In this document: one piece after another, positions 1 through 64,000 of the stretch | Layout: every line of letters begins with the position of its first letter | Numbering within the stretch: position 1 is the first letter of the stretch | Source: Tubulanus polymorphus | Lineage: Eukaryota; Animalia; Nemertea | NCBI RefSeq assembly: GCF_964204645.1 | Contig: NC_134027.1 | Location: forward strand, 17,260,560-17,324,559 | Length of the DNA stretch: 64,000 nt | Direction: 5' to 3' | Program-made: the position numbers and the translations under genes | Notes under the pieces: generated by a model | Databases searched by the model: none | What the model saw: only the letters and a program-made list of their open reading frames with translations | What the model was told of the DNA's origin: nothing

Positions 1-1472
1 TGATTCAAAATCTCCATATATTACAAATGGTACTTTATTTTTGTAATCATATTTTTGAATTCTAATATTTTATCCTTTTCATTTGGTAAAACTAATTTAC
101 AATGATCATGATTTTCACATAATTGTTCATGATTTAATAATGCACTTTCAGTTCTGAATTTATGTAAACATTTTCTACATAGATATATTTTATTATCAAA
201 ATCATTTTCTGATTTAAAAAATAAATCAATTCTTTTAATCCACATATAATGATTCTCATAATATAATATATCTATAACATCGTTTGAATCATAATCTTTT
301 GATAGGTATAAAGGTTCTAATGTATAATGTTTTATATTGTTACCTTTTGTATTTGGTAATTTGATTAAATCAAATACATTTATCTTTATATTATTATCTC
401 TTTCTATTTTTGGGATGTTTTTAATTATAACAGGATACTTATCCATCTTATAATTATTTTCAAATGGTTTATAATGAGTTTATCTAAAACTATGTTGTTT
501 AGAATCTTCAACTGGGTGTAAACAACTAATTATTGCCCATAGAAAACATTTATCATCTTCATTTTGTACATTTATAACAGCATTAGTTTTAAATGGTAGT
601 TAAATATAACTCGATGCTTCAATATCTGGTTCTTTATAATATGATACATTATTTTCATCTATTGGTTTCGATTTAGTTAACTTATTATATTTTGTGTTAT
701 AAACATGTAGTCATAAAGTCATAAATATTATTTCATCAAATATTAAACCAGACCCTTCAAAATATTTCTCTTCTATTTTAGTTTTTACTTCATTATAACA
801 TTTATCTAATTTATCATCTATATGTTGTTTAGATATAATATGTTGTGAATGAGAATTTATATTATATATTGGTTTATCTTCAGATTTTATGAATTTAACT
901 TTAGAAGATATACTTATTTTAGGATATTCAACATCAGTTATTATTTTTATTATTTCTTTCATATTTTCCAAATGTTTTTTATTTTCTTCTAACGTTTTTC
1001 CTTTATGAAATTTAAACTCAATAGCTGCTGGGCCAATATCACTTTTAAATGTTTCGGTTATCTCTATATCTTTTTATTATCTAATGAATTAATATATTTT
1101 CTTACATCTTCCATGTATGGTCTTTTATTGTTTAATTTATTTTTTATGCTTTTAATTGTCTTCTGTTTCTTATCATTATCTTTATCAAAATAATCTTCAC
1201 CTAAAATATCATTATTCTTATTTCTAATATGACTTTTAGATTTTAAATGTTCATTATAATATCTTTTATCACTGAATGATTGATTACATGTATCACATTT
1301 GTATGTTTCATTTTCATTCTTTAATTCATCTAATTTAGTTTCTAATATATCATCTTTATATTCTAGTTTCAATTTATTCTATAAATGTGTTTTAGTTTTA
1401 TTGTGTCTTGATTTTTTAGGATTTATCTATATTGACATTACATGTTGGGCAGTAGTACTTATTTGCTTCCAT
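1..1472 (-). pseudogene. N-terminal part of Polinton protein-primed DNA polymerase B (zinc fingers, terminal-protein region, vOTU-like segment), broken by stops and frameshifts
   Basis: ORF pieces 1064-1372, 711-971 and 21-446 align colinearly with 34282-36246; ATG at 1472 (MEANKYYCPTC). Confidence 0.85.
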
Positions 1473-1703
1473 TTTAATACTAAATTATTTTTTAAATTGA
1501 TTTTAGAAGTTCAATGATTTAAATATGAATTATTTCAATCACACTTTACTAACACTTTTAATGTTTAAAAATCTAACTCATACAAATATAAATATTGAAA
1601 TAATGTTTAAAATATATCTATGTATCTATTCTATAAGAGCTTACACTTTTATATTGAATAATCTGTCAATTTATATGTTATTCATCTATATGAATATTTT
1701 AAG

Positions 1704-2112
1704 AGTAATAGGGGTTTAGTTGGTTCAGGTTAAAGGTTGAATGGTCGAGTTCATTAAAAGATAAATATTAAAAGTAATTTAAAACTATAATATATTTTCA
1801 TAGCCGTGTGTATTTCAGTTGAATAATAGAATAATTATTATTATTAAAATATATTTGATTATATGAATTTGTGTATTGTAAATAAATCAATTGGTCGCGG
1901 AGCGGAGCGGTAGCGAAGTGGAGCGACCAATTGATTTAATACAATATGCATTTAAAATTTAAATTATTCATATCTTAGAATGAATATTTAGTTATAATAT
2001 AAAATGCACACGGCTATGAAAATATATTATAGTTTTAAATTACTTTTAATATTTATTTTTAATGAGCTCGACCGTTCGACCTTTGGCTTGAACCAACTAA
2101 ACCCCTATTACT
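1704..2112. repeat. 409-bp terminal inverted repeat (hairpin) of Polinton fragment A1
   Basis: AGTAATAGGGGTTTAGTTGGTTC...GAACCAACTAAACCCCTATTACT; arms pair inward to AAATCAATTGGTCGC / GCGACCAATTGATTT around a GC-rich loop at about 1899-1922. Confidence 0.95.
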
Positions 2113-2653
2113 AATGGTCTATTTGCCGTAACCCGACCGACCAAGCTTCAAAGGTACCGAGTGGTGAAAACGTCTTTCTGGGATTCATTGAAATAAAGGC
2201 GACCGACCGACCCACTGTCGATGTATGATACGTATGCTTGGAGTAGAGCGAGCATCGTGTGTAAACATGCCTTGAGGTGTGACCTAGTTAAGTTTTCTTG
2301 GAAACTGGCAGTGTTCCAATAAGCTGCCATTCACTTTTAGTGACTATATTGAAGCTAATAATGTTATAGCGCGCTTATATTCAATGCAATGTTTCATTTT
2401 GCACGCAGATGTCTTTACGATAAAGAATCTTTTAGATGACCTCCGGACGAAGTAAGAATTTCAAAATTATTCTTGAACTCTAGGCAAATTATACAAATTC
2501 CTCGTGCACAACGCAGATTTGTGATATTGTTGAAAAGGTGATGAATTTGTTTTTTACCCTAAAATTTCGCAAATAAAATTCTACCTACCTACCGACTTAG
2601 CCAGGAAACTTGAGTCGGTGTTACGGCAAACAGACTATTAATTTGGGATGGCC
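2113..2653. mobile_element. MITE-like element whose left TIR is truncated by the Polinton end
   Basis: GTCTATTTGCCGTAACCCGAC at about 2117 pairs with GTCGGTGTTACGGCAAACAGAC at about 2613; the right side continues TATTAATTTGGGATGGCC with no left partner. Confidence 0.55.
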
Positions 2654-3616
2654 CACAAAGACGTTAATACTGACCATGTGTCCTCCCGAGTAAACTTGGC
2701 AACTTCACACTTTCTCTGACGACGTCGAAGTACCTATCACTTCTTCATCGATCGCTCCTCTCATTCTACTCACAGACCTGTCATACCTTTCCTGCTTATT
2801 TGTAGCCTATCTAAGCTGAGGTTAATTAGGGTTTTAAGGAACAAATAGTTATATGTGTATATTTTCATATTTAGATATATGTGTATCTTTTCAATTCAAT
2901 TCAATAGTACTCTATATATGAGTAGATAGTGTGCGTGCAGTGCGTACGATAGCGCGCACTAGATGTGTGCGGGTGCGCACACTGAAGGCAAATGGCTCAG
3001 ATTACAAGGTGGGAATACCGTATGTTGAGAAGAGAGAACAATATTTAGTAACTATATCTAAAATCTAAATGCTTTGAGGGATGGTTAGTGCAGTACAGGA
3101 GGGAGTAGAATGGAATATGCAGGGATTAGCAAATGAGGTAATGATAGAAGCGGGTGAGGTCATGGTATAGGAATGTGAAGAATTTACAAATTAGTATATG
3201 AGTCAAAGGTTTTTGAAGTTAAGGGAGTTCAGGAGAGAAAGCAGAAATGTTTGTAATACTAAGGAGAGAAAATAAAGAAGCAGTGCGGTCGCAATTGAAG
3301 ACTTCTTATAACTTATATTCACTTGAGGAAGGAGAAAGCTGTGGAAAAATAAACAAGCCGGTCGACAACATCGGTGAAAGTAGTCACACACCAACTGTTA
3401 GAGAAACGCAATGACATAACAACTGGTGGAGATTGTAGCCCCACAACAGTTTTCTGTTTCTTCACAGAAAACCCTATTGAAATTCTCGTGATTATTACTA
3501 TGTTTACCCCTTTACCACACAACTTATCAGCTCACTTCAATCTCCAGATACTGCATTGGAATTTTGATAAATCAACGTCGTAAAGCACTGTCGAGCCGTA
3601 AACGTCGGAAATTTGG

Positions 3617-5682
3617 CGGTTCCTGAACTTCGCTGAAAAAGCTGAATCACTGAAACGCTGATATAAAACGGCTGAAATAAAACGGCTGAAATTTCAGGAA
3701 ATTTCCGAAAAACGCCGAAATCTCAGGTAATTCCCGAAAAACGCTGAAATCATGCTAGGTACCAACAATACACGTTTTGAAATATTATCCGGGCCGGTGT
3801 CCGCTGCCGAGTCCTGAACCGTGTTTTAGTCTCTACCTTCGGTTACAGAGACATGCATGGATAGTATGTGTGGAGTATACTTCTAGAGGGCCACTTGTTG
3901 GACAAATTAATTCGCTTGAAATCCGGATTTTTAATGCATACAGGCAGCATAATGAGGAAAACCCATTCACAAACCGTGCAAGCCAACTTAAACACTATGC
4001 TCAATATTCCCTGCAAGACGCAAAATATCTTATTTGAACGTTCGTGTATAAAACATGGAGCAACTTTTCTTTTGTCAACACGTTGATGGGCGACGGACTA
4101 TGGTATTCTCTGAAGGAGGTGAATAAATTTGACAGTTAGTTATATAAATGATGCAGCTTTTGGACAAAAGGGATCTAACTAAATTTCTTTTTAATTCACT
4201 GTGGAATGGAATGGAACGGAGTGACGCTAATGGCATGCAGTAGGCCCCTACGTATGGGTCATACTGATTAGCGTCAACCAATTAATCTACGATTAATCTA
4301 AATCGGGCAAACCATTCAACAACTGTGAATAATTTATTTGCTGTGGTGTGATAATAATTAGTTTTTTTTGAAGAAATGACATACCAACTGTTAGAAAAAT
4401 GTACCGATTCTTATTTTTAGACTACTACCGAATCTATAAAAGGAGGAGTCATAGACGAAGTTGATTTGCTTAGCTGGAGACACTTCTTGTCAGTATTTAT
4501 TTACTAAGTGCTGTTTCCTCGGACCTCAGTGCTTCCAAACTAGGCCCACCCCATAGGCTATATAGTCCAGGGTGTATTAGCCACTATTCTTTTATTTCCT
4601 ACTTAATGCACCTATTTCTATTTTTAGATTCAGGCTTAGAATGTGCAAATTTTTTGAGATACTGAGAAATCAGCTGGCACCAGTAGACTTCAACTGCGAA
4701 ATTTGCAGCAGGATAGCTGAAAGACACAATTTTTAAAAATAAAATTGCTATTCGATGTATTATTTCAAGCTGTTAAATAATATAGTTAGACAAACATCCA
4801 ATTATTGGATCTTTCTTGTTGACTCGTTTAATTTTGTGAGTTTAGTGTTCCAGTCAATCCACAATGTGCAGTGCCTAGCCTTCATCTACACTAAAGCCAA
4901 GCCTGTGTATGGGAAAATGTCGTTCGACTCCTATAGGCCAGACAAATCAAAGCATGCAATACATAGCAGATAGTAGTCTCCGGCAAGTTGAAAGAGAAAG
5001 TAAACCAGGTTTTACCCCGTACCCTACCCGGGAACAAAGGACTCCTTCCTCCTTGTAGAAATTGTAGAAATATGGCACCCAACCGTAGCAATGCTAGGTA
5101 CAGTATACTATGACGGTTGAACCTTTATTAACGAATTTCAATGACACCGAAAATAGAATCAAAATAATCATTAGTTCCATGCTAGCCCTTAATGTAGGTT
5201 ATCAGGTTCAGCCTAACTGTACTTTCATTCAGCTACTACTTGTATGAGACTTGGCAATGATAAGTTGCAAGAAATCACCAAACATAAGAAAATATATTGT
5301 GAATTAATATTAATGTAATTAAGAATTTATTCAAATGAAGTGATAACTTCATTGTTAGATCGTACCGGTATATGCACATAAAACTATGGCAAAAAACACA
5401 TCTAACAATCCACACAATCCGCAATCGATCAAGTCGAACATTACGACGACCTTAAGGCATGTCTCTGTAACCGAAGTTAGAGCATAAAACACGGTTCAGG
5501 ACTCGTCAGCGGACACCGGCCCGGAAAACATTTCAAAACGTGTATTGTCGGTACCTAGCACGATTTCAGTGTTTTTCGGGAATTCCCTGAAATTTCGGCG
5601 TTTTTCGGGAATTCCCTGAAATTTCGGCGTTTTTATTTCAGCGTTTCAATGATTCAGCTTTTTCAGCGAAGTTCAGGAACCG
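3617..5682. mobile_element. Non-autonomous TIR DNA transposon (Mutator-like), copy 1
   Basis: About 230-bp TIRs CGGTTCCTGAACTTCGCTGAAAAAGCTG...; interior nearly identical to 17633-21415; no matching TSD on this copy. Confidence 0.85.
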
Positions 5683-6594
5683 TCTAAATTACATTGAACT
5701 GCAACATCTTTATATGAATTATCATTAACTGATTCACTTTGAATTCCCGCATCTTCATTTGGAGAGACAGGGATATATCTTTTTTCTTCTACTCTGAAAA
5801 ACAATACATAGCATTCTCTGAAAGGGCAATAACGTAAGTGTAAAAATAATGTTTTATGTGAATTTTCATTATTAAAAAGTGATTGTATTTCATCTGTAAT
5901 TATTAAATGTTGATCTATATCGTCAAATGTTGTGAATTTTTTGAATTATTGTATTGAATAAGATTTTATCTTTTTCATTCGATAACTCTATCATTAGATA
6001 ATGATTTTTAAACACTAATTCAGTAATATTTTTAACTTGAAAACGAAAACGTGCAGTTTTAAACAAATCTTTAATAGGAACAAAATTTCTAATTGTAAAA
6101 TATTTTTCTAATTCATGTAAATCGATATCTTGGAACTGTAGTATCTGTTCATTTATTTATAAGTAATTTTTCTATTAAAATATGAATTATTTCACTCACA
6201 CTTTACTCACACTTTTTATATTGAAAATAAGAATTTAACGCACATTAATATAAATATTCACTGTTTTGAATATGAATTATTTCACTCACACTTTACTCAC
6301 TTTTTATGTTAAAATTGATTTTTTTATCATTCGAAATCTATATTTGATCTTATTTTTTCTAGATTATTATGCAGGACAGTAGTACTTCTTATTTGGTTCC
6401 ATTTTAATATCAAATTTCTTATTAAAATTGATTTTAGAAGTTATTCATATTCATATATATGAATATTTTAATAGTAATAGGGAATATGGGGGATCTGGTC
6501 AAAGGTTGAAGGATCGAAAAAAAAATTCGAGTGTGCGAGAATTTATTTTTCGACCTTTCGACCTTTGGCTTGAATCCCCATATTCCCTATTACT
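5683..6594 (-). mobile_element. Polinton terminal fragment A2
   Basis: Shares the subterminal motifs TATGAATTATTTCA(A/C)TCACACTTTACT and CCATTTTAATA...AAATTGATTTTAGAAGTT with A1; truncated first ORF MEPNKKYYCPA*; ends in a hairpin. Confidence 0.75.
6473..6594. repeat. 122-bp terminal hairpin of fragment A2
   Basis: AGTAATAGGGAATATGGGG...CCCCATATTCCCTATTACT with loop region AATTCGAGTGTGCGAGAATT. Confidence 0.9.
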
Positions 6595-7339
6595 CGTGTT
6601 ATTTCCCTTTTTAGTTTGCTGGGGAGTGGCCTCCGAGGAGTGATTTTATATACGTATGAATAGCAGATCCTTAGCTATTTCAGTTGTTGATATGCCAATT
6701 TTCCTACTTTTCACTTCCAATTTAACCTTGGCGGTGTATTATATAGCCGGCGGCAGGAGGCCCCTTCATGCTTCATCTCCAGGGGATTGTGCGACTGTGG
6801 AATCGAACTCTTGTAGCGACGCCATGATCATTAGACCTGCACCAGTTGGTGCTTTTGTCACGCTATCTTATCTATGAGTAGTTATGTTATGCATATTTAC
6901 TTAACACGCAACAGTAGTATGAAATAGAACTGTTATCACTGGATCGAAATTCTCAGTTCACGGTTTGTTAGATTGTGAATTAATCAATTATCAATGTTTT
7001 GAAACATATCGTCAAATCTTAACGAAGAACACTGACACCGGGACAAATGCACTACCGGCACACGTGTGTGTGTCTTGATATTTATGTGGAAAGGAGGGTG
7101 ATGACACCCATCTTTGTTTTTGTAGAATAATGTTATGAAGCTGTCACGAGGGTCCGAGGGACTCTCCTCCCATTTAGAGATCTCCAAGACAAAGTTTACA
7201 AGACATTGATATTAATATAACAAAATAAATTTATTTACACAATATAACAGGAAATGCTATTACTATGATTTGCGATTACTACGCATGAATACGTAACTTG
7301 AAGAACGATAGCTGGTATGCTGGTATCACGGTTACATGC

Positions 7340-7460
7340 TCTGCATGATATTTCGTGTTATGTTCTCTGCATGATATCTTGTGTATGTTCTCTGCATGAT
7401 ATCTCGTGTTACGTTATCTGCATGATGTCTCGTGTTACGTTATTTGCATGATGTCTTCTT
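7340..7460. repeat. Minisatellite, about 27-bp unit
   Basis: TCTGCATGATATCTCGTGTTATGTTC-like unit repeated about 4-5 times. Confidence 0.8.
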
Positions 7461-7887
7461 TCAAAGTAATGCCATATTTTGGTGGCTATCTTCCGCCATA
7501 GATATCTCGTGTTATGATGATCACACACGATCATCGAACCGACTGGCGAAGCCAGTGGGGAAAAAAACCCGAAGACAGCAAACACGCCACACAGTTGTTC
7601 ACTGTGCTACCATCGAACGGGTAAAGACGTGTGTCTACACAAGGTGAAACCTTAAATACTATACGTTAAGTGACCATAGCAACGGAATGCATGCAATTCG
7701 GTACAATGAAAGAACTCGTGCGCGAATAAATTGTATAATATTTTATAATTAGGCAGGGATCACTCACCCGACTCGTGACAGAAGCTGGGATTTCTTATCA
7801 CTCAATGTTATGTCTACTTGCTTATTGTATAATTTTATATGTACCCCACGGGATAAAATCTAATTTCAAATCAATTCAATATGATAT

Positions 7888-8892
7888 ATGATCCTATATC
7901 AACTAAAAAGGTTTACAATTGATCCTTTTATCATTTCAGACACGAATGAACTATCAATTCCTAATGTCGCTAGCATCTCTAGTGACTACTGCAGTCATCA
8001 AGATTTGAAACTAACGTCTTTGAAAAACATATCTATTCCGGGCGTCCCTCTGTTAACAAGATGCAAATTCGACCAAAGACCGGCATTTGTGTACAGCTTA
8101 CCTGGCAGTAGTGACATAAATGTCATATTTCCGAATGGCAATATGAACTCTTTTAGCGTTCTGCATGAAGTCGGTGAAACCTTAGAAGGAATTACATGTG
8201 ACGTTGAAGGTCGATTCTACGTCTATTTCAGCCGAAGAGAATCATGTAAGATAACTATGTACGAATCACTTCCCCTTATAACAACAGCAAAGGAACGATT
8301 TATGCAGGTGTCTACCGATAAAGAGTTGTGCTCTGGTTTAATGGTTTTACAATCTGGAAAACTCTTTAAAATGATAAATTCAACGTCTGTCTTCGCGTGG
8401 CCTGTATTTCAACCAGCCAGCGATGGTTATCTGCTCGATACAAAGGCCAGGAGGAAATTGTCTATCCCAAAAAGTGTATACACAAGTCATTTATCGATCA
8501 ACAGACGACAGAACTTGTTTACCGTCAATGAGGAAAATAACCAAACAAATGCCATTTTGATGTTAGATAAAAATGGGAATCAGATAGACAGAGTCGATGT
8601 CACTGAAACCGTCAATGACGCTGGTTTGACTGCTAATCAGTGGTTCATATCGCTGGCAGTTTTAGATGAATGCAACCTAATTGCTTCAATACACGGTGAT
8701 TCACTAGGTTCAAGTCTTATTTTGCAAATTGTCTATGGAGCACGTGGATTTTTTGACAAGCCGCGTCTTCTTAAAGTAGCACAAGGAGAAATGTTTATGC
8801 GTCCTGTTTCAAACCCACACCAGCTATCATTAGTGAGTTTTACTGCCGAGAATTTCCGTTTGGAAATATTTAACCTTACCATTCTATCCTAG
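7888..8892 (+). CDS. Probable host terminal exon encoding an NHL-like beta-propeller
   Basis: Uninterrupted 334-codon ORF with non-viral composition; blade-like segments (EGITCDVEGRFYVYF, HLSINRRQNLFTV, ILMLDKNGNQI); likely splice acceptor TTTTATCATTTCAG ending at about 7939, so the listed ATG may not be the real start. Confidence 0.55.
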   Translation: MILYQLKRFTIDPFIISDTNELSIPNVASISSDYCSHQDLKLTSLKNISIPGVPLLTRCKFDQRPAFVYSLPGSSDINVIFPNGNMNSFSVLHEVGETLEGITCDVEGRFYVYFSRRESCKITMYESLPLITTAKERFMQVSTDKELCSGLMVLQSGKLFKMINSTSVFAWPVFQPASDGYLLDTKARRKLSIPKSVYTSHLSINRRQNLFTVNEENNQTNAILMLDKNGNQIDRVDVTETVNDAGLTANQWFISLAVLDECNLIASIHGDSLGSSLILQIVYGARGFFDKPRLLKVAQGEMFMRPVSNPHQLSLVSFTAENFRLEIFNLTILS

Positions 8893-9984
8893 GCTCAAAT
8901 GGACCATGTAACGTGAATATATATACACAGTAGCTCATTCGTGTTGTGGTTTGTTGGTTGTCGGTTATGGTTCATTGGCTTCTATAGCCTAATTCTGCTA
9001 CTTCGCGGGAAACCCTATTCTCGCGATTATTATGGTTTAGGGTTTGAGCTACTGTGCAGAAAACTATTTTGTTACTCGCTTAATCGTTAGCATATTTCGA
9101 TATGAAATTGTAGATATATATAATGGTGACATAACAGATGTGTTATTCGTTTTAAATAGAAATATGTATAATCAGCTCAAATACCTATTTATCAGAATTT
9201 TTTATTCTGACAAATCGATAACTCGAAAATTACAGTGAAAATGGTACTTGTTGTAAAATTAGAAATGAAAACAGATTTAAAGGACCTATGTCCTCTAAAT
9301 TGAATATATTGCGAAAACACATATTTACATGGAAGAAGTTCACAAATAATGAATATGCTACTGTTTTCAATTCTATTTCGTTCATTACTGAGACCAGGGA
9401 GGTGGGAGTGAACTCCCACCTCCCTGCTGAGACGTATTTTAATCTGCAAATTTCCCGTTCCTTGCAGGTGCACGTTTTCGCGCTATTCGTGTCGTCAATT
9501 AAGACGAACACTATTTATAGCACACTTCCACGCGTGTTTTTCTACTAGAGATTAAGATCTTATTTATGGGCTTTGTAATTGTAAATCAACACCAATAAAC
9601 AAACTAAATCACTTACAATAAACTTAGCTATACTTAGATACATTTTAAGGGAGTAACTTTGAACAACGAGTCCTATACAGAGTCTGAAATAATCTGATAG
9701 GTTCCAGTCTTATCACTCCACACTTATTATGGTATTTCATCCCTTTGGAGTATTATAAAATGTCTAAATTCTCTCTTATGTATGCTCTTGTTACCATTTT
9801 ATCTGACCCCATACACATATATTGGTTAGCACGGTGTAGATCTGTGAAATTAGTGAAATAATCAGTGTTGTTTTATACATTCTATATAAGCTATGCGTAC
9901 TGAGTAACGTGTGCTTTTGTTGATTGTCTGAATAATGTCGTAAAACATGGCTGCCGTAAAATGCATCCTATGAAGCATGATTGT

Positions 9985-10200
9985 GTGGAGCAGTGTGCCT
10001 TAGTGGTAGAGTGCTCGCCCCCCCTCCCCCAATCGGGAGGTTGTGTGTTCTAACCCCGGCTGTGCTGTAGTGTCCTTAGGCAAGGCATTAATTCACAATT
10101 GCTACTGGCTGACGACGCCTTGATCGCTCTGCAGCGTATCGGTGTTGCATCTCCCCAGGGAGAGTAAGAATGTACTGGATTGGTAACAGAAGCTGGGTAA
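9985..10200 (+). mobile_element. tRNA-derived SINE (degenerate)
   Basis: A-box-like TGCCTTAGTGG, B-box-like GTTCTAACC, followed by GTGTCCTTAGGCAAGGCATT resembling the conserved central block of CORE-type SINEs. Confidence 0.6.
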
Positions 10201-10499
10201 TAATTGGGTGATTTTGTCACAGCTTGATTTAATTTTTTATACTAACAAATCATTTCGATTCAAAAACAACCTCGTGTATTTTGGTACATTGTGTATGTAT
10301 TGTGTATTTTGAGTGTATAACGAAATACACTCAGAATAGTGTCAGTGACTAGGAACACAGAGAAAATTAATCGTAGTCAATCCCATGGAACTGGAAAGTA
10401 ACTTTGATCAATTCTATTTCATATTGAAATTGTGGGCCCGAAGCATATCAATTCTTAGATAAAACTTGTAAAAATGAAAAATAATGCAAGAGGGTTGGG

Positions 10500-11255
10500 C
10501 GGTGTTGTCATATCGCGGAAAGACGGAATCGCGGAATTTTAAGGAGTTAACTCACAACTGTGGAACTGGATCGATGTCAGACGAAAATAAATAGACATTA
10601 TGTATTCTGGCTTAGGATTGTTCATGCGTGTTGTGTGTCTACATTGTTGTTATAAGGGAATGTGGTTTATCTTTTAGAATTAAATGATATGAAAGATTAT
10701 AAAATGGTTTCGTTTTTTTTAATGTTTACTTTGTGACTGCTATAACATATTTTCCTATGCTGATTATTTGGATCAAAAGAATCTTATTGGTACCGGTACT
10801 GGACGAATTTGACGAAGGAATTTGAACCGGTACTTGTTTGGTCGTAGGATTTCATGTTTGCAACCATCTACAACTACGGTCCGACACCGCGAACGTGCTC
10901 AATATTTATCTGATAATATTCGTTTCTGAAGTTCTCAAAAAGTCGATGAACTTCGATAACCGAAGTTTGCCTAGTAGAAATAGACATTAGGTGCCTGGTC
11001 TCTTTCACCCCACTTGATTCTGACTTCTTCTACAGGTGGCAGCCAGTCAACGGTATCGTAATATAATAATTCCATATAAAATTGCCTGCAAATAATGGGA
11101 CTCGAACCTAACTCGTTGCATCGATCGGTCCGGTGCCCTGTCCGACAGTGGGTATCCCCGTGGGAAAACCCGTTTTCTATTTAAAGTAAAAATGAAGAAA
11201 TTCCGCGTTTTTGGAAAATTCCGCGATTCCGTGTTTCCGCGATATGACAACACCG
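10500..11255. mobile_element. 756-bp non-autonomous TIR transposon with 9-bp TSD
   Basis: TIR CGGTGTTGTCATATCGCGGAAA(G/C)ACGGAATCGCGGAATTTT at both ends; TSD AGGGTTGGG at 10491-10499 and 11256-11264. Confidence 0.9.
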
Positions 11256-12765
11256 AGGGTTGGGGAGGGGGAAAGACGATGAAACTGCAACTCTAAGGTT
11301 TGATTCATTTCTGGTTATAGAAAATTTGGGCTTTTAAGATAATGAAATTCAATATTCTGCCAGAAAAAGACTTGACCCAATTTCCCAACTGAATTATTTA
11401 TTATTTTTGGTATTTGGCTTACCCGTGGCACAGTTTATCACTGCTAAAAACTATTTCGATTTAGATTAGTGCAGGAATTATTCAATGGTTTAAACCAATT
11501 TGCAAAACCACTATGTAACCGACATTTCGAAGTGAAACTGACTCAGACTGAGACTGGTTTTTGCATGATTGAAGAATTTTGACCTGGTTGTTAATTTAGA
11601 GATTAGCACCATTCGAAAACAAAAGGACAAGAAGATTACTACGAATTGTTTAATTACGGAGAAAAATGGAAGACGCGTTGAAACGCATCAATCGGAAAAT
11701 TATTTTCTGCCAGAAAGAATCGAATTGATTAATTATCAGCAGAAAAATTCAAATGTCAATACAAAAATTGATTTCTCTTACGCAAAATATTTATTTGTTT
11801 CTAATCCTCCGGGAATAACGAGTACCGGGTATCTACGGCTCAAGCAAATAAGCAGTGCACGTGGCTAGCGGTACCGAATTCCTTATTCGGTGAAAGAAGG
11901 GGCGGAGACTAAATGTTGTTGCCGACCGCGATGTTGGGGCTGCTGCTCGAGCGAGACCGATCGGCGATCCGCCGCGCTGCCGTGAAATTTTAAGCGAATC
12001 GTATGACCCAGTCTAACGCGACTCTCATCGCTGTTTTAGAGTCATTCAATTTGATAAGATAATTCAATATTTCAGTGCTGCGGCTGGGGTTGACTGCTGT
12101 ACGTGCGCGCTAGAGCGTAATTCTCCGGGATTCGAACCTGTGCGCGATGCCGGACCGGGCGCATTTGTTATTATGAATTCGCTCCGGTTGCTTAGGGAAT
12201 TTCAGCTATTTTCAACTCGTTCGATCAACGCGGTTCATTGTTAAACGATTCAACGATCCTATCTTGGTCGAAATTTCACGAAATAAATACATTCTGAAAT
12301 CACCCGATCCAAAAGTTGCCGGATTTTAGTTACTTCGCTGCCGGATTTTAGCGTGACGTAATTCTACTTCCGATTTCCCCATGAACTTCAAACCGGACGT
12401 ACTCTGACGTCATTTTTTTCTGACTTTGTCAGTAGGCCTAAGTCAGAATCGGTTGAATGAATGAATGAATATATTTTTCTCAAATGTATAATACATAATA
12501 TAATAGTATAATAATTGTTTTACATGATTATTGAATATATACATTCAAGCAGGACAGCCCCAAGCCCTAAGGGCTGTACCTAATTGGGGGGATGCCCTGG
12601 TATGATTTGATACCATGATACAATTAATGAGAATACAATAATAATCAATGACAACATAATTGACATCAAAAATAATAATAATAATGATGATGATGATGGA
12701 TGATTGATGATTGATGGTTGATGGGTGATGGGTGATGGGTGATGGGTGATGAATTTTAGAATTAA

Positions 12766-15700
12766 TTAATAGTTCAAGAGTGTAGTTTTTTTGAATCGTG
12801 AGATAAAAGAATTTATGGTAGCAGCTTTGCGAAGGTGATCATCAGTTTTCTGCCAAAGAATTGGAGTTCTACTTAAAAAAGAATCGTGAAAGAGTTTCGT
12901 GGTATGAAATTGGACTCTGGCATTATTCCTGTTTCTAGTGTTATAATTGTGGAATTTTGAATTTAAATCTAGTAAATTGTAGATAGACAAAGGGAGCTTT
13001 TTATGAGAATGATTAAATCCAAACATAAGAATTTCTAATTTGACAAGATCGGCAAATTTTAAAATTTTGTATTTTTTGAAAATAGGGGATGTTGGTGCAT
13101 TGAAGGCAGCATTATCTATGAGTCGTACAGCTTTTTCCTGGATTTTGAAAATACTATTAGTTTGCTCAGAGGAAAGCAGTTGACCCCAGACAACCAGTGC
13201 ATAAATAAGATGACAGTGAATATATGAATTGTAAATAGTTTTTTTCAAAAAACCTGGGAACATATTCTTAACAGTCCTTAGCAGGTACAAATTTTTATTC
13301 ATTTTATTGATAAGCTGTTTAATATGCAAATTCCAATTGAGATCAGCATCAATATTTAATCCTAGAAATTTACAGTCAGTAGATAATTCTATATTTAAAT
13401 TTTCTAATTCTATTTTTAAGTTGTCTGATCTCAATAGATGCCTTTTTTGTTTGAATAGTAAGTATTTAGTTTTTTCAATGTTCAGGGTAAGTTGATTGGC
13501 ATGGAACCAGGAGGTTAATAATTTTAAATCATTTTTAGCATTTTGAAACAGTTCAGAAAGATTCTTTTCAGTACATAGAAGGTTTGTATCATCGGCAAAT
13601 GAGATGGCTTTAGAATGTTTGAGATTATTATTTAGATCGTTAATGTAAACAAGAAAGAGAAGCGGACCTAAGACTGAGCCTTGTGGTACTCCATGCGTAA
13701 GCGTGTTGAAAGTCGAGTCAGCATTATTGTAGTGAACATAAATTTTTCTATCTTTGAGATAACTATGAAACCAGTTGAATGCGTGTCCCCTAATTCCATA
13801 GTGATATAATTTATACAGTAGTTTGTCAATATTTAACGAGTCAAATGCCTTTGATAGGTCAAGACATATACCCAAAGAAAAATTTCTTTTTTCTAAATTA
13901 GCGATAATGTTACCAATAAAATCAGCTATGGCATGAGTTGTAGAATGATTTGGTCTGAAGCCATATTGCGTAGTATTTAGAATTTCAAATTTAAACAAGA
14001 AATGATATAGTCGCTTATGAACAAGTTTTTCCAAGATCTTGGATAAGACTGGTAGTAGGGAAATTGGACGGTAATTGTTTAGAGTCTGTTTGCTTCCAGT
14101 TTTATGAAGAGGAATAACCTTTGCTATTTTCATTTTATCTGGGAATTTGCCTTCTTGAAGAGATTTATTACAAAGAATAGTCATAGGATTAATAATTGAG
14201 GGAGCAATAAATTTCAATAGTTTATTGCTTAAAATATCTGGACCCGTACTTTGTTTAGGCGAAAGCTGGTTGATCATTTTAAATATTTCCTCACTATTTG
14301 TAGGTTGCAGGAACATAACATTGTCATTTTTATTAGGAAGAAATGCCATAAAATTAGTAGTAGTGTGAGGTATTTTTTCTGAATACTTTCTGCCAACCGA
14401 AGAAAAGAAATCATTAAATGCAAGACTAATTTCGGAATTATCAGTAACCGTTTTTCCATCAATCTTAAAATTTGTCGTAATTGATGTTTTATCATTAGTC
14501 TTGCCAATTAGTTCTTTAATGAATTGCCACATTTTACGACAGTTTTTTCCAAAGGAATTAATTTTCTAATTATAAAAATCTATTTTTTGACGTCTTTTAA
14601 CATAGTTGAGCCGATTACGATAATTTATATAGTTTTTATAACGTTGGTCTGATTTATCTAACCCAATAACTTTTTTGTATAGATTATCACATTTCTTTGA
14701 GGATCTCAGAATAGAGTTAGTCATCCACGGCTCAATTAATTTGTTTTTCTTTTTTTAATTTCTGGAGCTATACTATTAATAGTATTAGTAATATTTGTCA
14801 TAATAAAGTCATACGATTCACTACAATTCATATTATCCAAATTTGACCAGTTAACATTTAAAAGGGTGTTATTTATTGATTGTATATTTTTAGCATTAAG
14901 GTTACGGGAGAAGAATTCATTTGTTGTTGGTCTAACATTATATACAATAGAAACGAAACAAGGCAAGTGATCCGAAATATCAGTTAGTAGTATTGCACTA
15001 GTGTGATTACTATTTAGTTCGGGAGAGAGGTATATGTTATCAATTAGAGTAGCAGTGGACTTTGGGATTCTTGTAGGTCGCAGTATTGTAGGGCATAGAC
15101 TATTGTTTAGGTTGATTTCTAAGAATTTTGATGTATTTTTATGACTATTGATCTTAATGTAGTCTAAATTCTGATCCATACCAAGAACTATCTCTGATTT
15201 TTCGTTATTAATTTTTGTAATTAAAGTTCTGTATTTTTCAAGAAACATTAGTTCGCTATTGCCAGGTACTCTATATAATTCACCAATAATAATTTTCTTT
15301 TTAGATTGAGTTTTAGGATAAATTTCTATGAAACACGATTCAAATTTACCTTCTTCAAAAATGTCCAAATCAGTTCTCGGGTTGTACGATATATTATCAT
15401 TAACGTAGATGGCGACTCCTCCTTGAGATAAATTTAGTCTATGATTTTCAATTAAATGATAGTTAGATAATTTACAAAGAGGTGCATTTTTATCTGTTAG
15501 AAAGGTTTCACATATCATTATGACATCTATAATAATATTTTGATTTTTAAAGATTTCTATCATAATTTTGAGTTTATCAATTTTTGAATAGAGACTACGT
15601 ACATTCAGTTGTAAGATATTAAGGTTGTTGGTAGTATTGAAATTATATACATCTTTCAGGTCACTGGGTTTAGTATATTGACATTGATTACTATCTAGAA

Positions 15701-15794
15701 TCAGATCATCATCAATGATTGAATTTAAATAATAATTTTTATCATTAGCTTTTTGTTTGAATAATTTAAAAAAATCTGTGTTGCCAAGACACAT
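12766..15794 (-). pseudogene. LINE ORF2: APE endonuclease plus reverse transcriptase, one frameshift near 14740
   Basis: LQLNVRSL, ICET, GGVAIYV, LYRVP, LIDNIY, ISDHLP; then PWMT, NYRPISLL, QYGFR, LDLSKAFD, GVPQGSVLGPLLF, FADDT. Confidence 0.95.
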
Positions 15795-16589
15795 AATAAT
15801 TTAGAACAAATACGTAAAACCAAAAAGAAGAAAATTTGATAAGGAAAAAAAAGAAAAAAAAAGAGTTGTAATAAACAAAAAAAAATGCACAAAAAGATGC
15901 TGACCTTTGACCGCCGTATACGGCAATAGTCAGCTAGTACTTGGTAGGTAGTTGATTAAATCAACTATGAGGCCAAGGCATATGTGTCAAGGTTACAAAA
16001 GAATCTTATATTTTAGTCAAACAGATTTAGAGATAAGCACTGTAGCTTGTGTTTATAATATTGACTACGTACTTTGAATTAATATGATCATCAATAGGAA
16101 AAATAAATCAAAATAGAATAAAGTAAATACTCTGTTGAAACCACGCTATCAACTGAGTTAAAAATAATTGACAATTTACATACTTAGCTTCTTTACTTTA
16201 AACTATCGAGTAATAGTGTCACCGAGTAACTTAAGAATATGCCAAGTCTTAGAAAAGGCAGACATACAAAAGTAAGAAACAGTATACAATATACAGTTCA
16301 CCAGTATAGATGTGTCCTAGGTCATACCGGTAATACTAAATAAGTGTGTTTGAGCTTTTAGGTAATTTAGTTATAAATATTCATACTTTTTGGCTATCAT
16401 GACACTTGAGGGAAAACCAATTCAGCTTTAACGGTGTCACTCTTGAAATAGATGCTTACTTATTGAATGATTAAGTTATGTACAGATATTATGTTAGGTC
16501 ATTAATCGAAAAAGATTATCCGCAAGAATTAATTACACCGGTATATGAATCATTTAAAAAGTCACCTTTTGGATCATATCTCTAGTCCT

Positions 16590-17471
16590 TTATGGAAGAT
16601 TCTCAAATAACTTCAGTCTAATTATCTGTCCATTTTTAATTGCAAGCACCTTGCCATGAGATACAAACACAGTCTCGTATTTACCACTTTTGGAAGCATC
16701 ATCCCTAAGTTTGGATACTTCAGGCGCTAAGTCCTCCTGTATAACAAATCCGGTTCCTTTAAGTTTTTTCCTGTTTTGTAGAACACGATCTCTAATTCCA
16801 CGAAATTTAAAACGCACAATTATGCCCGGTGGCTTTGGCTTAACAGAATTATTCGGTTGGTGACGCTGTATCAATCTATGAGCAACTTCAATATCATCCT
16901 GTGATACTTTTTCGCCCTGTGGTAGTTGCAGCTTTTAATCACTTTGTCAATTACAATTTTGGAACAATTTTCATTGTCTTTTACCGCTGGTAAAGAGGGA
17001 CCATATATTCGTAAATTGTTTCTTCGCGAGTATTGGTTATTCTCTACTACTCCGATTTTGAGTTTTTTATATCCAATTTAAGAGAATTATTTTCAGTTGT
17101 TAGTTCAGTTACTTTTCTTTCGTAGTCTTTGATTGTTTTTTCCATCATGCCAATTCGGTCAGTTAGAGATTTAATTTCAGTCTGAACAATTGTCGTTATT
17201 TCTGCAGTCAAAGTTTTTTGAACTGATCCATATATGTTTCCATGTAGGTTATCGTAAGTGTTTCAGCTGATTCACTTGAATTAGATGAAGCTGGCCTAGG
17301 ACGTTTATTACAGCGATTGTTTGTACTGGTATTAGAGTCTTCCATGAGATTATCTGCATCGCTGAACACTTTATCTGCCGTTGGTTCTTTATTCTGGCCT
17401 TGTTCTATAGACGGATCTTTTGTGAAGGCTGTTATAGTAGTCTGAGTCTGAGACGCCATGTCATCTGTCAA
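16590..17471 (-). pseudogene. LINE ORF1 (coiled coil plus RRM/CTD type), frameshifted
   Basis: NQYSRRNNLRIYG-like segment, then PPGIIVRF...RKKLKGTGFVIQEDL. Confidence 0.8.
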
Positions 17472-17632
17472 TCAGCTGTCACTCAGTCACAACACAAATA
17501 GATATATGTTTAATCCTTTATAGACCAACGACGAAAATAAGTGAGTGAGTAGAGTAGTCCATGACACCTGTCACTGTTGATATTTTTCGCATTGATATTC
17601 ACAAAATATTCACAAATACACTCAAACGGCAC

Positions 17633-20600
17633 CGGTTCCTGAACTTCGCTGAAAAAGCTGAATCACTGAAACGCTGAAACGCTGAAATAAAAACGCTGAA
17701 ATTTCAGGGAATTTCCGAAAAACGCCGAAATTTCAGGGAATTCCCGAAAAACGCTGAAATCGTGCTAGGTACCAACAATACACGTTTTGAAATATTTTCC
17801 GGGCCGGTGTCCGCTGCCGAGTCCTGAACCGTGTTTTAGTCTCTACCTTCGGTTACAGAGACATGCATGGACAGTATGTGTGGAGTATACTTCTAGAGGG
17901 CCACTTGTTGGACAAATTAATTCGCTTGAAATCCGGATTTTTAATGCATACAGGCAGCATAATGAGGAAAACCCATTCACAAACCGTGCAAGCCAACTTA
18001 AACACTATGCTCAATATTCCCTGCAAGACGCAAAATATCTTATTTGAACGTTCATGTATAAAACATGCAGCAACTTTTCTTTTGTCAACACGTTGATGGG
18101 CGACGGACTATGTCACTATGGTATTCTATGAAGGAGGTAAATTAAATTTGACAGCTAGTTATATAAATGATGCAGCTTTTAGACAAAAGGGATCTAACTA
18201 AATTTCTTTTTAATTCACTGTGGAATGGAATGGAATGGATTGACGCCAATGGCATGCAGTAGGCCCCTACGTATGGGTCATACTGATTAGCGTCAACCAA
18301 TTAATCTAAATCGGGCTAACCATTCAACAACTGTGAATAATTTATTTGCTGTGGCGTGATAATAATTAGTTTTTTTGAAGAAATGACATACCAACTGTTA
18401 GAAAAATGTACCGATTCTTATTTTTAGACTACTACTGAATCTATAAAAGGAGGAGTCATAGACAAAGTTGATTTGCTTAGCTGGTGACACTTCTTGTCAA
18501 GTACATCATCTCAAGTACTGGGTGTTTTGTAAGTTTAATTTCAGTATTTATTTTCTAAGTGCTGTTCTCTCGGACCTCAGTGCTTTCAAACTAGGCCCAC
18601 CCCATAGGCTATATAGTCCAGGGTGCATTAGCCACTATTCTTTTATATCCGACTAAAATGCACCTTTTTCTATTTTTAGATTCAGGCTTAGAATGTGCAA
18701 ATTTTTTGAGATACTGAGAAATCAGATGGCACCAGTAAACTTCAACTGCGAAATTTGCAGCAGGATAGCTGAACGACACAATTTTTAAAAATAAAATGGC
18801 TATTCGAATGCTATTTCAATAATAACTTGATTCAACCTGAGAGAAATAAGTCAATTGCGGATGTACAGTACACCCACTTTTCTTCCCTGTTTCCTGGTAC
18901 CAAATTTTTAGTCTTAAGCTAAGCGATATTCTAAGGTACACTAGTGGATTTCATTAGAATATGAAGCAATGGAACCAGAATTCTAGCCAGAGTTAAGCGA
19001 ACTATTGATTCTGATATAATGTAAGAACTGATTTCCTTTGTATACTCTTGCAGAATGTGTTATGTTTTATTGCAAGCTGTTAAATAATATAGTTAGACAA
19101 ATGTCCAATTATTGGATCTTTCTTGTTGACTCGTTTAATTTTGTGAGTTAAGAGTTCCAGTCAATCCACAATGTGCAGTGCCTAGCCTTCATCTACACTA
19201 AAGCCAAGCCTGTGTATGGGAAAAAAATATCGTTCGACTCCTATAGGCCAGACACATCAAAGCATGCAATACATTGCAGATAGTAGTCTCCGGCAAGTCG
19301 AAAGAGAAAGTGAACCAGGTTTTACCCCGTACCCTACCCGGGAACAAAGACACTTAAAGATTCCTTCCTCCCTGTAGAAATTGTAGAAATATGGCACCCA
19401 ATTGTAGCAATGCTAAGTACAGTATACTATGACGGTTGAACCTTTCTTAACGAATTTCAATGACACCGAAAATAGAATCAAAATAATCATTAGTTCCATG
19501 CTAGCACTTAATTTGGGTTATCAGGTTCAGCCTAACTGTACTTTCATTCAGCTACTACTTGTATGTGTAGCGAAACTAGCGGATTTCGCCGTACATTGGC
19601 GCTAAATTTAAAATCACCTTCTCCCGGATTTCACCGCTCTGCTCCTATCTTATAATATATTATCCTGTTAATGTCTTTTAACTGTATTTATTCGGCGAGA
19701 CCGTGTTGTATCATTTTATAAATGTCCGTGTTTTGTAATTGGGTCGATGTTTCGCGACCGGTTGTTCCGGGTCCGCGTTTATTCATTTTAACCCTTCTGA
19801 TTGAATTGGATTTGTAATTATTACTTATATCTTCCGAGTGCGGGGTTCGAACCCTTTCAACTCATTTATTACTTTAAGAACATTTATCGCTCATGTATAT
19901 TATAATATTACCTTTGTGATGATATTTTAAATTATTCTTTGTATCTCTCGTGTCCGCCGTGACCTTTTGCAGCTGGCGTGCGGTTGCCCGGCTCCGCTCT
20001 CATTGTCGCTGGAACTCAGCCAACCTCGAAGTCACGTGGCACGCGTAACCAATCACGCGTGTCCGGGCTTTTGTTCCAGCCAATGAGAGCGCGGCGGGGA
20101 CAATCGCGGGCTATAAAAGGCACGCGGAGCGCGAGATTCAAGAACAAACCGTTCACTCGGACTGTCCGTGCAACTTAAAGCTTGCAAGCGCCGCAGAAAA
20201 CGTTACGTAATTCTTGTATTGACTGCACATACCAGTAATTATATATAATGTAAGAACCTGCCCGTCCGTGTCCCCGTGTCCACATGCGGGCACCCGGACC
20301 GCTCTAATTAGTTGTAAATAGTATTTGCCGTTATTGATGTTCAGGGTCGGCGTTGTCCCCGGCGGACGCCGCGTTGTCCCCGGCGGACATGGTTGTTCCC
20401 CCTGACGCCGTGTTTGTCCCGGACTCCGCGTTGTCCGGGCGGGAGCCCTTTTGTATATAGTAACCGTGTTCGGAATGACCGACTGTGTAATTGTAAATAG
20501 TGTTTGGAAATTAATTCGAGGCTTGCATCGGATTTCGGGCGTTTATAGCTGCAAATAAATATATATTAGTTAGTAATTCAAAATTAGCATCGGGCCGTTT

Positions 20601-21415
20601 CTTTGAGTTATCGTGGACTTGATCGGAGTGAGGAAGAGAGTCAGAGTCAAGTAGTCTAACTTTTAGGACACGAGGAATCCGGTCAGCTGAGGAGAGGCCG
20701 GAGTCACGCTACCGACATTTTGTCCGGCAGAGGATTCCAGCTGAATTACTAGCCTCCAAGAGGAGGACGAGCGGACCCGGACGTACCCACCAACGGTGAA
20801 GAGGCACGACGAGATAGAGGGCGCCCCGAGAGGATACGGGCCGTGTGTGAGGCCTAAGTTGGGTGGAGGCGGGACAAGCACAGCTGCGCAGGAGTTGCTT
20901 GTCCCCCGCGAAATCCAAATATTACTGAGAAGCTATTTTGGTTACCGTGTCCACGGAATCCGTTACATATGAGACTTGGCAATGATAAGTTGCAAGAAAT
21001 CACCAAACATAAGAAAAAATATTGTGAATTAATATTACTGTGATTAAGAATTTATTCAAATGAAGTGATAACTTCATTGTTAGATCGTACCGGTATATGC
21101 ACATAAAACTATGGCAAAAAACACATCTAACAATCCACGCAATCCGCAATCGATCAAGTCGATCATGACGACGACCTTAAGGCATGTCTCTGTAACCGAA
21201 GGTAGAGCATAAAACACGGTTCAGGACTCGTCAGCGGACACCGGCCCGGAAAAAATTTCAAAACGTGTATTGTCGGTACCTAGCACGATTTCAGCGTTTT
21301 TCGGGAATTCCCTGAAATTTCGGCGTTTTTCGGAAATTCCCTGAAATTTCAGCGTTTTTATTTCAGCGTTTCAGCTTTTCAGTGTTTCAGCTTTTTCAGC
21401 GAAGTTCAGGAACCG
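17633..21415. mobile_element. Non-autonomous TIR DNA transposon (Mutator-like), copy 2
   Basis: About 230-bp TIRs CGGTTCCTGAAC...GTTCAGGAACCG; 9-bp TSD AAACGGCAC at 17624-17632 and 21416-21424. Confidence 0.92.
19566..20967 (+). mobile_element. 1.4-kb solo LTR (Ty3/Gypsy-like)
   Basis: TGTAGCG...CGTTACA, 4-bp TSD TATG; absent at the same site in copy 1 (about 5243); CCAAT boxes at about 20049 and 20080, TATAAAA at about 20113, AATAAA at about 20554. Confidence 0.88.
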
Positions 21416-21602
21416 AAACGGCACATATCCGATCAGAAAAATTTCAAGACATCTCTAGATCCGACCGAGATAATTTAGCTTTTCGCAATGATACAAAAAT
21501 CTCTAAATTATTTCCGACACATACCCCTGAAAAAGGCAGTTTTCAGGAGCTAAGTGCGCACACGACTGACCAGGTCGGCCATATTTTCAATCTTAAGAAG
21601 AC

Positions 21603-23628
21603 TATCATGCGGTACATTTCTTTGTTTTAATTTGGATTTTTATCGGAGTATATATTAACGTTTCTTGTGGATGTAATATTGTTTAATAATGCTAAATATA
21701 ATTCTCTTGTAAATTAATCAGCCTGATATTGATATGTGAAATGGGGCATCAACATCGATGAGTTGTTTGTATTAATTGAATTAGGTAATTAGTTGTGCTC
21801 AAAAGTAATATCAGTGTCACAAACATGTCAGCAGTACTCATACAGTAGTACTCTCTCCATTAAATATAAACAAAAATAATGTTAAGCACACAGTTTTCTA
21901 GTTGGAGTTGTAAAATAGAAGGTGAAAATAAATCATCTAAATTCAAGATCATGACGTTATTTCAATGATGAGAAAAGGACAAGATATTCACGTCATGACA
22001 CTGGTGGAGAACCCGTGGGCAGTTGTAAAACTGTAACTGCCCGATCCATACCTCTCGTAGCTAGAAGTTGCCCAAGTCAGGAAAATGTACCAATCACGTC
22101 AGAATAGCAGTTTCAACGGTGTATATAACAATGGTAGAAGAACTTTCAGGAAAAAGAAGTGCTTCTCGTGTGGATTTAGAGTCTGGGATATATGGTATCA
22201 CAAGGAACATCAGTGCTCAGCAAATTCCAAGAGATGTTACAATTGCAGCAAAATAGGACACTATGCCAGGGTATGTTACTCATATTGGTTTTCTCAAGGC
22301 GTGGACTGTACGAGGAAGTCAAAATTTCCGTTACAAAATTGTGTTGTTAATTGCGAACAAAATCAGACTATTGTTTCTGTTTCGAAATGTGATGCGGCAA
22401 ACCAGACAAGTGAAGATATAAAATTTGATAAAGAAATAATGTGCCAGTCAGAGGTTTTGAATATTAGTGTTCAGACATTGCCGGTTAAACACTTCCAAAA
22501 GATTAAACATAAAGCGGTTATGTGTGACATTGAATGCGATTGTAAATTAGTGAATCGGGAACTACAGGAACTTAAAGAAAATCAGTCGGTTTTGGAAAAT
22601 AAGTTACTCGAACAACAAAATCAGTTAAAATTTGTGAAGCAACAATTGGATAAAGCGGAAGCTGAGTTGAATTGTTATAAATCTAAGGAAGTTCAATGTG
22701 CACAACCATGTAAAACAACCTCTGAATCAGACTCAGACTCCGTCCTAGAGGGATTCCCGCGTTTTGAACTTATGAATGAGTGTAATACGTTTCCAGTGTT
22801 CAAACCAAAAACTTACAAAAATATTCGAGATATTTATGTTGAGGTGAATTTGAAGCCATTTTCAGAAGACACTGTCTCTGATCTTAGAAATGAGTATGAA
22901 ATCAATTTTCCAGAATCTGAATTTGAGTTCCTGAGAGAAATGCTAACATCTCTGTCGATTTCTGATGTGCTTACTGAGTTATCAGTGCAATTCGAAATTC
23001 ATTCCTCTGTATTCATTGTAACGATGCCAACCAAAAAAAGTTCATATCTATTACCGGAGGAACTCGCAATTCGTTATTTACCGAAAAATCAAAACCGTAA
23101 AATTTTCTTGGAGTACGACGTGAAACGCTACAGAAAAATAATTCAATAATATTCGTTTTAATGATTCAAGACTAAAATATTAAACTCTTAGTGAGAAGTT
23201 CTGCCGCAACTTTTGGGGCAAAAGTTTTCGAAGAAGGGAGGTGTATCATGCAGTACATTTCTTTGTTTTAATTTGGATTTTTATCGGAGTGTATATTAAC
23301 GTTTCTTGTGGATGTAATATTGTTTAATAATGCTAAATATAATTCTCTTGTAAATTAATCAGCCTGATATTGATATGTGAAATGGGGCATCAACATCGAT
23401 GAGTTGTTTGTATTAACTGGATTAGGTAATTAGTTGTGCTCAAAAGTAATATCAGTGTCACAAACATGTCAGTGTCAAAACATGTCAGCAGTACTCATAC
23501 AGTAGTACTCTATCCACACAGTTTTCTAGTTGGAGTTGTAAAATAGAAGTTGAAAATAAATCATCTAAATTCAAGATCATGATGTTATTTCAATGATGAG
23601 AAAAGGACAAGATATTCACGTCATGACA
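21603..23628 (+). mobile_element. Non-autonomous gag-only LTR retrotransposon
   Basis: LTRs 21603-22000 and 23244-23628; PBS TGGTGGAGAA at 22002 (tRNA-Ala-like); PPT GAAGAAGGGAGG at 23230-23241; 4-bp TSD AGAC. Confidence 0.9.
22085..23149 (+). CDS. Gag-like zinc-knuckle protein with coiled coil
   Basis: Open 354-aa ORF; CFSCG...H...C followed by CYNCSKIGHYARVC (CCHC knuckle); heptad-rich segment LQELKENQ...AEAEL. Confidence 0.75.
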   Translation: MYQSRQNSSFNGVYNNGRRTFRKKKCFSCGFRVWDIWYHKEHQCSANSKRCYNCSKIGHYARVCYSYWFSQGVDCTRKSKFPLQNCVVNCEQNQTIVSVSKCDAANQTSEDIKFDKEIMCQSEVLNISVQTLPVKHFQKIKHKAVMCDIECDCKLVNRELQELKENQSVLENKLLEQQNQLKFVKQQLDKAEAELNCYKSKEVQCAQPCKTTSESDSDSVLEGFPRFELMNECNTFPVFKPKTYKNIRDIYVEVNLKPFSEDTVSDLRNEYEINFPESEFEFLREMLTSLSISDVLTELSVQFEIHSSVFIVTMPTKKSSYLLPEELAIRYLPKNQNRKIFLEYDVKRYRKIIQ

Positions 23629-25934
23629 AGACACTTTCTAGAATCCACATATACGCGTTTATCAAAGGGACGTCCTCCGGGCGCCAGGGGCGCCCGGCGT
23701 CCGTCTATTATAGATTTATAGATACCTTTTGTTCAACATTCCGAAATTTTCCCTGGGTTTTGTGTGACCTTCTGACACAGGCCTAACACTGTTTGTCAAC
23801 TGTCTGTGACTGTGTGTTCCGTAGTAGTAGGTGTGGCGAAAATTGTCTATATCTGGGGTGGGTTTGACCACAAAATGTCGGTCTTTTGTGAAATTATATT
23901 AGGCTATGTATTTCGGAATGGCCTTAAGCCGTTCTTTTCTCATTGTTTCTTTTTAGATGTACGTATTCCGGGACGGGGCTGAGTGTTCTGCGGCGATGTT
24001 TCGGGATCTTTTCGGCTCAATTTCAATCTGACAGATTTTTGGCAGTTCTGTCAGATTCCAATTTTACGACCTCTGGGCAGGCCCCCGCGGTGTTGGCCAC
24101 GCCACATCGCGGTGATATTAGCGATTTTTCGGCGCCTGTCCAGGCCATTCTTTTATTCTCCACCTACCTATTAGTGTGTGTTCACCTTTTTATATTTGAG
24201 ACCCAACTTCTTTGATTTTGGGCCGTTTTGGTTCCGTCTCGTCGCCGGAGAATTCTCCAGCCCTGCTCATGTTTACGGCAAAAGGTTGAAAGCCTGTTTT
24301 GCTCGATGGCTAGTGACGTCAACAAGATCGCCTTTTTGTTACTCCCACAGCTAAACAACTCACTTTTAACGGTTAACCGAATTTGAATTTGCTGTCAAGT
24401 GTATTCTTGCTGGCTGTTGATTAAAAGATTGTGAATCATGTTTTCCGAACGTGTTAAGCTTGTCTCCGGACCAGTTGGTGGGAATATTGGTTTGAAAAAG
24501 AGGTAGATTGCTAGATTATAAAAAACTCACTGGGTAACACTGGTGAACGCCGCGAGCATCGCCATCGTGCACGGTGGTGCAGGCGTCGCGACCGCGCGGC
24601 GGCAGGGCTTTTTAATTTTGGCTTTTGCCAGTTTTGGTGTCTTGTTATTGCCACCATGGCCACGTTACCACCACACTCACATTGTCGCTAGGCCTACTGT
24701 ACTGCCACTACTTTACTTGCTACTTACTCGGCTAATTTGTCTTCATCCACGCTTACTCCCCCCTCCCAATGTTAACAAGTAATTTCTGCCAACCGAACCA
24801 CCAGTCGCAGTAGCCGTAGGCAGTATACTATAGTGCAGTAGTGGTAGTGGGTACCCAGTGGCATGCCATTGCCATGCCACTGGGTATAGGCCTATGTTGC
24901 CCGTACACAGTCACCACCTACTAGGCCTTAAATATTCCAACAACCATTCCAAATCCAGCAACAAAAAATAAACAATAAATTTTAAGGCCTCGAAACAGAA
25001 TGGTAGTTCCCTGTATTCAGAGTCAATGAAAATGTATTTCTTGTTGCAGATAGATAGCCTAACCAATTTCAGGATAAGTACTTTTCATTCCTTTATTTAT
25101 ATAGCCTAACTGTTCAATCCTGGCCCTGGCCACTGAGGGTGTATGCATTTAGTCTGGTCCCAGTTTCACTGAGCTAGTTAGCAAACAATTAAGCTGAGAA
25201 ATTTTGTTAAGTGGCAATTCAGGGGCAGATCAGGAGAGTATACAGGGGTGTACACCCCTTAAAACTTTTAAGTTGCACTGAAATTTAAAGGGAAAATGAA
25301 AAATATCAACAAGTATTTTTAAAAAGCTTATATTCCAAAACAAGTTCTCTGTAGGCCTACTTCCAAAATATAGGTATTATGTTTTCTGATGATCTGGTGC
25401 CCTTTTGATTTTTAATATATATGATACTGATACGTATGCCCTATTTTGGGCTGCACCCCTCCCTGAATCAGTCTGCCTGCAATTAAGAGGATGTTTATAG
25501 ATAATTTGATTTAGAGGAATCTTTTTAATTTAGTGCCTGATGTTAGGCCTTCCACAGCCTGGTAGAGGTGGTTTAGGTGAACAAGTTAGTCTTCACACTG
25601 CAGGACTTTTAGGTGAAGGTGAAACTGGCCCTTGTTTATGCATAGGCTACTGTGTGTGCACGCTTATCTTTATGCTTATTCAATTAGAATACCCATGTAG
25701 CTACCAAATAAGCACCGCTTCAGAGGATTTTAGAAATTTTCACTTCAATAACACTGTGTTCTATTTTTGGGCACTAGCTACTATTATGCACAATTTTTTC
25801 AATCAATTCTATCACATTGATATACATATATGTGTCACTTCTTTTGCATATAGAAAGGTCTTACAGTAACCAGTGTGCTCTCTCACACCTCCCTGTGATA
25901 TTGGCCTGAGACTGACAAATAATCTTTTTTGTAG

Positions 25935-26675
25935 CGTATTGGTCTCGTAGCAGACAGCATTTTAAAGTATGCTGGGCTAGATGGTGTAGGCTTATTTGAA
26001 TGGACAAGGATCGTGTGCCCCGGAGGAACCATTGAAACATTGATGGAAGGTAATTTCTCGGTTCAGTACTGATTTATATTGTTCATTTTCATTGGGTTAC
26101 TGATTAGTTGTATATTACAGAATTGAAAAAGGTGAAGCTGAATGTGGAACAACTAATCGTCCATGTTGGAACAAATAATATGACGCGTGATGTCCCGCTT
26201 GAGATTGTTCTGCGAAGACACGTTGAATTAATTCGATTGTTGCTCTATAAATGTACTGGGACCATCATTGTACCAGCTCTTTTTCCTCGATGTGATGAGT
26301 AAGTATCAAGAATAGATTTTTCTTGAAGTACTATATTTATGATCGATGTAATGATTTTTAAATTTCTTTCTTTTTTAAAGTTTCGATGCTGACACAAAGA
26401 TATTTCATTACAATGAAATGCTGCACCGCGAATGCTTTACACTTGGTGTAAAGTTCGTTGATTTTCACTTCTCAAGAGATCTCCTTTCACCGTAAGTAAT
26501 CGTTTAATTTTAATAAGCCCAGTAGGTTATTTGCATTTTCTCGCGATTTAAACTAACTTGTTTTTTTCTAAATTTTGTGATCTAGGACTGACTTGTTACA
26601 CCCCAGCCGTAAGGGAAATCAGTTCATAAATAACAGGATAATGGAACTACTGCTATTGAAAAATGAAGATGAAAT
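25935..26675 (+). CDS. Four spliced exons encoding an SGNH/GDSL-type hydrolase domain
   Basis: Exons 25935-26049, 26121-26298, 26381-26491 and 26586-26675 have GT-AG introns and join in frame to give VADSILK, CPGGTI, HVGTNN and DLLHPSRKG (blocks I, II, III, V). Confidence 0.8.
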
Positions 26676-27889
26676 GTACGTAGAATTGCATTATTTTATC
26701 CAATTACCAGGTATACAAACTACATAAATCTTATGATTGTACTGGAAATAATGAATGATTCTTAATCAGGTGCCCTCAATACTTTCCATATGAGATTGAA
26801 AAGATGCAAAAAAGTGGAGCAGTCCATCGACGAAAGGTAATCATTTAGCATTGATATCCTAGAAAATGAATGATTTGCAATTAGTTTTTATAACTTGAAT
26901 ACGAAACCACTTTATTCAAAATCCTTGCATTGAATTAATGAATCATATCGATAGCTGATAGCGAAAAAAAATTGAAGAATGATCAAGCAAGAGCATGGGA
27001 TGATTCAACAATAGTGGTAAAGTTGTTTTCCTAAGTGTGATTTGTACGTGATTTATCTTTATAAAGTTAGATACATTTTAACAGTTTTTTGTATCCTTCA
27101 ATCCAGTATAGCAGTTTTGACGTTGCGCATCATACAAGGAAACAATTCTGTTGTGAAGATCAAAGCGTCTTTTTCACATTCGACCAGGTACATATCATCT
27201 CAAGAACTTATGATTTAATATTAGTTTGGTCACTTTTATTTCACAATTACCTAAAGGCTGTGCATGCACAAATCTGTCTTTTTTTCCAGTACATGACTAA
27301 AATTGATGTGGCTGGTGTTGCTATTTGTTTAAAGCCTAAATTATTAACTCCTTTTTATCAGACTAAGAACGTGAGTAATATGTTTCTCGAAATGAAATTA
27401 TAGAAATTCATTGGTATTGGTATGATTTATGCTGTAAAGCTTTGTTTTCATATTCAGGGATGCTTCAATAGAAGTTGTCACAATACTAAAAGATTTAACA
27501 GAAAAAGGAAGTCAGTGAAACATGTAAATTTGATGCCCTTTCTGCGAGACGCGGGTTCATTTTTGTTATTTTTGCTTAGATGTTGAAGCAAAAACAGATT
27601 AATGTGCTCTTCCACATTAGGTTATTCATCCACAGACGGATCCTGCTGACTCGACATGTTTTTGCGGAGTTGAATTCACCAATTGGAAAGATCTTCTAGA
27701 CCATGTTAGTTTAAACCATACTGAAATGTAAGTACAACATAATTCAATTATTTTAGTACCTACAAATCCAAATGACTTAATGCAAATGACTCAGAGATAC
27801 CCATGTTTTATGTTAGGCCTATATGGGTAATTTCATACTCTATCTATTGATATGTCTAAAAAGAAGTGAGTTGATAATGCGTATTTCAG

Positions 27890-30800
27890 GCGGACAATGG
27901 AGGAAGAAGGAAAGGACGTGGCTTGTGACAATTTCTCGGAAGGAACGATAGAGGAAGCAGAAAAGATGCAGGAAGATAGTTCGAAAGAAAGGATAGAAAG
28001 ATTAAAGATGCAGGAAGATAGCTGGATGGAAAACAAAAAACAGCTAAGTATCACAGGTGGTGGAGGTATCGAACCAATCATAATTGATGATAGTGATGAG
28101 AATGATTCTGATGATGAGCATGTATGTAGAAGAAATTTTTGTTACAATCCAACAGAAATGTGCCTCAATGACTATCAGTTTTTGAAAATTCCTCCTGTTA
28201 TGCCATCAAAGGTCACGTCATTCAGAATTTGTGACATGTCTAATTCATGTCATTTGGCTGATGATGCCCCCACTATGCCCCACAAAAATCAGTTGGAGGA
28301 CATAAAAGCACAGATGCAGTCAAGGATTGTCCGTGACCCTTCCATTAATATCCATGTGAGACTCGATACCGGCTGCTATTCTATTGATCAGATTAATAGG
28401 TTTCTTTTCTTACATTATGCTAAAACCAAACAACAAGATCTTTTTGCCATGAATCTTTGGGTAAATAGTAAGCCTTTAAGCCCCACTGATTCAGTCGATG
28501 TCTACTTTCTCTAAGATATCACGATTATCTCGCAGACAGAGACATAAACGATCAACTGAGTCTAATAATGCACTAGCTAGTTCTGAATTAAAGATGTCAG
28601 ACTCTCATATTGCCCCTAAAAATAGCAAATCAGTCTTAACTACAGCCAAATCTAAATCTACACCAATTTTGAATAATGAATCAACACCTGAATCAACACC
28701 AATTTCGAATAGTGAATCTGCACCAATTTTGACTAATGAATCAACACCTGAATCAACACCAATTTCGAATAGTGAATCTGCACCAATTTTGACTAATGAA
28801 TCAACACCTGAATCAACACCAATTTCGAATAGTGAATTCATCCATCTGAATTCTATATATTTAATGATGGCAATGGTTTTTTCAGAATCAAGCCATGTTC
28901 ATCAACATCTAGATTTTGTCCTTTTGTACAACATGATAAAGATGCAAGTCTAAAGCAAGGAGCATCTGACAATAATCTTAAATCAGTACTATGTAATTTT
29001 CATGTCCTGCAGTGTATTCGTCGCTTCATGAATGAAAATCAAGAACTTCGCTTATTTTGCAAGCCTCTAGAAACTGGTTTCAAATGCATTATGAGATCAT
29101 GGGATGCTTCCTCTAGAACTGATATAGCCAATTCATTTATTAGTTTTATTGAGAATGATATTTCTTTAGACCTTATGTCGCAAGATACAAAAACATTATT
29201 TATTGATTACCTAAAGAAGAATTGGTTTAATTCCCAAATTTGGTCTGATGCATTCAATGCTGAATCAATTTAATCAGTCAGACCAATCTAACAGAAATAA
29301 CCCTTTGCTATTAACTGATAATATTACTGAGCGCAAATTCAAACAAATAGATGATGTCTACTTAAGTGGACACCTAAATAAACTGATATCATCTTTTGTA
29401 CGATTACTGTTTGAAAATGTTTTTAATGATGAGATAAAAGCGACAAATATGAACAATCTCCAATTTAAGCAACTTGACCAACGAGTTAAGAATATACGTC
29501 ACCTTGAAAAGATAGAAAAGTGTTGCAAAAGAGCCTTGGATTTATTACAGAATAATGAGATTTTAAAATATGATGAAGAAACTAGTTGGTTTGTTGTGAA
29601 GAGTTCTTCACGAAAGAACTTAAATAGGTTAGAAGATAATGATAATTTTTTCAATGGTGATACTCAATATACATTCAATCAGCTTGATGTTTTAGAAGAA
29701 AGATTCCCCGATAAAGTATCAATATCCGAGGAACATTCATATGACATTTCAAAAAAATGCCGAAGGTACATAGGAAATTTAGATTCAATATCCAGTCGTA
29801 TCTTATTCAATTACGTTATTACAATCGTTCCTGAAAATTGTCTTTCGTACGTAGATGGTAATTGCCATTTAATCAATTTGAAACTAGGTATATGTACTTG
29901 TGAAGCTTTTATAATGATTGGACAACCATATTTTTGCAAACATCTTTTTGCCTGTTTTGCCCAAAAAACAATATAACCTCAACGAAGGCTTTAATTGATG
30001 CATATAAATTCCACATTGTGAAGCCTCTGCCAACTTACAATTTTACTCGACAGAATAGTTCTGTTTCATCTACCCTCATTGATAAGTTAAAAGATCATTC
30101 CCACATTGCTAGCTCGAATGATATCAATGCTGCTCGGAAAGGGCACATTCTAAGTATTTTACATAATGAAAGCCACTGTGGAATTAAGTTAATAAGCGGA
30201 CGACCTGCCAAACGACAACCTCACAATATGGCTCATAGGCGTGCTGAGGGTCCAATCAAGGACAATCAGGTTGCCATAAACCTTCCTGAACTTGAAGTGA
30301 TAGACCCTTACTGCCCTAAGGTTACAATGCCTAAAGATGCTGAGAATGCAAGACACGGAGGGCGAAAGATAATTAGACCTGCTAACAGAGGTGTATCCTT
30401 TTCTGCTATGGTTGAAAATGCTGCTATCAAACTAGGTAAAAAAGCTAAAATATCAGAAATTGAAACCATAGACTCCACTGATCCAGATCCTGGCAATGAT
30501 ATAGAGTTTTCAGCAGATATTTTAAGTCAGAATAAATCATCCTTACCGAAAAAATCAAAAGATACCAAACCAAAAGATATTAAGTCAATACCAGTTGTTA
30601 AAAATGACTCGAAGTCTGTTTTATTTGAAAAAAAGTATTGTCTGTTCCTTTTGTATTAAAGACAAAATAAATCCTCCATATCTTTGTTCATGTCGCAGGG
30701 AACTAGATAGGCACATATCCACTTCTCATTCATCCTTGAAACCTATCTCATGTGCTATTTGTTGGGCAGATGTGGTTATTAATTCACATGCAAGGGAAAC

Positions 30801-31215
30801 ATTCCTTCAAAAGCACATTCGTATTGAACATAATCATCATAAGAAAAAATCTATTGTAATCGATTATAATAATAGAGATGATTATCTCAACAGTTCTCCT
30901 ATTACAGAAATCAATAATTCCAATTCTGAAAAAGAATTAGAAATTCTTATAGATCAACCTGGAAATGCAGGCCTCCAAAACCTAGCAAAATTGAAACTAG
31001 ATAATCTTTTTTCATCAAAAACCCCTTCTCAGTTAGTTGCTGAAACCTGCCTTGTCTGCCACAAAAACTGCAATGCTAATCCTAAGAAAAAGTCCACATT
31101 CTCAATTGAATGTGATAATTGCCATAGATGGTATCATTGGAAATTTGCTCCAATCAATGAGGCTCCTCCTGAACATATCAGGTGGTTTTGTTTTCATTGT
31201 GACCCGATTTCCTAA
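27890..31215 (+). pseudogene. Mutator/MULE-type DDE transposase with SWIM, C2H2 and PHD fingers, frameshifted
   Basis: VQHDKDASL...LCNFHV (D and CxxH), YLKKNWF, TDNITERKF (E), SWIM CTCEAF...CKHLFAC, C2H2 fingers, PHD CLVC...IECDNCHRWYH...WFCFHC; spread over several overlapping ORFs. Confidence 0.8.
28660..28836 (+). repeat. 60-bp coding tandem repeat, about 3 copies
   Basis: Encodes PIL(N/T)NESTPESTPISNSE repeated. Confidence 0.9.
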
Positions 31216-31994
31216 ATAGTTTGTATTGAATATTATTGATCGGGTTTCGAATGAATCCCTGACGTTAGAAATATTTTCATATCCCATGGTGAACGTAGAA
31301 GCCTATAATGACCGTCACTTAGTCACCTATATATTTACTCGATTATATATAAGGTTAAGAAGCAATGTATATGCACTGGTGTTTATAGTGCTCTATTTCA
31401 GGTTTTTTCTTTCAAAAAAATATATTTTGTGAATAGATTACCGCTTGATTTTTTATGTTACAGGTTACTGCAAAATCATCAGTTATTGTGATGCGTGCCG
31501 ATGTCTCTGGATAATTCTGACCATGTCTAGAACTTCAACATCCTTGACTTATCATCAATTGGCAGCAGTATACATACATGCATGTTCAGAGAGTGTATGA
31601 AGAGAGTGTATGGACACATCAACCTCGGTTCAAGGCTGTCCCTGATTAAATTGTATAATCCATATATAATATATATAGATTGGTCCCATTTTAACTTACT
31701 CAACTGCTTGAATGTCTTGTTTCTTATTCGTAAATTTTCACTTATTCATTGATTGTTTCTGTAGAATTTTATATGTGATATATAAACGTGGAAACCAGGG
31801 CCCATTGCACTAAGAAAGACACTTGACATTTTTTTGGGACAGATCTTTCTATATGTTTATGTCCTCGAGGCATCTGAAGTTAAGAAAATTCCCTTTGAAA
31901 ACTGGAAATGACAAAATGAATTAAGTTGTGGAATGTTTAAATTCGACAAAATGAATGTATTTTGCATTCCTAAGGCCCTATATATTTACTGCAG

Positions 31995-32720
31995 TTAGTC
32001 CTGTATGTCTTTTTTATCGCAATTTACTGTGGTTTATTCCTGTTTGTCCTGTATGTCTTTGTGATCGCGATCGCAATTCATTGGTTGCATTGTTTACTGT
32101 TAGTCCTGTATATTCTGTATGTCTATCGCAATTAAGTTAGTCCTGTATGTCCTGTATGTCTTTAATTAATTAGTTAATCGCAATTCATTGGTTGTTGAAT
32201 TGTCTACTGTTAGTCCTGTATGTCCTGTGGTTTAGTCCTGTATGTCTTAGTTAATCGCAATTCATTGATTGCATTGTTTACTGTTAGTCCTGTTTGTCCT
32301 GTATGTCTTAGTTAATCGCAATTCATTGGTTTTTGAATTGTCTACTGTTAGTCCTGTATGTCCTGTGGTTTAGTCCCGTATGTCCTGTATGTCTTAGTTA
32401 ATCGCAATTCATTGGTTGAATTGTTTACTGTTAGTCCTGTATGTCCTGTATGTCTATCGCAATTAAGTTAGTCCTGTATGTCTTAGTTAATCGCAATTCA
32501 TTGGTTGAATTGTCTACTGTTAGTCCTGTATGTCCTGTGGTTTAGTCCTGTATGTCTTAGTTAATCGAAATTCATTGGTTGCATTGTTTACTGTTAGTCC
32601 TGTATGTCTTAGTTAATCGCAATTCATTGGTTGTTGAATTGTCTACTGTTAGTCCTGTATGTCCTGTGGTTTAGTCCTGTATGTCTTAGTTAATCGCAAT
32701 TCGTTGGTTGAATTGTCTAC
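31995..32720. repeat. Complex minisatellite
   Basis: Interleaved TTAGTCCTGTATGTCCTG and GTTAATCGCAATTCATTGGTT modules in about 55-75-bp units. Confidence 0.9.
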
Positions 32721-33109
32721 GCTCGTTTTTACGATGCCGCTCGCTGGCGCCGCCTCACTTCCGAGTGAGCGTTTTCGCGGTGGTGCGGTTTACTCCGGTT
32801 TATTTTTTAGTAAATATCTCCGTATCGGTCTTATAGTCGTCATTTTTCGCGTTAATCTTAAGATATTATAGAACTTAATTCTATTTCTCGCGTATGAAGT
32901 CTTTATTTAGCGTTTTATCATTCGTCACGGTCGAATGATTTCGCGTGCCCTACTTTGTCCGCGGAGCGTATAAACTGCTCGTCACGCTTGACCAATCGCC
33001 GCGTGCGTTGACCGCATGAAAACTATAAATTTAGCGCAATGGCGCTCATTGGCAACTTGGCTCTGGCAGAGCCACATTAGAAACTCTTTCTTGCTACTTC
33101 TTCACCGTT

Positions 33110-33881
33110 TTACGAATCTGGACTACTTTCTGAGACCAATCGCGAGTCGAGTATCAACATACATCCAAGATACTAATGACTTTCTCAACAAAGTCAACTC
33201 CCTCCCTCCCCTCAACAAAGATGCGATATTGGTGACAATGGATGTCAAAAGTCTATACACCAACATTCCCCACGGAGAAGCCATCAGTAGCATCCTAAAG
33301 AGTCTAGATGACTTCCCGCTACAATACGCACTACGCACAATACGCACGCACAATACGCCGTCCAGACAAAAGACGCTTCGTTCAATTCCTGAATCTAATA
33401 CTGAAGAGAAATGAATTCTCTTTCGGGAAAAACGAACACCGCCTTCAAATAGAGGGTTGCGCCATGGGTTCGACTGTCAGCCCGAGTCTAGCGATCATAT
33501 TTATGCATTATCTCGAGACTAAAGGTATCCGCTCGGCACCGAACAATACTATACCCATGTTATATTGGAGATATAGATGATATATTCTCAATCTGGACCC
33601 ACAGTGAAGATAAACTACTCGAATTTTCCGAACATATGAACCAATCACACCGTACAATCCAATACGACACTGACACAATCAAGGGTACTCATTTTGATTC
33701 AATTTCACTGATCACCAAATACCATCCGAACACGGATAATATCCGTCAGTCGCTTACAAAACACTGGGAAATAATCCAATCGAACGCGACTCTGAGAATA
33801 ATATTCAAGGAACCTCCCAGAATATTATTCACACGCGGCAAAAATCTTAGAGACATTCTAGTCCGCGCGAGATGTGTGTAA
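33110..33881 (+). pseudogene. Penelope-like retroelement RT fragment, internally deleted
   Basis: YIQDTNDFL, LVTMDVKSLYTNIPH, GCAMGS, YWRY-DDI, and the linker TKYHP...KHWEIIQ...GKNLRDILVRA. Confidence 0.85.
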
Positions 33882-33944
33882 AGCACACCACCATCTCAAC
33901 TTCAATACCGTAATAATAGTCGGTTTATGTGCTTCATACGAATC

Positions 33945-34263
33945 AGTAATTAGAAGATGGCGTTTTCATACCAGAGGTCGAGAGGTCGAGACACCACTCA
34001 TCACAGCTAGGTTCTAGTGAGAACGGACGATTGCTCTGTGATGCACATATACAGTGAGTGCGCGTAACGACAACTGCGCGTGGATAGATAGATACAGTGA
34101 GTCGCTACCGAGAACGGTTATCAACGCGTGTGCTATAAATGTAGTACAGTGATTGCGTGTCAAGTGTGCTCGGATAAATAGATGCTGTGAGGCTTGGGTG
34201 AGAACGGTTAATAGCGTGCTTGTTATATACAAGGGGAAGTAATCCCCACTCATCACCACAAGT
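33945..34263. repeat. Left TIR of element B
   Basis: Reverse complement of 49701-50019 with about 8 mismatches by eye. Confidence 0.97.
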
Positions 34264-34724
34264 TATTTGTTTTCCTTATAAATGGGAGAGAATAAGACAG
34301 AACAAATTGATGTTAATGAAAATCAATATTATTGTCCATATTGTAAAAAATACATTGATAAATCTCAAAAATCGCGTCATGAAAAATCTTCAAATCATAT
34401 AAAAAATGTTATAGATTTTGAAACTTCAGAAAATTCCAATGAAAGAAAAGAACGATTAGAAAATATGAACGTGGATGAAATAAAATGTGAAGTTTGTAAT
34501 GAATTTATAGTAAAAAGGAATTATGATAGACATCTCGAATCACAAAAACACCATCAAAATTTGAGTAATAATGTTTTAGGAAAAGATTATTTCGATGATA
34601 AACCTCAAAAAGTAAAAAAACCAACTTCAAAAACTAAATCCATTTCAAATAAACCTTACATGGAAAATGTTAGAAATTATATTGATTCACTAGAAATAAA
34701 AGATACAATTGAAATATTAGAAAC

Positions 34725-35196
34725 TGTGAAGTCAATGTATATGTTATATGTAAAGTTATTTGTTTGTATAAAGTGTAACGGTAGTTGGTCGTTCTTTTGT
34801 TCGTTCTCTTGTCAGTATTCCAGTATTCTGTAGTATTGTGTTGTATTGTTGTTGTTGTCTGGTATTGTTATTTTCCCGCCTCAAAGTTTATTGGCATATC
34901 CGTTTCCGGGTTACTCCCGCATTTTGTGTGATATTTTTGGCACTTGGTCGTTGGAGCTCCTCGGAGTATCAGTGCTTGTCTGTGTGCTTGCTATATTGGA
35001 ATCTCCCTCAGTCGTCATGTAAGTTTTGTACAAATTTATATAAATTAATTATTGTAACTGTTTACAACATTTCCTACCCTTATAATATTTGTTTTTGTAG
35101 AAACGTGTAATATTCGTCGTTTGTTTTTGTCGTCGTAATTTGAAAATAAACGCATCAATGAGAAGTATCGACTGACTTCGTTTGTCATTTGCAACA
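34725..35196 (+). mobile_element. 472-bp solo LTR inserted in pPolB
   Basis: TGTG...CAACA, 5-bp TSD GAAAC (34720-34724 and 35197-35201); removing it restores EILETLRSKIGPAA, matching ETFKSDIGPAA in fragment A1. Confidence 0.88.
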
Positions 35197-38100
35197 GAAA
35201 CATTACGTAGTAAAATTGGTCCTGCAGCTATTATATTTAGATATTTTAAAGGTACAACAATAGAAGATTATAGTAAATTTAATGAAATAATAGAAGAAAT
35301 ACTTGTTTTGATAACAGATGTTGAATATCCAAAAATTAGTATAATAATTTCAAAAACGCAAATAAAAGAGAAGTTAGAAAAAGTATTTAATGACTTTAAA
35401 CGTCATATTGAAGAAAGATATTTTGAGGGTCCTGGTTTATCATTAAATGAAATTATATTTTTAGATTTAAATGTTTATAATACAAAAAGGAATAAAACAT
35501 CAAAAAGTAAAACAATGTTTAAAAATGATTCAAACTTTACAACAGAAAAGGATATTAAAGCATCATCAGCAGTAATAAATGTTCAAAATGAAGATAATAA
35601 ATGTTTTCTATGGTCAATTATTAGTTGCTTACATCCAACAGAAGATATAACACATAGTTTTAGAATAACAAATTACCGGAAATATGAAACATTATATGAA
35701 ATTGATCAATATCCAGTAACTATAAAAATGATACCCAAAATAGAAAAAATTAATAATTTAAAAATAAATGTATTCGAATTAATGCAATTACCAAATACAA
35801 AAGGTGAAAAAATTAAAGATTATACATTGGAAGCTTTATATTTAACAGAATATTATGATGATAAAAATGCTATAGATTTGTTATATTACAAAAAAGATGA
35901 AAATGAACATTATATGTGGTTAAAACAAATTGATTTATTCTTTAGAACAGAAAGTGATTTTGACAGTCATAAAATTTATCTATGTAGAAAATGTTTATCT
36001 AAATTTAGAACTGAGAATGCGTTACTAAAACATAAAGAATTATGTGATAATAAAGATTTTTGCAAATTGATAATGCCAACAGAAAAAGATTATAAATTGA
36101 AATTTACTAATCATAAATTTAAAAATATTGTTCCATTTGTAATTTATGGGGATTTTGAATCGGTGAATAAAGAATTAACTGATCAAGATAGAAAAGAAAT
36201 ATATAACAAAAAGCAATTATTAAAATCAATGGATAAAGGAAATTAATTAAATGAAGACACAACACACGACCCGCCAATTATAAATACAATTAAAAAAGTT
36301 CATCAAAGAGCTGCTGCTTATGGAATTTATATAAAATCAAATTATCCTGAATAATATGAAAGTCAATATATTTCTTTTAGAGGTGAAAATGTAGTTAATG
36401 ATTTTTGTGAAAAAAATGATTGAATTAGAAAGTGATTTTGCAAAATTATTAAACAAAAATAAAAGAATAGTTATGACAAAAGAAGATGAAATTGATTTTA
36501 ATTATGCAACTCATTGTAGTTATTGTGAAAAACGTTTTTATTCATTTGATAAAAAAGTTAGAGATCATGATCATTTGAATTCAAAATATCGTGGAGCTGC
36601 TCATGAAGATTGTAATTTACAAGCTAAGAAAGTTAATTTCGTACCAATATTATTTCATAATTTATCAGGCTATGATACCCATCTATTTATAAAACAATTA
36701 TCGGGAAAATAGGGCGCAATTAATCAAGAAATAGAAGAATATAATGCTATGAATGGTGTAAATGTAAGAAAATATGATTTTAAACTATTAGCTAAAACAT
36801 CTGAAAATTATATTTCATTTCAATTTGGTTGCATTAGATTTTTAGATTCTTATAGATTTCTAGCAAGTTCATTAGATAATTTATCAAAAAGTTTAGTTGA
36901 TAATGATTTTGTTATAACTCGATATTATTACCCAAATGCACAAGATTTTAAATTATTGAGATATAAATGTGTAATTCCTTATTCATTTTATAAAACACAC
37001 AATGATTTTAATGTAACAGAATTATTAAAAGATCAATTTTATGATCAATTAAAAGAGGAGTATGTGAAAGATGAAGTGTTTAATAGAACATTAAATATTT
37101 GGAACCATTTTAAGATGAAAAATCATGGTGAATTAGTTGATTTATATTTAAAATCAGATGTTATGATATTGGCTGACATATTTGAAAAATTTAGAGAAGT
37201 TAATTTAAATCATTTTAATGTTGATCCTTGTTATTGCTACTCTAGTCCTGGTTTAACCTGGCAATGTGGTTTAAAATATACTAACGTAGAATTAGATTTA
37301 TTAAAAGAACCAGACATGGTTTTATTATTTGAAAAATCAATTAGAGGTGGAATTAGTGGTGTTATGGGAGATAGATATTTTAAAGCAAATGATGAATATA
37401 AATTATTATATATTGACGCCAATAATTTATATGGTTGGGCAATGATGCAACCTCAACCATACAAAAATTTTATATTGACAGAAGTTGAAAATGATGATAA
37501 AACTGATTGGGAAAGCGCAATTGCGAGTTTAAAAGATGAAGCACCAATTGGTTATTTCTTTGTAGTTGATTTAGAATATCCTGAAAATATAAAGTTTAAA
37601 ACAAGAAACTTACCTTATTGCCCAGAACATTTAACCGTAGATGATAGTTATTTAAGTGAATACCAGAAGAAAATAAAACCGAAAGATCATGTTTTTACAG
37701 AAAAATTAATACTTACTCAAAATAATAAATACAATTATATTGTTCATTATAGAATGTTGAAATTTTATCTAAAACAAGGAATGAAATTAAAGAAAGTACA
37801 TAGATATATTGAATTTAATCAATCGAAGTGGTTAGAAAAATATATAGATTTCAATACTCAACAGAGAACCATATCAAAAACAGATTTTGAAAAAGATGTC
37901 TTCAAATTAATGAATAATAGTTTTTATGGTAAAACATGTGAAAATATTAGAAATAGAAATGATATTGAATTAGTAAATAATTCTGAAAGATTAAGACATT
38001 TACAATCAAGTCCTAGACATTTAGGAAATAAAAGATTTGAAGATTATTTAACAGCAGTTAAATTAAAAAGAACGTCAATGAAATTTAATAAACCTATATT

Positions 38101-38209
38101 CATTGGTTCAACTGTTTTAGAAGTATCAAAATTATTAATGTATGATTTTTATTATAATGTTTTACAACCACTTTTTGGGGAAAAGCATATTGAAATATTA
38201 TATTTTGAT

Positions 38210-39284
38210 TCTGTAACAGCTGACACCCCAATATTATAAAAATGTAATGATAAAATATTGATAAGAAGAATTTCAGAAATAATTCCAAAACAAAATGAAT
38301 GTTATATTTCATATGGTGAAAAAGAATTAATACAAATAAATGGATAATTGGATGTTTGGACAAGAAATGGATGGAAAAAATTAAAGAATATTATTAGGCA
38401 TAAAACAAATAAGAAAATCTATAGAGTTAGAACTAAATTAGGGTTTGTACATGTTACAGAAGATCATAGTTTAATTAAACGAAATGGCGATGAAATAAAA
38501 CCAACTGATATAAAAATTGGAGATGAATTATTACATAAAAGATTTTTCCAAAGAATGAATCATATGTCATTTGATAAAATAATTGATAATATTTATAATA
38601 TAGAACCTGAAACATTAGAAGAAAAAGAATATTTTATCAAAGGATTTTTTATGGGAGATGGTTCAGCAGGTGTGTATAAATATGTTTGGGGTAATAAATA
38701 TTGTTGGTATTTATGCAATCAAGATTTGATATTATTAGAAAGAATAAAGAAATATTGTGAAGAAGTTTATCCAAATAAAACATTTAAAATCATGGATGTT
38801 ATGAAATCATCAGCAGATTATAGAATACTTGTAAATAATCCTAAAGATTTTGCTATAAAATATAATGATGAATTCTATATTCATGCAATAGTGAAAAGTA
38901 CTTCAACTAAATACTTCAACTAAAGAAAAGATAGTTCCAGATTATGTATTAAATGCAAAAAATAATTTAAGAAAATGGTTCTTCATTGGATTCTACGCAG
39001 CAGATGGTGCTAACAAATTTACAAAGGATAAAAAGAGAACCTTTGCACAGAAAGGAAAAGTTGCTATATCAGGGTTAAATATATTATGTAATTCATTAGG
39101 CTTCAATATGAATATTGGATTGATTAAATCTAAACCAAATTGCTTTAATTTAAGCCACACAGAAAAAGATTTAACTGAAGAAGTTAAAGATTTATTTGAA
39201 ATATATAACCCAACAGATTATGTTTATGATTTATCAACTGAAGATGGTACATTTAAATGTGGATTTCCATTAATTTGCTTCAAT
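38210..39284 (+). mobile_element. Intein with LAGLIDADG homing endonuclease, inserted in pPolB motif C (degenerate)
   Basis: Block A SVTADTPIL after YFD; block B VTEDHSL; block C GFFMGDG; block E GFYAADG; block F YVYDLST; terminal Asn before TDS. Two in-frame stops and a 13-bp duplication. Confidence 0.95.
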
Positions 39285-39736
39285 ACTGACAGTTACATAC
39301 TAAAAATCAAGACAAATGACATAACAAAAGACTTAAAAACATTAAAACATCGTTTTGATTTTAGCAATTATCCCAAAGATCATGAACTATTTAGCAATGA
39401 TACTAAAAAGATTCCTGGTAAATTTAAAGATGAATTAGGGGGTGATGAAATGATTGAATTTGTTGGGATAAGAAGTAAAATGTATAGTTATAGAACAAAA
39501 GATCATGAAGCTAAAAAGTTAAAAGGAATAACAAAACATGTGGTTGATAAACATATAGAATTTCAAGATTATATAAAGTGTTTATATAAATCAATTGTAA
39601 TGAAACATAAAATGAATTGTTTAAGATCAGAAGATCACGAGATGAACATTAATGAAGTTTAAAAATCTAGTTTGAATCCATTTGATGATAAAAGGCATAT
39701 TTTAGATGATGGTATAAAAACATTACCTTATGGTTA

Positions 39737-41074
39737 TTAAAACATAAAATCAATATCATCATACTCGAAATCACTATTGGTTTCTTCATTTTCATTTAAT
39801 TGTTCTTGTATAATTTGTTTAGGTTCTTCCATTTCATTTTTCTCATTTAAATAACGTGTTATATTGTGCCACATTTCATCTCGCTCTCCTTGTTTCTTTT
39901 TGTTTGTTAATTCATCAAATGGAATTATAATATCTATGTTTAAATAATTTACAATCTTATTTAAAAAGAATTCATAATTAATTGAATCTGTTATTCTATT
40001 TTCCAAATGATACATTAATATTTGTTTGAATATTTTTTTTATATTTTCCATATCTTCTTCTGTTAATTTAGGTTTTTCATAATAATCGTTAAATAATAAA
40101 TGTAAATACATTTTCTTTTGTTTTGTCTTTTGTTTTGTGTTAAATGTTGATGGAATAATTGTTTTCATTATATCTTTTTTAGTTATTTCACCATTTTTAT
40201 TTTCTATCATTTTAATTTTTTCAAGCGATTGCATATATTCTGGTGTATGATCTTCTATAGAAAATATTTTAAAGATTTCATCTAGATAATTTAATTTTGG
40301 TTCTATGAGAAAATCTCTAGTTTTTTCATCACCCCATAAATTCTTTTGCCATCCAAATTCATTACAAAATAACACAGTACCTTCTTGTCTTAAGGTCGCA
40401 TAATTACATTGTGGGCATTTTTGTTTATAATTTATTGGTTATAGATCTTCATTAAGCTCCTGGTATTTTCTTACGTTTTCTTTATGTTTTATTTTTCTAT
40501 TATGTAGATTTAAATTACTTGTTATAATAATCAATTTACAATATTTACAATAATATGTTTTTCTTGTTAATTCATTATATTGTTTTTCTAACTTTTCAAC
40601 TGTTTCTTTATTATCTGGTAACGTTTTCTCATATTTTATTTTTTCTAATATTTAATTTTTTCTTTCATTGAATTCTGCTTCAAATTTATTATAAATTTTA
40701 TCTATATGTACTTTACGAAATTGATGATTCTCCCAAGCTTCTATATTTTCAGGGCTATATTTTATTCGACAAGGCACACAGAAATGATATTTTATATTAT
40801 CCTTATCATAGAATAAGAAAGGTCTTTTCCAAATAATTTCAGGTTCAGTTTCAACAGAATTACTATTACTTTCGTTACTATCAACATTAACCGTTGTGTC
40901 ATTAATTTTACACTTCTCTGAATGTTTTTTAACATAAGTTCTTGAGAATAATTTATTACATTTTGGGCAGTTTATTTTAGGGGTTTATAATTTTCATCAT
41001 GTTTTTTCATGTCGAGCCATATTACTTTTTCTTTGAAGTTCACCATAAATTTCGCATGGTATCTTCTCATCCAT
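39737..41074 (-). pseudogene. Zinc-finger protein with C-terminal VLTF3-like (poxvirus A2-type) late transcription factor domain
   Basis: Several C2H2 fingers, then KCPQC...FCNEFG ribbon, PKLTEEDMENIKKIFKQI, SINYEFFLNKI, ERDEMWHNI; upstream part broken by stops and frameshifts. Confidence 0.65.
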
Positions 41075-41142
41075 TTATTTAGGAAAAATTTTATTAAAAT
41101 TAATTTTTAGTGATGAGCGGTAATTTTTTTATGTTATAAATA

Positions 41143-41896
41143 ATGGTAGAATTAAAAGAATACAGAATATTTAATCTAGAAAACTTACAAATTATAAATC
41201 ACATAATTTACTAGTACAATTAGATAGAGAATTTAAGAATTGTGTAGATTAAAATTAGTAAATATAAGTTTATGTAATTCTTTTTATAATGTAACGGATA
41301 AAAGTCTAGAACATTTAATTGTTTCAATCTTTTACAAAAAAATGAATAAATGGTTTTTTATATGTTCAAAACCAGGATTATATAATTAAGATACATTAGC
41401 ACAAGAAATTAATAGAAAAGCTCGAGCTAAATTAGGAAGTGATTCCGGATTTAGTATTAGAATTTTAAAAAGTGATAGTTCTAATAAAATAAAGATTAGG
41501 TAAGCTAATGACGAACAATTTAAATTTACAGTAAGAAAACCTTTAGGTAAACTGTTAGGAATTAACCCAGATATTGTTACAGCATACGCAGAGGGTAGAT
41601 CAAACTTAATACCTTACACACACTTCTATATTTATTGTAATTTAATTGATCCTACACAAACATTTGAAGCAACTAAAGATAAAACTTGCAATTCTAGTAT
41701 ACTAAATATTTTACCATTAAAAAATGTTAAACAATTTGGAACTCAAATAAATTATAATGTTACAGAATGTGATTTTAAACCTTGCATTCCGCATTTCAAT
41801 AATTTCAAATTAGAAATAAGAAATCATAATGGTTATTTAATTGATTTGAATAACTTTCCTGTGATATATGAATTAGTTATAAGATGTAAAGAGTAA
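41143..41896 (+). pseudogene. Putative minor capsid (penton-like) protein
   Basis: NSFYNV, KPGLYN, LGKLLG, FYIYCNLID, SILNILP, LEIRNHNGYLIDL...YELVIR: pattern typical of Polinton minor capsid proteins; internal stops. Confidence 0.6.
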
Positions 41897-41913
41897 TTTT
41901 TTTCACTATATAA

Positions 41914-42273
41914 ATGAATATAACTGTTGGACCGAGTATATGTTTTGGATTTGATTTTAAACGTGAGAAAGAAATGAAATTTAACATTAATGATGTAATT
42001 ACACATATTAAAAATATTGCATTTTCTAATGAAACAACATTTGAGTATGAAAAAACAATAGATAAAGAAACTTTAAATGTAGAAAAGATTACTAATTTAA
42101 TTAGAGAATCTTTAAGATTTTATGAATTAGATGAAGATTTTATCATAGATGATATTAAAAACATATTAACCAAAATATATGATAATCATAAAAGTAGTAA
42201 TGAAATAAATGTTCAATCAATCATCACTAAGATAACTAAATATTTTGAAGATTGTAATTTTTTTGATAAATAA
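41914..42273 (+). CDS. Polinton hypothetical protein, 119 aa
   Basis: Open ORF starting in TAAATG; its stop overlaps the next TAAATG. Confidence 0.6.
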   Translation: MNITVGPSICFGFDFKREKEMKFNINDVITHIKNIAFSNETTFEYEKTIDKETLNVEKITNLIRESLRFYELDEDFIIDDIKNILTKIYDNHKSSNEINVQSIITKITKYFEDCNFFDK

Positions 42274-42495
42274 ATGAGTGATAATAAGTGGATAATAACT
42301 GGATTATATAATGGAGCATTACTATCAGTTTGAACTGTTGGTTATTCCATGGTATTAAAAAAAGTATTTAAAATGGGAAGTGTTAATGTTGATAGATTTG
42401 ATATAAATGATATCTTAAAATTAACATTAGCAGTTACTTTATCCAATTTAACTATTGATTATTTGGAAAAACAAAAATATATTCCTCCCATATAA
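42274..42495 (+). pseudogene. Small hydrophobic Polinton protein
   Basis: TAAATG start, one internal stop, ends YLEKQKYIPPI; homolog at about 58348-58507. Confidence 0.55.
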
Positions 42496-42519
42496 AAGTG
42501 TAATTATTTTACTAAATAA

Positions 42520-42942
42520 ATGGCTTCTGCAATTATAACTATTATAGGATCGGCAATTGTTAACGCTTTAGCATTTACTGGTGGTGGATATTTATTTAAG
42601 CACATTGATAAAAATGGATCATTAACAGAACAAAAAAGACATAACTTAGCATTAGAGAAATACCATAAAGCAGCAGAAGAATATTGAGTAAATAGGCAAA
42701 ACTATATGGATTATATTAACAAGGAATTATATGATCAGAAGATTTCACATAGAGATTTTCAATCAGTCGATGATGCAATGAGTTTATATAACGCGGTAAC
42801 CAATAAAGAAAAATTACATCTACATAAACCTACAATATCAGATTATTATACCCCAAGTAAAGAACAACAGAAATATGAAATAATATGGATTTTAGGTGGA
42901 ACAGTTATTGTTATATTTGTAGCATATAGATTTACTAATTAG
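42520..42942 (+). pseudogene. Small protein with hydrophobic N-terminus, coiled coil and C-terminal TM segment
   Basis: MASAIITIIGSAIVNALAFTGGGYLFK...EQKRHNLALEK; one internal stop; homolog at 58528-58950. Confidence 0.7.
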
Positions 42943-42960
42943 TAATTTTTTTCTAAATAA

Positions 42961-43395
42961 ATGGAAGATAAAGTTGATAATATTGATATCATTCCTCATG
43001 ATATAAATAAAACTAAATTAAAAACATATTTAGAAAAACAAATATTAGAATTTGAAAATGATTTAAAAGTTAAAAAGAAAAAATATTTAAAATCTAAAAT
43101 TATATATTATTTTATTATTAGTGATTCAGTTACAATTAGTTCTGTAATAACATTTCTAGCAATATTCAGTCCATTAACACCTTTAGCTATATCAATTGGC
43201 GTATTAGGATTATCATCAAGTGTATTAACCAGTATAAGTTCAAAATTAAATATAAAAAGTAATAAAGAAAAAATTAAAACTAATATAAAAGAAATTAATA
43301 AATTAAAGAATACACTAGATTATATAATAAGTTTAAATGGCCATATAACAGCTGCAGAACAAGATAAATTATTGAAAGAATTAGTTAATTATTAA
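42961..43395 (+). CDS. Coiled-coil protein with two hydrophobic segments
   Basis: Open 144-aa ORF with TAAATG start; homolog at 60697-61130. Confidence 0.75.
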   Translation: MEDKVDNIDIIPHDINKTKLKTYLEKQILEFENDLKVKKKKYLKSKIIYYFIISDSVTISSVITFLAIFSPLTPLAISIGVLGLSSSVLTSISSKLNIKSNKEKIKTNIKEINKLKNTLDYIISLNGHITAAEQDKLLKELVNY

Positions 43396-43411
43396 TATTT
43401 TAATTATATAA

Positions 43412-44677
43412 ATGGTAGATAGTTTTCCAAAAGCTTTCCAATATAATAAATCAATTAAATATAAAATTCCTGCAATAGATTTTAATAAAGATATTTCATA
43501 TAGAAATGAAGATTTGAATTCATTAATTGATTTATATATTTATGTTACTGAAAGTAATAATTTTCATGGAAAGAAGGAAAATATATTTCATGTGTATACA
43601 ATTAATTTCAAAAATTTAAATGAGGCAGAACAATGGTTATTAAAATCTAATATGAAGTATTGGCAGAACCAATTAAATTTTGCTGTTTATTGCGCAACAA
43701 CAGGATGTGGAATTAGTTGGAATGATCATTTAAACAAACCAAGTTTACCATTAATTTTATCACTTTTTAGATTTCATACGTATTTTCAAATAAAATTGAT
43801 ATTAGATGAATTAGAATGTCCTTTACCAGGTTCAAAATATTTTAAAGAATTGAATAATAATATTAATTTTTCTAAGTTTTATAAAATATGTAATGAATTT
43901 AATATTAATTCAAATAAAGATTTTAGAGCAAAAATTGGTACAATGGGTGGATTAGGAATATTATATACTAAAGAATTTGGAAAAATAATGACAAATTCAG
44001 ATGTAAGAACACTGAATTGGAATGAATTACCAAAATATTATAATAATATACAACAACAAAACAATAATGGTTGGGTTAATTTCATTTTAGATAATAGTGA
44101 AGGTTTTACTAAAGCTGGTATACAAAGAATAAATCAATCTATTAGAACTTATTTGATATGTATTCTAGGTGCACAAGTTGAAACAAGATCCCCAATAATT
44201 GGAAATGATAACACTTCATTCGATGCGCAGAAACAATTTAAAGTTTTATTTGAAGATTCCATTCATAATGATAAAAATAGATCGATTCCAGAAAACATTG
44301 TGAGATATCAAAATTATTTAGATAAATCACATATTAGATTAAATTATTGTATAGGCCCTAATCTATTAATTATTTCTAATGATTTAGTACTAAAGATGGG
44401 AAACATAATTGGTTACAATAATCTAATTAAAACTGCAACAATAAATAATTCATTTGGATTAAATGATATAAATAAAAAGATTATTACTGCTCCAAAATTA
44501 ATGGAAGGCGAAAAAAATAAAAAACATATTCAATCAACAGAAACTAAAACTAAGAATATTGAATTAAATAATGATAATGATAATAATAATACTGATAATG
44601 ATAATAAATTCCATGAAAATACTAAATTAGCTTTAACCTGTATAGGAATTGTTATAGGAGGAATATTATATTTTTAA
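43412..44677 (+). CDS. Conserved Polinton protein of unknown function with hydrophobic C-terminus
   Basis: Open 421-aa ORF; YWQNQLNFAVYCATTGCGIS and GFTKAGIQRINQSIR are conserved in the homolog at 61147-63165. Confidence 0.8.
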   Translation: MVDSFPKAFQYNKSIKYKIPAIDFNKDISYRNEDLNSLIDLYIYVTESNNFHGKKENIFHVYTINFKNLNEAEQWLLKSNMKYWQNQLNFAVYCATTGCGISWNDHLNKPSLPLILSLFRFHTYFQIKLILDELECPLPGSKYFKELNNNINFSKFYKICNEFNINSNKDFRAKIGTMGGLGILYTKEFGKIMTNSDVRTLNWNELPKYYNNIQQQNNNGWVNFILDNSEGFTKAGIQRINQSIRTYLICILGAQVETRSPIIGNDNTSFDAQKQFKVLFEDSIHNDKNRSIPENIVRYQNYLDKSHIRLNYCIGPNLLIISNDLVLKMGNIIGYNNLIKTATINNSFGLNDINKKIITAPKLMEGEKNKKHIQSTETKTKNIELNNDNDNNNTDNDNKFHENTKLALTCIGIVIGGILYF

Positions 44678-44699
44678 TTTTAATTTTTTTATTATATAA

Positions 44700-46155
44700 A
44701 TGGATGTAGAAGGTGGAGAAGATATTGGAATGGATAATTTTGATGAACCCGGCATAACTGAAGAACAACCGCCTGATTTTAGTGAAACAAGTTTTAATGA
44801 CGGTAATGAGCCAGAATATAATAATAATTTAAATATGCCTGATTATATTAAAAATGCAGAATCACAATTAAATCCTGAAAATTTAGACCCAGATTTAGTA
44901 TAACAAGATTTAGATAATTTAAACAAAATACCTAAATTAGAACGAATAATTGAAAATTCTAAACTTAACATAAATGATGAAGACGTTGGACCTTTAGCAG
45001 ATCAATTAAAATTTTTAGATAATGGTAAATGGTATTATCATTTGAAAGGTGATTATTATATTGATATCACTTATAAAAATAATAAAAATAAAATATGAAC
45101 AAAATCAACTTTGAGTGATTTAGATCCAGATAGAATTAAAAGAATTAGTAATAGTAATGTAATAACTGATGTTATAAAACAAGAATTAACTGATAATGAT
45201 ATAGACGTATTTAAATAAAGAATTAATGAATTATTTGAAATAATCAAAAAGAAATCAGAAACAGAAACAACTTCTGAACAGAATATAACTTCCTAAACTA
45301 GTAAACTTAAATCAAATAAAGTTCCAATTGAAAAACTTTTACCGAATGGATTAATTGATGCAACAGATCAAGAATTAGAAGATTTAAATAATATATTTTC
45401 TGTTGAAGCAATTAGAGAAATTAAAAGTATAAGACTTGCATCTGATAAAATTTCGCATGATAAAAGTATAAGATATTTTAAAATTAGAACTTTAGAAAAA
45501 GAATTAACTGATAAAAATAAAGAAATAGAACAATTAAAGTCTGATTTAGATCATCAAGTAATTGATGAAATAGAATATAGGCAAAAAGAATTACGTTTAG
45601 AAAAAGAAAAAGATGATTTAGAATATAACATAGAATTACAAAAAGTAGAAATAAAATTATTGTTAAAAACATATGATTATAATATTAATAGATTAAAAGT
45701 TATTTTTAAAGATTTGTTGATTAAATCAGATTCTGAAATATCATTAAAAGATAGAATAAAGTTATTATTTAAATTAGAAGGAATAACAATTCTTTCAATT
45801 CTAACAGCTGTAACTATGTTATTTACAACAATTGGTTTAGCAATATCAAATGCTTTGAAATCTACTCCTACTCCCAATAAACCGGATAAACCCCCGAATG
45901 ATAATTCAATACAAGATAAAGTTAAAGATGGTTTAAAGAAAATATTTATGGGAACTATCTAAAAAATCTGCTGCAGCTTTACCAGGAATTATTGCATCAA
46001 TTGTTGGTTTTATATTGAAATCTGCAGGAAACATTATTAACTTTGCTGCTGAACATATTATTTTATTTTTAATTACAGTTGTAAGTGCTATTATTTTTGG
46101 GTTAGTGAATATGATATCAAAAAGATATCAAGAAAAAATAATAAAAAATAAATAA
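44700..46155 (+). pseudogene. Large acidic/coiled-coil protein with hydrophobic or amphipathic C-terminal helices
   Basis: Fragments 44700-44903 and 45660-45962, continuing AAALPGIIASIVGFILKSAG...HIILFLI; many stops. Confidence 0.6.
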
Positions 46156-46175
46156 TTAATTTTTTTGTTAAATAA

Positions 46176-47423
46176 ATGATTGGGAGTTATATAAGTCCTT
46201 CTAAGATTTCTAGAATATCTAATGCTATTAAAGCAGAAAGATCACATCATATAATTACTCATAACCCTTCTAATATTAATCCTGATGAAACTTTATATGT
46301 TAGAATTCCGAGATTAACACAAAATACTTTTTATGTTCCAAATAGTATTTATTTATCAGCCGATATAAAAGTAACTGGTCATGATAATAATTATGTTGTC
46401 GATAATGTTGGGAGATATTTGATTAAAAAATTAACTATATAGATTGGTCCAGAAACAGTTTTCTCATTAGATGATTATAATTTATTTATGCATTATAAAG
46501 ATTTATGGCTAACTAAAGAAAATAGAAATAATATGATATTTCAAGGAATCCAATCAGAAAACCATAATAAATTAAGATCAGGAGCTAAGAACGCAAAAGT
46601 AACTCGTGCCACAGATAATTTGATTAAAAAGATTTATGGAAGCAAATATAAAATTCCATTAGACTTTGAATTGATAAATAATATTGCCCCTTTATATAAA
46701 TATGTATTTCAAGGAGATATTATATTTGAGATAACATTTGCTCCTGTAAATGAAATTGTAATATCTAGCGTTGTTAAAGATATGGGTTATAAATTATCGA
46801 ATATATGTTTAGAATATGATACAGTAACTGATGAAAATATTTCAAGTATAATTCAAACTCAATACAATCAAGGATTTTCATTATTATATGATTATATTGA
46901 TAAATTTAAAACTGTAACTATTAATGCAAATGGTGAAATTATTAATGAGAATATTAACTTCCCAAGAAGATCTATTAAAGGTATATTAATATTTTTTACT
47001 ATTGCAACATATTCTAATGGCGCAATAAAGGTTGATAATTATTATAATCCTGAAATAACAAAAGTAGAAATAACTATCGAAGGAATAGCAAATAAAATAT
47101 TTTGTCAAGGAATGAGAATGATAGATCAGTGGCCAGAAATTAGAAAACATTTTATGAATGAAAAAGTGAAATCATCTGAAAATTGTAATATTAATCAAAT
47201 TGATTATTATACCGGCAATAAATATGCATTATGGTTAGATTTTAGAACAACAGAGGATAATTCATTACATGGTTCTGGGAAAAAACTACAGAACACAAAA
47301 GATGGAATACAATTATTCATGGCAAAGAAAATAGGAGACAAAAATTTTAAAATGCACATTTATATTATATCTGACGCACAATTAAATATTGTAAATTCAC
47401 AATTAGATAGTATTCAATATTAG
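46176..47423 (+). pseudogene. Putative major capsid protein (double jelly-roll)
   Basis: About 415 codons with one in-frame stop at 46440; beta-rich; NPSNINPDETLYVRIP, VGRYLIKKL, YKIPLD, YKLSNICLEYD, PRRSIKGILIFF pattern of invertebrate Polinton capsids. Confidence 0.75.
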
Positions 47424-47453
47424 AAATATAAAGTTAAAATTAAGGATATATAA

Positions 47454-47685
47454 ATGGGTGGTAAAAAAACTCCTAATACTAAAGAACAATATTTAAGAAA
47501 TTTATATTACAACCCTAAGAGTTCGGTCGCTTATTCTTCTACCAAAAATTTATGGCGTCAAGTGAAACAAGATAAATAAGATAAGATAATCCCACAAAAT
47601 TTAGTTAAATATAAAGATATAAATGAATTTATGTTAGAACAACCAACATACACAACACATAAAAAAATTGTTAGAAAATATATAT
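47454..47685 (+). pseudogene. N-terminal remnant of Polinton retroviral-like integrase
   Basis: LRNLYYNPKSSVAYSSTKNLW...INEFMLEQPTYTTHKKIVRKY; no DDE core follows. Confidence 0.7.
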
Positions 47686-47689
47686 TAAA

Positions 47690-48078
47690 CTTTAAATTTA
47701 GATAATTGTATTAAAATAGCAATAGATATTTATAAAGGATCAAATACATTATTCATTATAGATGATTGCGCAAATTTACATGATTCAAAAGTGAGAGAAA
47801 GTGAGTTATGTTATCAGGCTTTCTCTGGGAGACATTTTGGGATAACAACATGGGTTTTAAATCAAAAATATAATTCGATTGTTAAAGACTTTAGAGAAAA
47901 CATTAGATTTCTAGTTTTATTCTGCAATAAAGATAGAAAATCGATGAAAAATGCACTTGAGGAAAATGATATTATTCCACATGATTTACATAATGAATAT
48001 ATGGATAAATTGAAAAATAATAAAAGATCAAAATTACTATTTAGATTACAACACCCATTTAAATATGAATTTATTTAA
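47690..48078 (+). pseudogene. C-terminal half of A32-like packaging ATPase
   Basis: Walker B LFIIDD, SGRH, WVLNQ, FREN; no Walker A upstream. Confidence 0.8.
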
Positions 48079-48079
48079 A

Positions 48080-48355
48080 TTCAACTGGTTTGTTAATCTA
48101 GTTGAATTCTAGTAACATTCTAGTTGAATTCTAGTTATTAGTAGTTGAAACAAAAATCAAATAAAATTCAACAATATTTTAACTAGCTTGTTAATCTAGT
48201 ATAATTTTAGTTACATTCTAGTTGAACTCTAGTTATTGGTAGTTGAAACAAAAATCAAATAAAATTCAACAAGAAATAAATAAAAACAACAATATTTCAA
48301 CTAGCTTGTTAATCTAGTTGAATTCTAGTTACATTCTAGTTAAATTCTAGTTGCA
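48080..48355. repeat. Three about 100-120-bp repeats rich in CTAG and GAATTC short palindromes
   Basis: CAACTAGCTTGTTAATCTAGTTGAATTCTAGTTACATTCTAGTT repeated three times. Confidence 0.85.
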
Positions 48356-48384
48356 ACATCACAACAAATTTTTTTGTTATATAA

Positions 48385-49284
48385 ATGGGAGGTGAAAAGA
48401 AAATAAAATCTAAAAATGGTGATGTTCCAATTGAAAAAACTTAACAGAAACAAAATTAACTCCAGATGATGGTGCTTTGAATAATGTTACAACAAATAAT
48501 AATTATGAATATTATCTTTATTGTAAACATCAATTAGAAATATTAATATCATCTGGAAAATGTAAAAATTTTATCGGTAAAAATTTAACTTATAATGAAT
48601 TAGATACAATGAAATCAGATGAAATTATTAGATTATTTAAGACTTATGAAACCGCGAGAACAACTAGAATTAATGACGCGATCACAGAAAATGTAGTAAA
48701 AGGTTATAGTAAATTATGTAATTATATGCTGCCAATTCAAGAGGAAAATAGATTATATGCTGATTTGAAAAATGATTATTTAGTTATGACTGAATTAAAT
48801 AAATGGATTGGATATTTATCATTTCAATTAGGTGGATTTATGACATTATTATCAACTGGACTTATGACATTTTCAAATATTGAAAGTAAAAATATTTCTA
48901 TAATAAATGAACAAGGTGGAAGAAGTGAAGAAAAACCGAGATCACAGAAACAAATTGAATGGTCTCGGCAATTAGGAATTAAATCACAAGAATATAAAAA
49001 AGCTGTAAAAGAAAAAATAAGTAATAAAAATGTTAATAAAAATGGTGAATATTGTTATTTCTACTCCTTCTAATGATAGAATATTTGATAAATGTCAATA
49101 TTTTACAGTTGGATTTGTAATTGTATTCATTTTGATTGGGTGTAATTGGTATAAGAAATCAAATAAAATTCATGATATTAATAATTCTGAAACAACTGCT
49201 ATCAAAAATGAAAATACTTCTGAAATTCCAAAATTGATAATAAAAAAATGGATTAATATTTTAGATAAAAAGCAAAAAAAATAA
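48385..49284 (+). pseudogene. Two or more Polinton hypothetical proteins, frameshifted or fused
   Basis: TAAATG starts at 48385 and 48907; ORF pieces 48477-49073 and 49030-49284, the latter with a TM-like segment. Confidence 0.5.
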
Positions 49285-49406
49285 TTGAATATCTCACTAC
49301 TTTTGTCTATCTATGCGGGGCAATTAAATTGTCCAGATAAGTCATTTCGGATTCTAGATATCCATTATTTTTAATAATTTATTTTTTTAAATTTAATCAA
49401 CAATTT

Positions 49407-49690
49407 CTAAATCATGATGGCCATCTTCATTTTTCCATGATAGATTATTTTAAATCCTTCTAAATCTTTTAATTCCTCTGTACTCAATGAAACCCATTTA
49501 TCAGGTAAAAATACTTTAAATTCTCGCGATGTACTAACATTGCAGTAGCTTAAATTAGCTGATACTTTCTCTCCATATTTTGTTTTTATCTTTTCTAATT
49601 TCAATACTTTATGTTCAATTTCTTTTGTAACATCAACTAACTTTTTTATTTCAAATAGTTTTTTTGCTGGTTTTATTCTGTTATTTGTTG
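49407..49690 (-). pseudogene. Small basic terminal protein (TKYG...FLP family)
   Basis: KIKTKYGEKV...KVFLPDKWVSLSTEELKDL aligns with NKYGDRL...YLPDRFYGLSSEDLEEL at 57225-57566. Confidence 0.6.
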
Positions 49691-49700
49691 TTAAAAAATT

Positions 49701-50019
49701 ACTTGTGGTGATGAGTGGGGATTACTTCCCCTTGTATATAACAGGCACGCTATTAACCGTTCTCACCCAAGCCTCACAGCATCTATTTATCCGAGCACAG
49801 TTGACACGCAATCACTGTACTACAGTAATAGCACACGCGTTAATAACCGTTCTCGGTAGCGACTCACTGTATCTATCTATCCACGCGCAGTTGTTGTTAC
49901 GCGCACTCACTGTATATGTGCATCACAGAGCAATCGTCTGTTCTCACTAGAGCCTAGCTGTGATGAGTGGTGTCTCGACCTCTCGACCTCTGGTATGAAA
50001 ACGCCATCTTCTAATTACT
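49701..50019. repeat. Right TIR of element B
   Basis: Reverse complement of 33945-34263. Confidence 0.97.
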
Positions 50020-50838
50020 CGAATCCTTCAATCACGATTTATGCAAACTAAGGTGAAAACCGTTTAAATCAGTTTCCGTTCTGCTTATGTATAGACACTC
50101 TCCGGACTCGATATACAGCCGCTCGGACTGATGCTAAGGGCAGTCAATTTACTCCCGACGTGTCGTTTTATCAACATAACACTATATCAATGTTCGATAA
50201 CCAAGGAATACCTGGTCGAATCAATACCGCCCGGTGGTCACACACAAAAATCGGATCAGATCACATCAGATCGATGATTTTAAGAACCTCCTCAATCCAA
50301 ACAGATTGAAATATAGACGTAGTTGATACATACGCCGACAGATGATCGGTGCGATTACCCTCGCAACACCAACGGACCCTGTTTTGACAGGACGGAAAGT
50401 ACTCTCCACACGAGACGAGGAAAGCCCGTCCCACCTTTGCAAAAATCTAACATCCATATCGGTTCTCACCACTACCCGCCACTGTAAGGCCACGAATGTG
50501 TTGATACACACGCCATCTATCTGATTAGGCTATCACTACTATTCGCAATGACTTATAATATGGAACACTCATACACCGACGTCTGTTTATAATAAAAAGA
50601 AATAACACAATGTGTACCTCACATCTCAATATGAATTACTCAGTTTTATTTCTACTGTGAATATTAAAATTATTACATTGCTACACCCTCGTGAAACTGG
50701 CTGTGTTATTATAAGTATTATAAAATGATATTAGCATCTCTTTAGGTTAATACTAAATTGACTAGGTTAGTTAAAGTTAAAGAATTTTTATTCAAAATAT
50801 AAAGTATTCTCTTTTGAAAAGAATTGTAAAAGAAAATA

Positions 50839-51563
50839 TTAAAAATTAAAATAGAAATAATAGATTGTTGAAGATATGTAATTTTTATTAAATTTTATTT
50901 GAGATAATAAAGATTCAACGTATTGTTCATTATTCGGATCATTGTTCCATTGATCAATAAATTTCTTTGCCTTTGTTAACTGTTCTAAATATAACTGTAA
51001 ATCTAGTGTATTAAATTTTATTTTATTTTCTTTCTTTTCAGGAGGTCTTAAATTTTTCCAATTCCAAATAAGTTTTTTATTGTATTCATCATTCATGTTA
51101 AATTTAGATATCGGTAACGTATGATCAATATAAAAAAAATCTCCATAATTATCTATATTCATTTGACTATCGAATTGATATATTATCCATGATTTAAGAA
51201 ATTTATCTGTACAACCCAACAAATTAGATAGTGTTTCTGAATGTGTTTCTTTGTTGAATAATTGTGTTAATCTAGTCCTTAAACATTGTTTCAATCTGAA
51301 ATTAAGATCTGTTTGATATCTTTCTATCATATATTCTGTCATATAATCATTATAAGCTTCTCTATTATCTTCTCGATATTGTTCCGTATATAGTTTAAAA
51401 CAAGTTTTACAGCAATATTGAAAACCATCTTTGCTAATCTTACGCTTACTAAATTCTGTTGTAGCTAATTTCTTGTAGTATATATTGAACACTTCTTGTA
51501 GTATATATTGATAACACCAGTGTTATTTGTAATATTGATAGTTTGTGGTTGTTCTGGTTCCAT
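50839..51563 (-). pseudogene. HNH-like endonuclease of the type common in large DNA viruses and phages, frameshifted near the N-terminus
   Basis: TEFSK...SKDG...CKTC, FRLKQCLRTRL, LLGC...LKSWI..QF...MNIDNYG..FYIDHTLPISKF...WNWKNLRP...EN; ATG at 51563 in TAAATG. Confidence 0.75.
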
Positions 51564-53041
51564 TTATTATACATATTTTTTTACTAAATTGGTTAATATT
51601 TTAGAATCCTCTTCCATTTCTTCGACCAACGTCATCCTTTTTCATTCCTAGCTGCTTTTGATAAGTTGTTTCAGTTCCTTGATATCTAAATCCTACCACT
51701 GGGCAAAAGCGCGCATACAGGCGCACTTTTGCTTAATGCGCATGCGCTACTCATAATTGAAACGACTGAACATAAAATATCAAAACGTGTTCGCATTAGG
51801 CAAAAGCGCTCTTATAGGAGCGCGTTTGCTTAATGCGCATGCGCTAATCATAATTATATATTCATTCTGTAAATTCTGTAAAAAAGAAACAACCGGCATA
51901 AAATATTAAAACGCGTTCGCATTAGGCAAAACCGCTCTTATAGGAGCACTTTTGCTTAATGCGCATGCGCAAATCATTATTGAAACGACCGAACATAGAA
52001 CATTCACCAAGCAGATTTACACAATACATATACAAGTTGTTCAGTCGTTTCTTCCAATACATCATTTACAAACATTTACAAACATTTTTTCAATTGCCGG
52101 TAAATATTTGACTACATCAACAAATGTTAAACTTAATCATTGGAGTCTTAATGTTTTTGAAATTTTTATATAGTTTCTTCTTCGATCTTTTGTGATTCTT
52201 GTGCTTCTACACCAATTTCTATTGGTTTGTCTTCCATTGCTGTTGATTCCTCAGTCAGAAAGAGTATCTTGAGTTTCTCTATCACTTCTTGATGCGTATG
52301 ACATTTTATTAATCTAAAAGATATCAGCGGTAACTCTAATTATTTAAAAGATATACTAAATACACTTAAATATATCTAAAGGTTTCATATTTAGTAGCCC
52401 CCAATAACTACAAAAAAACAGTACTTACATTTAGATTTAGAACTGTAAACTATAAACTCCTAATTGCGTTTCGAGAGATAGAATATATCCTAAGCGTTAT
52501 GTTACATCATCTATTCAGTTCCGGTGCGATTTCTAGAATGAACACGTCTGCGATTATGACACGTCATCTATTCACAGTTCCGGTACACCTTCTAGAATGT
52601 TCTACGCGTTTGCGATTATGACACGTCATCTATTCAGTTCCGGTACACCTTCTAGAATGTTCTAACGCGTCTGCAGTATTATGACTCATATGTCTCGGCG
52701 TCATAGTAACAGCTGTGACAGCTGTGAATTTATAGATTTATTCCATAGCTCTTTACATGAAATTTATATAGGCTCAAATAGAATCATGTTCTAGTATAAG
52801 CAAATGCTTTGTATTATATCATATCATGTTTATATGAATTATTTCAATCACACTTTACTAACACTTTTGATGTTTAAAAATCTAACTTATACAAATATAA
52901 ATATTGAAATATGTTTAAAATATATCTATTTATCTATTCTATAAGAGCTCGACCTCCGACCTCTGGTCTGAAAACGCCATTTTCTAATTACTTATATATG
53001 TTATTCATTTATATTTTATTCATGTATATGAATATTTTAAC

Positions 53042-53251
53042 AGTAATAGGGATAATAGGGGTTCAGGTTAAAGGTTGAAAGGGCGAGTGATTAAAAAATG
53101 AATAATATGAAAATAATAATAATTTCTATTTGAATTAGGAGTGACTCATAAAAAAAATGAAAAATAAATTCGAGTGTGCGAGAATTATTTTTCATTTTTT
53201 ATGAGCTCGACCTTTCGACCTTTGGCCTGAACCCCTATTATCCCTATTACT
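53042..53251. repeat. 210-bp terminal hairpin of fragment A3
   Basis: AGTAATAGGGATAATAGGGGTTCAGG...CCTGAACCCCTATTATCCCTATTACT; inner stem with the same TTCGAGTGTGCGAGAA loop as A2. Confidence 0.92.
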
Positions 53252-53299
53252 ATGGGCATACAGTTTATGCACTGTAGTAGCATCTGCTTTTGACAAATT

Positions 53300-56200
53300 T
53301 TAAGACTGGTTGGAGTGGAGAGGTTACATGAGATACGCATGCGTAGATCCGACAGTCAATGTTCAACTTGCAAAATTTATCACAAAGTTACAATGGTGAG
53401 GTTAACTGGGTGAGGTTAAAATAAGGGAGGGCATGTAACCTCTCCATTGGTCAGCAGTTCGACAGAATTAGAAACAACCTTCAACTTCCAGGTAAGTCTC
53501 GGTTATTTTTCCAATTCTATCTAACTGCTGACGTCATTACGAGGTTCCATGAGATGTTCAAAGTTTTGATAAATGAGTAAACCATAAAAAAACAACTATA
53601 ACGCAAATCTAAAATTTACAAAAACATAACAGCATATATTTGCTTCAAAATTCAGCAACCCAATCTCAGGGTTTCATAGCAAAACATATCTCCAGCTCAG
53701 GCGAATAAAGCAAAATGTTCGCCTAAAAAACCACTAACAACTTATTCGCACTAACATATTTTCAAAAAAACCACAAAATCCAATCTGCCAAAACCAAGCA
53801 GTAAGTTTTCTAACAAATAACTACTCAAACTCAATGATTTTTAACAATCTTTCACTGCATAAAACAGTACAGATTTGTATACACGAATATTCCAATTCAA
53901 ATTACATTGAAATTTGATTCATCAGCTACAGGTTTCCTGTAATATTTTCTAAACACTGATTGATTTGACCATCCTGCCGTCTTCAATATAGATTGTATAG
54001 GAGTATTATTTCTTTCTGCCGCCGTAGTTGCCGCTGACCTAGACCTGTGAGGCGTAAAAATTTTCATGTCAACTCCTGCCCTTGTAAGCATTACTCTTAT
54101 CCACCTTGACAATGTATCTCTACTTATAGGTCCGTGTGGTTTCACATATGAAATAAAAAATTTTGTTGTATCACACCACGCAGTTTTTCTGTTCGATTAA
54201 GGTAAACTTTACAATAGTTCACAATACAAAGGCGTCTGTCTGGTACATAGGCTTTTAATGTTATCTCGGCCTGATTGAAACTTGGCCTAGACTGTTCTAA
54301 CAAATCACCAAACCGAATTTTTAACTTGTTTGTGGTAAGCGTTTAATTTCTCAAGTCGATCAGATATAGAGAATGTCCTCGTTGACCAGTTAACAGCGCC
54401 AGTAATAAAACAAGCTTTAATGTGAGATCTTTTAGTGACACACTAACTGCCGGAGACAGGCCTTTCAGGAAATTTAATACTGGTTCCACCGACCAAATAA
54501 CCCTATTTCTGGGTAAAGCTGGCCTTAAAGTAAATATACCTCGAAATATGAATCGACAAACTATGGGTACCAGACAAATAGGAGTTTTATCTACATAAAA
54601 AAAGTAGAAAGCGCTGATCTCGCTGTATTAATGGCACTGTAACTTAGGCCTTTAGAATACAACTCAGATAATTGATCTAGTACATTAATTACATTTCCCT
54701 CGTAGGGATCGGCATTCCTCCGAGCACAAAAACCGAGCCATTTGCGAATTTGCGTTGAGTATTGATCCCGTGAAGATTCTCGCCACGATGCCGTGATAAT
54801 GTCTCTAACTTCCTGAGAAAACATTCCGTCTGTTGTTGTACGCCCGATATCCTCGCCGCGAAAAGATTCATCTTCGGTAGCTCGCTCATCTGTCTGGACG
54901 GATGCGTAAGAAGAGTGCTGTGGACGCTGGACGATAGGAGAATAGGATAATCAATTAGCATGTTTTCACATTTAGAAAACAAATATTGTGTAGTGATCCA
55001 AACAGGAGCCACAATGATTGCCTGAGCACTTTCTGCTTGGATTTTTTTGTAGCGTCTTGCCCACCAAATAGAATGGTGGGAACGCATAGACTAACTCTTC
55101 ATTCCACGGTACAGAGAATGCATCAACTGCTTCTGCCTGTTGATCCGGTTTCCAGGAGAAAAACCTTGAAGCCTTGTGATTATTTCGGGACGCAAAAAAG
55201 ATCAATAGCTGGCTCACCCCAAATTTGACACAACTTTCTTAACACTCTCTCATGCAGGCCCCATTCAGTGTTATCATGGTCAGTACGACTCATAGCGTCT
55301 GCCTCAGTGTTTAGGGCTCCTGGCAGATAAGCAGCTGTCAACCATAAACCTCTAGCCTTGCACCAAAGCCAAGTTTCCCTAGCTATAGCATTACATCTTT
55401 CCTTTCTGCCGCCCATATTATTTAAGTAGGCGACCGCGACTTGATTATCAATCAAGATATGAGTATCCGTTTCCGTTTTACACAAAGCTTGTAGGGTGAA
55501 AAGGGCAGCTTTCATCTCAAGTTGGTTTATATGCAATGCTGCGTCCCAGCTATACCAATTTCCATCCGTCTTAAGATTTCCTCTTGTTCCTCCCCACCCT
55601 ATGCCACTAGCGTCAGAAGTGAGGAAAATTTCTGCTGGGGGCCTGGAGATTGGATGGCTAACTTTCATTATATTTTGAGTCCACCACTGCAGATCCTCTC
55701 TGCGCTCTTGATTGAGTTTCATTTTAGCGTTATAATTTCCAGCAGAATTGTTCAGCTCTCTAGTCTAAAGATTGTCACACCTTCTATAGTATAGTTTGCC
55801 ATACTCAACGGCTTAAAACTAGCCACCATCGTACCCACTAGAACTGCTAAGTCCTGTATCTTAATAGACTCTTTTTTGAGGGCGTTGCTGGCAAGTTTCA
55901 AAATGTTTCCCTTCTTTCTTGAGTGAGGGATATAGTCATTTTTATAGAATCAAAAACCACGCCAGCAAACGTAACCCTTTGAGCAGTGTCCATTATTGAT
56001 TTTACAGGATGAGTAATGAAACCTGCGCAATCAGCTCATGGGTATCCCTGACAGTCTTTCTGCACAGTTGTAAGGTCTGAGCGACCATAAAACAGTCATC
56101 AATCCAGGTAACCAATTGATGACCCTGCTTCCTCAATTGAGAGAGAATCACCTTGACAATCTTAGTGAACAACCTCGGAGCTGACGTTAGTCCGTTCGGC

Positions 56201-57060
56201 ATGGCATTGTAGGAATAGTTTTTATCTCTCCACCTGAACTTGAAATATTTTCTAAATTGGTCTGCAACAGGAATACAATAATACGCATCTTTCCAATCAA
56301 TAGTGGCCATAAAACATTTAGGAGTAATCAAGTTAATGGAAGAATCTAGGGTGTCCATCTTAAAATGATGATATACAATGACTTCATTAAGTTCAGTAAG
56401 ATCTAAGATAACTCTCAAAGATCCATCTTTCTTATCTCTAGTAAATATGTTGAATACAAATTGGTCTCGTTCTTTTTTCGACTCTTGAATGACACATTTC
56501 TGGAGCATTTTCTCTTCTTCCAAATCTATCTTGTGTGACTTGGTGACATTAAAACAGTATGGTTTAGGTTCTCTAAACTTGTTGGGTACATTCTCAAATT
56601 CTATTTCGATGCCCCTAACCAACGACAGGATGTGTCGATCAGACGAAAGAGTTTTCCAAAAATCCAAAAACTGAGCAATTCTGCCAGCTTTAAAATTGTT
56701 TACATCTGACTGAGCTTTAGCCAAGATGGACACCTTATATTCATCCCACTCTAGATCAAAACTAGTTACCTGCCTGTTAGCTACTTGTTCCTTTCGGCCT
56801 TCTTTTTGGTGCCCTGGTTGCTTTGGTATGACCTCACTCTGTTGCCGCGGCCTCTCTGTTACTGAGTGATGGTATTGTTGGTTGGAGGATTGATTATTGG
56901 AGTACTGTTGGCGGGAGCGTTGGTATTGGTAATGGTACGCACCGCCACCTCGTTTCGTTAGAAAATGAGGTCTCATTTTATAATTCTGTATTTTAGAGTC
57001 ACGTTGAGAATACTCTTTGTCGAATATGGCGCAAACTTTAGAGAGGTCATTGAGCTCTTT
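53300..57060 (-). mobile_element. DIRS1-like tyrosine-recombinase retrotransposon, 5'-truncated and frameshifted
   Basis: RT (LRVILDL, IDWKDAY, MPNGLTSAPRLFTK, WIDDC), RNase H (LTSDAS, HINQLEM, IDNQ, ADAMSR), DNA methyltransferase-like domain (AVDAF, YAFPPF), tyrosine recombinase (FTPH..RSA, AGWS, FRKYY); complementary blocks at 53317/53432 and 53451/53508 resemble ITR/ICR. Confidence 0.92.
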
Positions 57061-57224
57061 GAGCTCTCATTTTTCTACTCACTCGCCCTCTCAACCTTTA
57101 ACCTGAACCCCTATATTCTCAATTACTCCTAATAATGTTCATATATATGAATAACATATAAATGAATAACATTTATAAATGAATAACTTCTAAAATCAAT
57201 TTTAATAAAAAATATGTTATTAAA

Positions 57225-57566
57225 ATGGAGAGTAAACAAATACACAGTGAATTCTTAAATAGAATCAAAGATATTACAAATGTCAAATCTGTATATTATA
57301 AATTTAAGAAGTTAAATAAATTAACAATTCATAAGAAATATTTAATTAAAAATATTGATACAGCTTCTAATAAATATGGGGATAGATTAATAATTCACTT
57401 AGAATATGAAGGGTTAAAATGAAATAAATATAAATTCGGAACATATTTACCAGATAGATTTTATGGATTATCAAGTGAAGATTTAGAAGAATTACGTTCA
57501 GGTTTTTTCTATTTCATATATAAAGGTAAGAACGAAAAAGGGCACCATGAAATAGATTTCGAATAA
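57225..57566 (+). pseudogene. Small basic terminal protein (homolog of 49407-49690)
   Basis: One internal stop at 57420; KYG and YLP motifs. Confidence 0.6.
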
Positions 57567-57580
57567 AATATGTAAAATAA

Positions 57581-58345
57581 ATGGCAGAATTAAAAGAATA
57601 CAGAATATTTCATTTCATTATTTTGATTCAAGAAGACTTACAAATTATAAATCACATAATTTACTTGTACAATTAGATAGATAATTTGAAAAATTGCGTT
57701 GATTTAAAATTAGTAAATATAAGTATATGTAATTCGTTTTATAATGTATCGGATAAAAGTCAATTTATTCTTTGATGATTCATGTAAGGAGAAATAATAA
57801 ATGATATCATCTATTTTTAAGACCAGGATTATATAATTTAGAGACTTTAGCGCAAGAAATTAATGGAAAAGGTAAAACAAAAATGAGCGCAGCTGCTGGA
57901 TTTGGAATTAAATTTTTAAAAAGCGATAATAATAATAAATTAAGAATTAAGTTAGCTAATGAAGAACAACATAAATTTATAGTAAGAAAACCATTAGCTA
58001 AGCTGTTAGGAATTACACCAAATAAACTTTATTCAAATGTTGATTCTACACCAAATATAATGCCTTTTACACATTTTTATATTTATTGCAATTTAATTGA
58101 TCCTACAAAAACATTTGAAGCAACTAAAGATACAATTTGTAATTCTAGTATATTGAATATTTTACCATTAAAAAATTTCAAACAATTTGGAACTCAAATA
58201 AATTATAATTTAGGTGAATGTGATTTTAAACCATGCATTCTACATTCTAACAATTTTGAATTAGAAATAAGAAATCATAATGGATACTTAATTGATTTTG
58301 ACTTTCCTGTAATTTATGAATTAGTTATAAGATGTAAAGATAAAT
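57581..58345 (+). pseudogene. Putative minor capsid protein (homolog of 41143-41896)
   Basis: High similarity, e.g. THFYIYCNLIDPTKTFEATKD and LEIRNHNGYLID. Confidence 0.6.
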
Positions 58346-58954
58346 TGACTGTTGGTTATACAATGGTATTAAAAAAGTATTTAGAACGGGAAGTATTAAT
58401 GTTGATAAATTTGATATAAATGATATTTTGAAATTAACGTTAGCAGTAACTTTATCTAATTTAACAATTGATTATTTTGAAAAACAAAAATATATTCCTC
58501 CTATATAAATGCATAATTTCTAAATAAATGGCTTCTGCAATTATAACTATTATAGGATCGGCAATTTTTAACGCTTTGGCATTTACTGGTGGTGGGTATT
58601 TGTTTAAGCATATTGATAAAAATAGTTCATTAGGAGAACAAAGAAGACATAATTTAGCATTAGAGAAATACAATAAAGCCGCAGAAGAATATAGAGAAAA
58701 GAGACAAAACTATATGGATTACATTAACAAAGAATTATATAATCAGAAAATTACACATAGAGATTTTCAATCAGTCGATGATGCAATGAGTTTTTAGAAC
58801 GCAGTAACAAATAAAGAAAAATTACATTTACGTAAACCTTAATTATCAGATTATTATACACCAAGTAGTGAACAACAAAAATATGAAATAATTTGGATTG
58901 TAGATGGAACAGTTATTGTATTATTTCTTGCTTATAAATTGACAAATTAGTAAT

Positions 58955-60674
58955 AATAATAATAATAATCTTATTTATATACCGCTTTACACTGCGTTTC
59001 AAGGCGGTTTACAATAATGAATACATTAAGATAATAATATAGTTTTAATAAAACATTAGTTATCATAATACTGAGTAAAAAGAAATGTTTTAAGATTGGC
59101 TTTAAAATAATTAATATCATCACTAGTACGTAAGGTTAAAGGTAGATTATTCCATAAAACAGGGGCAGCGCAAGCAAAAGCTCGATTACCGTAAAAAATT
59201 GTATTGCATGACACATGAGACAGTTTAAACATATTAGCTGACCTTAATGAACGATTCGGTTTGTACAGAGACACTAACTTGCTAAGGTAAGGAGGTGCTA
59301 GACCATGAATACATTTAAAAACCAAAAGTAAAACTTTGAATTGTATACGTTTACAAACAGGTAACCAATGTAAGCTAAATAAAACAGGGGTGATATGGTC
59401 ATATTTAGAACCTTGAGTAATTAACCTAGCTGCTGAATTTTGGATGGTTTGAAGTTTTGACATTTGATAATCTGTAATTCCAAGTAATAAACTGTTACAA
59501 TAATCTAGTCTTGACGGGATAAAACAATGATCACGCTTTTCAGTAGTGGCTGTATCGAGTAATGATCGAATTTTACTAATTCTGTATAATGCAAGTGATG
59601 CCACTTTACAGATATGTTTAATATGATTATCCATTGTCATGAAGCTATCAAAATAAAATACAAGGTTGCGTACTGTTGAAGAGAGAAATATTGTGGAATC
59701 ACCTACACATAATCCATTAAAAACATTATTCACTTTTCTGAATTTGGATGAGAATAAAATAACTTCAGTTTTTGAATCATTTAGAAATAAGAGATGATCT
59801 CTCATCCAAACACGTATATCCACGACACATTTTTCAATTATTGGTACAGCAGTATTTGGTTCCCTGCAGACCATGTATAACTGTGAGTCATCTGCAAACA
59901 ACATGTAATCCAAATTGTGCTTCTCTATTACGTCGGCAAGTGGAGCGGTGTAAAGGGTGAACAAGAGGGGACCTAAAACTGATCCCTGAGGGACGCCACA
60001 TAACAAATCTGATAAGTTTCCAACTTTTCCACTTAAAATACACTGTTGTTTGCGATCACTAAGGTAGGATTTGAACCAATTAAGTGCTACACCACTTACC
60101 CCAAAACGATGTTCTAATGTATGAATCAGAATAGAGTGGTCAATAGTGTCAAATGCAGAACTTAAATCCAACAGAACTAAAATAGTGTGATTACCCTTAT
60201 CTACAGATTGAAGAATATCATTAGAAACCCAAAGCAAGGCAGTTTCAGTACTGTAACATGCCCTGTAGGCAGACTGAAATTTTGTATAAAGGTCATACTT
60301 TGACAAATGATCATTAACCTGTTCAAAAACAAATTTTTCCAGTAGTTTGGCAGCAAAAGGTAAGTTTGACACAGGTCTATAGTTATTTAGAATATCAGGA
60401 TCAAGGTTAGGCTTTTTTATAAGAGGCCTAACTTAAGCATGCTTATATTCACTAGGTACTTCTCCAGTTATTAGAGAAAAATTTATAATTTTAGTGAGTG
60501 CAGGCGCCACATCATCCGTACACTTTTTAAGAATTGAAATGGGTATTTGGTCCAACTCACACTGTTTATTAGGCGCATTCAAAATTTTCTTTTTCACATC
60601 ATCAACTGAGACCTCGGAGAAACTGGAAAAACTATGGTCACATGGTTTTTCAGGTGGTAATGGTTGGGGATTAA
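58955..60674 (-). mobile_element. 5'-truncated L2-clade LINE inserted in Polinton A4
   Basis: RT motifs NYRPVSNLP, LDLSSAFD, GVPQGS, FADD and L2-type LHWLPV...FK; (TAA)n tail; TSD TAGTAAT at 58948-58954 and 60675-60681, a site that is single in element B (about 42940). Confidence 0.92.
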
Positions 60675-61146
60675 TAGTAATTTCTTTTCTAAATAAATGG
60701 ATGATAAAGTTGATAATATTGATATTATTCCTCATGATATAAATGAAACTAAATTGAAAATATATTTAGAAAAACAAATATTAGAATTAGAAAGTGACTT
60801 AAAGATAAAAAAGAAAAAATATTTGAAATCTAAAATTATATATTATTTTATTATTAGTGGTTCAGTTAAACAAGTTCTGTAATAACATTTTTAGCAATAT
60901 TCTCACCATTAACTCCTTTAGCTATATCAATTGGTGTGTTAGGGTTAAGTTCAAGTTTTTTAACTGGTATAAGTTCAAAATTAAATATAAAAAGTAACAA
61001 AGAAAAAACAAAATCTAATATAAAAGAAATTTATAAATTAAAAAATACACTCGATTATATTATAAGTTTAAATGGTAATATAACAATTGAAGAACAGGAT
61101 AAACTATTAAAAGAATTAATTAATTATTAATTTGTCAATTATATAA

Positions 61147-63165
61147 ATGGGGTTTCTAAAAGCTTTCCAATATAATAACTCAATTAAATATAATATTCCT
61201 GCAATAGATTTTAATAGAAATATTTCATATAAAATTTAGTTTTGAACTCATTAGTTAATATAGAAATTTACGTAGCCGAAACAAATTATTTTATTTCTTA
61301 AATGGAAAATATATTCAATACATATGATGTTACTTTTACTCGGGATGAATATAATATATATAAAATAAAATGTTATATGAAATATTGGCAGAATCAAGTA
61401 AATTTTGCTGTTTATTGTGCAACAACAGGGTGTGGTATAAGTTGGAACAATCATCTTAATATTTTAGTTAAAAATTTGTCTTATTCAGATTTAAAATTCA
61501 TTCATACAATATTTAGATTTCACACATATTTTCAAATCAGAACTATATTAAACGAATTAGAATGCCCTTTACCTGGATCGAAATATTTTAGAGAATTGGA
61601 TAATAATATTAATCTATCTAAGTTTTATAAAATATCTAATGAATTTAATATAAATATTAATTCCGATTTTAGAGCGCATGGTAAATTACATGGTGTTGGT
61701 GAACAGTTTGAAATAAAAAGAATTGATTATATGCATAGAGTTGGTGCTTATCCTAATTATAAAATTGATAATAATGATGGTTGGGTTTATTTTATTTTAG
61801 ATAATAGTGAAGGTTTTACTAAATTAGGTATACAAAGAATAAATCAATCTATTAGAATATATTTATTTTGTATTCTAGGTGCACAGGTTGAAACAAGATC
61901 CCCCAATAGTTGGAAATGATAACACTTCATTTGACGCGCAGAAACAATTCAGTGTTGGTGAACAGTTTGAAATAAAAAGAATTGATTATATGCATAAAGT
62001 TGGTGCTTATCCTAATTATAGAATTGATAATAATGATGGTTGGGTTTATTTTATTTTAGATAATAGTGAAGGTTTTACTAAATTAGGTATACAAAGAATA
62101 AATCAATCTATTAGAATATATTTATTTTGTATTCTAGGTGCACAGGTTGAAACAAGATCCCCCAATAGTTGGAAATGATAACACTTCATTTGACGCGCAG
62201 AAACAATTCAGATTTAAAATTCATTCATATAATATTTAGATTTCACACATATTTTCAAATCAGAACTATATTAAACGAATTAGAATGCCCTTTACCTGGT
62301 TCGAAATATTTTAAAGAATTGGATAATAATATTAATCTATCTTAGTTTTATAAAATATCTAATGAATTTGATATAAATATTAATTCCGATTTTAGAGCGC
62401 ATGGTAAATTACATGGTGTTGGTGAACAGTTTGAAATAAAAAGAATTGATTATATGCATAGAGTTGGTGCTTATCATAATTATAAAATTGATAATAATGA
62501 TGGTTGGGTTTATTTCATTTTAGATGATAGTGAAGGTTTTACTAAATTAGGTATACAAAGAATAAATCAATCTATTAAAATATATTTGATTTGTATTCTA
62601 GGTGCACAGGTTGAAACAAGATCCCCAATAGTTGGAAATGATAACACTTCATTTGACGCGCAGAAACAATTTAAAGTTTTATTTGAAGATTCAATTCATA
62701 ATGATAAAAATAGATCGATTCCAGAAAACATTGTAAGATATCAAAATTATTTAGATAAATCTCATGTAAGATTAAATTATTGTATAGGTCCTAATCTATC
62801 AATTATTTCTAATGTGTTAGTATTAAAGATTGAAAATATAATTGGTTATAATAATTTGATTAAGACTGCAACAATAAATAATTCATATGGTTTAAATGAT
62901 ATAAATAAACAGATTATTACTGCTCCAAAATTAATGGAAGGTGAAAAAATTAAAAAACATATTCAATCAACTGAAACTAAAACTAAAAATATCAAATTAA
63001 ATAATGATTCTAAACCGGATTACAATACATCAGAAAATATAAAATTGACATTATTCAACATGAAATAATTAAAAGTAATAATGATAATAAATCACATGAA
63101 AATACTAAATTAGCTATAACTTGTATAGGAATTGTAATAGGAGGAATATCATATTTTAAATTTTA
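61147..63165 (+). pseudogene. Homolog of the 43412-44677 protein with internal tandem duplications
   Basis: YWQNQVNFAVYCATTGCGIS; the segment HRVGAYPNYKIDNNDGW...GAQVETRSP occurs three times. Confidence 0.8.
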
Positions 63166-63181
63166 ATTTTTTATTATATAA

Positions 63182-64000
63182 ATGGAAGAAGATATTCCAA
63201 TGGATACTTTTGGTGACGCCCTTGGTATAAGTGATGAACCACAACCTGATTTTAAGGAAACTAATATTGATAATGATGATGGATCAGCATATAATAATAA
63301 TTTAAATAATGATGAAGACGATGATCCATCATATAATTCTAGTTTAGCTGATGAAGATGATGGTGTAATTGATTACGAAACGCGTGAAAAGTTTAAAGAA
63401 TATATGACAGCTCCCGAAAGGGAAGTTATTAAACCCGTAACATTTAGAAAAGATTTAATGAATAGATTAGTAAATACAACTGATCCTTATTTGAAAGGGC
63501 AATTATATGGAATGAAAAGTAGAGTAATAGATACAATTGTTAACGAATTATTACCAAAAGATGTAATAGATAAAGTTGATACAATAGATATTGTAATGCA
63601 AATTTTAAAAGATGATCCACATTTCATAAATAATTTAGAATTTAAAAATGATGCATGGTTTTATAATGTTGAATTAAATAACAAAACTGCATCAATACAA
63701 TTATCTAGAATGAGTCAAGAAAATATTTTTGAACCTGGAATGCGAGCAGGATCTACAATTGAACGTTCAAAAGGTGGTTCAGAATTTCTCAGAATTATAT
63801 GGAATGCACTCGATAGAATAAATGAAGAAGAACCAAATGTTGGTATCGATATTAACAAATATTCACCATTTAAAAATCCAAATCTAAATCCTACTGATGT
63901 TGATCCAGAAATGGAAGAATATGGAGCTCGATTAGATAAATTAAGAACTTCAACACCAGAAACATCGAGAAGAGATATTCAACAAATTGATAATGATTCA
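63182..64000 (+). CDS. Acidic N-terminal part of the large protein homologous to 44700 (open to the window end)
   Basis: TAAATG start; MEEDIPMDTFGD...EPQPDFKET matches EDIGMDNFD...EQPPDFSET; same gene position as in element B. Confidence 0.6.
   Translation, partial: MEEDIPMDTFGDALGISDEPQPDFKETNIDNDDGSAYNNNLNNDEDDDPSYNSSLADEDDGVIDYETREKFKEYMTAPEREVIKPVTFRKDLMNRLVNTTDPYLKGQLYGMKSRVIDTIVNELLPKDVIDKVDTIDIVMQILKDDPHFINNLEFKNDAWFYNVELNNKTASIQLSRMSQENIFEPGMRAGSTIERSKGGSEFLRIIWNALDRINEEEPNVGIDINKYSPFKNPNLNPTDVDPEMEEYGARLDKLRTSTPETSRRDIQQIDNDS

Follow-up and report, generated by a model that had tools for sequence, protein, structure and literature searches.

Strand-biased terminal hairpins at the ends of a high-copy Polinton lineage in Tubulanus polymorphus

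The fold-backs found in a 64,000-bp stretch of Tubulanus polymorphus DNA (the window) are confirmed as the genuine termini of a Polinton lineage present in many copies, and the mismatches fixed in them indicate that selection has quite probably favoured the folding of one strand, the one whose 3' end lies at the terminus. This selection for folding is better supported than the exact use to which the fold is put. The model of Polinton excision and replication rests on the pairing of two distant TIRs, and a model of Polinton replication was reportedly proposed in a 2006 paper. Here, a single genome contains two lineages that share a capsid-like module (85-91% DNA identity) and differ in polymerase, integrase and end structure, plain in one and folded in the other. 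Hundreds of copies show which end positions must stay (AGTAAT, CAAAGGTCGA, GGTCGA), which may vary and which strand must fold, and the mode of priming and the recognition of the ends by the integrase become testable with short oligonucleotides. Terminal palindromes are also extended from protist elements, mostly without pPolB, to a pPolB Polinton.

Results

Three Polinton fragments of the window end in fold-backs at exactly the coordinates given by the initial annotation, 1704..2112 (409 bp), 6473..6594 (122 bp) and 53042..53251 (210 bp), all unstranded, and the fixed asymmetry of the arms that it described, AAAGGTTGAA in the inner arm and CCAAAGGTCGAA in the outer arm, is present in all three. 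Their DNA folding z-scores range from -9 to -29 (12 dinucleotide shuffles each). Polinton interior was found behind each inner arm of the window, and none was found in the window sequence beyond the outer arms of the three hairpins. A Polinton of 5,090 bp with an internal deletion ends on its right in the 409-bp hairpin; the left outer arm of this element is at L071:7023, upstream of the window. The inner arm of the hairpin (1704..1753, + strand) carries C-to-T type changes in the end motifs with retention of G-T pairing, and its outer arm (2063..2112, - strand), which is the true terminus, consists of AGTAAT, a variable spacer, CAAAGGTCGA and a second motif, GGTCGA. It is followed by the target site duplication (TSD) AATGGT (2113..2118, + strand), which is the same at the left end in L071. 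The remaining TIR and the 5' part of the pPolB gene, which is broken here, occupy 1..1703 on the - strand, with a start at 1472, zinc fingers and a terminal-protein domain. The 122-bp hairpin adjoins Polinton interior at 5754..6472 (unstranded), and the 210-bp hairpin, whose stem is partly deleted, adjoins interior at 50824..53040 (unstranded) with an HNH/endonuclease VII-like ORF. The fourth fragment (57067..57127, - strand) does keep an inner arm, as had been claimed, but it is not of the same subfamily: it starts with AGTAATTG, has AAAGGTTGAG and abuts a LINE RT ORF (56002-57066) that replaces the outer half, the Polinton interior lying at 57141..58954 (+ strand).

An additional, inward-pointing terminus of the plain type (52950..52992, - strand) was observed 49 nt inside the inner arm of the 210-bp hairpin. 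Such a third terminus, 49-53 nt inside the inner arm, occurs in 5 of 128 hairpins (the window copy, L001, L035, L060 and L102) and is either the relic of an older end or a recombinant.

In a genome-wide motif search (268 Mb), inner arms adjacent to interior numbered at least 856 and arms bearing the outer motif 1,180, with 0 in the controls; a reversed pattern gave 0 matches against 545 real matches in the genome. Five elements from two separate stretches measure 15.0-19.0 kb, shorter deleted copies being present too, and four of the five have TIRs of 437-580 bp that extend well beyond the hairpin. The hairpin catalogue comprises 166 hairpins of 88-462 bp. The script had detected 168 in the fetched loci, of which two entries at L090 that joined arms of different elements were dropped, and the orientation of L138 was set by hand. 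The catalogue is a non-random sample: loci were picked by motif among the first-listed places, mostly on contigs C1-C3, an unusual inner motif having guided the choice of 30 of them. Raw DNA reads from another sample (about 12% of one run) cover the whole hairpin, and in the same reads the flanks of the terminus are mixed (agreement 0.37 and 0.34).

The initial annotation had asked whether the hairpin is present at both ends of complete copies and whether a 6-bp TSD abuts the outer ACT, and both are the case. Of 56 candidate end pairs, 11 without a complete hairpin were excluded, and the 45 scored pairs divide into 40 with an exact 6-bp TSD, two with a one-base difference and three with no TSD. 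In most TSD pairs the left and right ends are 91-100% identical. Exact TSDs also flank L117/L118, although the inner arm is absent at both ends, and some elements of the hairpin lineage have no inner arm at either end, their TSDs still being present. The reading of the hairpins as independent MITEs, each with its own TSD and unlinked to Polintons, was examined and is rejected, since 0 of the 168 hairpins shows a TSD of its own and the palindromes are the ends of larger elements. Symmetric outer-outer palindromes (40-220 bp between motifs) number three genome-wide, one of which has its own TSD.

Unlike left and right hairpins were seen despite an exact TSD at L065/L066 (266/408 bp), L027/L141 (409/188) and L177/L178 (170/270). 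At L224:1475-1740 lies a solo hairpin with the TSD TATTTC, comparable to a solo LTR; it is best read as the outcome of a crossover between the left outer and the right inner arms, which are direct repeats, and so as a deletion product. The flanks of 164 termini reveal a target preference, within the TSD, for A at position 2, a pyrimidine at 3, a purine at 4 and T at 5.

Flip-flop of the hairpins as a regular state is also rejected. Among the 166 hairpins a single one is flipped (L199), and the interior-adjacent arms of the genome are 856 of the inner type versus 39 with the outer C, one of these 39 being a true outer arm. One hairpin of the 166 (L042) has TIR interior on both of its sides.

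The G-T mismatches that had been noted, mostly on one strand, are confirmed, and the strand is the one with its 3' end at the terminus. At positions 25-52 of 164 hairpins, the 3'-terminal strand bears 664 G-T, 133 G-A, 34 C-T, 25 A-C and 43 other mismatches, counts that are not independent because the copies share ancestry. This strand folds lower in 162 of the 166 hairpins, by a mean of 7.8 kcal/mol; G-T and tandem G-A are the more stable mismatches, a property that is also built into the energy model. Post-insertion noise was stripped by counting the differences common to both ends of 39 TSD-verified pairs, which are 165 G-T, 24 G-A, 5 A-C, 5 C-T and 5 other. The distinct transition site types among them are 16 G-T versus 2 A-C (p=0.0007 if independent), and those of G-A versus C-T are only 3 versus 2. 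Past position 52, the recurrent stem mismatches are nine G-T (three of which are one homologous site), one A-C and three other. Full pairing of positions 25-28 is seen in 143 of 155 hairpins for the 3'-terminal strand and in 1 of 155 for the other (shuffle mean 95), one inner sequence forming wobble pairs there with four outer variants. Both end motifs are intact in 132 of 155 outer arms versus 1 of 155 inner arms. The changes that create the mismatches of the inner arm also destroy its end motifs, and three CpG sites have become fixed in the inner arm as TpG, not as CpA. Every G-T site could alternatively stem from a one-strand C-to-T mutation. The strand-specific G-T and G-A pairing supports the selected secondary structure that had been put forward at the outset.

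The sequence next to the ends had been described as different between copies and mirrored within each copy. The mirroring within hairpins stands: at positions 11-20 the arms of 155 ungapped hairpins match in 1512 of 1550 cells, for shuffle maxima of 1084 overall and 1183 within loop class. The copy-by-copy covariation does not, the arm positions 1-24 being mirrored by lineage and private changes being unmirrored; the arms differ at positions 8-23 in 46 of the 166 hairpins, the copy at 6473 included. A homogenisation of each copy after its insertion is thereby rejected. Fourteen mirrored spacer types account for 120 of the 166 hairpins; the commonest is combined with every one of the six loop classes, and eight spacers are found with the long loop. 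Both arms thus change jointly while the loop between them stays, so that a single crossover is insufficient, and a few hairpins bear two different common spacers. At L225, a reverse copy of outer positions ~60-16 lies inside the inner arm, after which the sequence returns to the inner arm; this one case points to a double template switch, which would leave such a pattern. For the terminal spacer, the arm homogenisation by template switching proposed in the initial annotation is supported both by the shuffling of spacers across loop types and by L225. An obligatory rewriting of positions 1-24 in each cycle is weakened by L161/L162, where the identical inner/outer difference is kept at both ends. 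We infer an occasional copying from arm to arm during replication, neither after insertion nor in every cycle. Between AGTAAT and the CARAGG motif lies a hypervariable spacer of nearly fixed length, whose modules are common to the plain and hairpin lineages.

The sister lineage, of which the window holds a complete copy (33945..50019, unstranded; 327-bp TIRs without hairpin, TSD CGAATC), has an outer motif of the same kind, no palindrome and TIRs that do not fold; the spacer is equally variable in plain ends. Among 30 CAGAGG-type ends, 26 are plain and four bear a hairpin. The polymerase is of the sister type at all of the plain ends that adjoin a polymerase gene (13/13) and of the hairpin type at more than 60 inner-arm loci. 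Between the lineages, the polymerases are 55-75% identical, the integrases 62% and the capsid-like blocks 85-91% (DNA). Plain versus hairpin is a contrast of two lineages and no proof of function. The wider family can do without the hairpin, as 26 of the 30 CAGAGG-type ends are plain and L117/L118 moved without inner arms.

The pPolB of the plain-ended Polinton contains, in the region of motif C, an intein-like insertion (window 38213-39270) that is frameshifted in the window copy. It matches PF14890 with an E of 2e-4, below the curated cut-off, its homologues P0011 and P0031 carry PF14890 too, and it includes two motifs that we take to be LAGLIDADG-like.

Two metagenome relatives with ~80% pPolB identity carry, one, a 257-bp terminal hairpin and, the other, an inner arm at the contig end. 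The strands of the relative's hairpin fold equally (-69.5 vs -69.4), the mismatches of the first arm being 4 G-T, 1 A-C, 2 T-C and 1 A-A, and the hairpin-bearing relative P0002 has both its terminal-protein and its vOTU domain intact. A search of IMG/VR with a single protein gave no relative. When 22 of the 24 distant IMG/VR loci from an alignment search were self-compared, together with L229, TIRs were found in two and a terminal palindrome in neither, at ends that may be cut.

A Pfam survey of 37 ORFs, mostly from two elements, yielded an rve-chromo integrase (PF00665 and a chromodomain in L062 and L063), an A32-like packaging ATPase (PF04665, E 3.6e-11) and a polymerase of 1356 aa that includes an endonuclease VII domain and whose ORF has 5827 homologues. 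PF03175 (protein-primed family B polymerase) matched ORFs of L071 and of the window, and in the Pfam search the full-length 1356-aa ORF gave no PF03175 match. The model of the pPolB N-terminus (pLDDT 82) matches a Y-family little finger (Z 8.2, rmsd 2.7, 103 aligned) and a viral OTU (Z 7.4, rmsd 3.8, 108 aligned); a little-finger-like fold is followed by a vOTU domain, and the terminal-protein GSG loop and the vOTU Cys/His are retained. A terminal protein followed by a vOTU domain is the layout described for the pPolB N-terminus in the available text of 10.1101/2024.03.18.585575. Since this layout is kept in the modelled fold, protein priming is likely retained in the hairpin lineage. The endonuclease VII domain is common among pPolB homologues, and a separate HNH/endonuclease VII ORF is also present; a role of endonuclease VII as a hairpin-specific partner is unsupported, the domain being so widespread. 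Neither an HUH Rep/NS1 nickase nor an adenain-like maturation protease had a Pfam match among the 37 ORFs, several of which remain unnamed. The 415-aa capsid candidate, which we presume to be capsid-like by its likeness, has no PDB or PHROG match, and its single-sequence model has a pLDDT of 32.

The pPolB gene reads inward, and in most copies its start lies ~80-290 nt interior to the inner arm. The TIRs of L063, L066, L069, L107/L108 and L111/L112 contain the first 24-44 pPolB codons, which leaves a gene stub at the opposite end. An unnamed 113-aa ORF stands beside pPolB or the terminus (L064:4611-4949; window 57225-57563; L226, L227), with an identity of 64-97% within the hairpin lineage and of 30-34% in the plain lineage.

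Discussion

The model we propose, to which we give about an even chance, combines a selected fold of the 3' end with a protein-primed cycle. The imperfect palindrome of 88-462 bp that opens each TIR, flush with the TSD, would fold the 3' end of a single-stranded replication intermediate into a flush duplex, thereby protecting the end and re-forming the duplex origin. This local fold would stand in for the pairing between ends ~17 kb distant from each other, and priming by protein is likely to persist in the cycle. The single-stranded intermediate is a prediction, the copies being known here as integrated DNA alone. The inner arm would have arisen through snap-back copying of the terminus, because its end coincides exactly with the terminal AGT, as the run-off copying of a 5' end predicts. 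The inner motifs would then have been knocked out, and the inner arm thus disabled as an integrase end, since with a second functional end the integrase could remove the hairpin; most of the changes retained would be those that preserve G-T or G-A pairing on the 3'-terminal strand. Occasional template switching from arm to arm would re-match positions 1-24 once outer ends have recombined between lineages.

The main rival of this model is self-priming: the folded 3' end could itself prime the second strand, as in parvoviruses, with a head-to-head junction cut only at the outer ACT, which would keep one orientation, and a shortened sibling repaired from the other TIR. A 3'-OH that is paired flush, on a template that continues inward, is a natural primer and favours such self-priming, and the stable strand is indeed the 3'-terminal one. 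The TIRs of 437-580 bp reach well past the hairpin, L042 with its TIR interior on both sides has the form of the predicted junction, the same model has been proposed for the palindromes of protist virophages and PLVs, and some parvovirus termini exist in a single form. On the other hand, the terminal-protein and vOTU domains are intact, in the relative P0002 as well, no HUH family was matched among the 37 ORFs, and an endonuclease VII domain is widespread among pPolB homologues. The 166 hairpins include just one flipped hairpin (L199) and one junction (L042), a true outer arm accounts for 1 of the 39 interior-adjacent outer-C arms, L042 could be an insertion or a rearrangement, and more steps are needed to keep one orientation; self-priming thus appears possible but rather doubtful. 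In a hybrid mode, the protein-primed polymerase would also self-prime from the 3' DNA hairpin, the head-to-head junction would be resolved asymmetrically by the integrase or the endonuclease VII domain without an HUH nickase, and the wobble-coded asymmetry would mark the true end versus its mirror. We consider this combination unlikely; if true, the lineage would represent a surviving link between linear DNA viruses primed by protein and those primed by a hairpin.

The palindrome could also be a by-product of snap-back errors, selection having removed the inner end motifs only and the G-T bias resulting from the deamination of cytosines on one strand. Plain-ended and half-hairpin elements do transpose, plain ends show an equally variable spacer, and each G-T site is readable as a one-strand C-to-T change, but six loop classes of unlike sequence are all nearly fully paired. 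Methyl-deamination should yield both TpG and CpA at the three CpG sites of the inner arm, where TpG is fixed without CpA, the 5'-terminal strand would be the one exposed longest by strand displacement, from which the opposite bias is predicted, and the hairpin or the inner arm persists in two distant relatives; we find this origin improbable. The fold could matter in RNA instead, outward-reading transcripts forming G-U-rich hairpins that would serve as a source of small RNA, a decoy or a terminator: RNA too has stable G-U and G-A pairs, and the strand favoured here is antisense to pPolB, which reads inward. The palindrome ends, however, at the very last base of the element, which an RNA reading through into the flank would not need, and a role in RNA seems highly improbable. 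Least probable of these readings is a cruciform at the integrated end that would offer a junction to an endonuclease VII-type domain and so excise the element. The four-way junction would sit on the element boundary, and the enzyme could be sought in the endonuclease VII domain of pPolB or in the separate HNH/endonuclease VII ORF, but both strands would have to fold and the mismatches weaken one of them, homologues generally carry the domain, and the pPolB of the plain lineage aligns across that region.

The folding of the 3'-terminal strand in a protein-primed cycle, which remains the reading we prefer, may be set beside known systems. Polinton ends follow the AG...CT rule, and the elements studied here fit Polinton/Mavericks by their length, their TIRs with AG...CT ends and their 6-bp TSD. 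With the Polintoviricetes whose pPolB bears endonuclease VII they share a pPolB with terminal-protein and vOTU domains, an rve-chromo integrase, an A32 ATPase, TIRs, the 6-bp TSD and a size of 15-19 kb; they differ from ordinary members in the local palindrome with which each TIR opens, a sister lineage of the same genome having ordinary nonfolding TIRs. Parvovirus telomeres likewise have a 3' hairpin flush with the end (a predicted fold in our case), fixed mismatches and one orientation, and the left end of MVM is resolved asymmetrically. Unlike parvoviruses, the present elements are double-stranded and integrating, have identical hairpins at both ends and their own protein-primed polymerase, and have no recognised HUH nickase. 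Poxvirus telomeres are AT-rich, incompletely paired terminal hairpins that flip-flop; the hairpins described here are also AT-rich and incompletely paired, whereas flip-flop is absent (1/166) and the ends are integrase substrates with TSDs. Adenoviruses combine protein priming with a panhandle and ITR repair, and the left and right ends are kept alike in both (here 91-100% identical in most TSD pairs), but the Polinton ends have a second, local pairing partner inside each end.

In the literature, the available text of PMC6431247 gives Polinton/Mavericks a length of 15-25 kb, that of PMC8242256 has some parvovirus termini in one form only, that of PMC4046053 reports internal palindromes in casposon TIRs, and that of PMC4061559 states that bidnavirus ITRs form no hairpins. 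A close likeness is with the virophages and the subtype 4 PLVs of Halocafeteria seosinensis, for which the accessible part of bioRxiv 10.64898/2026.07.28.741278 describes palindromes inside TIRs beside the TSD and proposes hairpin priming. Those palindromes measure 52 nt (subtype 5) and mostly accompany non-pPolB replication genes, according to the same part of that preprint. Here as there, a palindrome in the TIR adjoins the TSD, but our palindromes are longer, the pPolB retains its terminal protein, and strand-biased mismatches are fixed, which that part of the preprint does not mention. Local terminal hairpins had at first been regarded as typical of poxviruses and parvoviruses, and terminal palindromes are already described in protist virophages and PLVs. 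The accessible portions of 10.1101/2022.05.25.493380, PMC12747079 and 10.64898/2026.10.13.758929 contain nothing on hairpin-ended pPolB Polintons, and Halocafeteria is the one precedent in the literature as searched, in the portions of sources available; an earlier note on such ends may exist elsewhere.

As to their distribution, the listed termini cluster in mid-contig on the large contigs C1-C3, for example at 12-20 Mb of the 32 Mb of C1. The window also harbours a different repeat family, with internal short repeats and inverted pairs, at 3609-3856, 5457-5690, 17633-17866 and 21182-21415.

Follow-up and report, generated by a model that had tools for sequence, protein, structure and literature searches.

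A poxvirus-like start cassette on the genes of a Polinton in the nemertean Tubulanus polymorphus

No virion has been seen for animal Polintons (10.64898/2026.06.19.733378), and both the way in which these elements express their genes and their status as autonomous viruses, satellites or transposons are at stake. A 64,000-nucleotide stretch of the Tubulanus polymorphus genome (hereafter the window) contains a Polinton whose genes start in a cassette of 25 bp that resembles a poxvirus late promoter, and such a cassette makes this status cheaply testable. A sequence-only reading of the window had suggested that the element is transcribed in the factory of a cytoplasmic large DNA virus, and we ask here what the cassette is and which RNA polymerase would read it.

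The element, its genes and its neighbors

The Polinton is a decayed, 16-kb copy (33945–50019) with 75% AT. Its left terminal inverted repeat (TIR; 33945–34271, plus strand) is 327 nt long and 97% identical to the right arm (49693–50019, minus strand), and the 6-bp target-site duplication CGAATC flanks it on both sides (33939–33944 and 50020–50025). There are at least 151 chromosomal copies in the host genome, the majority of them decayed. The TIRs and 6-bp duplication, together with a DNA polymerase B of the protein-primed type (pPolB, PF03175), an rve integrase and an A32 packaging ATPase (PF04665), identify the element as a Maverick/Polinton, outside the virophage family. Virophages (Lavidaviridae) have a cysteine protease among their core genes, and a cysteine maturation protease is a feature of Maverick/Polinton group 1; in contrast, none was found among 18 ORFs scanned from sister copies. 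No RNA polymerase gene occurs among the scanned genes of the element. The repeats and duplication, the pPolB, integrase and ATPase genes, the putative capsid genes and a length of 16–17 kb are common to Maverick/Polinton elements (Polintoviricetes, "adintoviruses"; PMC8502044; group 2: 10.64898/2026.06.19.733378), and it is in the uniform poxvirus-type start cassette, as well as in the protease missing from the scanned genes, that this element is unlike them as described. Maverick/Polintons have major and minor capsid proteins of the double jelly-roll type, for which the element has candidate genes.

The pPolB gene (34282–39740, plus strand; PF03175, E 7e-17) is disrupted by stops, frameshifts and an ~480-bp insertion (34724–35206 is skipped by a contig), and the T-tract that precedes it sits in the inner end of the left TIR. 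An intein with a LAGLIDADG-like domain (38210–39284, plus strand), broken in this copy, lies within the polymerase YFD/TDS motif. The zinc-finger plus VLTF3-like late transcription factor gene (39737–41074, minus strand) is also broken here. The genes that follow on the plus strand are a broken putative minor capsid gene (41143–41896, so assigned from size and position), a 119-aa gene (41914–42273), two genes common to relatives, of 73 aa (42274–42495, its start abutting the preceding stop) and 140 aa (42520–42942), a 144-aa membrane-type gene with two helices and a weak SLATT match (42961–43395), a conserved core gene of ~460 aa (43412–44677), a broken conserved gene of ~480–520 aa with a hydrophobic C-terminus (44700–46155), and the probable major capsid protein gene (46176–47423, with one internal stop), whose product has 925 homologs and a weak PF16903 match (E 0.013). 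Next, a 5′ remnant of the integrase gene adjoins a 3′ remnant of the ATPase gene (47454–48078, plus strand), the middle having been lost by internal deletion; a sister copy retains the PF00665 match of the integrase (E 3e-10). A conserved ~200-aa gene (48385–49073, plus strand), a broken ~120-aa gene that starts inside it (48907–49284, plus strand) and a 108-aa gene driven from the right TIR (49407–49692, minus strand) complete the set. The 108-aa gene has lost its start here and has TAAATG in sister copies; the putative minor capsid gene starts in TAAATAATG, and all other starts listed are TAAATG. The model of the ~460-aa core protein (pLDDT 74) has no fold match in viral or PDB libraries, and thus no hidden transcription enzyme is shown there.

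Outside the 16-kb element, a fragment of a related subfamily carries an HNH-like endonuclease gene with a TAAATG start (50839–51563, minus strand). A second, related Polinton, interrupted by a LINE (57225–64000, plus strand), has TAAATG at 57581, 58528, 60697, 61147 and 63182 and TAAAATG at its first gene; its subfamily showed no VLTF3 gene next to the capsid block.

The TAAATG cassette and its distribution

The sequence-only reading had listed 18 TAAATG starts. The coordinates and strands of all 18 are correct; 12 are inside the 16-kb element, that at 51563 being in the HNH-like fragment and those at 57581–63182 in the second element. Its claim that nearly every gene starts this way holds, with 12 of the 13 surviving starts exact (the ATPase and right-end gene starts are lost) and TAAAT present at 13/13 when allowed within 3 nt; the one exception, at 41143, had been missed. 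That reading proposed to compare starts with internal ATGs. Such a control fails for Met codons in frame, where a preceding TAA would be a stop, and so homology-defined starts were used. Background ATGs in the element follow TAA in 51 of 618 cases (37/368 on the plus strand and 14/250 on the minus strand). For those ATGs of the window whose upstream sequence is 83% AT or more, the figure is 50/339, and against this AT-matched background of 15% the motif is enriched at gene starts (12/13, binomial p = 1e-9). In contigs of a run presumed to be RNA, only a 35-nt piece matched, which is no evidence on expression.

The T-tracts that had been noted upstream are present at 11 of the 13 starts as at least 5 T of 7 at −16 to −10, with a 6-bp spacer, and are missing at the integrase and 122-aa gene starts. 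Short intergenic gaps had been noted as well; they are indeed mostly 16–30 bp, except for one abutting pair, one overlap and an ~300-bp repeat. This layout matches that of vaccinia late promoters as given in the relevant passages of PMC5294985 and PMC4542343, where a T-rich core is followed by a 5–7-bp spacer and a TAAAT that overlaps the ATG; the identification of TAAAT(G) as the poxvirus late initiator agrees with these in both motif and spacing. Compared with poxvirus late and intermediate promoters, the cassette here differs in that every gene has it, polymerase and integrase among them, in an element without RNA polymerase among its scanned genes. The string TTTTTNT, the poxvirus early terminator of the earlier reading, occurs 10 times on the coding strand inside genes vs. 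21 expected, and A-runs are likewise reduced (88 vs. 118).

A less-decayed sister copy has TAAATG at 14/15 starts, with T at −16 to −10 and the 6-bp spacer. Metagenomic relatives have it at 22/24 and 6/6 homology-defined starts in two subclades (28/30 with near-identical contigs included and only starts with a protein motif found being counted; 27/29 once near-duplicates are removed). Elsewhere it is found at 0/98 starts, comprising 0/14 in a sister subclade, 0/15 in AT-rich outgroups and 0/69 in GC-rich outgroups. The branching order of the three subclades is unsettled in our capsid tree, a quick version restricted to capsid ORFs no shorter than 250 aa, with AT-rich rows flagged for composition. 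Scans of viral_contigs found no relative. The motif survives gene inversions and is retained over 20–44% GC, differing gene orders and capsid proteins 33–76% identical to those of the window family, which argues that selection has continued in many lineages. For the outgroup Polintons, a test for a TCTA motif like that of CroV gave 10 vs. 4.9 (z 2.2) in one group, and this motif was rejected.

The VLTF3-like protein, the intein and the search for a helper

The VLTF3-like gene of the earlier reading is upheld by PF04947 matches above cut-off (25–30 bits) in sister copies and by an agreeing fold, although hmmscan with PF04947 gives no match in the window fragment or in three whole copies. With the VLTF3 domain, a full HMMER search found five relatives and a word-based search none. 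The structural model, a zinc ribbon plus a cyclin/TFIIB-like fold (the latter at Z 6–7 only), has 12 fold matches at E ≤ 0.001. Among the named matches, cowpox (E 9e-7) and two entomopoxviruses rank highest and other giant viruses come after them, a ranking that may be tilted by the one pox-sized homolog in the alignment and that goes with identities of just 14–24%. VLTF3 has already been reported in a Polinton subgroup (PMC11131425). It is present also in Polintons without TAAATG, and was not seen in several related copies and contigs that have TAAATG. Mriyaviruses, a presumably nuclear group that has no RNA polymerase, count VLTF3 among their core genes, so its presence by itself is no sign of a cytoplasmic location (PMC11253617). 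The intein, which had been called NCLDV-type, is indeed related to giant-virus polymerase inteins, but its sole named relative among the 120 matches listed is a mimivirus polymerase (39%) and not a poxvirus one; it is missing from one related copy.

The earlier reading suggested looking for NCLDV fragments in the host genome. An ~115-kb endogenous virus that encodes RNA polymerase was found there, but no pox-like sequence: searches, run without a positive control, returned nothing for Pox_Rif, for three families of pox RNA polymerase subunits or for the NCLDV capsid family, and RPB1/RPB2 searches returned only three intron-split loci and this one virus. Its capsid and capping enzyme were looked for and not identified. 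TAAATG is at 0/78 of its starts, TAAAT within 40 nt of starts is not significantly enriched (12 vs. 7.2, p 0.054), and a T-tract followed by TATAG is modestly enriched (9/78 vs. 2.1 expected), this being one of six patterns tried and covering 12% of its genes. Two other endogenous large DNA viruses have no TAAATG starts on inspection of ORFs of at least 130 aa. Lavidaviridae replicate in, and depend on, the factory of a helper; they share a promoter with an identified helper. No TAAATG helper was found here in the searches just described, and the endogenous virus does not match. Another Polinton family of this genome, a sister of the present one with 49% GC, has TAAATG at 0/14 and TATAG at 10/14 starts (counts are of 14 because one of the 15 rows, a retrotransposon ORF, was dropped), and its TATAG signature is similar to the late initiator of ASFV (PMC7163114).

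A close parallel is with mavirus and the EMALE provirophages of Cafeteria, which are also integrating pPolB/rve elements and whose types within one host differ in motif and GC (PMC8547959). Mavirus shares its late motif with its helper CroV (10.1101/068312); there the host is a protist, the helper one of the Mimiviridae, the motif TCTA and helper dependence proven, whereas here the host is an animal, the motif pox-type and the helper unseen. Polinton-like viruses from entomopoxvirus occlusion bodies, some without integrase, are related to Maverick group 2 and linked to animal poxviruses (PMC11296320). The word "promoter" is absent from the main texts of PMC8502044, PMC11131425 and 10.64898/2026.06.19.733378, and that of PMC11296320 has no promoter analysis; the supplements may hold motif analyses. 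The yeast cytoplasmic linear plasmids pGKL1/2 are also pPolB elements, and their TAAAN initiator yields 5′ poly(A) leaders (PMC6211774). Unlike the present element, they lack capsid and integrase and have an RNA polymerase of their own; the RPB1/RPB2 searches found no pGKL-like partner element encoding RNA polymerase in the host genome.

What would read the cassette

Poxvirus late promoters need the viral RNA polymerase and late factors. The ~25-bp T-tract/TAAATG cassette on each gene is probably a poxvirus-type late promoter that a pox-like helper's RNA polymerase would read, which makes the element probably an integrating satellite of a pox-like virus. We favor this because of the start motif, its restriction to particular subclades, the pox-like VLTF3, the TATAG sister family, and the endogenous virus in which a TATAG pattern is modestly enriched. 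Transcription would begin in the AAA of TAAATG, where polymerase slippage would yield a 5′ poly(A) leader that would mask the unfavorable T at −3; it would run in helper-infected cells only, the VLTF3 of the element would steer, or compete for, the late machinery of the helper, and the integrase would explain the germline copies. Against the satellite reading stand the lack of pox-like sequence in the searched host genome, the mimivirus-like intein and the occurrence of VLTF3 in nuclear viruses, and the high chromosomal copy number is easier to explain if the element acts without a helper.

If it is correct, the satellite reading predicts pox-like viruses, so far unseen, in invertebrate hosts, and virophage-like hyperparasitism, possibly as an inherited antiviral defense, would reach high-copy animal germline elements. 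More tentatively, and with the balance of our judgment slightly against it, a whole branch of animal Polintons may consist of integrated Pokkesviricetes satellites in which the start cassette is a way to read the helper from sequence, TAAATG naming undiscovered poxvirus-like viruses of invertebrates and TATAG asfarvirus-like ones. Since both kinds of satellite and an ~115-kb endogenous relative of one helper are in this genome, the arrangement may be an animal counterpart of the provirophage defense of protists.

A less likely explanation is an autonomous nuclear virus whose own VLTF3 directs host RNA polymerase II to pox-like cassettes. The mriyavirus precedent of a core VLTF3 without RNA polymerase (PMC11253617), the cyclin/TFIIB-like fold at its low Z, the copy number and the failure to find a pox-like helper in the host genome are consistent with it. 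However, TAAATG also stands at the start of the VLTF3 and polymerase genes, which would leave the cascade without a trigger, and related copies and contigs retain the motif with no VLTF3 seen in them. RNA polymerase II is also poorly compatible with two-way spacers of 14–30 nt and with T at −3. Such spacers separate the start codons of back-to-back genes at six loci (at two more the genes overlap head to head), with TAAATG in both directions, and the T at −3 compares with a purine in 93/98 other Polinton starts and in 7/7 host histone starts (n = 7 after removal of three duplicates and a spurious H1 row).

It is improbable that the cassettes are relics, inherited from an ancestral satellite of a pox-like virus by transposons that now have little use for them. 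The decay of most copies and the missing helper trace in the genome fit this idea, but the retention of the motif over the capsid, gene-order and GC ranges given above does not.

We consider it still less probable that TAAATG reflects gene packing or translation, through TAA-ATG stop/start coupling or through a poly(A) signal of the upstream gene (AATAAA/TATAAA) that overlaps the next start. Two junctions in sister copies abut exactly and many starts contain AATAAA or TATAAA, but most gaps are 16–30 bp, TAAATG with no stop upstream is carried by first genes, by divergent genes and by genes that overlap head to head, one subclade has CTAAATG, GTAAATG or TTAAATG without AATAAA, and equally compact relatives lack the motif. 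TAAAT is kept even where the ATG frame is no longer tied to it (TAAATAATG, TAAATATG). Avoidance of AATAAA or of splice donors does not separate the groups.

Chance in AT-rich DNA and ordinary host start context are ruled out: despite the AT content of the element and its frequent internal TAAATG, the enrichment over matched background, the absence of the motif from the AT-rich relatives and from host histone starts (0/7), and its retention in relatives with 40–44% GC refute them.

Gene starts in the decayed Polinton and its family

The main element, a decayed Polinton, spans 33945-50019. Its 327-nt inverted repeats are 97% alike, a CGAATC duplication flanks it on both sides, and its GC content is 24.8%. 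It carries a gene for a protein-primed polymerase with an intein and an A32 ATPase remnant; an rve integrase and the whole ATPase are present in sister copies. All 18 TAAATG sites named in the sequence-only reading were found, and TAAATG lies at 12 of the 13 surviving gene starts of the element (the thirteenth is TAAATAATG), with a T-tract at -16 to -10 preceding 11 of the 13. The proposed enrichment holds after AT correction, since TAA precedes only 50 of 339 AT-matched background ATGs (p = 1e-9). The internal-ATG control, proposed in the same reading, is unworkable where the Met codon lies in frame. Since ORF calling is moreover biased toward an ATG directly after a stop, starts were additionally fixed by protein homology.

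Less-decayed copies of the family have about 16 genes. One of them has TAAATG at 14/15 starts, and in 15/15 TAAAT stands at the ATG or shortly ahead of it, with T at -16 to -10 and a 6-bp spacer. A gene with the same cassette is driven from each of the two inverted repeats. VLTF3-like domain matches number at least 151 in the 268-Mb host genome, a lower bound because 150 of 563 candidates were scored. Among seven distinct starts of host histone genes, TAA occurs at 0/7 and a purine at -3 in 7/7; the H3 sequences are of animal type.

We also note several features of the window itself. Three tandem repeats of ~100 nt (48080-48390) fill the sole long intergenic stretch of the element, from the ATPase remnant to the next gene. 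The core gene at 43412-44677 has an ORF of at least 300 aa in 25/80 related loci and many invariant residues; its fold is predicted confidently in part and matched no known fold. An inverted piece of a related polymerase gene (51-1059) is 72-86% alike to 35193-36111, and short elements at 1704-2112 and 6473-6594, with inverted ends starting AGTAATAGGG, are possibly Polinton-derived miniatures.

Reach of the motif among metagenomic relatives

A capsid alignment search yielded 80 metagenomic loci (29-76% identity, the best 80 of 180), whose starts were fixed via motifs conserved at the protein N-terminus. TAA precedes the ATG at 22/24 such starts in capsid subclade A, which includes the window family, and at 6/6 in subclade B (27/29 for A and B without near-duplicates), compared with 0/14 in subclade C, 0/15 in other AT-rich and 0/69 in other GC-rich relatives; these last three groups have a purine at -3 in 93/98 starts. 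In a quick capsid tree A, B and C form one group (SH-aLRT 100), with the order among the three left unsettled. The motif is retained at 40-44% GC and despite changed gene order and strand. Stop/start coupling could in principle place TAA before ATG, but the relatives argue against it: back-to-back genes at six loci have start codons just 14-30 nt apart, and at two loci the genes overlap at their 5' ends, with TAAATG in both directions in each case. The homology-fixed starts, GC range, rearrangements and two-way spacers rule out chance, and the same data rule out host start context.

Two subclade-A contigs contain a deoxynucleoside kinase gene (L059:10343-10981 and L063:2898-3380). In the AT-rich outgroup Polintons L076-L078, L082, L118 and L120, starts tend to TATAAAAATG or TAGAAATG-like runs, and L118 has a VLTF3 above the Pfam cut-off.

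Likeness to poxvirus late transcription

The vaccinia late promoter is described as a T-rich core, a 5-7-bp spacer and TAAAT (PMC5294985), the T of which usually lies inside the ATG, with slippage there giving a 5' poly(A) leader (PMC4542343); yeast linear plasmids are described as using TAAAN likewise (PMC6211774). In the Polintons, such a leader would convert the poor T at -3 to A.

The minus-strand gene was rightly called VLTF3-like: PF04947 is above cut-off in sister copies (25-30 bits), although by hmmscan neither the fragment in the window nor any of three complete copies reached it. In a search of 1.84 billion proteins, the full VLTF3 closest to it was one of 226 aa that has the A2L zinc ribbon. 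A model of the gene matches cowpox VLTF3 first (E 9e-7), then an unnamed protein and two entomopoxvirus VLTF3s, with other giant viruses after them, an order that may be tilted because the 226-aa homologue sat in the alignment. By these matches the element's VLTF3 is pox-like. The intein, previously called NCLDV-type, has as its best matches, among those listed, other protein-primed polymerases. RNA-primed family-B polymerases follow, and the only virus-named one of these is from mimivirus (39%). The intein thus has a relative in a giant virus, but points to a lineage other than that of a pox-type helper.

The cassette occurs on nearly every gene, is clade-specific and is independent of GC, position and strand; no RNA polymerase gene was found among the scanned genes of the window-family element. 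By analogy with mavirus, whose genes CroV activates (10.1101/068312), and with EMALE types, whose differing motifs are thought to match differing helpers (PMC8547959), the cassette would probably, if by a modest measure, be read late in infection by the polymerase of a pox-type helper. Against this we count the intein lineage, the lack of any pox-like sequence in host-genome searches (run without a positive control), the fact that VLTF3 and the motif are not always found together across copies and relatives, and an avoidance of TTTTTNT that is confounded with general avoidance of runs. The main rival, an autonomous nuclear cycle relying on the element's own VLTF3, seems unlikely to us, though VLTF3 is reported to be kept also by viruses without RNA polymerase (PMC11253617). 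The helper-virus interpretation of the sequence-only reading is thus supported in part, by the clade-specific cassette and pox-like VLTF3, and not by the host-genome searches or the intein.

VLTF3 has been reported for some polintoviruses (PMC11131425), as have homing-endonuclease insertions in Polinton polymerases (PMC11161782) and the transfer of a gene from Egoviruses to Trichomonas polintons (10.1101/2024.03.23.586382). Entomopoxvirus occlusion bodies contain Maverick-group-2-related elements (PMC11296320); the words "promoter", "motif" and "transcription" are absent from the main text of that paper. Among the open-access papers listed in our searches, none was on poxvirus-type promoters in animal Polintons. 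TAAATG reportedly occurs once in the text of one virophage paper. Promoter mimicry by an integrating satellite is known, and its extension to pox-type promoters and to Polintons of the animal germline is partly supported, no helper having been found in the host genome.

Subclade-C Polintons and large DNA viruses in the host genome

Four copies of a subclade-C family (C1:20158824, C7:11502381, C1:16683627 and C8:3992097; 49% GC) have 71-75% capsid identity to the subclade-C locus L071 and carry their own, more weakly matching VLTF3-like gene. With one retrotransposon row dropped, TAAATG is found at 0/14 starts and TATAG within 20 nt at 10/14, mostly following a T-tract; for ASFV late genes, short leaders and a start at TATA are described (PMC7163114). 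Every copy of the family is adjoined by a DIRS-like reverse transcriptase ORF.

A search for RNA polymerase genes revealed an endogenous, intron-free large DNA virus of ~115 kb on C8 (~4,523,900-4,638,000; ~50% GC), with RPB2 in each of its long inverted repeats. It encodes RPB1, RPB2, an A32 ATPase, a family-B polymerase, a poly(A) polymerase-like protein, a YqaJ nuclease and helicases, including an origin-binding one; the majority of its genes have no Pfam match, and a capsid gene was sought and not identified. Its RPB1 and RPB2 best match the solved structures 8Q3B, 8XX4 and 8Y0E, identifiers that occur in papers on ASFV RNA polymerase. TAAATG lies at 0/78 starts of this virus, which excludes it as the helper of the window family. 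The T-tract and TATAG pattern, spotted in L071 before this virus came to light and one of six tried, is found at 9/78 of its starts (2.1 expected, p at most 0.003); the cassette of the subclade-C family, also NCLDV-like, therefore weakly matches a co-resident virus.

Further gene-dense endogenous large DNA viruses of ~40% GC lie at C3 ~16.03-16.11 Mb, C2:18146430 and C23:40001-110000, and the RNA polymerase search gave no match in them. Their family-B polymerases are intron-free and about 2200 aa long; galaxin-like repeats and a tyrosine recombinase are also present.

Follow-up and report, generated by a model that had tools for sequence, protein, structure and literature searches.

Inteins at motif C of family B DNA polymerases (PolBs), termed pol-c inteins, are known from archaea and nucleocytoviruses, among them those of Mimivirus (R322) and Heterosigma virus HaV01; the class 1 splicing chemistry used below follows the parts of Ogata 2005 (PMC549080) that were consulted. 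According to the sections of Gallot-Lavallee 2023 (PMC10710043) covered here, virus-like PolB inteins lie on nuclear scaffolds of Klebsormidium, Tetrabaena and Hondaea, an intein interrupts polymerase delta of Chloropicon, and in Anaeramoeba an intein has spread within the genome. Neither these sections nor the two supplements searched mention an animal or Polinton intein, and the consulted supplement of a 2018 survey (PMC5784728) counts 0 inteins in Metazoa. Polintons are characterised, in the portions of Jeong 2023 (PMC10748475) considered, by a size of 13-25 kb, long terminal inverted repeats and a target duplication of 5-8 bp; the terms intein and LAGLIDADG have 0 occurrences there. The part of Krupovic 2024 (PMC11071308) covered suggests that nuclease insertions in protein-primed polymerases (pPolBs) stem from intein invasions. 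The word intein does not occur in the part of PMC8502044 covered, and the corresponding parts of PMC12220804, PMC3671162, PMC5718144 and PMC2814812 have no bearing on Polinton inteins. In the full-text literature searched, no description of an intein in a protein-primed polymerase, a Polinton or an animal genome was found, in line with an earlier note on this DNA that knew of no such combination; subscription papers, InBase, Repbase/Dfam notes and bioRxiv supplements were outside the reach of the search.

Here we analyse a stretch of 64,000 nucleotides from the nemertean Tubulanus polymorphus (contig NC_134027.1, positions 17,260,560 to 17,324,559), in the following called the window. Polinton polymerases of this worm carry, in hundreds of copies, a LAGLIDADG intein; as explanation we consider it probable that the intein splices itself out of the polymerase and moves into empty polymerase genes after cutting them.

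The intein and its carrier element

Positions 38210-39284 of the plus strand constitute a LAGLIDADG intein, which reaches from Ser1 (N-terminus SVTADTP) to a terminal Asn and is flanked by ...HIEILYFD and TDSYILK.... The earlier note had described an insert between ...ILYFD and TDSY, at the pol-c site YxD/TDS of motif C, with Ser1, VTEDH, two LAGLIDADG motifs, the Asn and a +1 Thr; all of these were found on re-reading, as were the two point stops and the 13-base tandem repeat that breaks the frame, the latter with one mismatch. Only the proposed length of 354 codons has to be corrected, as natural unbroken copies in the genome have 355. Table 1 lists the features of the element; the window's own copy of intein and element is dead and defective.

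Table 1. Features of the intein-bearing element; positions are those of the window.
Feature	Position	Strand	Remarks
Left target-site duplication CGAATC	33939..33944		same 6 bases flank the other end
Left terminal inverted repeat, begins AGTAAT	33945..34271	+	327 nt, 10 differences to the right repeat
Protein-primed DNA polymerase, pre-intein part	34282..38209	+	stops and frameshifts; Pfam DNA_pol_B_2, E 1.9e-16; 81-97% to sister copy
HNH/endonuclease VII-like stretch in polymerase	near 36476-36622	+	Pfam Endonuclease_7 below cut-off
Intein	38210..39284	+	broken; stops 38237, 38345; frameshift near 38899-38924
Splicing block B, VTEDH (Thr-x-x-His)	38453..38467	+	T83 97%, H86 100% conserved in 183 related inteins
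First LAGLIDADG motif GFFMGDG	38642..38662	+	closes model helix 136-150
Second LAGLIDADG motif GFYAADG	38988..39008	+	
Splicing blocks F and G (YVYD ... terminal Asn) plus +1 Thr	39219..39287	+	YVYDLS from 39219; Asn codon 39282-39284, then Thr; without penultimate His
Polymerase, post-intein part (TDSY...)	39285..39740	+	premature stop at 39660
Putative major capsid protein	46176..47423	+	one internal stop; 91% to 415-aa sister ORF, itself weak Capsid_N, E 0.014
Retroviral-type integrase remnant, first 76 residues	47454..47681	+	93% to rve integrase of sister copy
A32-type packaging ATPase remnant, C-terminal part	47695..48078	+	Pox_A32 over cut-off; residues 76-200 of sister ORF
Right terminal inverted repeat, ends ATTACT	49693..50019	-	
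Right target-site duplication CGAATC	50020..50025		

The residues of a class 1 intein are all present: S1, T83, H86, D337 (the Asp of block F), N355 and the +1 Thr. A penultimate His is usual in class 1 inteins and not obligatory; in the worm copies this position is occupied by Lys, Phe or Val, never by His, and among 229 relatives His occurs 115 and Lys 87 times. An unbroken copy exceeds the cut-offs of the NCBIfam intein N-terminal profile (32.7 versus 24.5 bits) and of Pfam LAGLIDADG_3 (27.7 versus 22.5), and stays under that of Pfam Intein_splicing (30 versus 35.8). Because profile matches lie over the cut-off and empty alleles of the same gene read an uninterrupted YFDTDS, the insert is not due to chance. 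The Hint fold, which according to the earlier note had to be checked, is recovered in the predicted structure of an unbroken copy (pLDDT 94.3, alignment of 69 rows), where a two-motif LAGLIDADG domain interrupts it; the top structural matches of the model in the PDB are intein endonucleases (PI-PkoII, the Pho/Tli VMA inteins, PI-PfuI, PI-SceI) and I-DmoI, and in BFVD they are PolB inteins from a phycodnavirus, Pandoravirus, Marseillevirus, Megavirus and HaV01. By its fold, its motifs and its precise insertion, the insert is a true intein.

Motif C carries the catalytic aspartates of the polymerase. As these reside in YFD-TDS, replication of the element would need splicing, and the splicing half would therefore stay intact. 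From class 1 chemistry we infer an acyl shift at Ser1, an attack by the +1 Thr and a cyclisation of the Asn, which would rejoin YFD-TDS; protein splicing of the worm intein is likely, and the purifying selection described below supports it indirectly.

The carrier element comprises 16,075 bp (33945-50019), bounded by 327-bp inverted repeats and the 6-bp duplication CGAATC on both sides. In sister copies, 21 ORFs were scanned and revealed an rve integrase with chromodomain (over cut-off), an A32 ATPase and a 415-aa ORF that is weakly capsid-like, whereas integrase and ATPase are both truncated in the window copy. Among these 21 ORFs and 30 ORFs of the window, there was no Pfam match to a maturation protease or minor capsid protein. 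With respect to size, repeats, duplication and the presence of pPolB and integrase, the carrier belongs to the Polintons, and its polymerase is of the HNH type; the earlier assignment to the protein-primed polymerase of an animal-integrated Polinton is corroborated by the DNA_pol_B_2 match, the inverted repeats and the target duplication. The window contains further mobile sequences. Remains of additional Polintons of this family are represented by structural-gene pieces (57581-63154) and by a more distant polymerase piece on the minus strand (1-1414, 43-59%); adjoining the element, there is a fragmented reverse-transcriptase-like sequence (32992-33881), which presumably resembles a Penelope element. 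Elsewhere, in a copy of subfamily E without intein, a hAT transposase splits the polymerase gene (L150:2670-4874).

The scanned assembly (268 Mb, 77 contigs) contains 39 matches to Wnt exons, with three loci on the window's contig; one exon on this contig is 100% identical to Wnt-7b-like of Tubulanus polymorphus, the next best match reaching 59%. The contig thus stems from the animal, a point on which the earlier note had made its reading depend. Raw DNA reads of a different study, filed under an identical coded label for the species, cover the intein; 42 of them continue as empty alleles at 38209, and 139 join the element end to many different flanks (agreement 0.43). The two stops and the frameshift in the window's intein and the truncated integrase would suit an artefact, be it a contaminating contig of viral origin or a single dead remnant; however, such an explanation is next to impossible in view of the target-site duplication, the copies on 12 large contigs, the Wnt genes on the same contig and the reads of the other study. 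As a separate observation, the genome harbours intronless divergent family B polymerase ORFs with frames of 992-2272 aa (L317/L318 on C2 and C3, L324 on C23, L326 on C8), which likely originate from endogenous large DNA viruses; the stretches read contain no motif C intein, and their PDB similarity to polymerase delta is weak.

Copies of the intein and lateral movement between polymerase subfamilies

A search for exact patterns in the whole genome found the filled 5' junction 278 times and the empty site 550 times, against 0 and 1 matches of the controls; 14 of the 15 empty loci read are polymerase genes with continuous YFDTDS. The search for intact and for intein-free pPolB alleles that had been recommended was thus successful on both counts, with hundreds of filled and empty copies. 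Among 460 protein candidates 150 were scored, and all 150 matches are 88-99% identical; they lie on contigs C1-C12 and two small contigs, nine of them in open frames of 1686-1690 aa. Both junctions are available for 39 inteins, a sample biased to the best matches; 12 of these are unbroken, each consisting of 355 codons (1065 nt), and all 12 have kept both acidic endonuclease motifs. In ten unbroken copies of polymerase subfamily F, pN/pS is 0.14 in the N-splicing, 0.29 in the endonuclease and 0.23 in the C-splicing part, which demonstrates purifying selection on the splicing and the endonuclease halves. Variation among F copies is strongly concentrated in intein codons 256-355, which span the second endonuclease domain and the C-terminal splicing block (silent differences 0.16 versus 0.05 in the remainder); these mosaic variants may recognise different targets.

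Subfamilies F and E of the polymerase are about 79% identical; the former is about 98% and the latter about 3% filled. According to subfamily-specific patterns, F has 225 filled junctions and five empty matches, namely four with F on both sides and one chimera; for E, 17 filled E-type junctions were counted versus about 550 empty ones. Intein-like sequence precedes all 17 E-type junctions, and among the ten with both ends in the stretch, nine have E flanks on both sides and one has F flanks. Nucleotide identity between F and E is 88% for the intein and 78-80% for the flanks (five E copies), and silent differences amount to 0.14 in the intein and to 0.36-0.41 in the polymerase (one unbroken E-background intein). 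The inteins of the nine E-background copies group in a single clade (support 1.0), whereas the flanks downstream of them are scattered among different empty alleles. As the intein diverged more recently than its flanks and the E flanks are scattered, it crossed after the F/E split and entered several E lineages. These data show that the intein moved laterally between F and E; this crossing likely occurred by homing.

An ancestral, vertically inherited intein, with empty alleles due to repeated precise loss and with little recent spread, would be in agreement with the existence of four empty F alleles and with the finding, detailed below, that intein identity tracks flank identity across HNH-type polymerases. 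For F versus E this reading is already contradicted, since silent sites have diverged about three times less in the intein than in the polymerase around it, and the placement of the P0007 intein (below) speaks against it as well; we regard it as very improbable.

Ordinary recombination also occurs, as the chimeric flanks of three loci (L090, L293, L303) show. The intein might splice and yet be moved passively, its segment being swapped without homing by recombination or template switching between Polinton copies that are integrated or replicate together: flanks and gene order are mosaic among copies, mosaicism extends to the final 100 codons of the intein (silent difference 0.25 versus 0.10), and at silent sites no co-conversion tract was found beside the insertion site between F and E (0.32 versus 0.25-0.55 elsewhere). 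However, an E-intein-E arrangement needs two crossovers hugging the site between genes that are only 79% identical, a single intein clade occurs in several E sublineages, the endonuclease part is under purifying selection with its acidic motifs retained throughout, and F is almost completely filled; passive movement is therefore rather unlikely.

Two candidate signals were discarded. An apparent rise in F/E identity over the 90 bases that precede the site, which had suggested co-conversion, vanished at silent sites. Escape of the target site was considered for a 24-base window with four common polymorphisms in 32 empty alleles, a value equalled or exceeded by 6 of 52 windows. The codons of Ser +3 are split between AGY and TCN (19 versus 12), as is 1 of 18 other Ser codons, in loci picked by pattern. 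Two other Polinton families likewise contain filled alongside empty alleles. One of them, the P0005 cluster of 136 members, is 90% identical, yet its filled polymerases (1537 aa) differ from its empty ones (1191 aa) at about ten residues to either side of the insertion; this pattern looks like co-conversion.

Under the homing explanation, which we prefer, the endonuclease would cut empty polymerase alleles and repair would copy the intein into the break, either while free elements replicate or from one integrated copy to another. In this way, it would have driven the intein near fixation in F (225 filled versus 4 empty alleles) and the intein would now be entering E (17 versus about 550). The missing penultimate His, the missing co-conversion tract, the ordinary polymorphism of the target site, the chimeric flanks and the unstable sister group (below) count against this explanation. 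For the more far-reaching statement that an active homing intein is sweeping through hundreds of germ-line Polintons, with F fixed and E being invaded, and that a Polinton-specific clade carries giant-virus endonucleases into animals and between distant polymerases, we see an even chance.

Relatives and origin of the intein

A search of longer proteins gave 316 matches among 6012 candidates, a search of proteins of the same length 28, and an exhaustive search 2104 at E 0.001; identities were taken from the best 120 of the 316, and the best 150 of the 2104 were listed. Among the matches listed, the best relatives of the intein sit in other protein-primed polymerases (64, 50, 48, 47, 46, 42 and 42%), followed by inteins of nucleic-acid-primed PolBs (up to 43%), among them those of giant-virus genome bins (42%). 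In 190 of 229 full-length relatives, the insertion lies at YGD/TDS of nucleic-acid-primed PolBs. The close match to the Mimivirus PolB intein, which the earlier note had stated, was not seen with the named mimivirid compared, Megavirus courdo11, whose PolB intein is 28% identical.

Ten pPolB inteins are monophyletic, both in a FastTree tree of 183 rows (support 1.0), from which 29 near-duplicates and all inserts longer than 420 aa had been dropped, and in an IQ-TREE tree of 56 rows (UFBoot 99). The polymerases called giant-virus-type in these trees are mostly metagenomic proteins. With 14 archaeal pol-c inteins as root (112 rows, three quarters of the more distant pol-c rows being omitted), the pPolB clade is nested among the YGD/TDS PolB inteins under nodes of 0.94, 0.99 and 1.0; on this phylogenetic placement among pol-c inteins, the worm intein is classified as a pol-c allele. 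In the midpoint-rooted tree of 56 rows, the clade is not nested. Its sister group differs between trees, and support for the deepest nodes of the ingroup is low (0.22-0.35).

The lack of a stable named sister, the midpoint root that puts the pPolB clade outside the rest, and the occurrence of the intein family in polymerase delta of Chloropicon (31%; PMC10710043) are compatible with a protist cellular polymerase as donor or with a flow from Polintons to large viruses. Against these options stand the nested position under the archaeal outgroup, the prevalence of the YGD/TDS site of nucleic-acid-primed PolBs among the relatives, the fact that the best named matches are giant-virus genomes, and two host polymerase loci (C9, C11) in which YGDTDS is uninterrupted. 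We judge a cellular donor or a reversed flow to be unlikely.

The earlier note had proposed that the intein passed from the polymerase of a large virus into this Polinton. Trees and structure matches support the derivation from a giant-virus-type PolB intein; a single step from a large virus to this Polinton is not supported, the nearest relatives being pPolB inteins with 42-64% identity. As these are the nearest relatives and the GC content of the intein (25%) equals that of the polymerase (24-25%), the transfer appears to be old and the intein to have a history inside Polintons. Consistently, intein and flank identities track each other among HNH-type polymerases (63 versus 56-59, 65 versus 69-71 and 77 versus 74-81%), pointing to a long residence. 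The separate comparison of intein and exteins that had been suggested uncovered two discordances, the one between F and E and that of P0007, whose flanks are 16-29% identical to other pPolBs (branch 3.7), yet whose intein nests beside that of the worm (UFBoot 100); we infer a second jump, to a distant polymerase group. Taken together, we envisage that the intein passed long ago, in a single event, from a giant-virus-type PolB to the polymerases of Polintons; the shared YxD-TDS motif would have enabled this event, which probably took place in a co-infected cell, not necessarily of an animal. A subsequent spread within Polintons would include the distant group.

Many fragmented copies, located on contigs of up to 1 Mb, suggest that the hosts of the other pPolB inteins are eukaryotic genomes. 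By best matches, no intein-bearing pPolB was found among 37 IMG/VR and 80 metagenome loci (nine IMG/VR junctions were read), and phages gave two weak matches only. A marine metagenome run (share 0.07, three short pieces) was not used.

Further members of the family were seen in other settings. In the P0316 cluster (55 members, at least 15 listed), which lies on contigs 19-825 kb long, the ORFs have 362-365 aa and consist of a whole intein of the P0005/P0006 subclade, preceded by about 11 and followed by 4-7 residues; they are possibly free-standing or ectopic intein copies of another genome. In P0027, P0100, P0116, P0118 and P0009, the same intein family occupies xD/TD sites of thymidylate synthase and type II topoisomerase, and therefore non-allelic jumps to similar motifs have taken place. 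Contigs binned as archaeal or bacterial (L234-L240) contain giant-virus-type PolB inteins (24-37%) and are likely misbinned viral DNA.

Significance and comparison with known systems

Filled, empty and cross-subfamily alleles in one assembled genome make the proposed homing cycle, with its stages of invasion, near fixation, decay and loss, measurable on hundreds of natural copies. The intein further marks the exchange of DNA, both of large DNA viruses with Polintons and among distant Polintons. This bears on the question of whether the Polintons of animals occur in the same cells as giant viruses, as is the case for virophages. If active, such copies would be new natural inteins and endonucleases that work in animal cells.

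The worm intein occupies the same motif C site as the inteins of Mimivirus R322 and Heterosigma virus HaV01 (pol-c, position III), and shares Ser1, Asn and +1 Thr with them (Ogata 2005, PMC549080). With nucleocytovirus and archaeal pol-c inteins it has in common Thr and His of block B, two LAGLIDADG motifs and a length of about 350 aa; its identity is 35-43% to the best giant-virus-type copies listed and 18-31% to the named ones in BFVD. In contrast to these, its carrier is a protein-primed polymerase, which is about 20% identical around the site, and it belongs to a separate clade with hundreds of copies in animal chromosomes. Compared with the HNH/VSR pPolB2 Polintons in the portions of Jeong 2023 and Krupovic 2024 considered, the carrier agrees in size, repeats, the 6-bp duplication, the HNH-like stretch, the rve integrase, the A32 ATPase and, by a weak match, the capsid-like ORF. 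The nuclease insertions of pPolBs are described there without splicing domains, whereas a complete intein resides in the active site of the worm polymerase. Hedgehog/Hint autoprocessing domains of animals have the Hint fold and a related chemistry; unlike the worm intein, they are without endonuclease, interrupt no host enzyme and have no empty alleles. The cases in the covered sections of Gallot-Lavallee 2023 share virus-derived PolB inteins in eukaryotic nuclear DNA and movement between paralogues; the hosts are algae and protists and the carriers giant-virus or cellular genes, whereas the carrier in the worm is a multi-copy transposon-virus. The worm intein is thus of a known kind, resides in a new class of host enzyme and is, within the literature searched, the first family of homing-type inteins from the nuclear genome of an animal.

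Follow-up and report, generated by a model that had tools for sequence, protein, structure and literature searches.

A VLTF3 homologue with a zinc-finger extension and poxvirus-late-like gene starts in a Polinton of Tubulanus polymorphus

We analysed a 64,000-nucleotide stretch of the genome of the nemertean Tubulanus polymorphus (hereafter, the window), which contains a minus-strand gene resembling VLTF3, a late transcription factor of poxviruses. The gene is carried by a 16,075-bp Polinton with a GC content of 25%. The features of this element are as follows, in window coordinates.

33939–33944, no strand: left 6-bp target-site duplication, CGAATC, identical to 50020–50025
33945–34271, plus: left terminal inverted repeat (TIR), 327 nt, beginning AGT, 97% complementary to 49693–50019
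34282–39740, plus: pPolB gene, broken (PF03175, 62 bits; PF02945, E 3e-4; mapped against an open sibling)
38210–39284, plus: intein with LAGLIDADG domain, broken, at the YFD/TD site of pPolB
39737–41074, minus: VLTF3-like gene, broken (four zinc fingers followed by a whole VLTF3 and then an acidic tail; two frame changes, two stops)
41143–41896, plus: likely minor capsid protein gene, broken (DUF5901, E 5e-4 only; pieces mapped)
41914–45962, plus: six accessory genes, each starting ATAAATG (119, 73, 140, 144 and 421 aa, and a broken stretch from 44700)
46176–47423, plus: gene for the major capsid protein, with one stop (in sibling L045, Capsid_N at E 0.0097)
47454–47681, plus: 5′ remnant of the rve integrase gene, mostly deleted (rve, 41.5 bits in sibling L045)
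47689–48078, plus: 3′ portion of the gene for the A32-like packaging ATPase (in sibling L045, Pox_A32 at 50.4 bits)
48385–49497, both strands: three small genes, each with an ATAAATG start (two plus, one minus beside the right TIR)
49693–50019, minus: right TIR, pairing with the left TIR
50020–50025, no strand: right 6-bp target-site duplication, CGAATC, identical to the left copy

The TIRs with AG...CT ends, the 6-bp target-site duplication and the gene set of pPolB, rve integrase, packaging ATPase and capsid identify the element as a Polinton; the gene set was established partly through sibling copies, and the integrase and ATPase are partly deleted in the window copy. Neither an RNA polymerase nor a capping enzyme was present among the scanned ORFs of the element. 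The features of a Nucleocytoviricota (NCLDV) genome, namely an RNA-primed PolB and the NCLDV core gene set around the VLTF3-like gene, were not found in this 16-kb element, which has a protein-primed PolB and an integrase. Searches of the host genome (G000) for adenain (PF00770) and NCLDV capsid families were blank, with the positive controls equally silent. The label minor capsid for 41143–41896 is our assumption from position. The 144-aa accessory gene is SLATT-like (SLATT, E 0.012).

The pPolB carries zinc fingers at its N-terminus and an endonuclease-VII-like insert, and its stretch at ~34725–35195 was not present in the siblings examined. The intein is a ~355-aa insertion relative to the pPolB of L115 and L063, and in sibling L043 it matched PF14890 (39.7 bits) and PF14528 (26.4 bits). 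Its junction gave 196 exact matches in the host genome. The intein-free allele of pPolB is found in a sister family (see below) and in L115, an element of another assembly. A passage of PMC11071308 mentions the idea that polinton pPolB may contain insertions derived from inteins.

Several other features were noted in the window. A partial Polinton at 1–1100 consists of the 5′ end of a sister-type polymerase, and a second one at 57100–64000 contains a small gene, a minor-capsid-like gene, an accessory block and an internal duplication, and is interrupted by a LINE reverse transcriptase at 59056–60432. Two copies of a TIR-bounded host element (3609–5690 and 17633–21415) are ~97% identical and have inverted ends of 186–234 nt. 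A coding-like array of 12/24-nt units, tandem or near-tandem, lies at 28619–28837, and an AT-rich satellite at 32022–32720. The main element contains a ~100-nt triplication (48080–48390), and it seems to be inserted in a reverse-transcriptase-like fragment (33308–33881), which we take to be Penelope-type.

The VLTF3-like gene and pPolB are convergent, and their stop codons overlap at 39737–39740. The parts of the gene, all on the minus strand, are as follows.

41072–41104: start context, AATAAAA, 11-nt spacer, TAAATG
40439–41074: N-terminal extension with four C2H2/U1-type zinc fingers (zf-U1, 27–31 bits)
40352–40417: VLTF3-type C4 zinc ribbon, collinear with the A2L ribbon of protein P0008, its fourth ligand being F here
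40417–40406: CPQC
40366–40352: CNEFG
39845–40081: C-terminal helical VLTF3 domain (PF04947, 31.6 bits, E 1.6e-7, profile 84–164)
40072–40019: PKLTEEDMENIKKIFKQI
39985–39953: SINYEFFLNKI
39880–39860: DEMWHNI

An earlier note on this sequence had described a convergent gene adjoining the polymerase, with a ribbon, SINYEFFLNKI and a D..W..I motif. Every motif that it quoted was located in one open minus-strand frame at 39737–40438. The note had also given the gene C2H2 fingers. Four fingers are indeed present, but the gene is disrupted by two frame changes near 41000–40975 and by in-frame TAA stops at 40652–40654 and 40439–40441, and this damage splits the fingers over separate frames. The fingers are similar to the N-terminal fingers of the polymerase that the element encodes (blastp, E 2e-9 to 4e-3, without composition correction). 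In regards to the ribbon, the four cysteine positions are kept in 9, 10, 10 and 10 of 10 open siblings, so that the F in the fourth position of the window copy is a C in all ten.

The gene is a genuine VLTF3 homologue, as the earlier note had claimed; a Pfam domain match, a protein search, a profile-profile match and a predicted-fold match support this identity. The Pfam check suggested by that note succeeded only in part. Pox_VLTF3 (PF04947) was not matched by the whole protein, but the trimmed C-terminal 79–91 aa of the window copy scored 31.1–31.6 bits (E 2e-7, profile 84–165) against a gathering score of 25 bits; the trimming was guided by a six-frame family search of the genome. Trimmed domains of the window copy and L012 together scored 31.1–33.1 bits, covering profile positions 84–165 only, and two further sequences, L007 (24.6 bits) and a 142-aa ORF (23.8 bits), fell below the cut-off of 25. 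The six-frame search gave 81 matches among 150 scored loci, nearly all at profile positions 83–165. The ribbon profile PF08792 (A2L_zn_ribbon) had no match in the protein.

A homology search of 1.84 billion proteins returned five matches, comprising three unnamed relatives, one spurious match (P0009, a fish Ig-repeat protein, E 4.7e-4, which we discarded) and a single canonical VLTF3 with an A2L ribbon (P0008, E 4.2e-4). The named relatives of P0008 are entomopoxvirus VLTF-3 proteins (60–63%). P0008 is collinear with the last 233 aa of the VLTF3-like protein at ~25% identity, and the profile-profile comparison gave a probability of 96% (E 4e-9). Word-index homolog searches found no protein in one case and one protein in another, a phage collection gave no match, and scans of viral contigs with the VLTF3-like gene, its alignment, the capsid and the polymerase of a giant virus described below gave zero loci.

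The alignment behind our first structure model contained canonical VLTF3, and a second model was therefore built without any (pLDDT 68). Both models retrieved VLTF3 proteins first. With the second model, cowpox VLTF3 ranked first in Foldseek (E 1.9e-6, TM target 0.57), followed by VLTF3s from many large-virus families, and a swinepox VLTF3 fragment superposed with an rmsd of 3.6 Å over 148 columns. The 16 Foldseek matches at E ≤ 1e-3 comprised eight named VLTF3s, four unnamed proteins and four with other names. The structure prediction that the earlier note had proposed thus favoured its claim, and the lack of any profile or structural match to VLTF3, which it had named as contrary evidence, was not what we observed. 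Comparison with TFIIB-like folds gave weak values (Rap94, E 0.13; TFIIB, E 2.9 and Z 3.9; cyclin K, Z 4.9 and rmsd 3.4 over 74 aa). Searches of the PDB with the VLTF3 model gave nothing specific, and the best match of a wide fold search, KaiA (Z 8.0), is an unspecific helical bundle.

The protein shares with poxvirus VLTF-3/A2 (PF04947 and PF08792) the C4 ribbon, two helical domains, the I(N/S)YE-F-L-KI motif and the terminal W helix, all retained and collinear over the C-terminal ~230 aa. The closest proteins by search were the VLTF-3s of entomopoxvirus and cowpox, and the likeness to entomopoxvirus proteins may be inflated by AT-rich composition. The Polinton protein differs in its low identity, in a 212-aa N-terminal four-finger extension and acidic tail, in the unmatched PF08792 and in being encoded by an element without an RNA polymerase gene.

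We examined the sequences at the gene starts, defined as the first ATG of matching open sibling ORFs. ATAAATG was found at 13 of the 14 gene starts of the element, the fourteenth being ATAAATAATG. The same heptamer occurs at 10 of 367 internal ATGs and at none of the 72 in-frame ones (Fisher p 3e-17 against gene starts). Upstream of TAAATG, T occupies positions −7 to −11 in 10, 12, 12, 11 and 12 of 13 starts, and A is found at −14/−15 in 11 of 13. T5 followed by ATAAATG occurs eight times in the element, against 0.8 ± 1.0 in 200 shuffles and zero in 38.8 kb of other window DNA. The motif was found in none of the seven distinct host histone start contexts listed, which form a small and GC-richer control. 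Tandem histone clusters also mark the host as an animal. Gaps between the element genes are 16–19 nt, and the motif is also present at genes without an upstream tandem neighbour, namely pPolB, the VLTF3 gene and the TIR-side gene. The start is often TATATAAATG, without AATAAA, and several other starts include AATAAA.

According to passages of PMC11980589 and PMC5294985, vaccinia late promoters have TAAAT(G) overlapping the start codon, together with several Ts of which the one at −10 is conserved. Intermediate promoters have TAAA with an upstream A-rich stretch, A2L itself being an intermediate gene. The TAAA initiator is read directly by the poxviral polymerase itself, as a passage of PMC12917281 states. 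At the level of sequence, the start motif of the element matches the vaccinia late promoter as published. The start of the VLTF3 gene has an A-tract 11 nt upstream of TAAATG in addition to a T-run, and by analogy it may be an intermediate-class promoter.

At least 151 siblings of the VLTF3 gene were found in the host genome (563 candidates, 150 scored). We examined 62 loci, selected in part because their frames were long, and obtained 29 distinct open VLTF3 genes of 432–447 aa, which encode the four fingers, the whole VLTF3 and the acidic tail in one protein. An ATAAATG start was listed for 28 of the 29. In two of them (L032 and L103), the VLTF3 gene begins directly after a TIR-type start context, an arrangement that suggests shortened or rearranged elements. 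L115 (45% aa identity) keeps the layout and the gene starts and has the same convergent VLTF3–pPolB pair; in L116 (about 34% protein identity), the conservation concerns the start of the VLTF3 gene only. The spacing of AATAAAA, 11 nt and TAAATG is the same in L012, L115 and L116. The starts were compared across the VLTF3 family, L115, L116, the sister family and the host histones, and all the Polintons compared are related.

The sister Polinton family of the same genome (L143/L127, L147, L149/L150, L151/L152, L153 and L062/L063) has no VLTF3. Its pPolB is intein-free and has 1340 aa where open, a small gene separates pPolB from the likely minor capsid gene, and a U1-finger gene and an HNH gene are present. 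The structural block and the ATAAATG starts are the same as in the VLTF3-bearing family. These results indicate that VLTF3 is accessory and dispensable in cis.

The dN/dS ratio among the VLTF3 copies was 0.62 overall and 0.46–0.57 in the helical domains, with 0.72 for singleton and 0.61 for shared substitutions, which suggests weak to modest purifying selection. Such ratios, together with the lack of VLTF3 in the sister family and the AATAAA within several starts, would fit a passenger gene captured from a large virus, in which case the start motif of this AT-rich element would be only a translation context or would serve the preceding gene as a poly(A) signal. We regard this explanation as very unlikely, as L115 retains the gene together with its convergent position and start spacing, L116 retains the start, and the motif, with its fixed T block at −7 to −11, also marks genes that have no upstream neighbour and often contains no AATAAA.

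In view of the poxvirus-late-like gene starts, transcription of the element probably relies on the RNA polymerase of a large DNA virus that co-infects the cell. The earlier note had reached a related view, that the element supplied or redirected a factor for the transcription machine of a helper virus. The starts at 13 of 14 genes strengthen its helper part, whereas the word supplied is weakened by the sister family, which has the same starts and no VLTF3. The note's premise that VLTF3 works with the viral RNA polymerase was too strong. Mriyaviruses keep VLTF3 and lack an RNA polymerase according to passages of PMC11253617, and the VLTF3 gene alone therefore implies no helper.

The same viruses provide the analogy for nuclear transcription of the element by RNA polymerase II of the host, in which VLTF3 would be a viral TFIIB-like adaptor bringing the host enzyme to an element-specific late promoter. 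Mriyaviruses conserve both VLTF2 and VLTF3 and are thought to be nuclear (PMC11253617), the Polinton integrates, core genes of coral polintoviruses are expressed in host transcriptomes (a passage of PMC11131425), and the folds of Rap94, TFIIB and cyclin show a weak resemblance to the model (E 0.13–2.9, Z 3.9–4.9) that would fit this reading. We nevertheless consider this reading unlikely. The motif overlaps the ATG, and if it served as a TATA box transcription would begin inside the ORF; the starts are identical in the family without VLTF3; the host histone starts differ; and AATAAA occurs about once per 200 nt of the coding strand (74 hexamers in 14.6 kb, 63 expected). Depletion of AATAAA proved non-discriminating with regard to nuclear transcription, since the ORFs of host retroelements show no depletion either (7 against 7.4). 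An idea of poly-T termination was also dropped: on the coding strand, depletion affects A-runs (43 against 64; 9 against 24.5) as well as T-runs (6 against 13.9).

Large viruses with their own transcription enzymes do reach this germ line. An endogenous giant virus on contig C8 (G000:C8:4,523,718–4,637,975, L129–L140) is ~114 kb long, gene-dense and 50% GC, with ~13-kb inverted repeats that are >99% identical. It encodes both large RNA polymerase subunits, PolB and an A32 ATPase, together with a pox-type poly(A) polymerase, helicases of the SF2 and origin-binding types and YqaJ; a cap methyltransferase was matched weakly. A search of the genome for RNA polymerase genes gave this virus and three intron-split host genes. 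The best solved matches of its polymerase were PDB 8q3b/8xx4/8y0e, presumably African swine fever virus RNA polymerase. No relatives of the virus were found in viral_contigs. The case for this virus as the helper is unsupported. Its gene starts differ (TAAATG at 1 of 88, TATAG-like at 13 of 88), and no VLTF3 was detectable in it with our own profiles or with Pfam. A promoter shared with the late genes of the helper is a classic sign of a virophage. A passage of PMC11464507 may be compared. The start motif of the Polinton matches the published vaccinia late promoter, but not the C8 virus, the only large virus found in the genome.

We give an about even chance to the explanation that the element is transcribed by the polymerase of a pox- or asfar-like helper virus, and that its VLTF3 is an optional adaptor favouring its own late genes. 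The excised element would replicate by its own pPolB in a cell infected by such a virus, and its TAAA initiators would be read by the polymerase of the helper. VLTF3 would be made first, its start having the A-tract 11 nt upstream as in an intermediate-class promoter, and the protein would enter the late complex of the helper through its ribbon and helical domains. The extra fingers may anchor it on the DNA of the element and thereby tilt late transcription to the capsid and packaging genes. This advantage would be optional because of the sister family without VLTF3. The use of VLTF3 by mriyaviruses without a viral RNA polymerase, the expression of coral polintovirus core genes in host transcriptomes, the differing starts of the C8 virus, the starts kept in the family without VLTF3 and the weak selection count against the helper reading.

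The divergence of the protein from canonical VLTF3 (about 25% identity), its extra fingers and its dispensability in cis would also suit a decoy that binds the late transcription complex of a helper and slows helper expression, to the benefit of the element or in defence of the host. Known Polinton-like viruses inhibit or parasitise large viruses, entomopoxviruses included, as passages of the literature state. We hold a decoy to be quite unlikely, given that the protein retains its ribbon, its two helical domains and its terminal W helix, all collinear with the canonical protein, and that expression of the element itself would depend on the late machinery that a decoy slows.

The pairing of VLTF3 with Polintons, whose rarity the earlier note implied, is already published. 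A passage of PMC11131425 on stony corals, citing Krupovic & Koonin 2016, states that polintoviruses have VLTF3 homologues, and figure keys of PMC8502044 and bioRxiv 2026.06.19.733378 show VLTF3 as well. With such group-2-like polintoviruses (corals, PMC11131425; MELD viruses, PMC8502044), the element shares pPolB, rve, A32 and capsid genes, TIRs, a 6-bp target-site duplication, a SLATT-like gene and the VLTF3 homologue. The passages concerned give no domain architecture, promoter analysis or mechanism; beyond them, the present family has a zinc-finger fusion, poxvirus-late-like starts, a pPolB intein and a sister family without VLTF3. Mriyaviruses, which are small dsDNA viruses, likewise carry VLTF3 and lack an RNA polymerase, but passages of PMC11253617 give them an NCLDV-type capsid, VLTF2, an HUH endonuclease and no DNA polymerase, in contrast to the pPolB and integrase found here. 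Virophages and entomopoxvirus-associated Polinton-like viruses (PMC11296320) are similar in being small integrating viruses thought to depend on large viruses; the difference is that the start motif here does not match the gene starts of the one large virus found in the genome.

Our literature search, with subscription papers and supplements outside its scope, revealed no account of poxvirus-type promoters for animal Polintons. Looking up terms in PMC11296320 and bioRxiv 2026.10.13.758929 revealed none either, and the words "transcription", "VLTF" and "motif" are nowhere in the text of PMC11296320. The promoter grammar, the zinc-finger fusion and the families with and without VLTF3 appear to be new, and the VLTF3–Polinton pairing was already known.

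A VLTF3 gene in a Polinton is by itself not news. The replication strategy of polintoviruses is named a key unknown in a passage of PMC11131425, and a predicted promoter of 25 nt that matches the late promoters of poxviruses offers a direct test of how animal Polintons are transcribed and of whether they live as autonomous nuclear viruses or as satellites. With VLTF3 present in one family and absent from its natural counterpart, what the factor contributes can be singled out. More tentatively, and with somewhat greater doubt than belief, we suggest that a major group of animal Polintons may be virophage-like parasites of pox- or asfar-like viruses, which would run an intermediate-then-late cascade on the RNA polymerase of the helper, with the zinc-finger-tethered VLTF3 of the present family capturing the helper's late machinery. 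The C8 giant virus, with its RNA polymerase, would then indicate that such helpers infect this host lineage.
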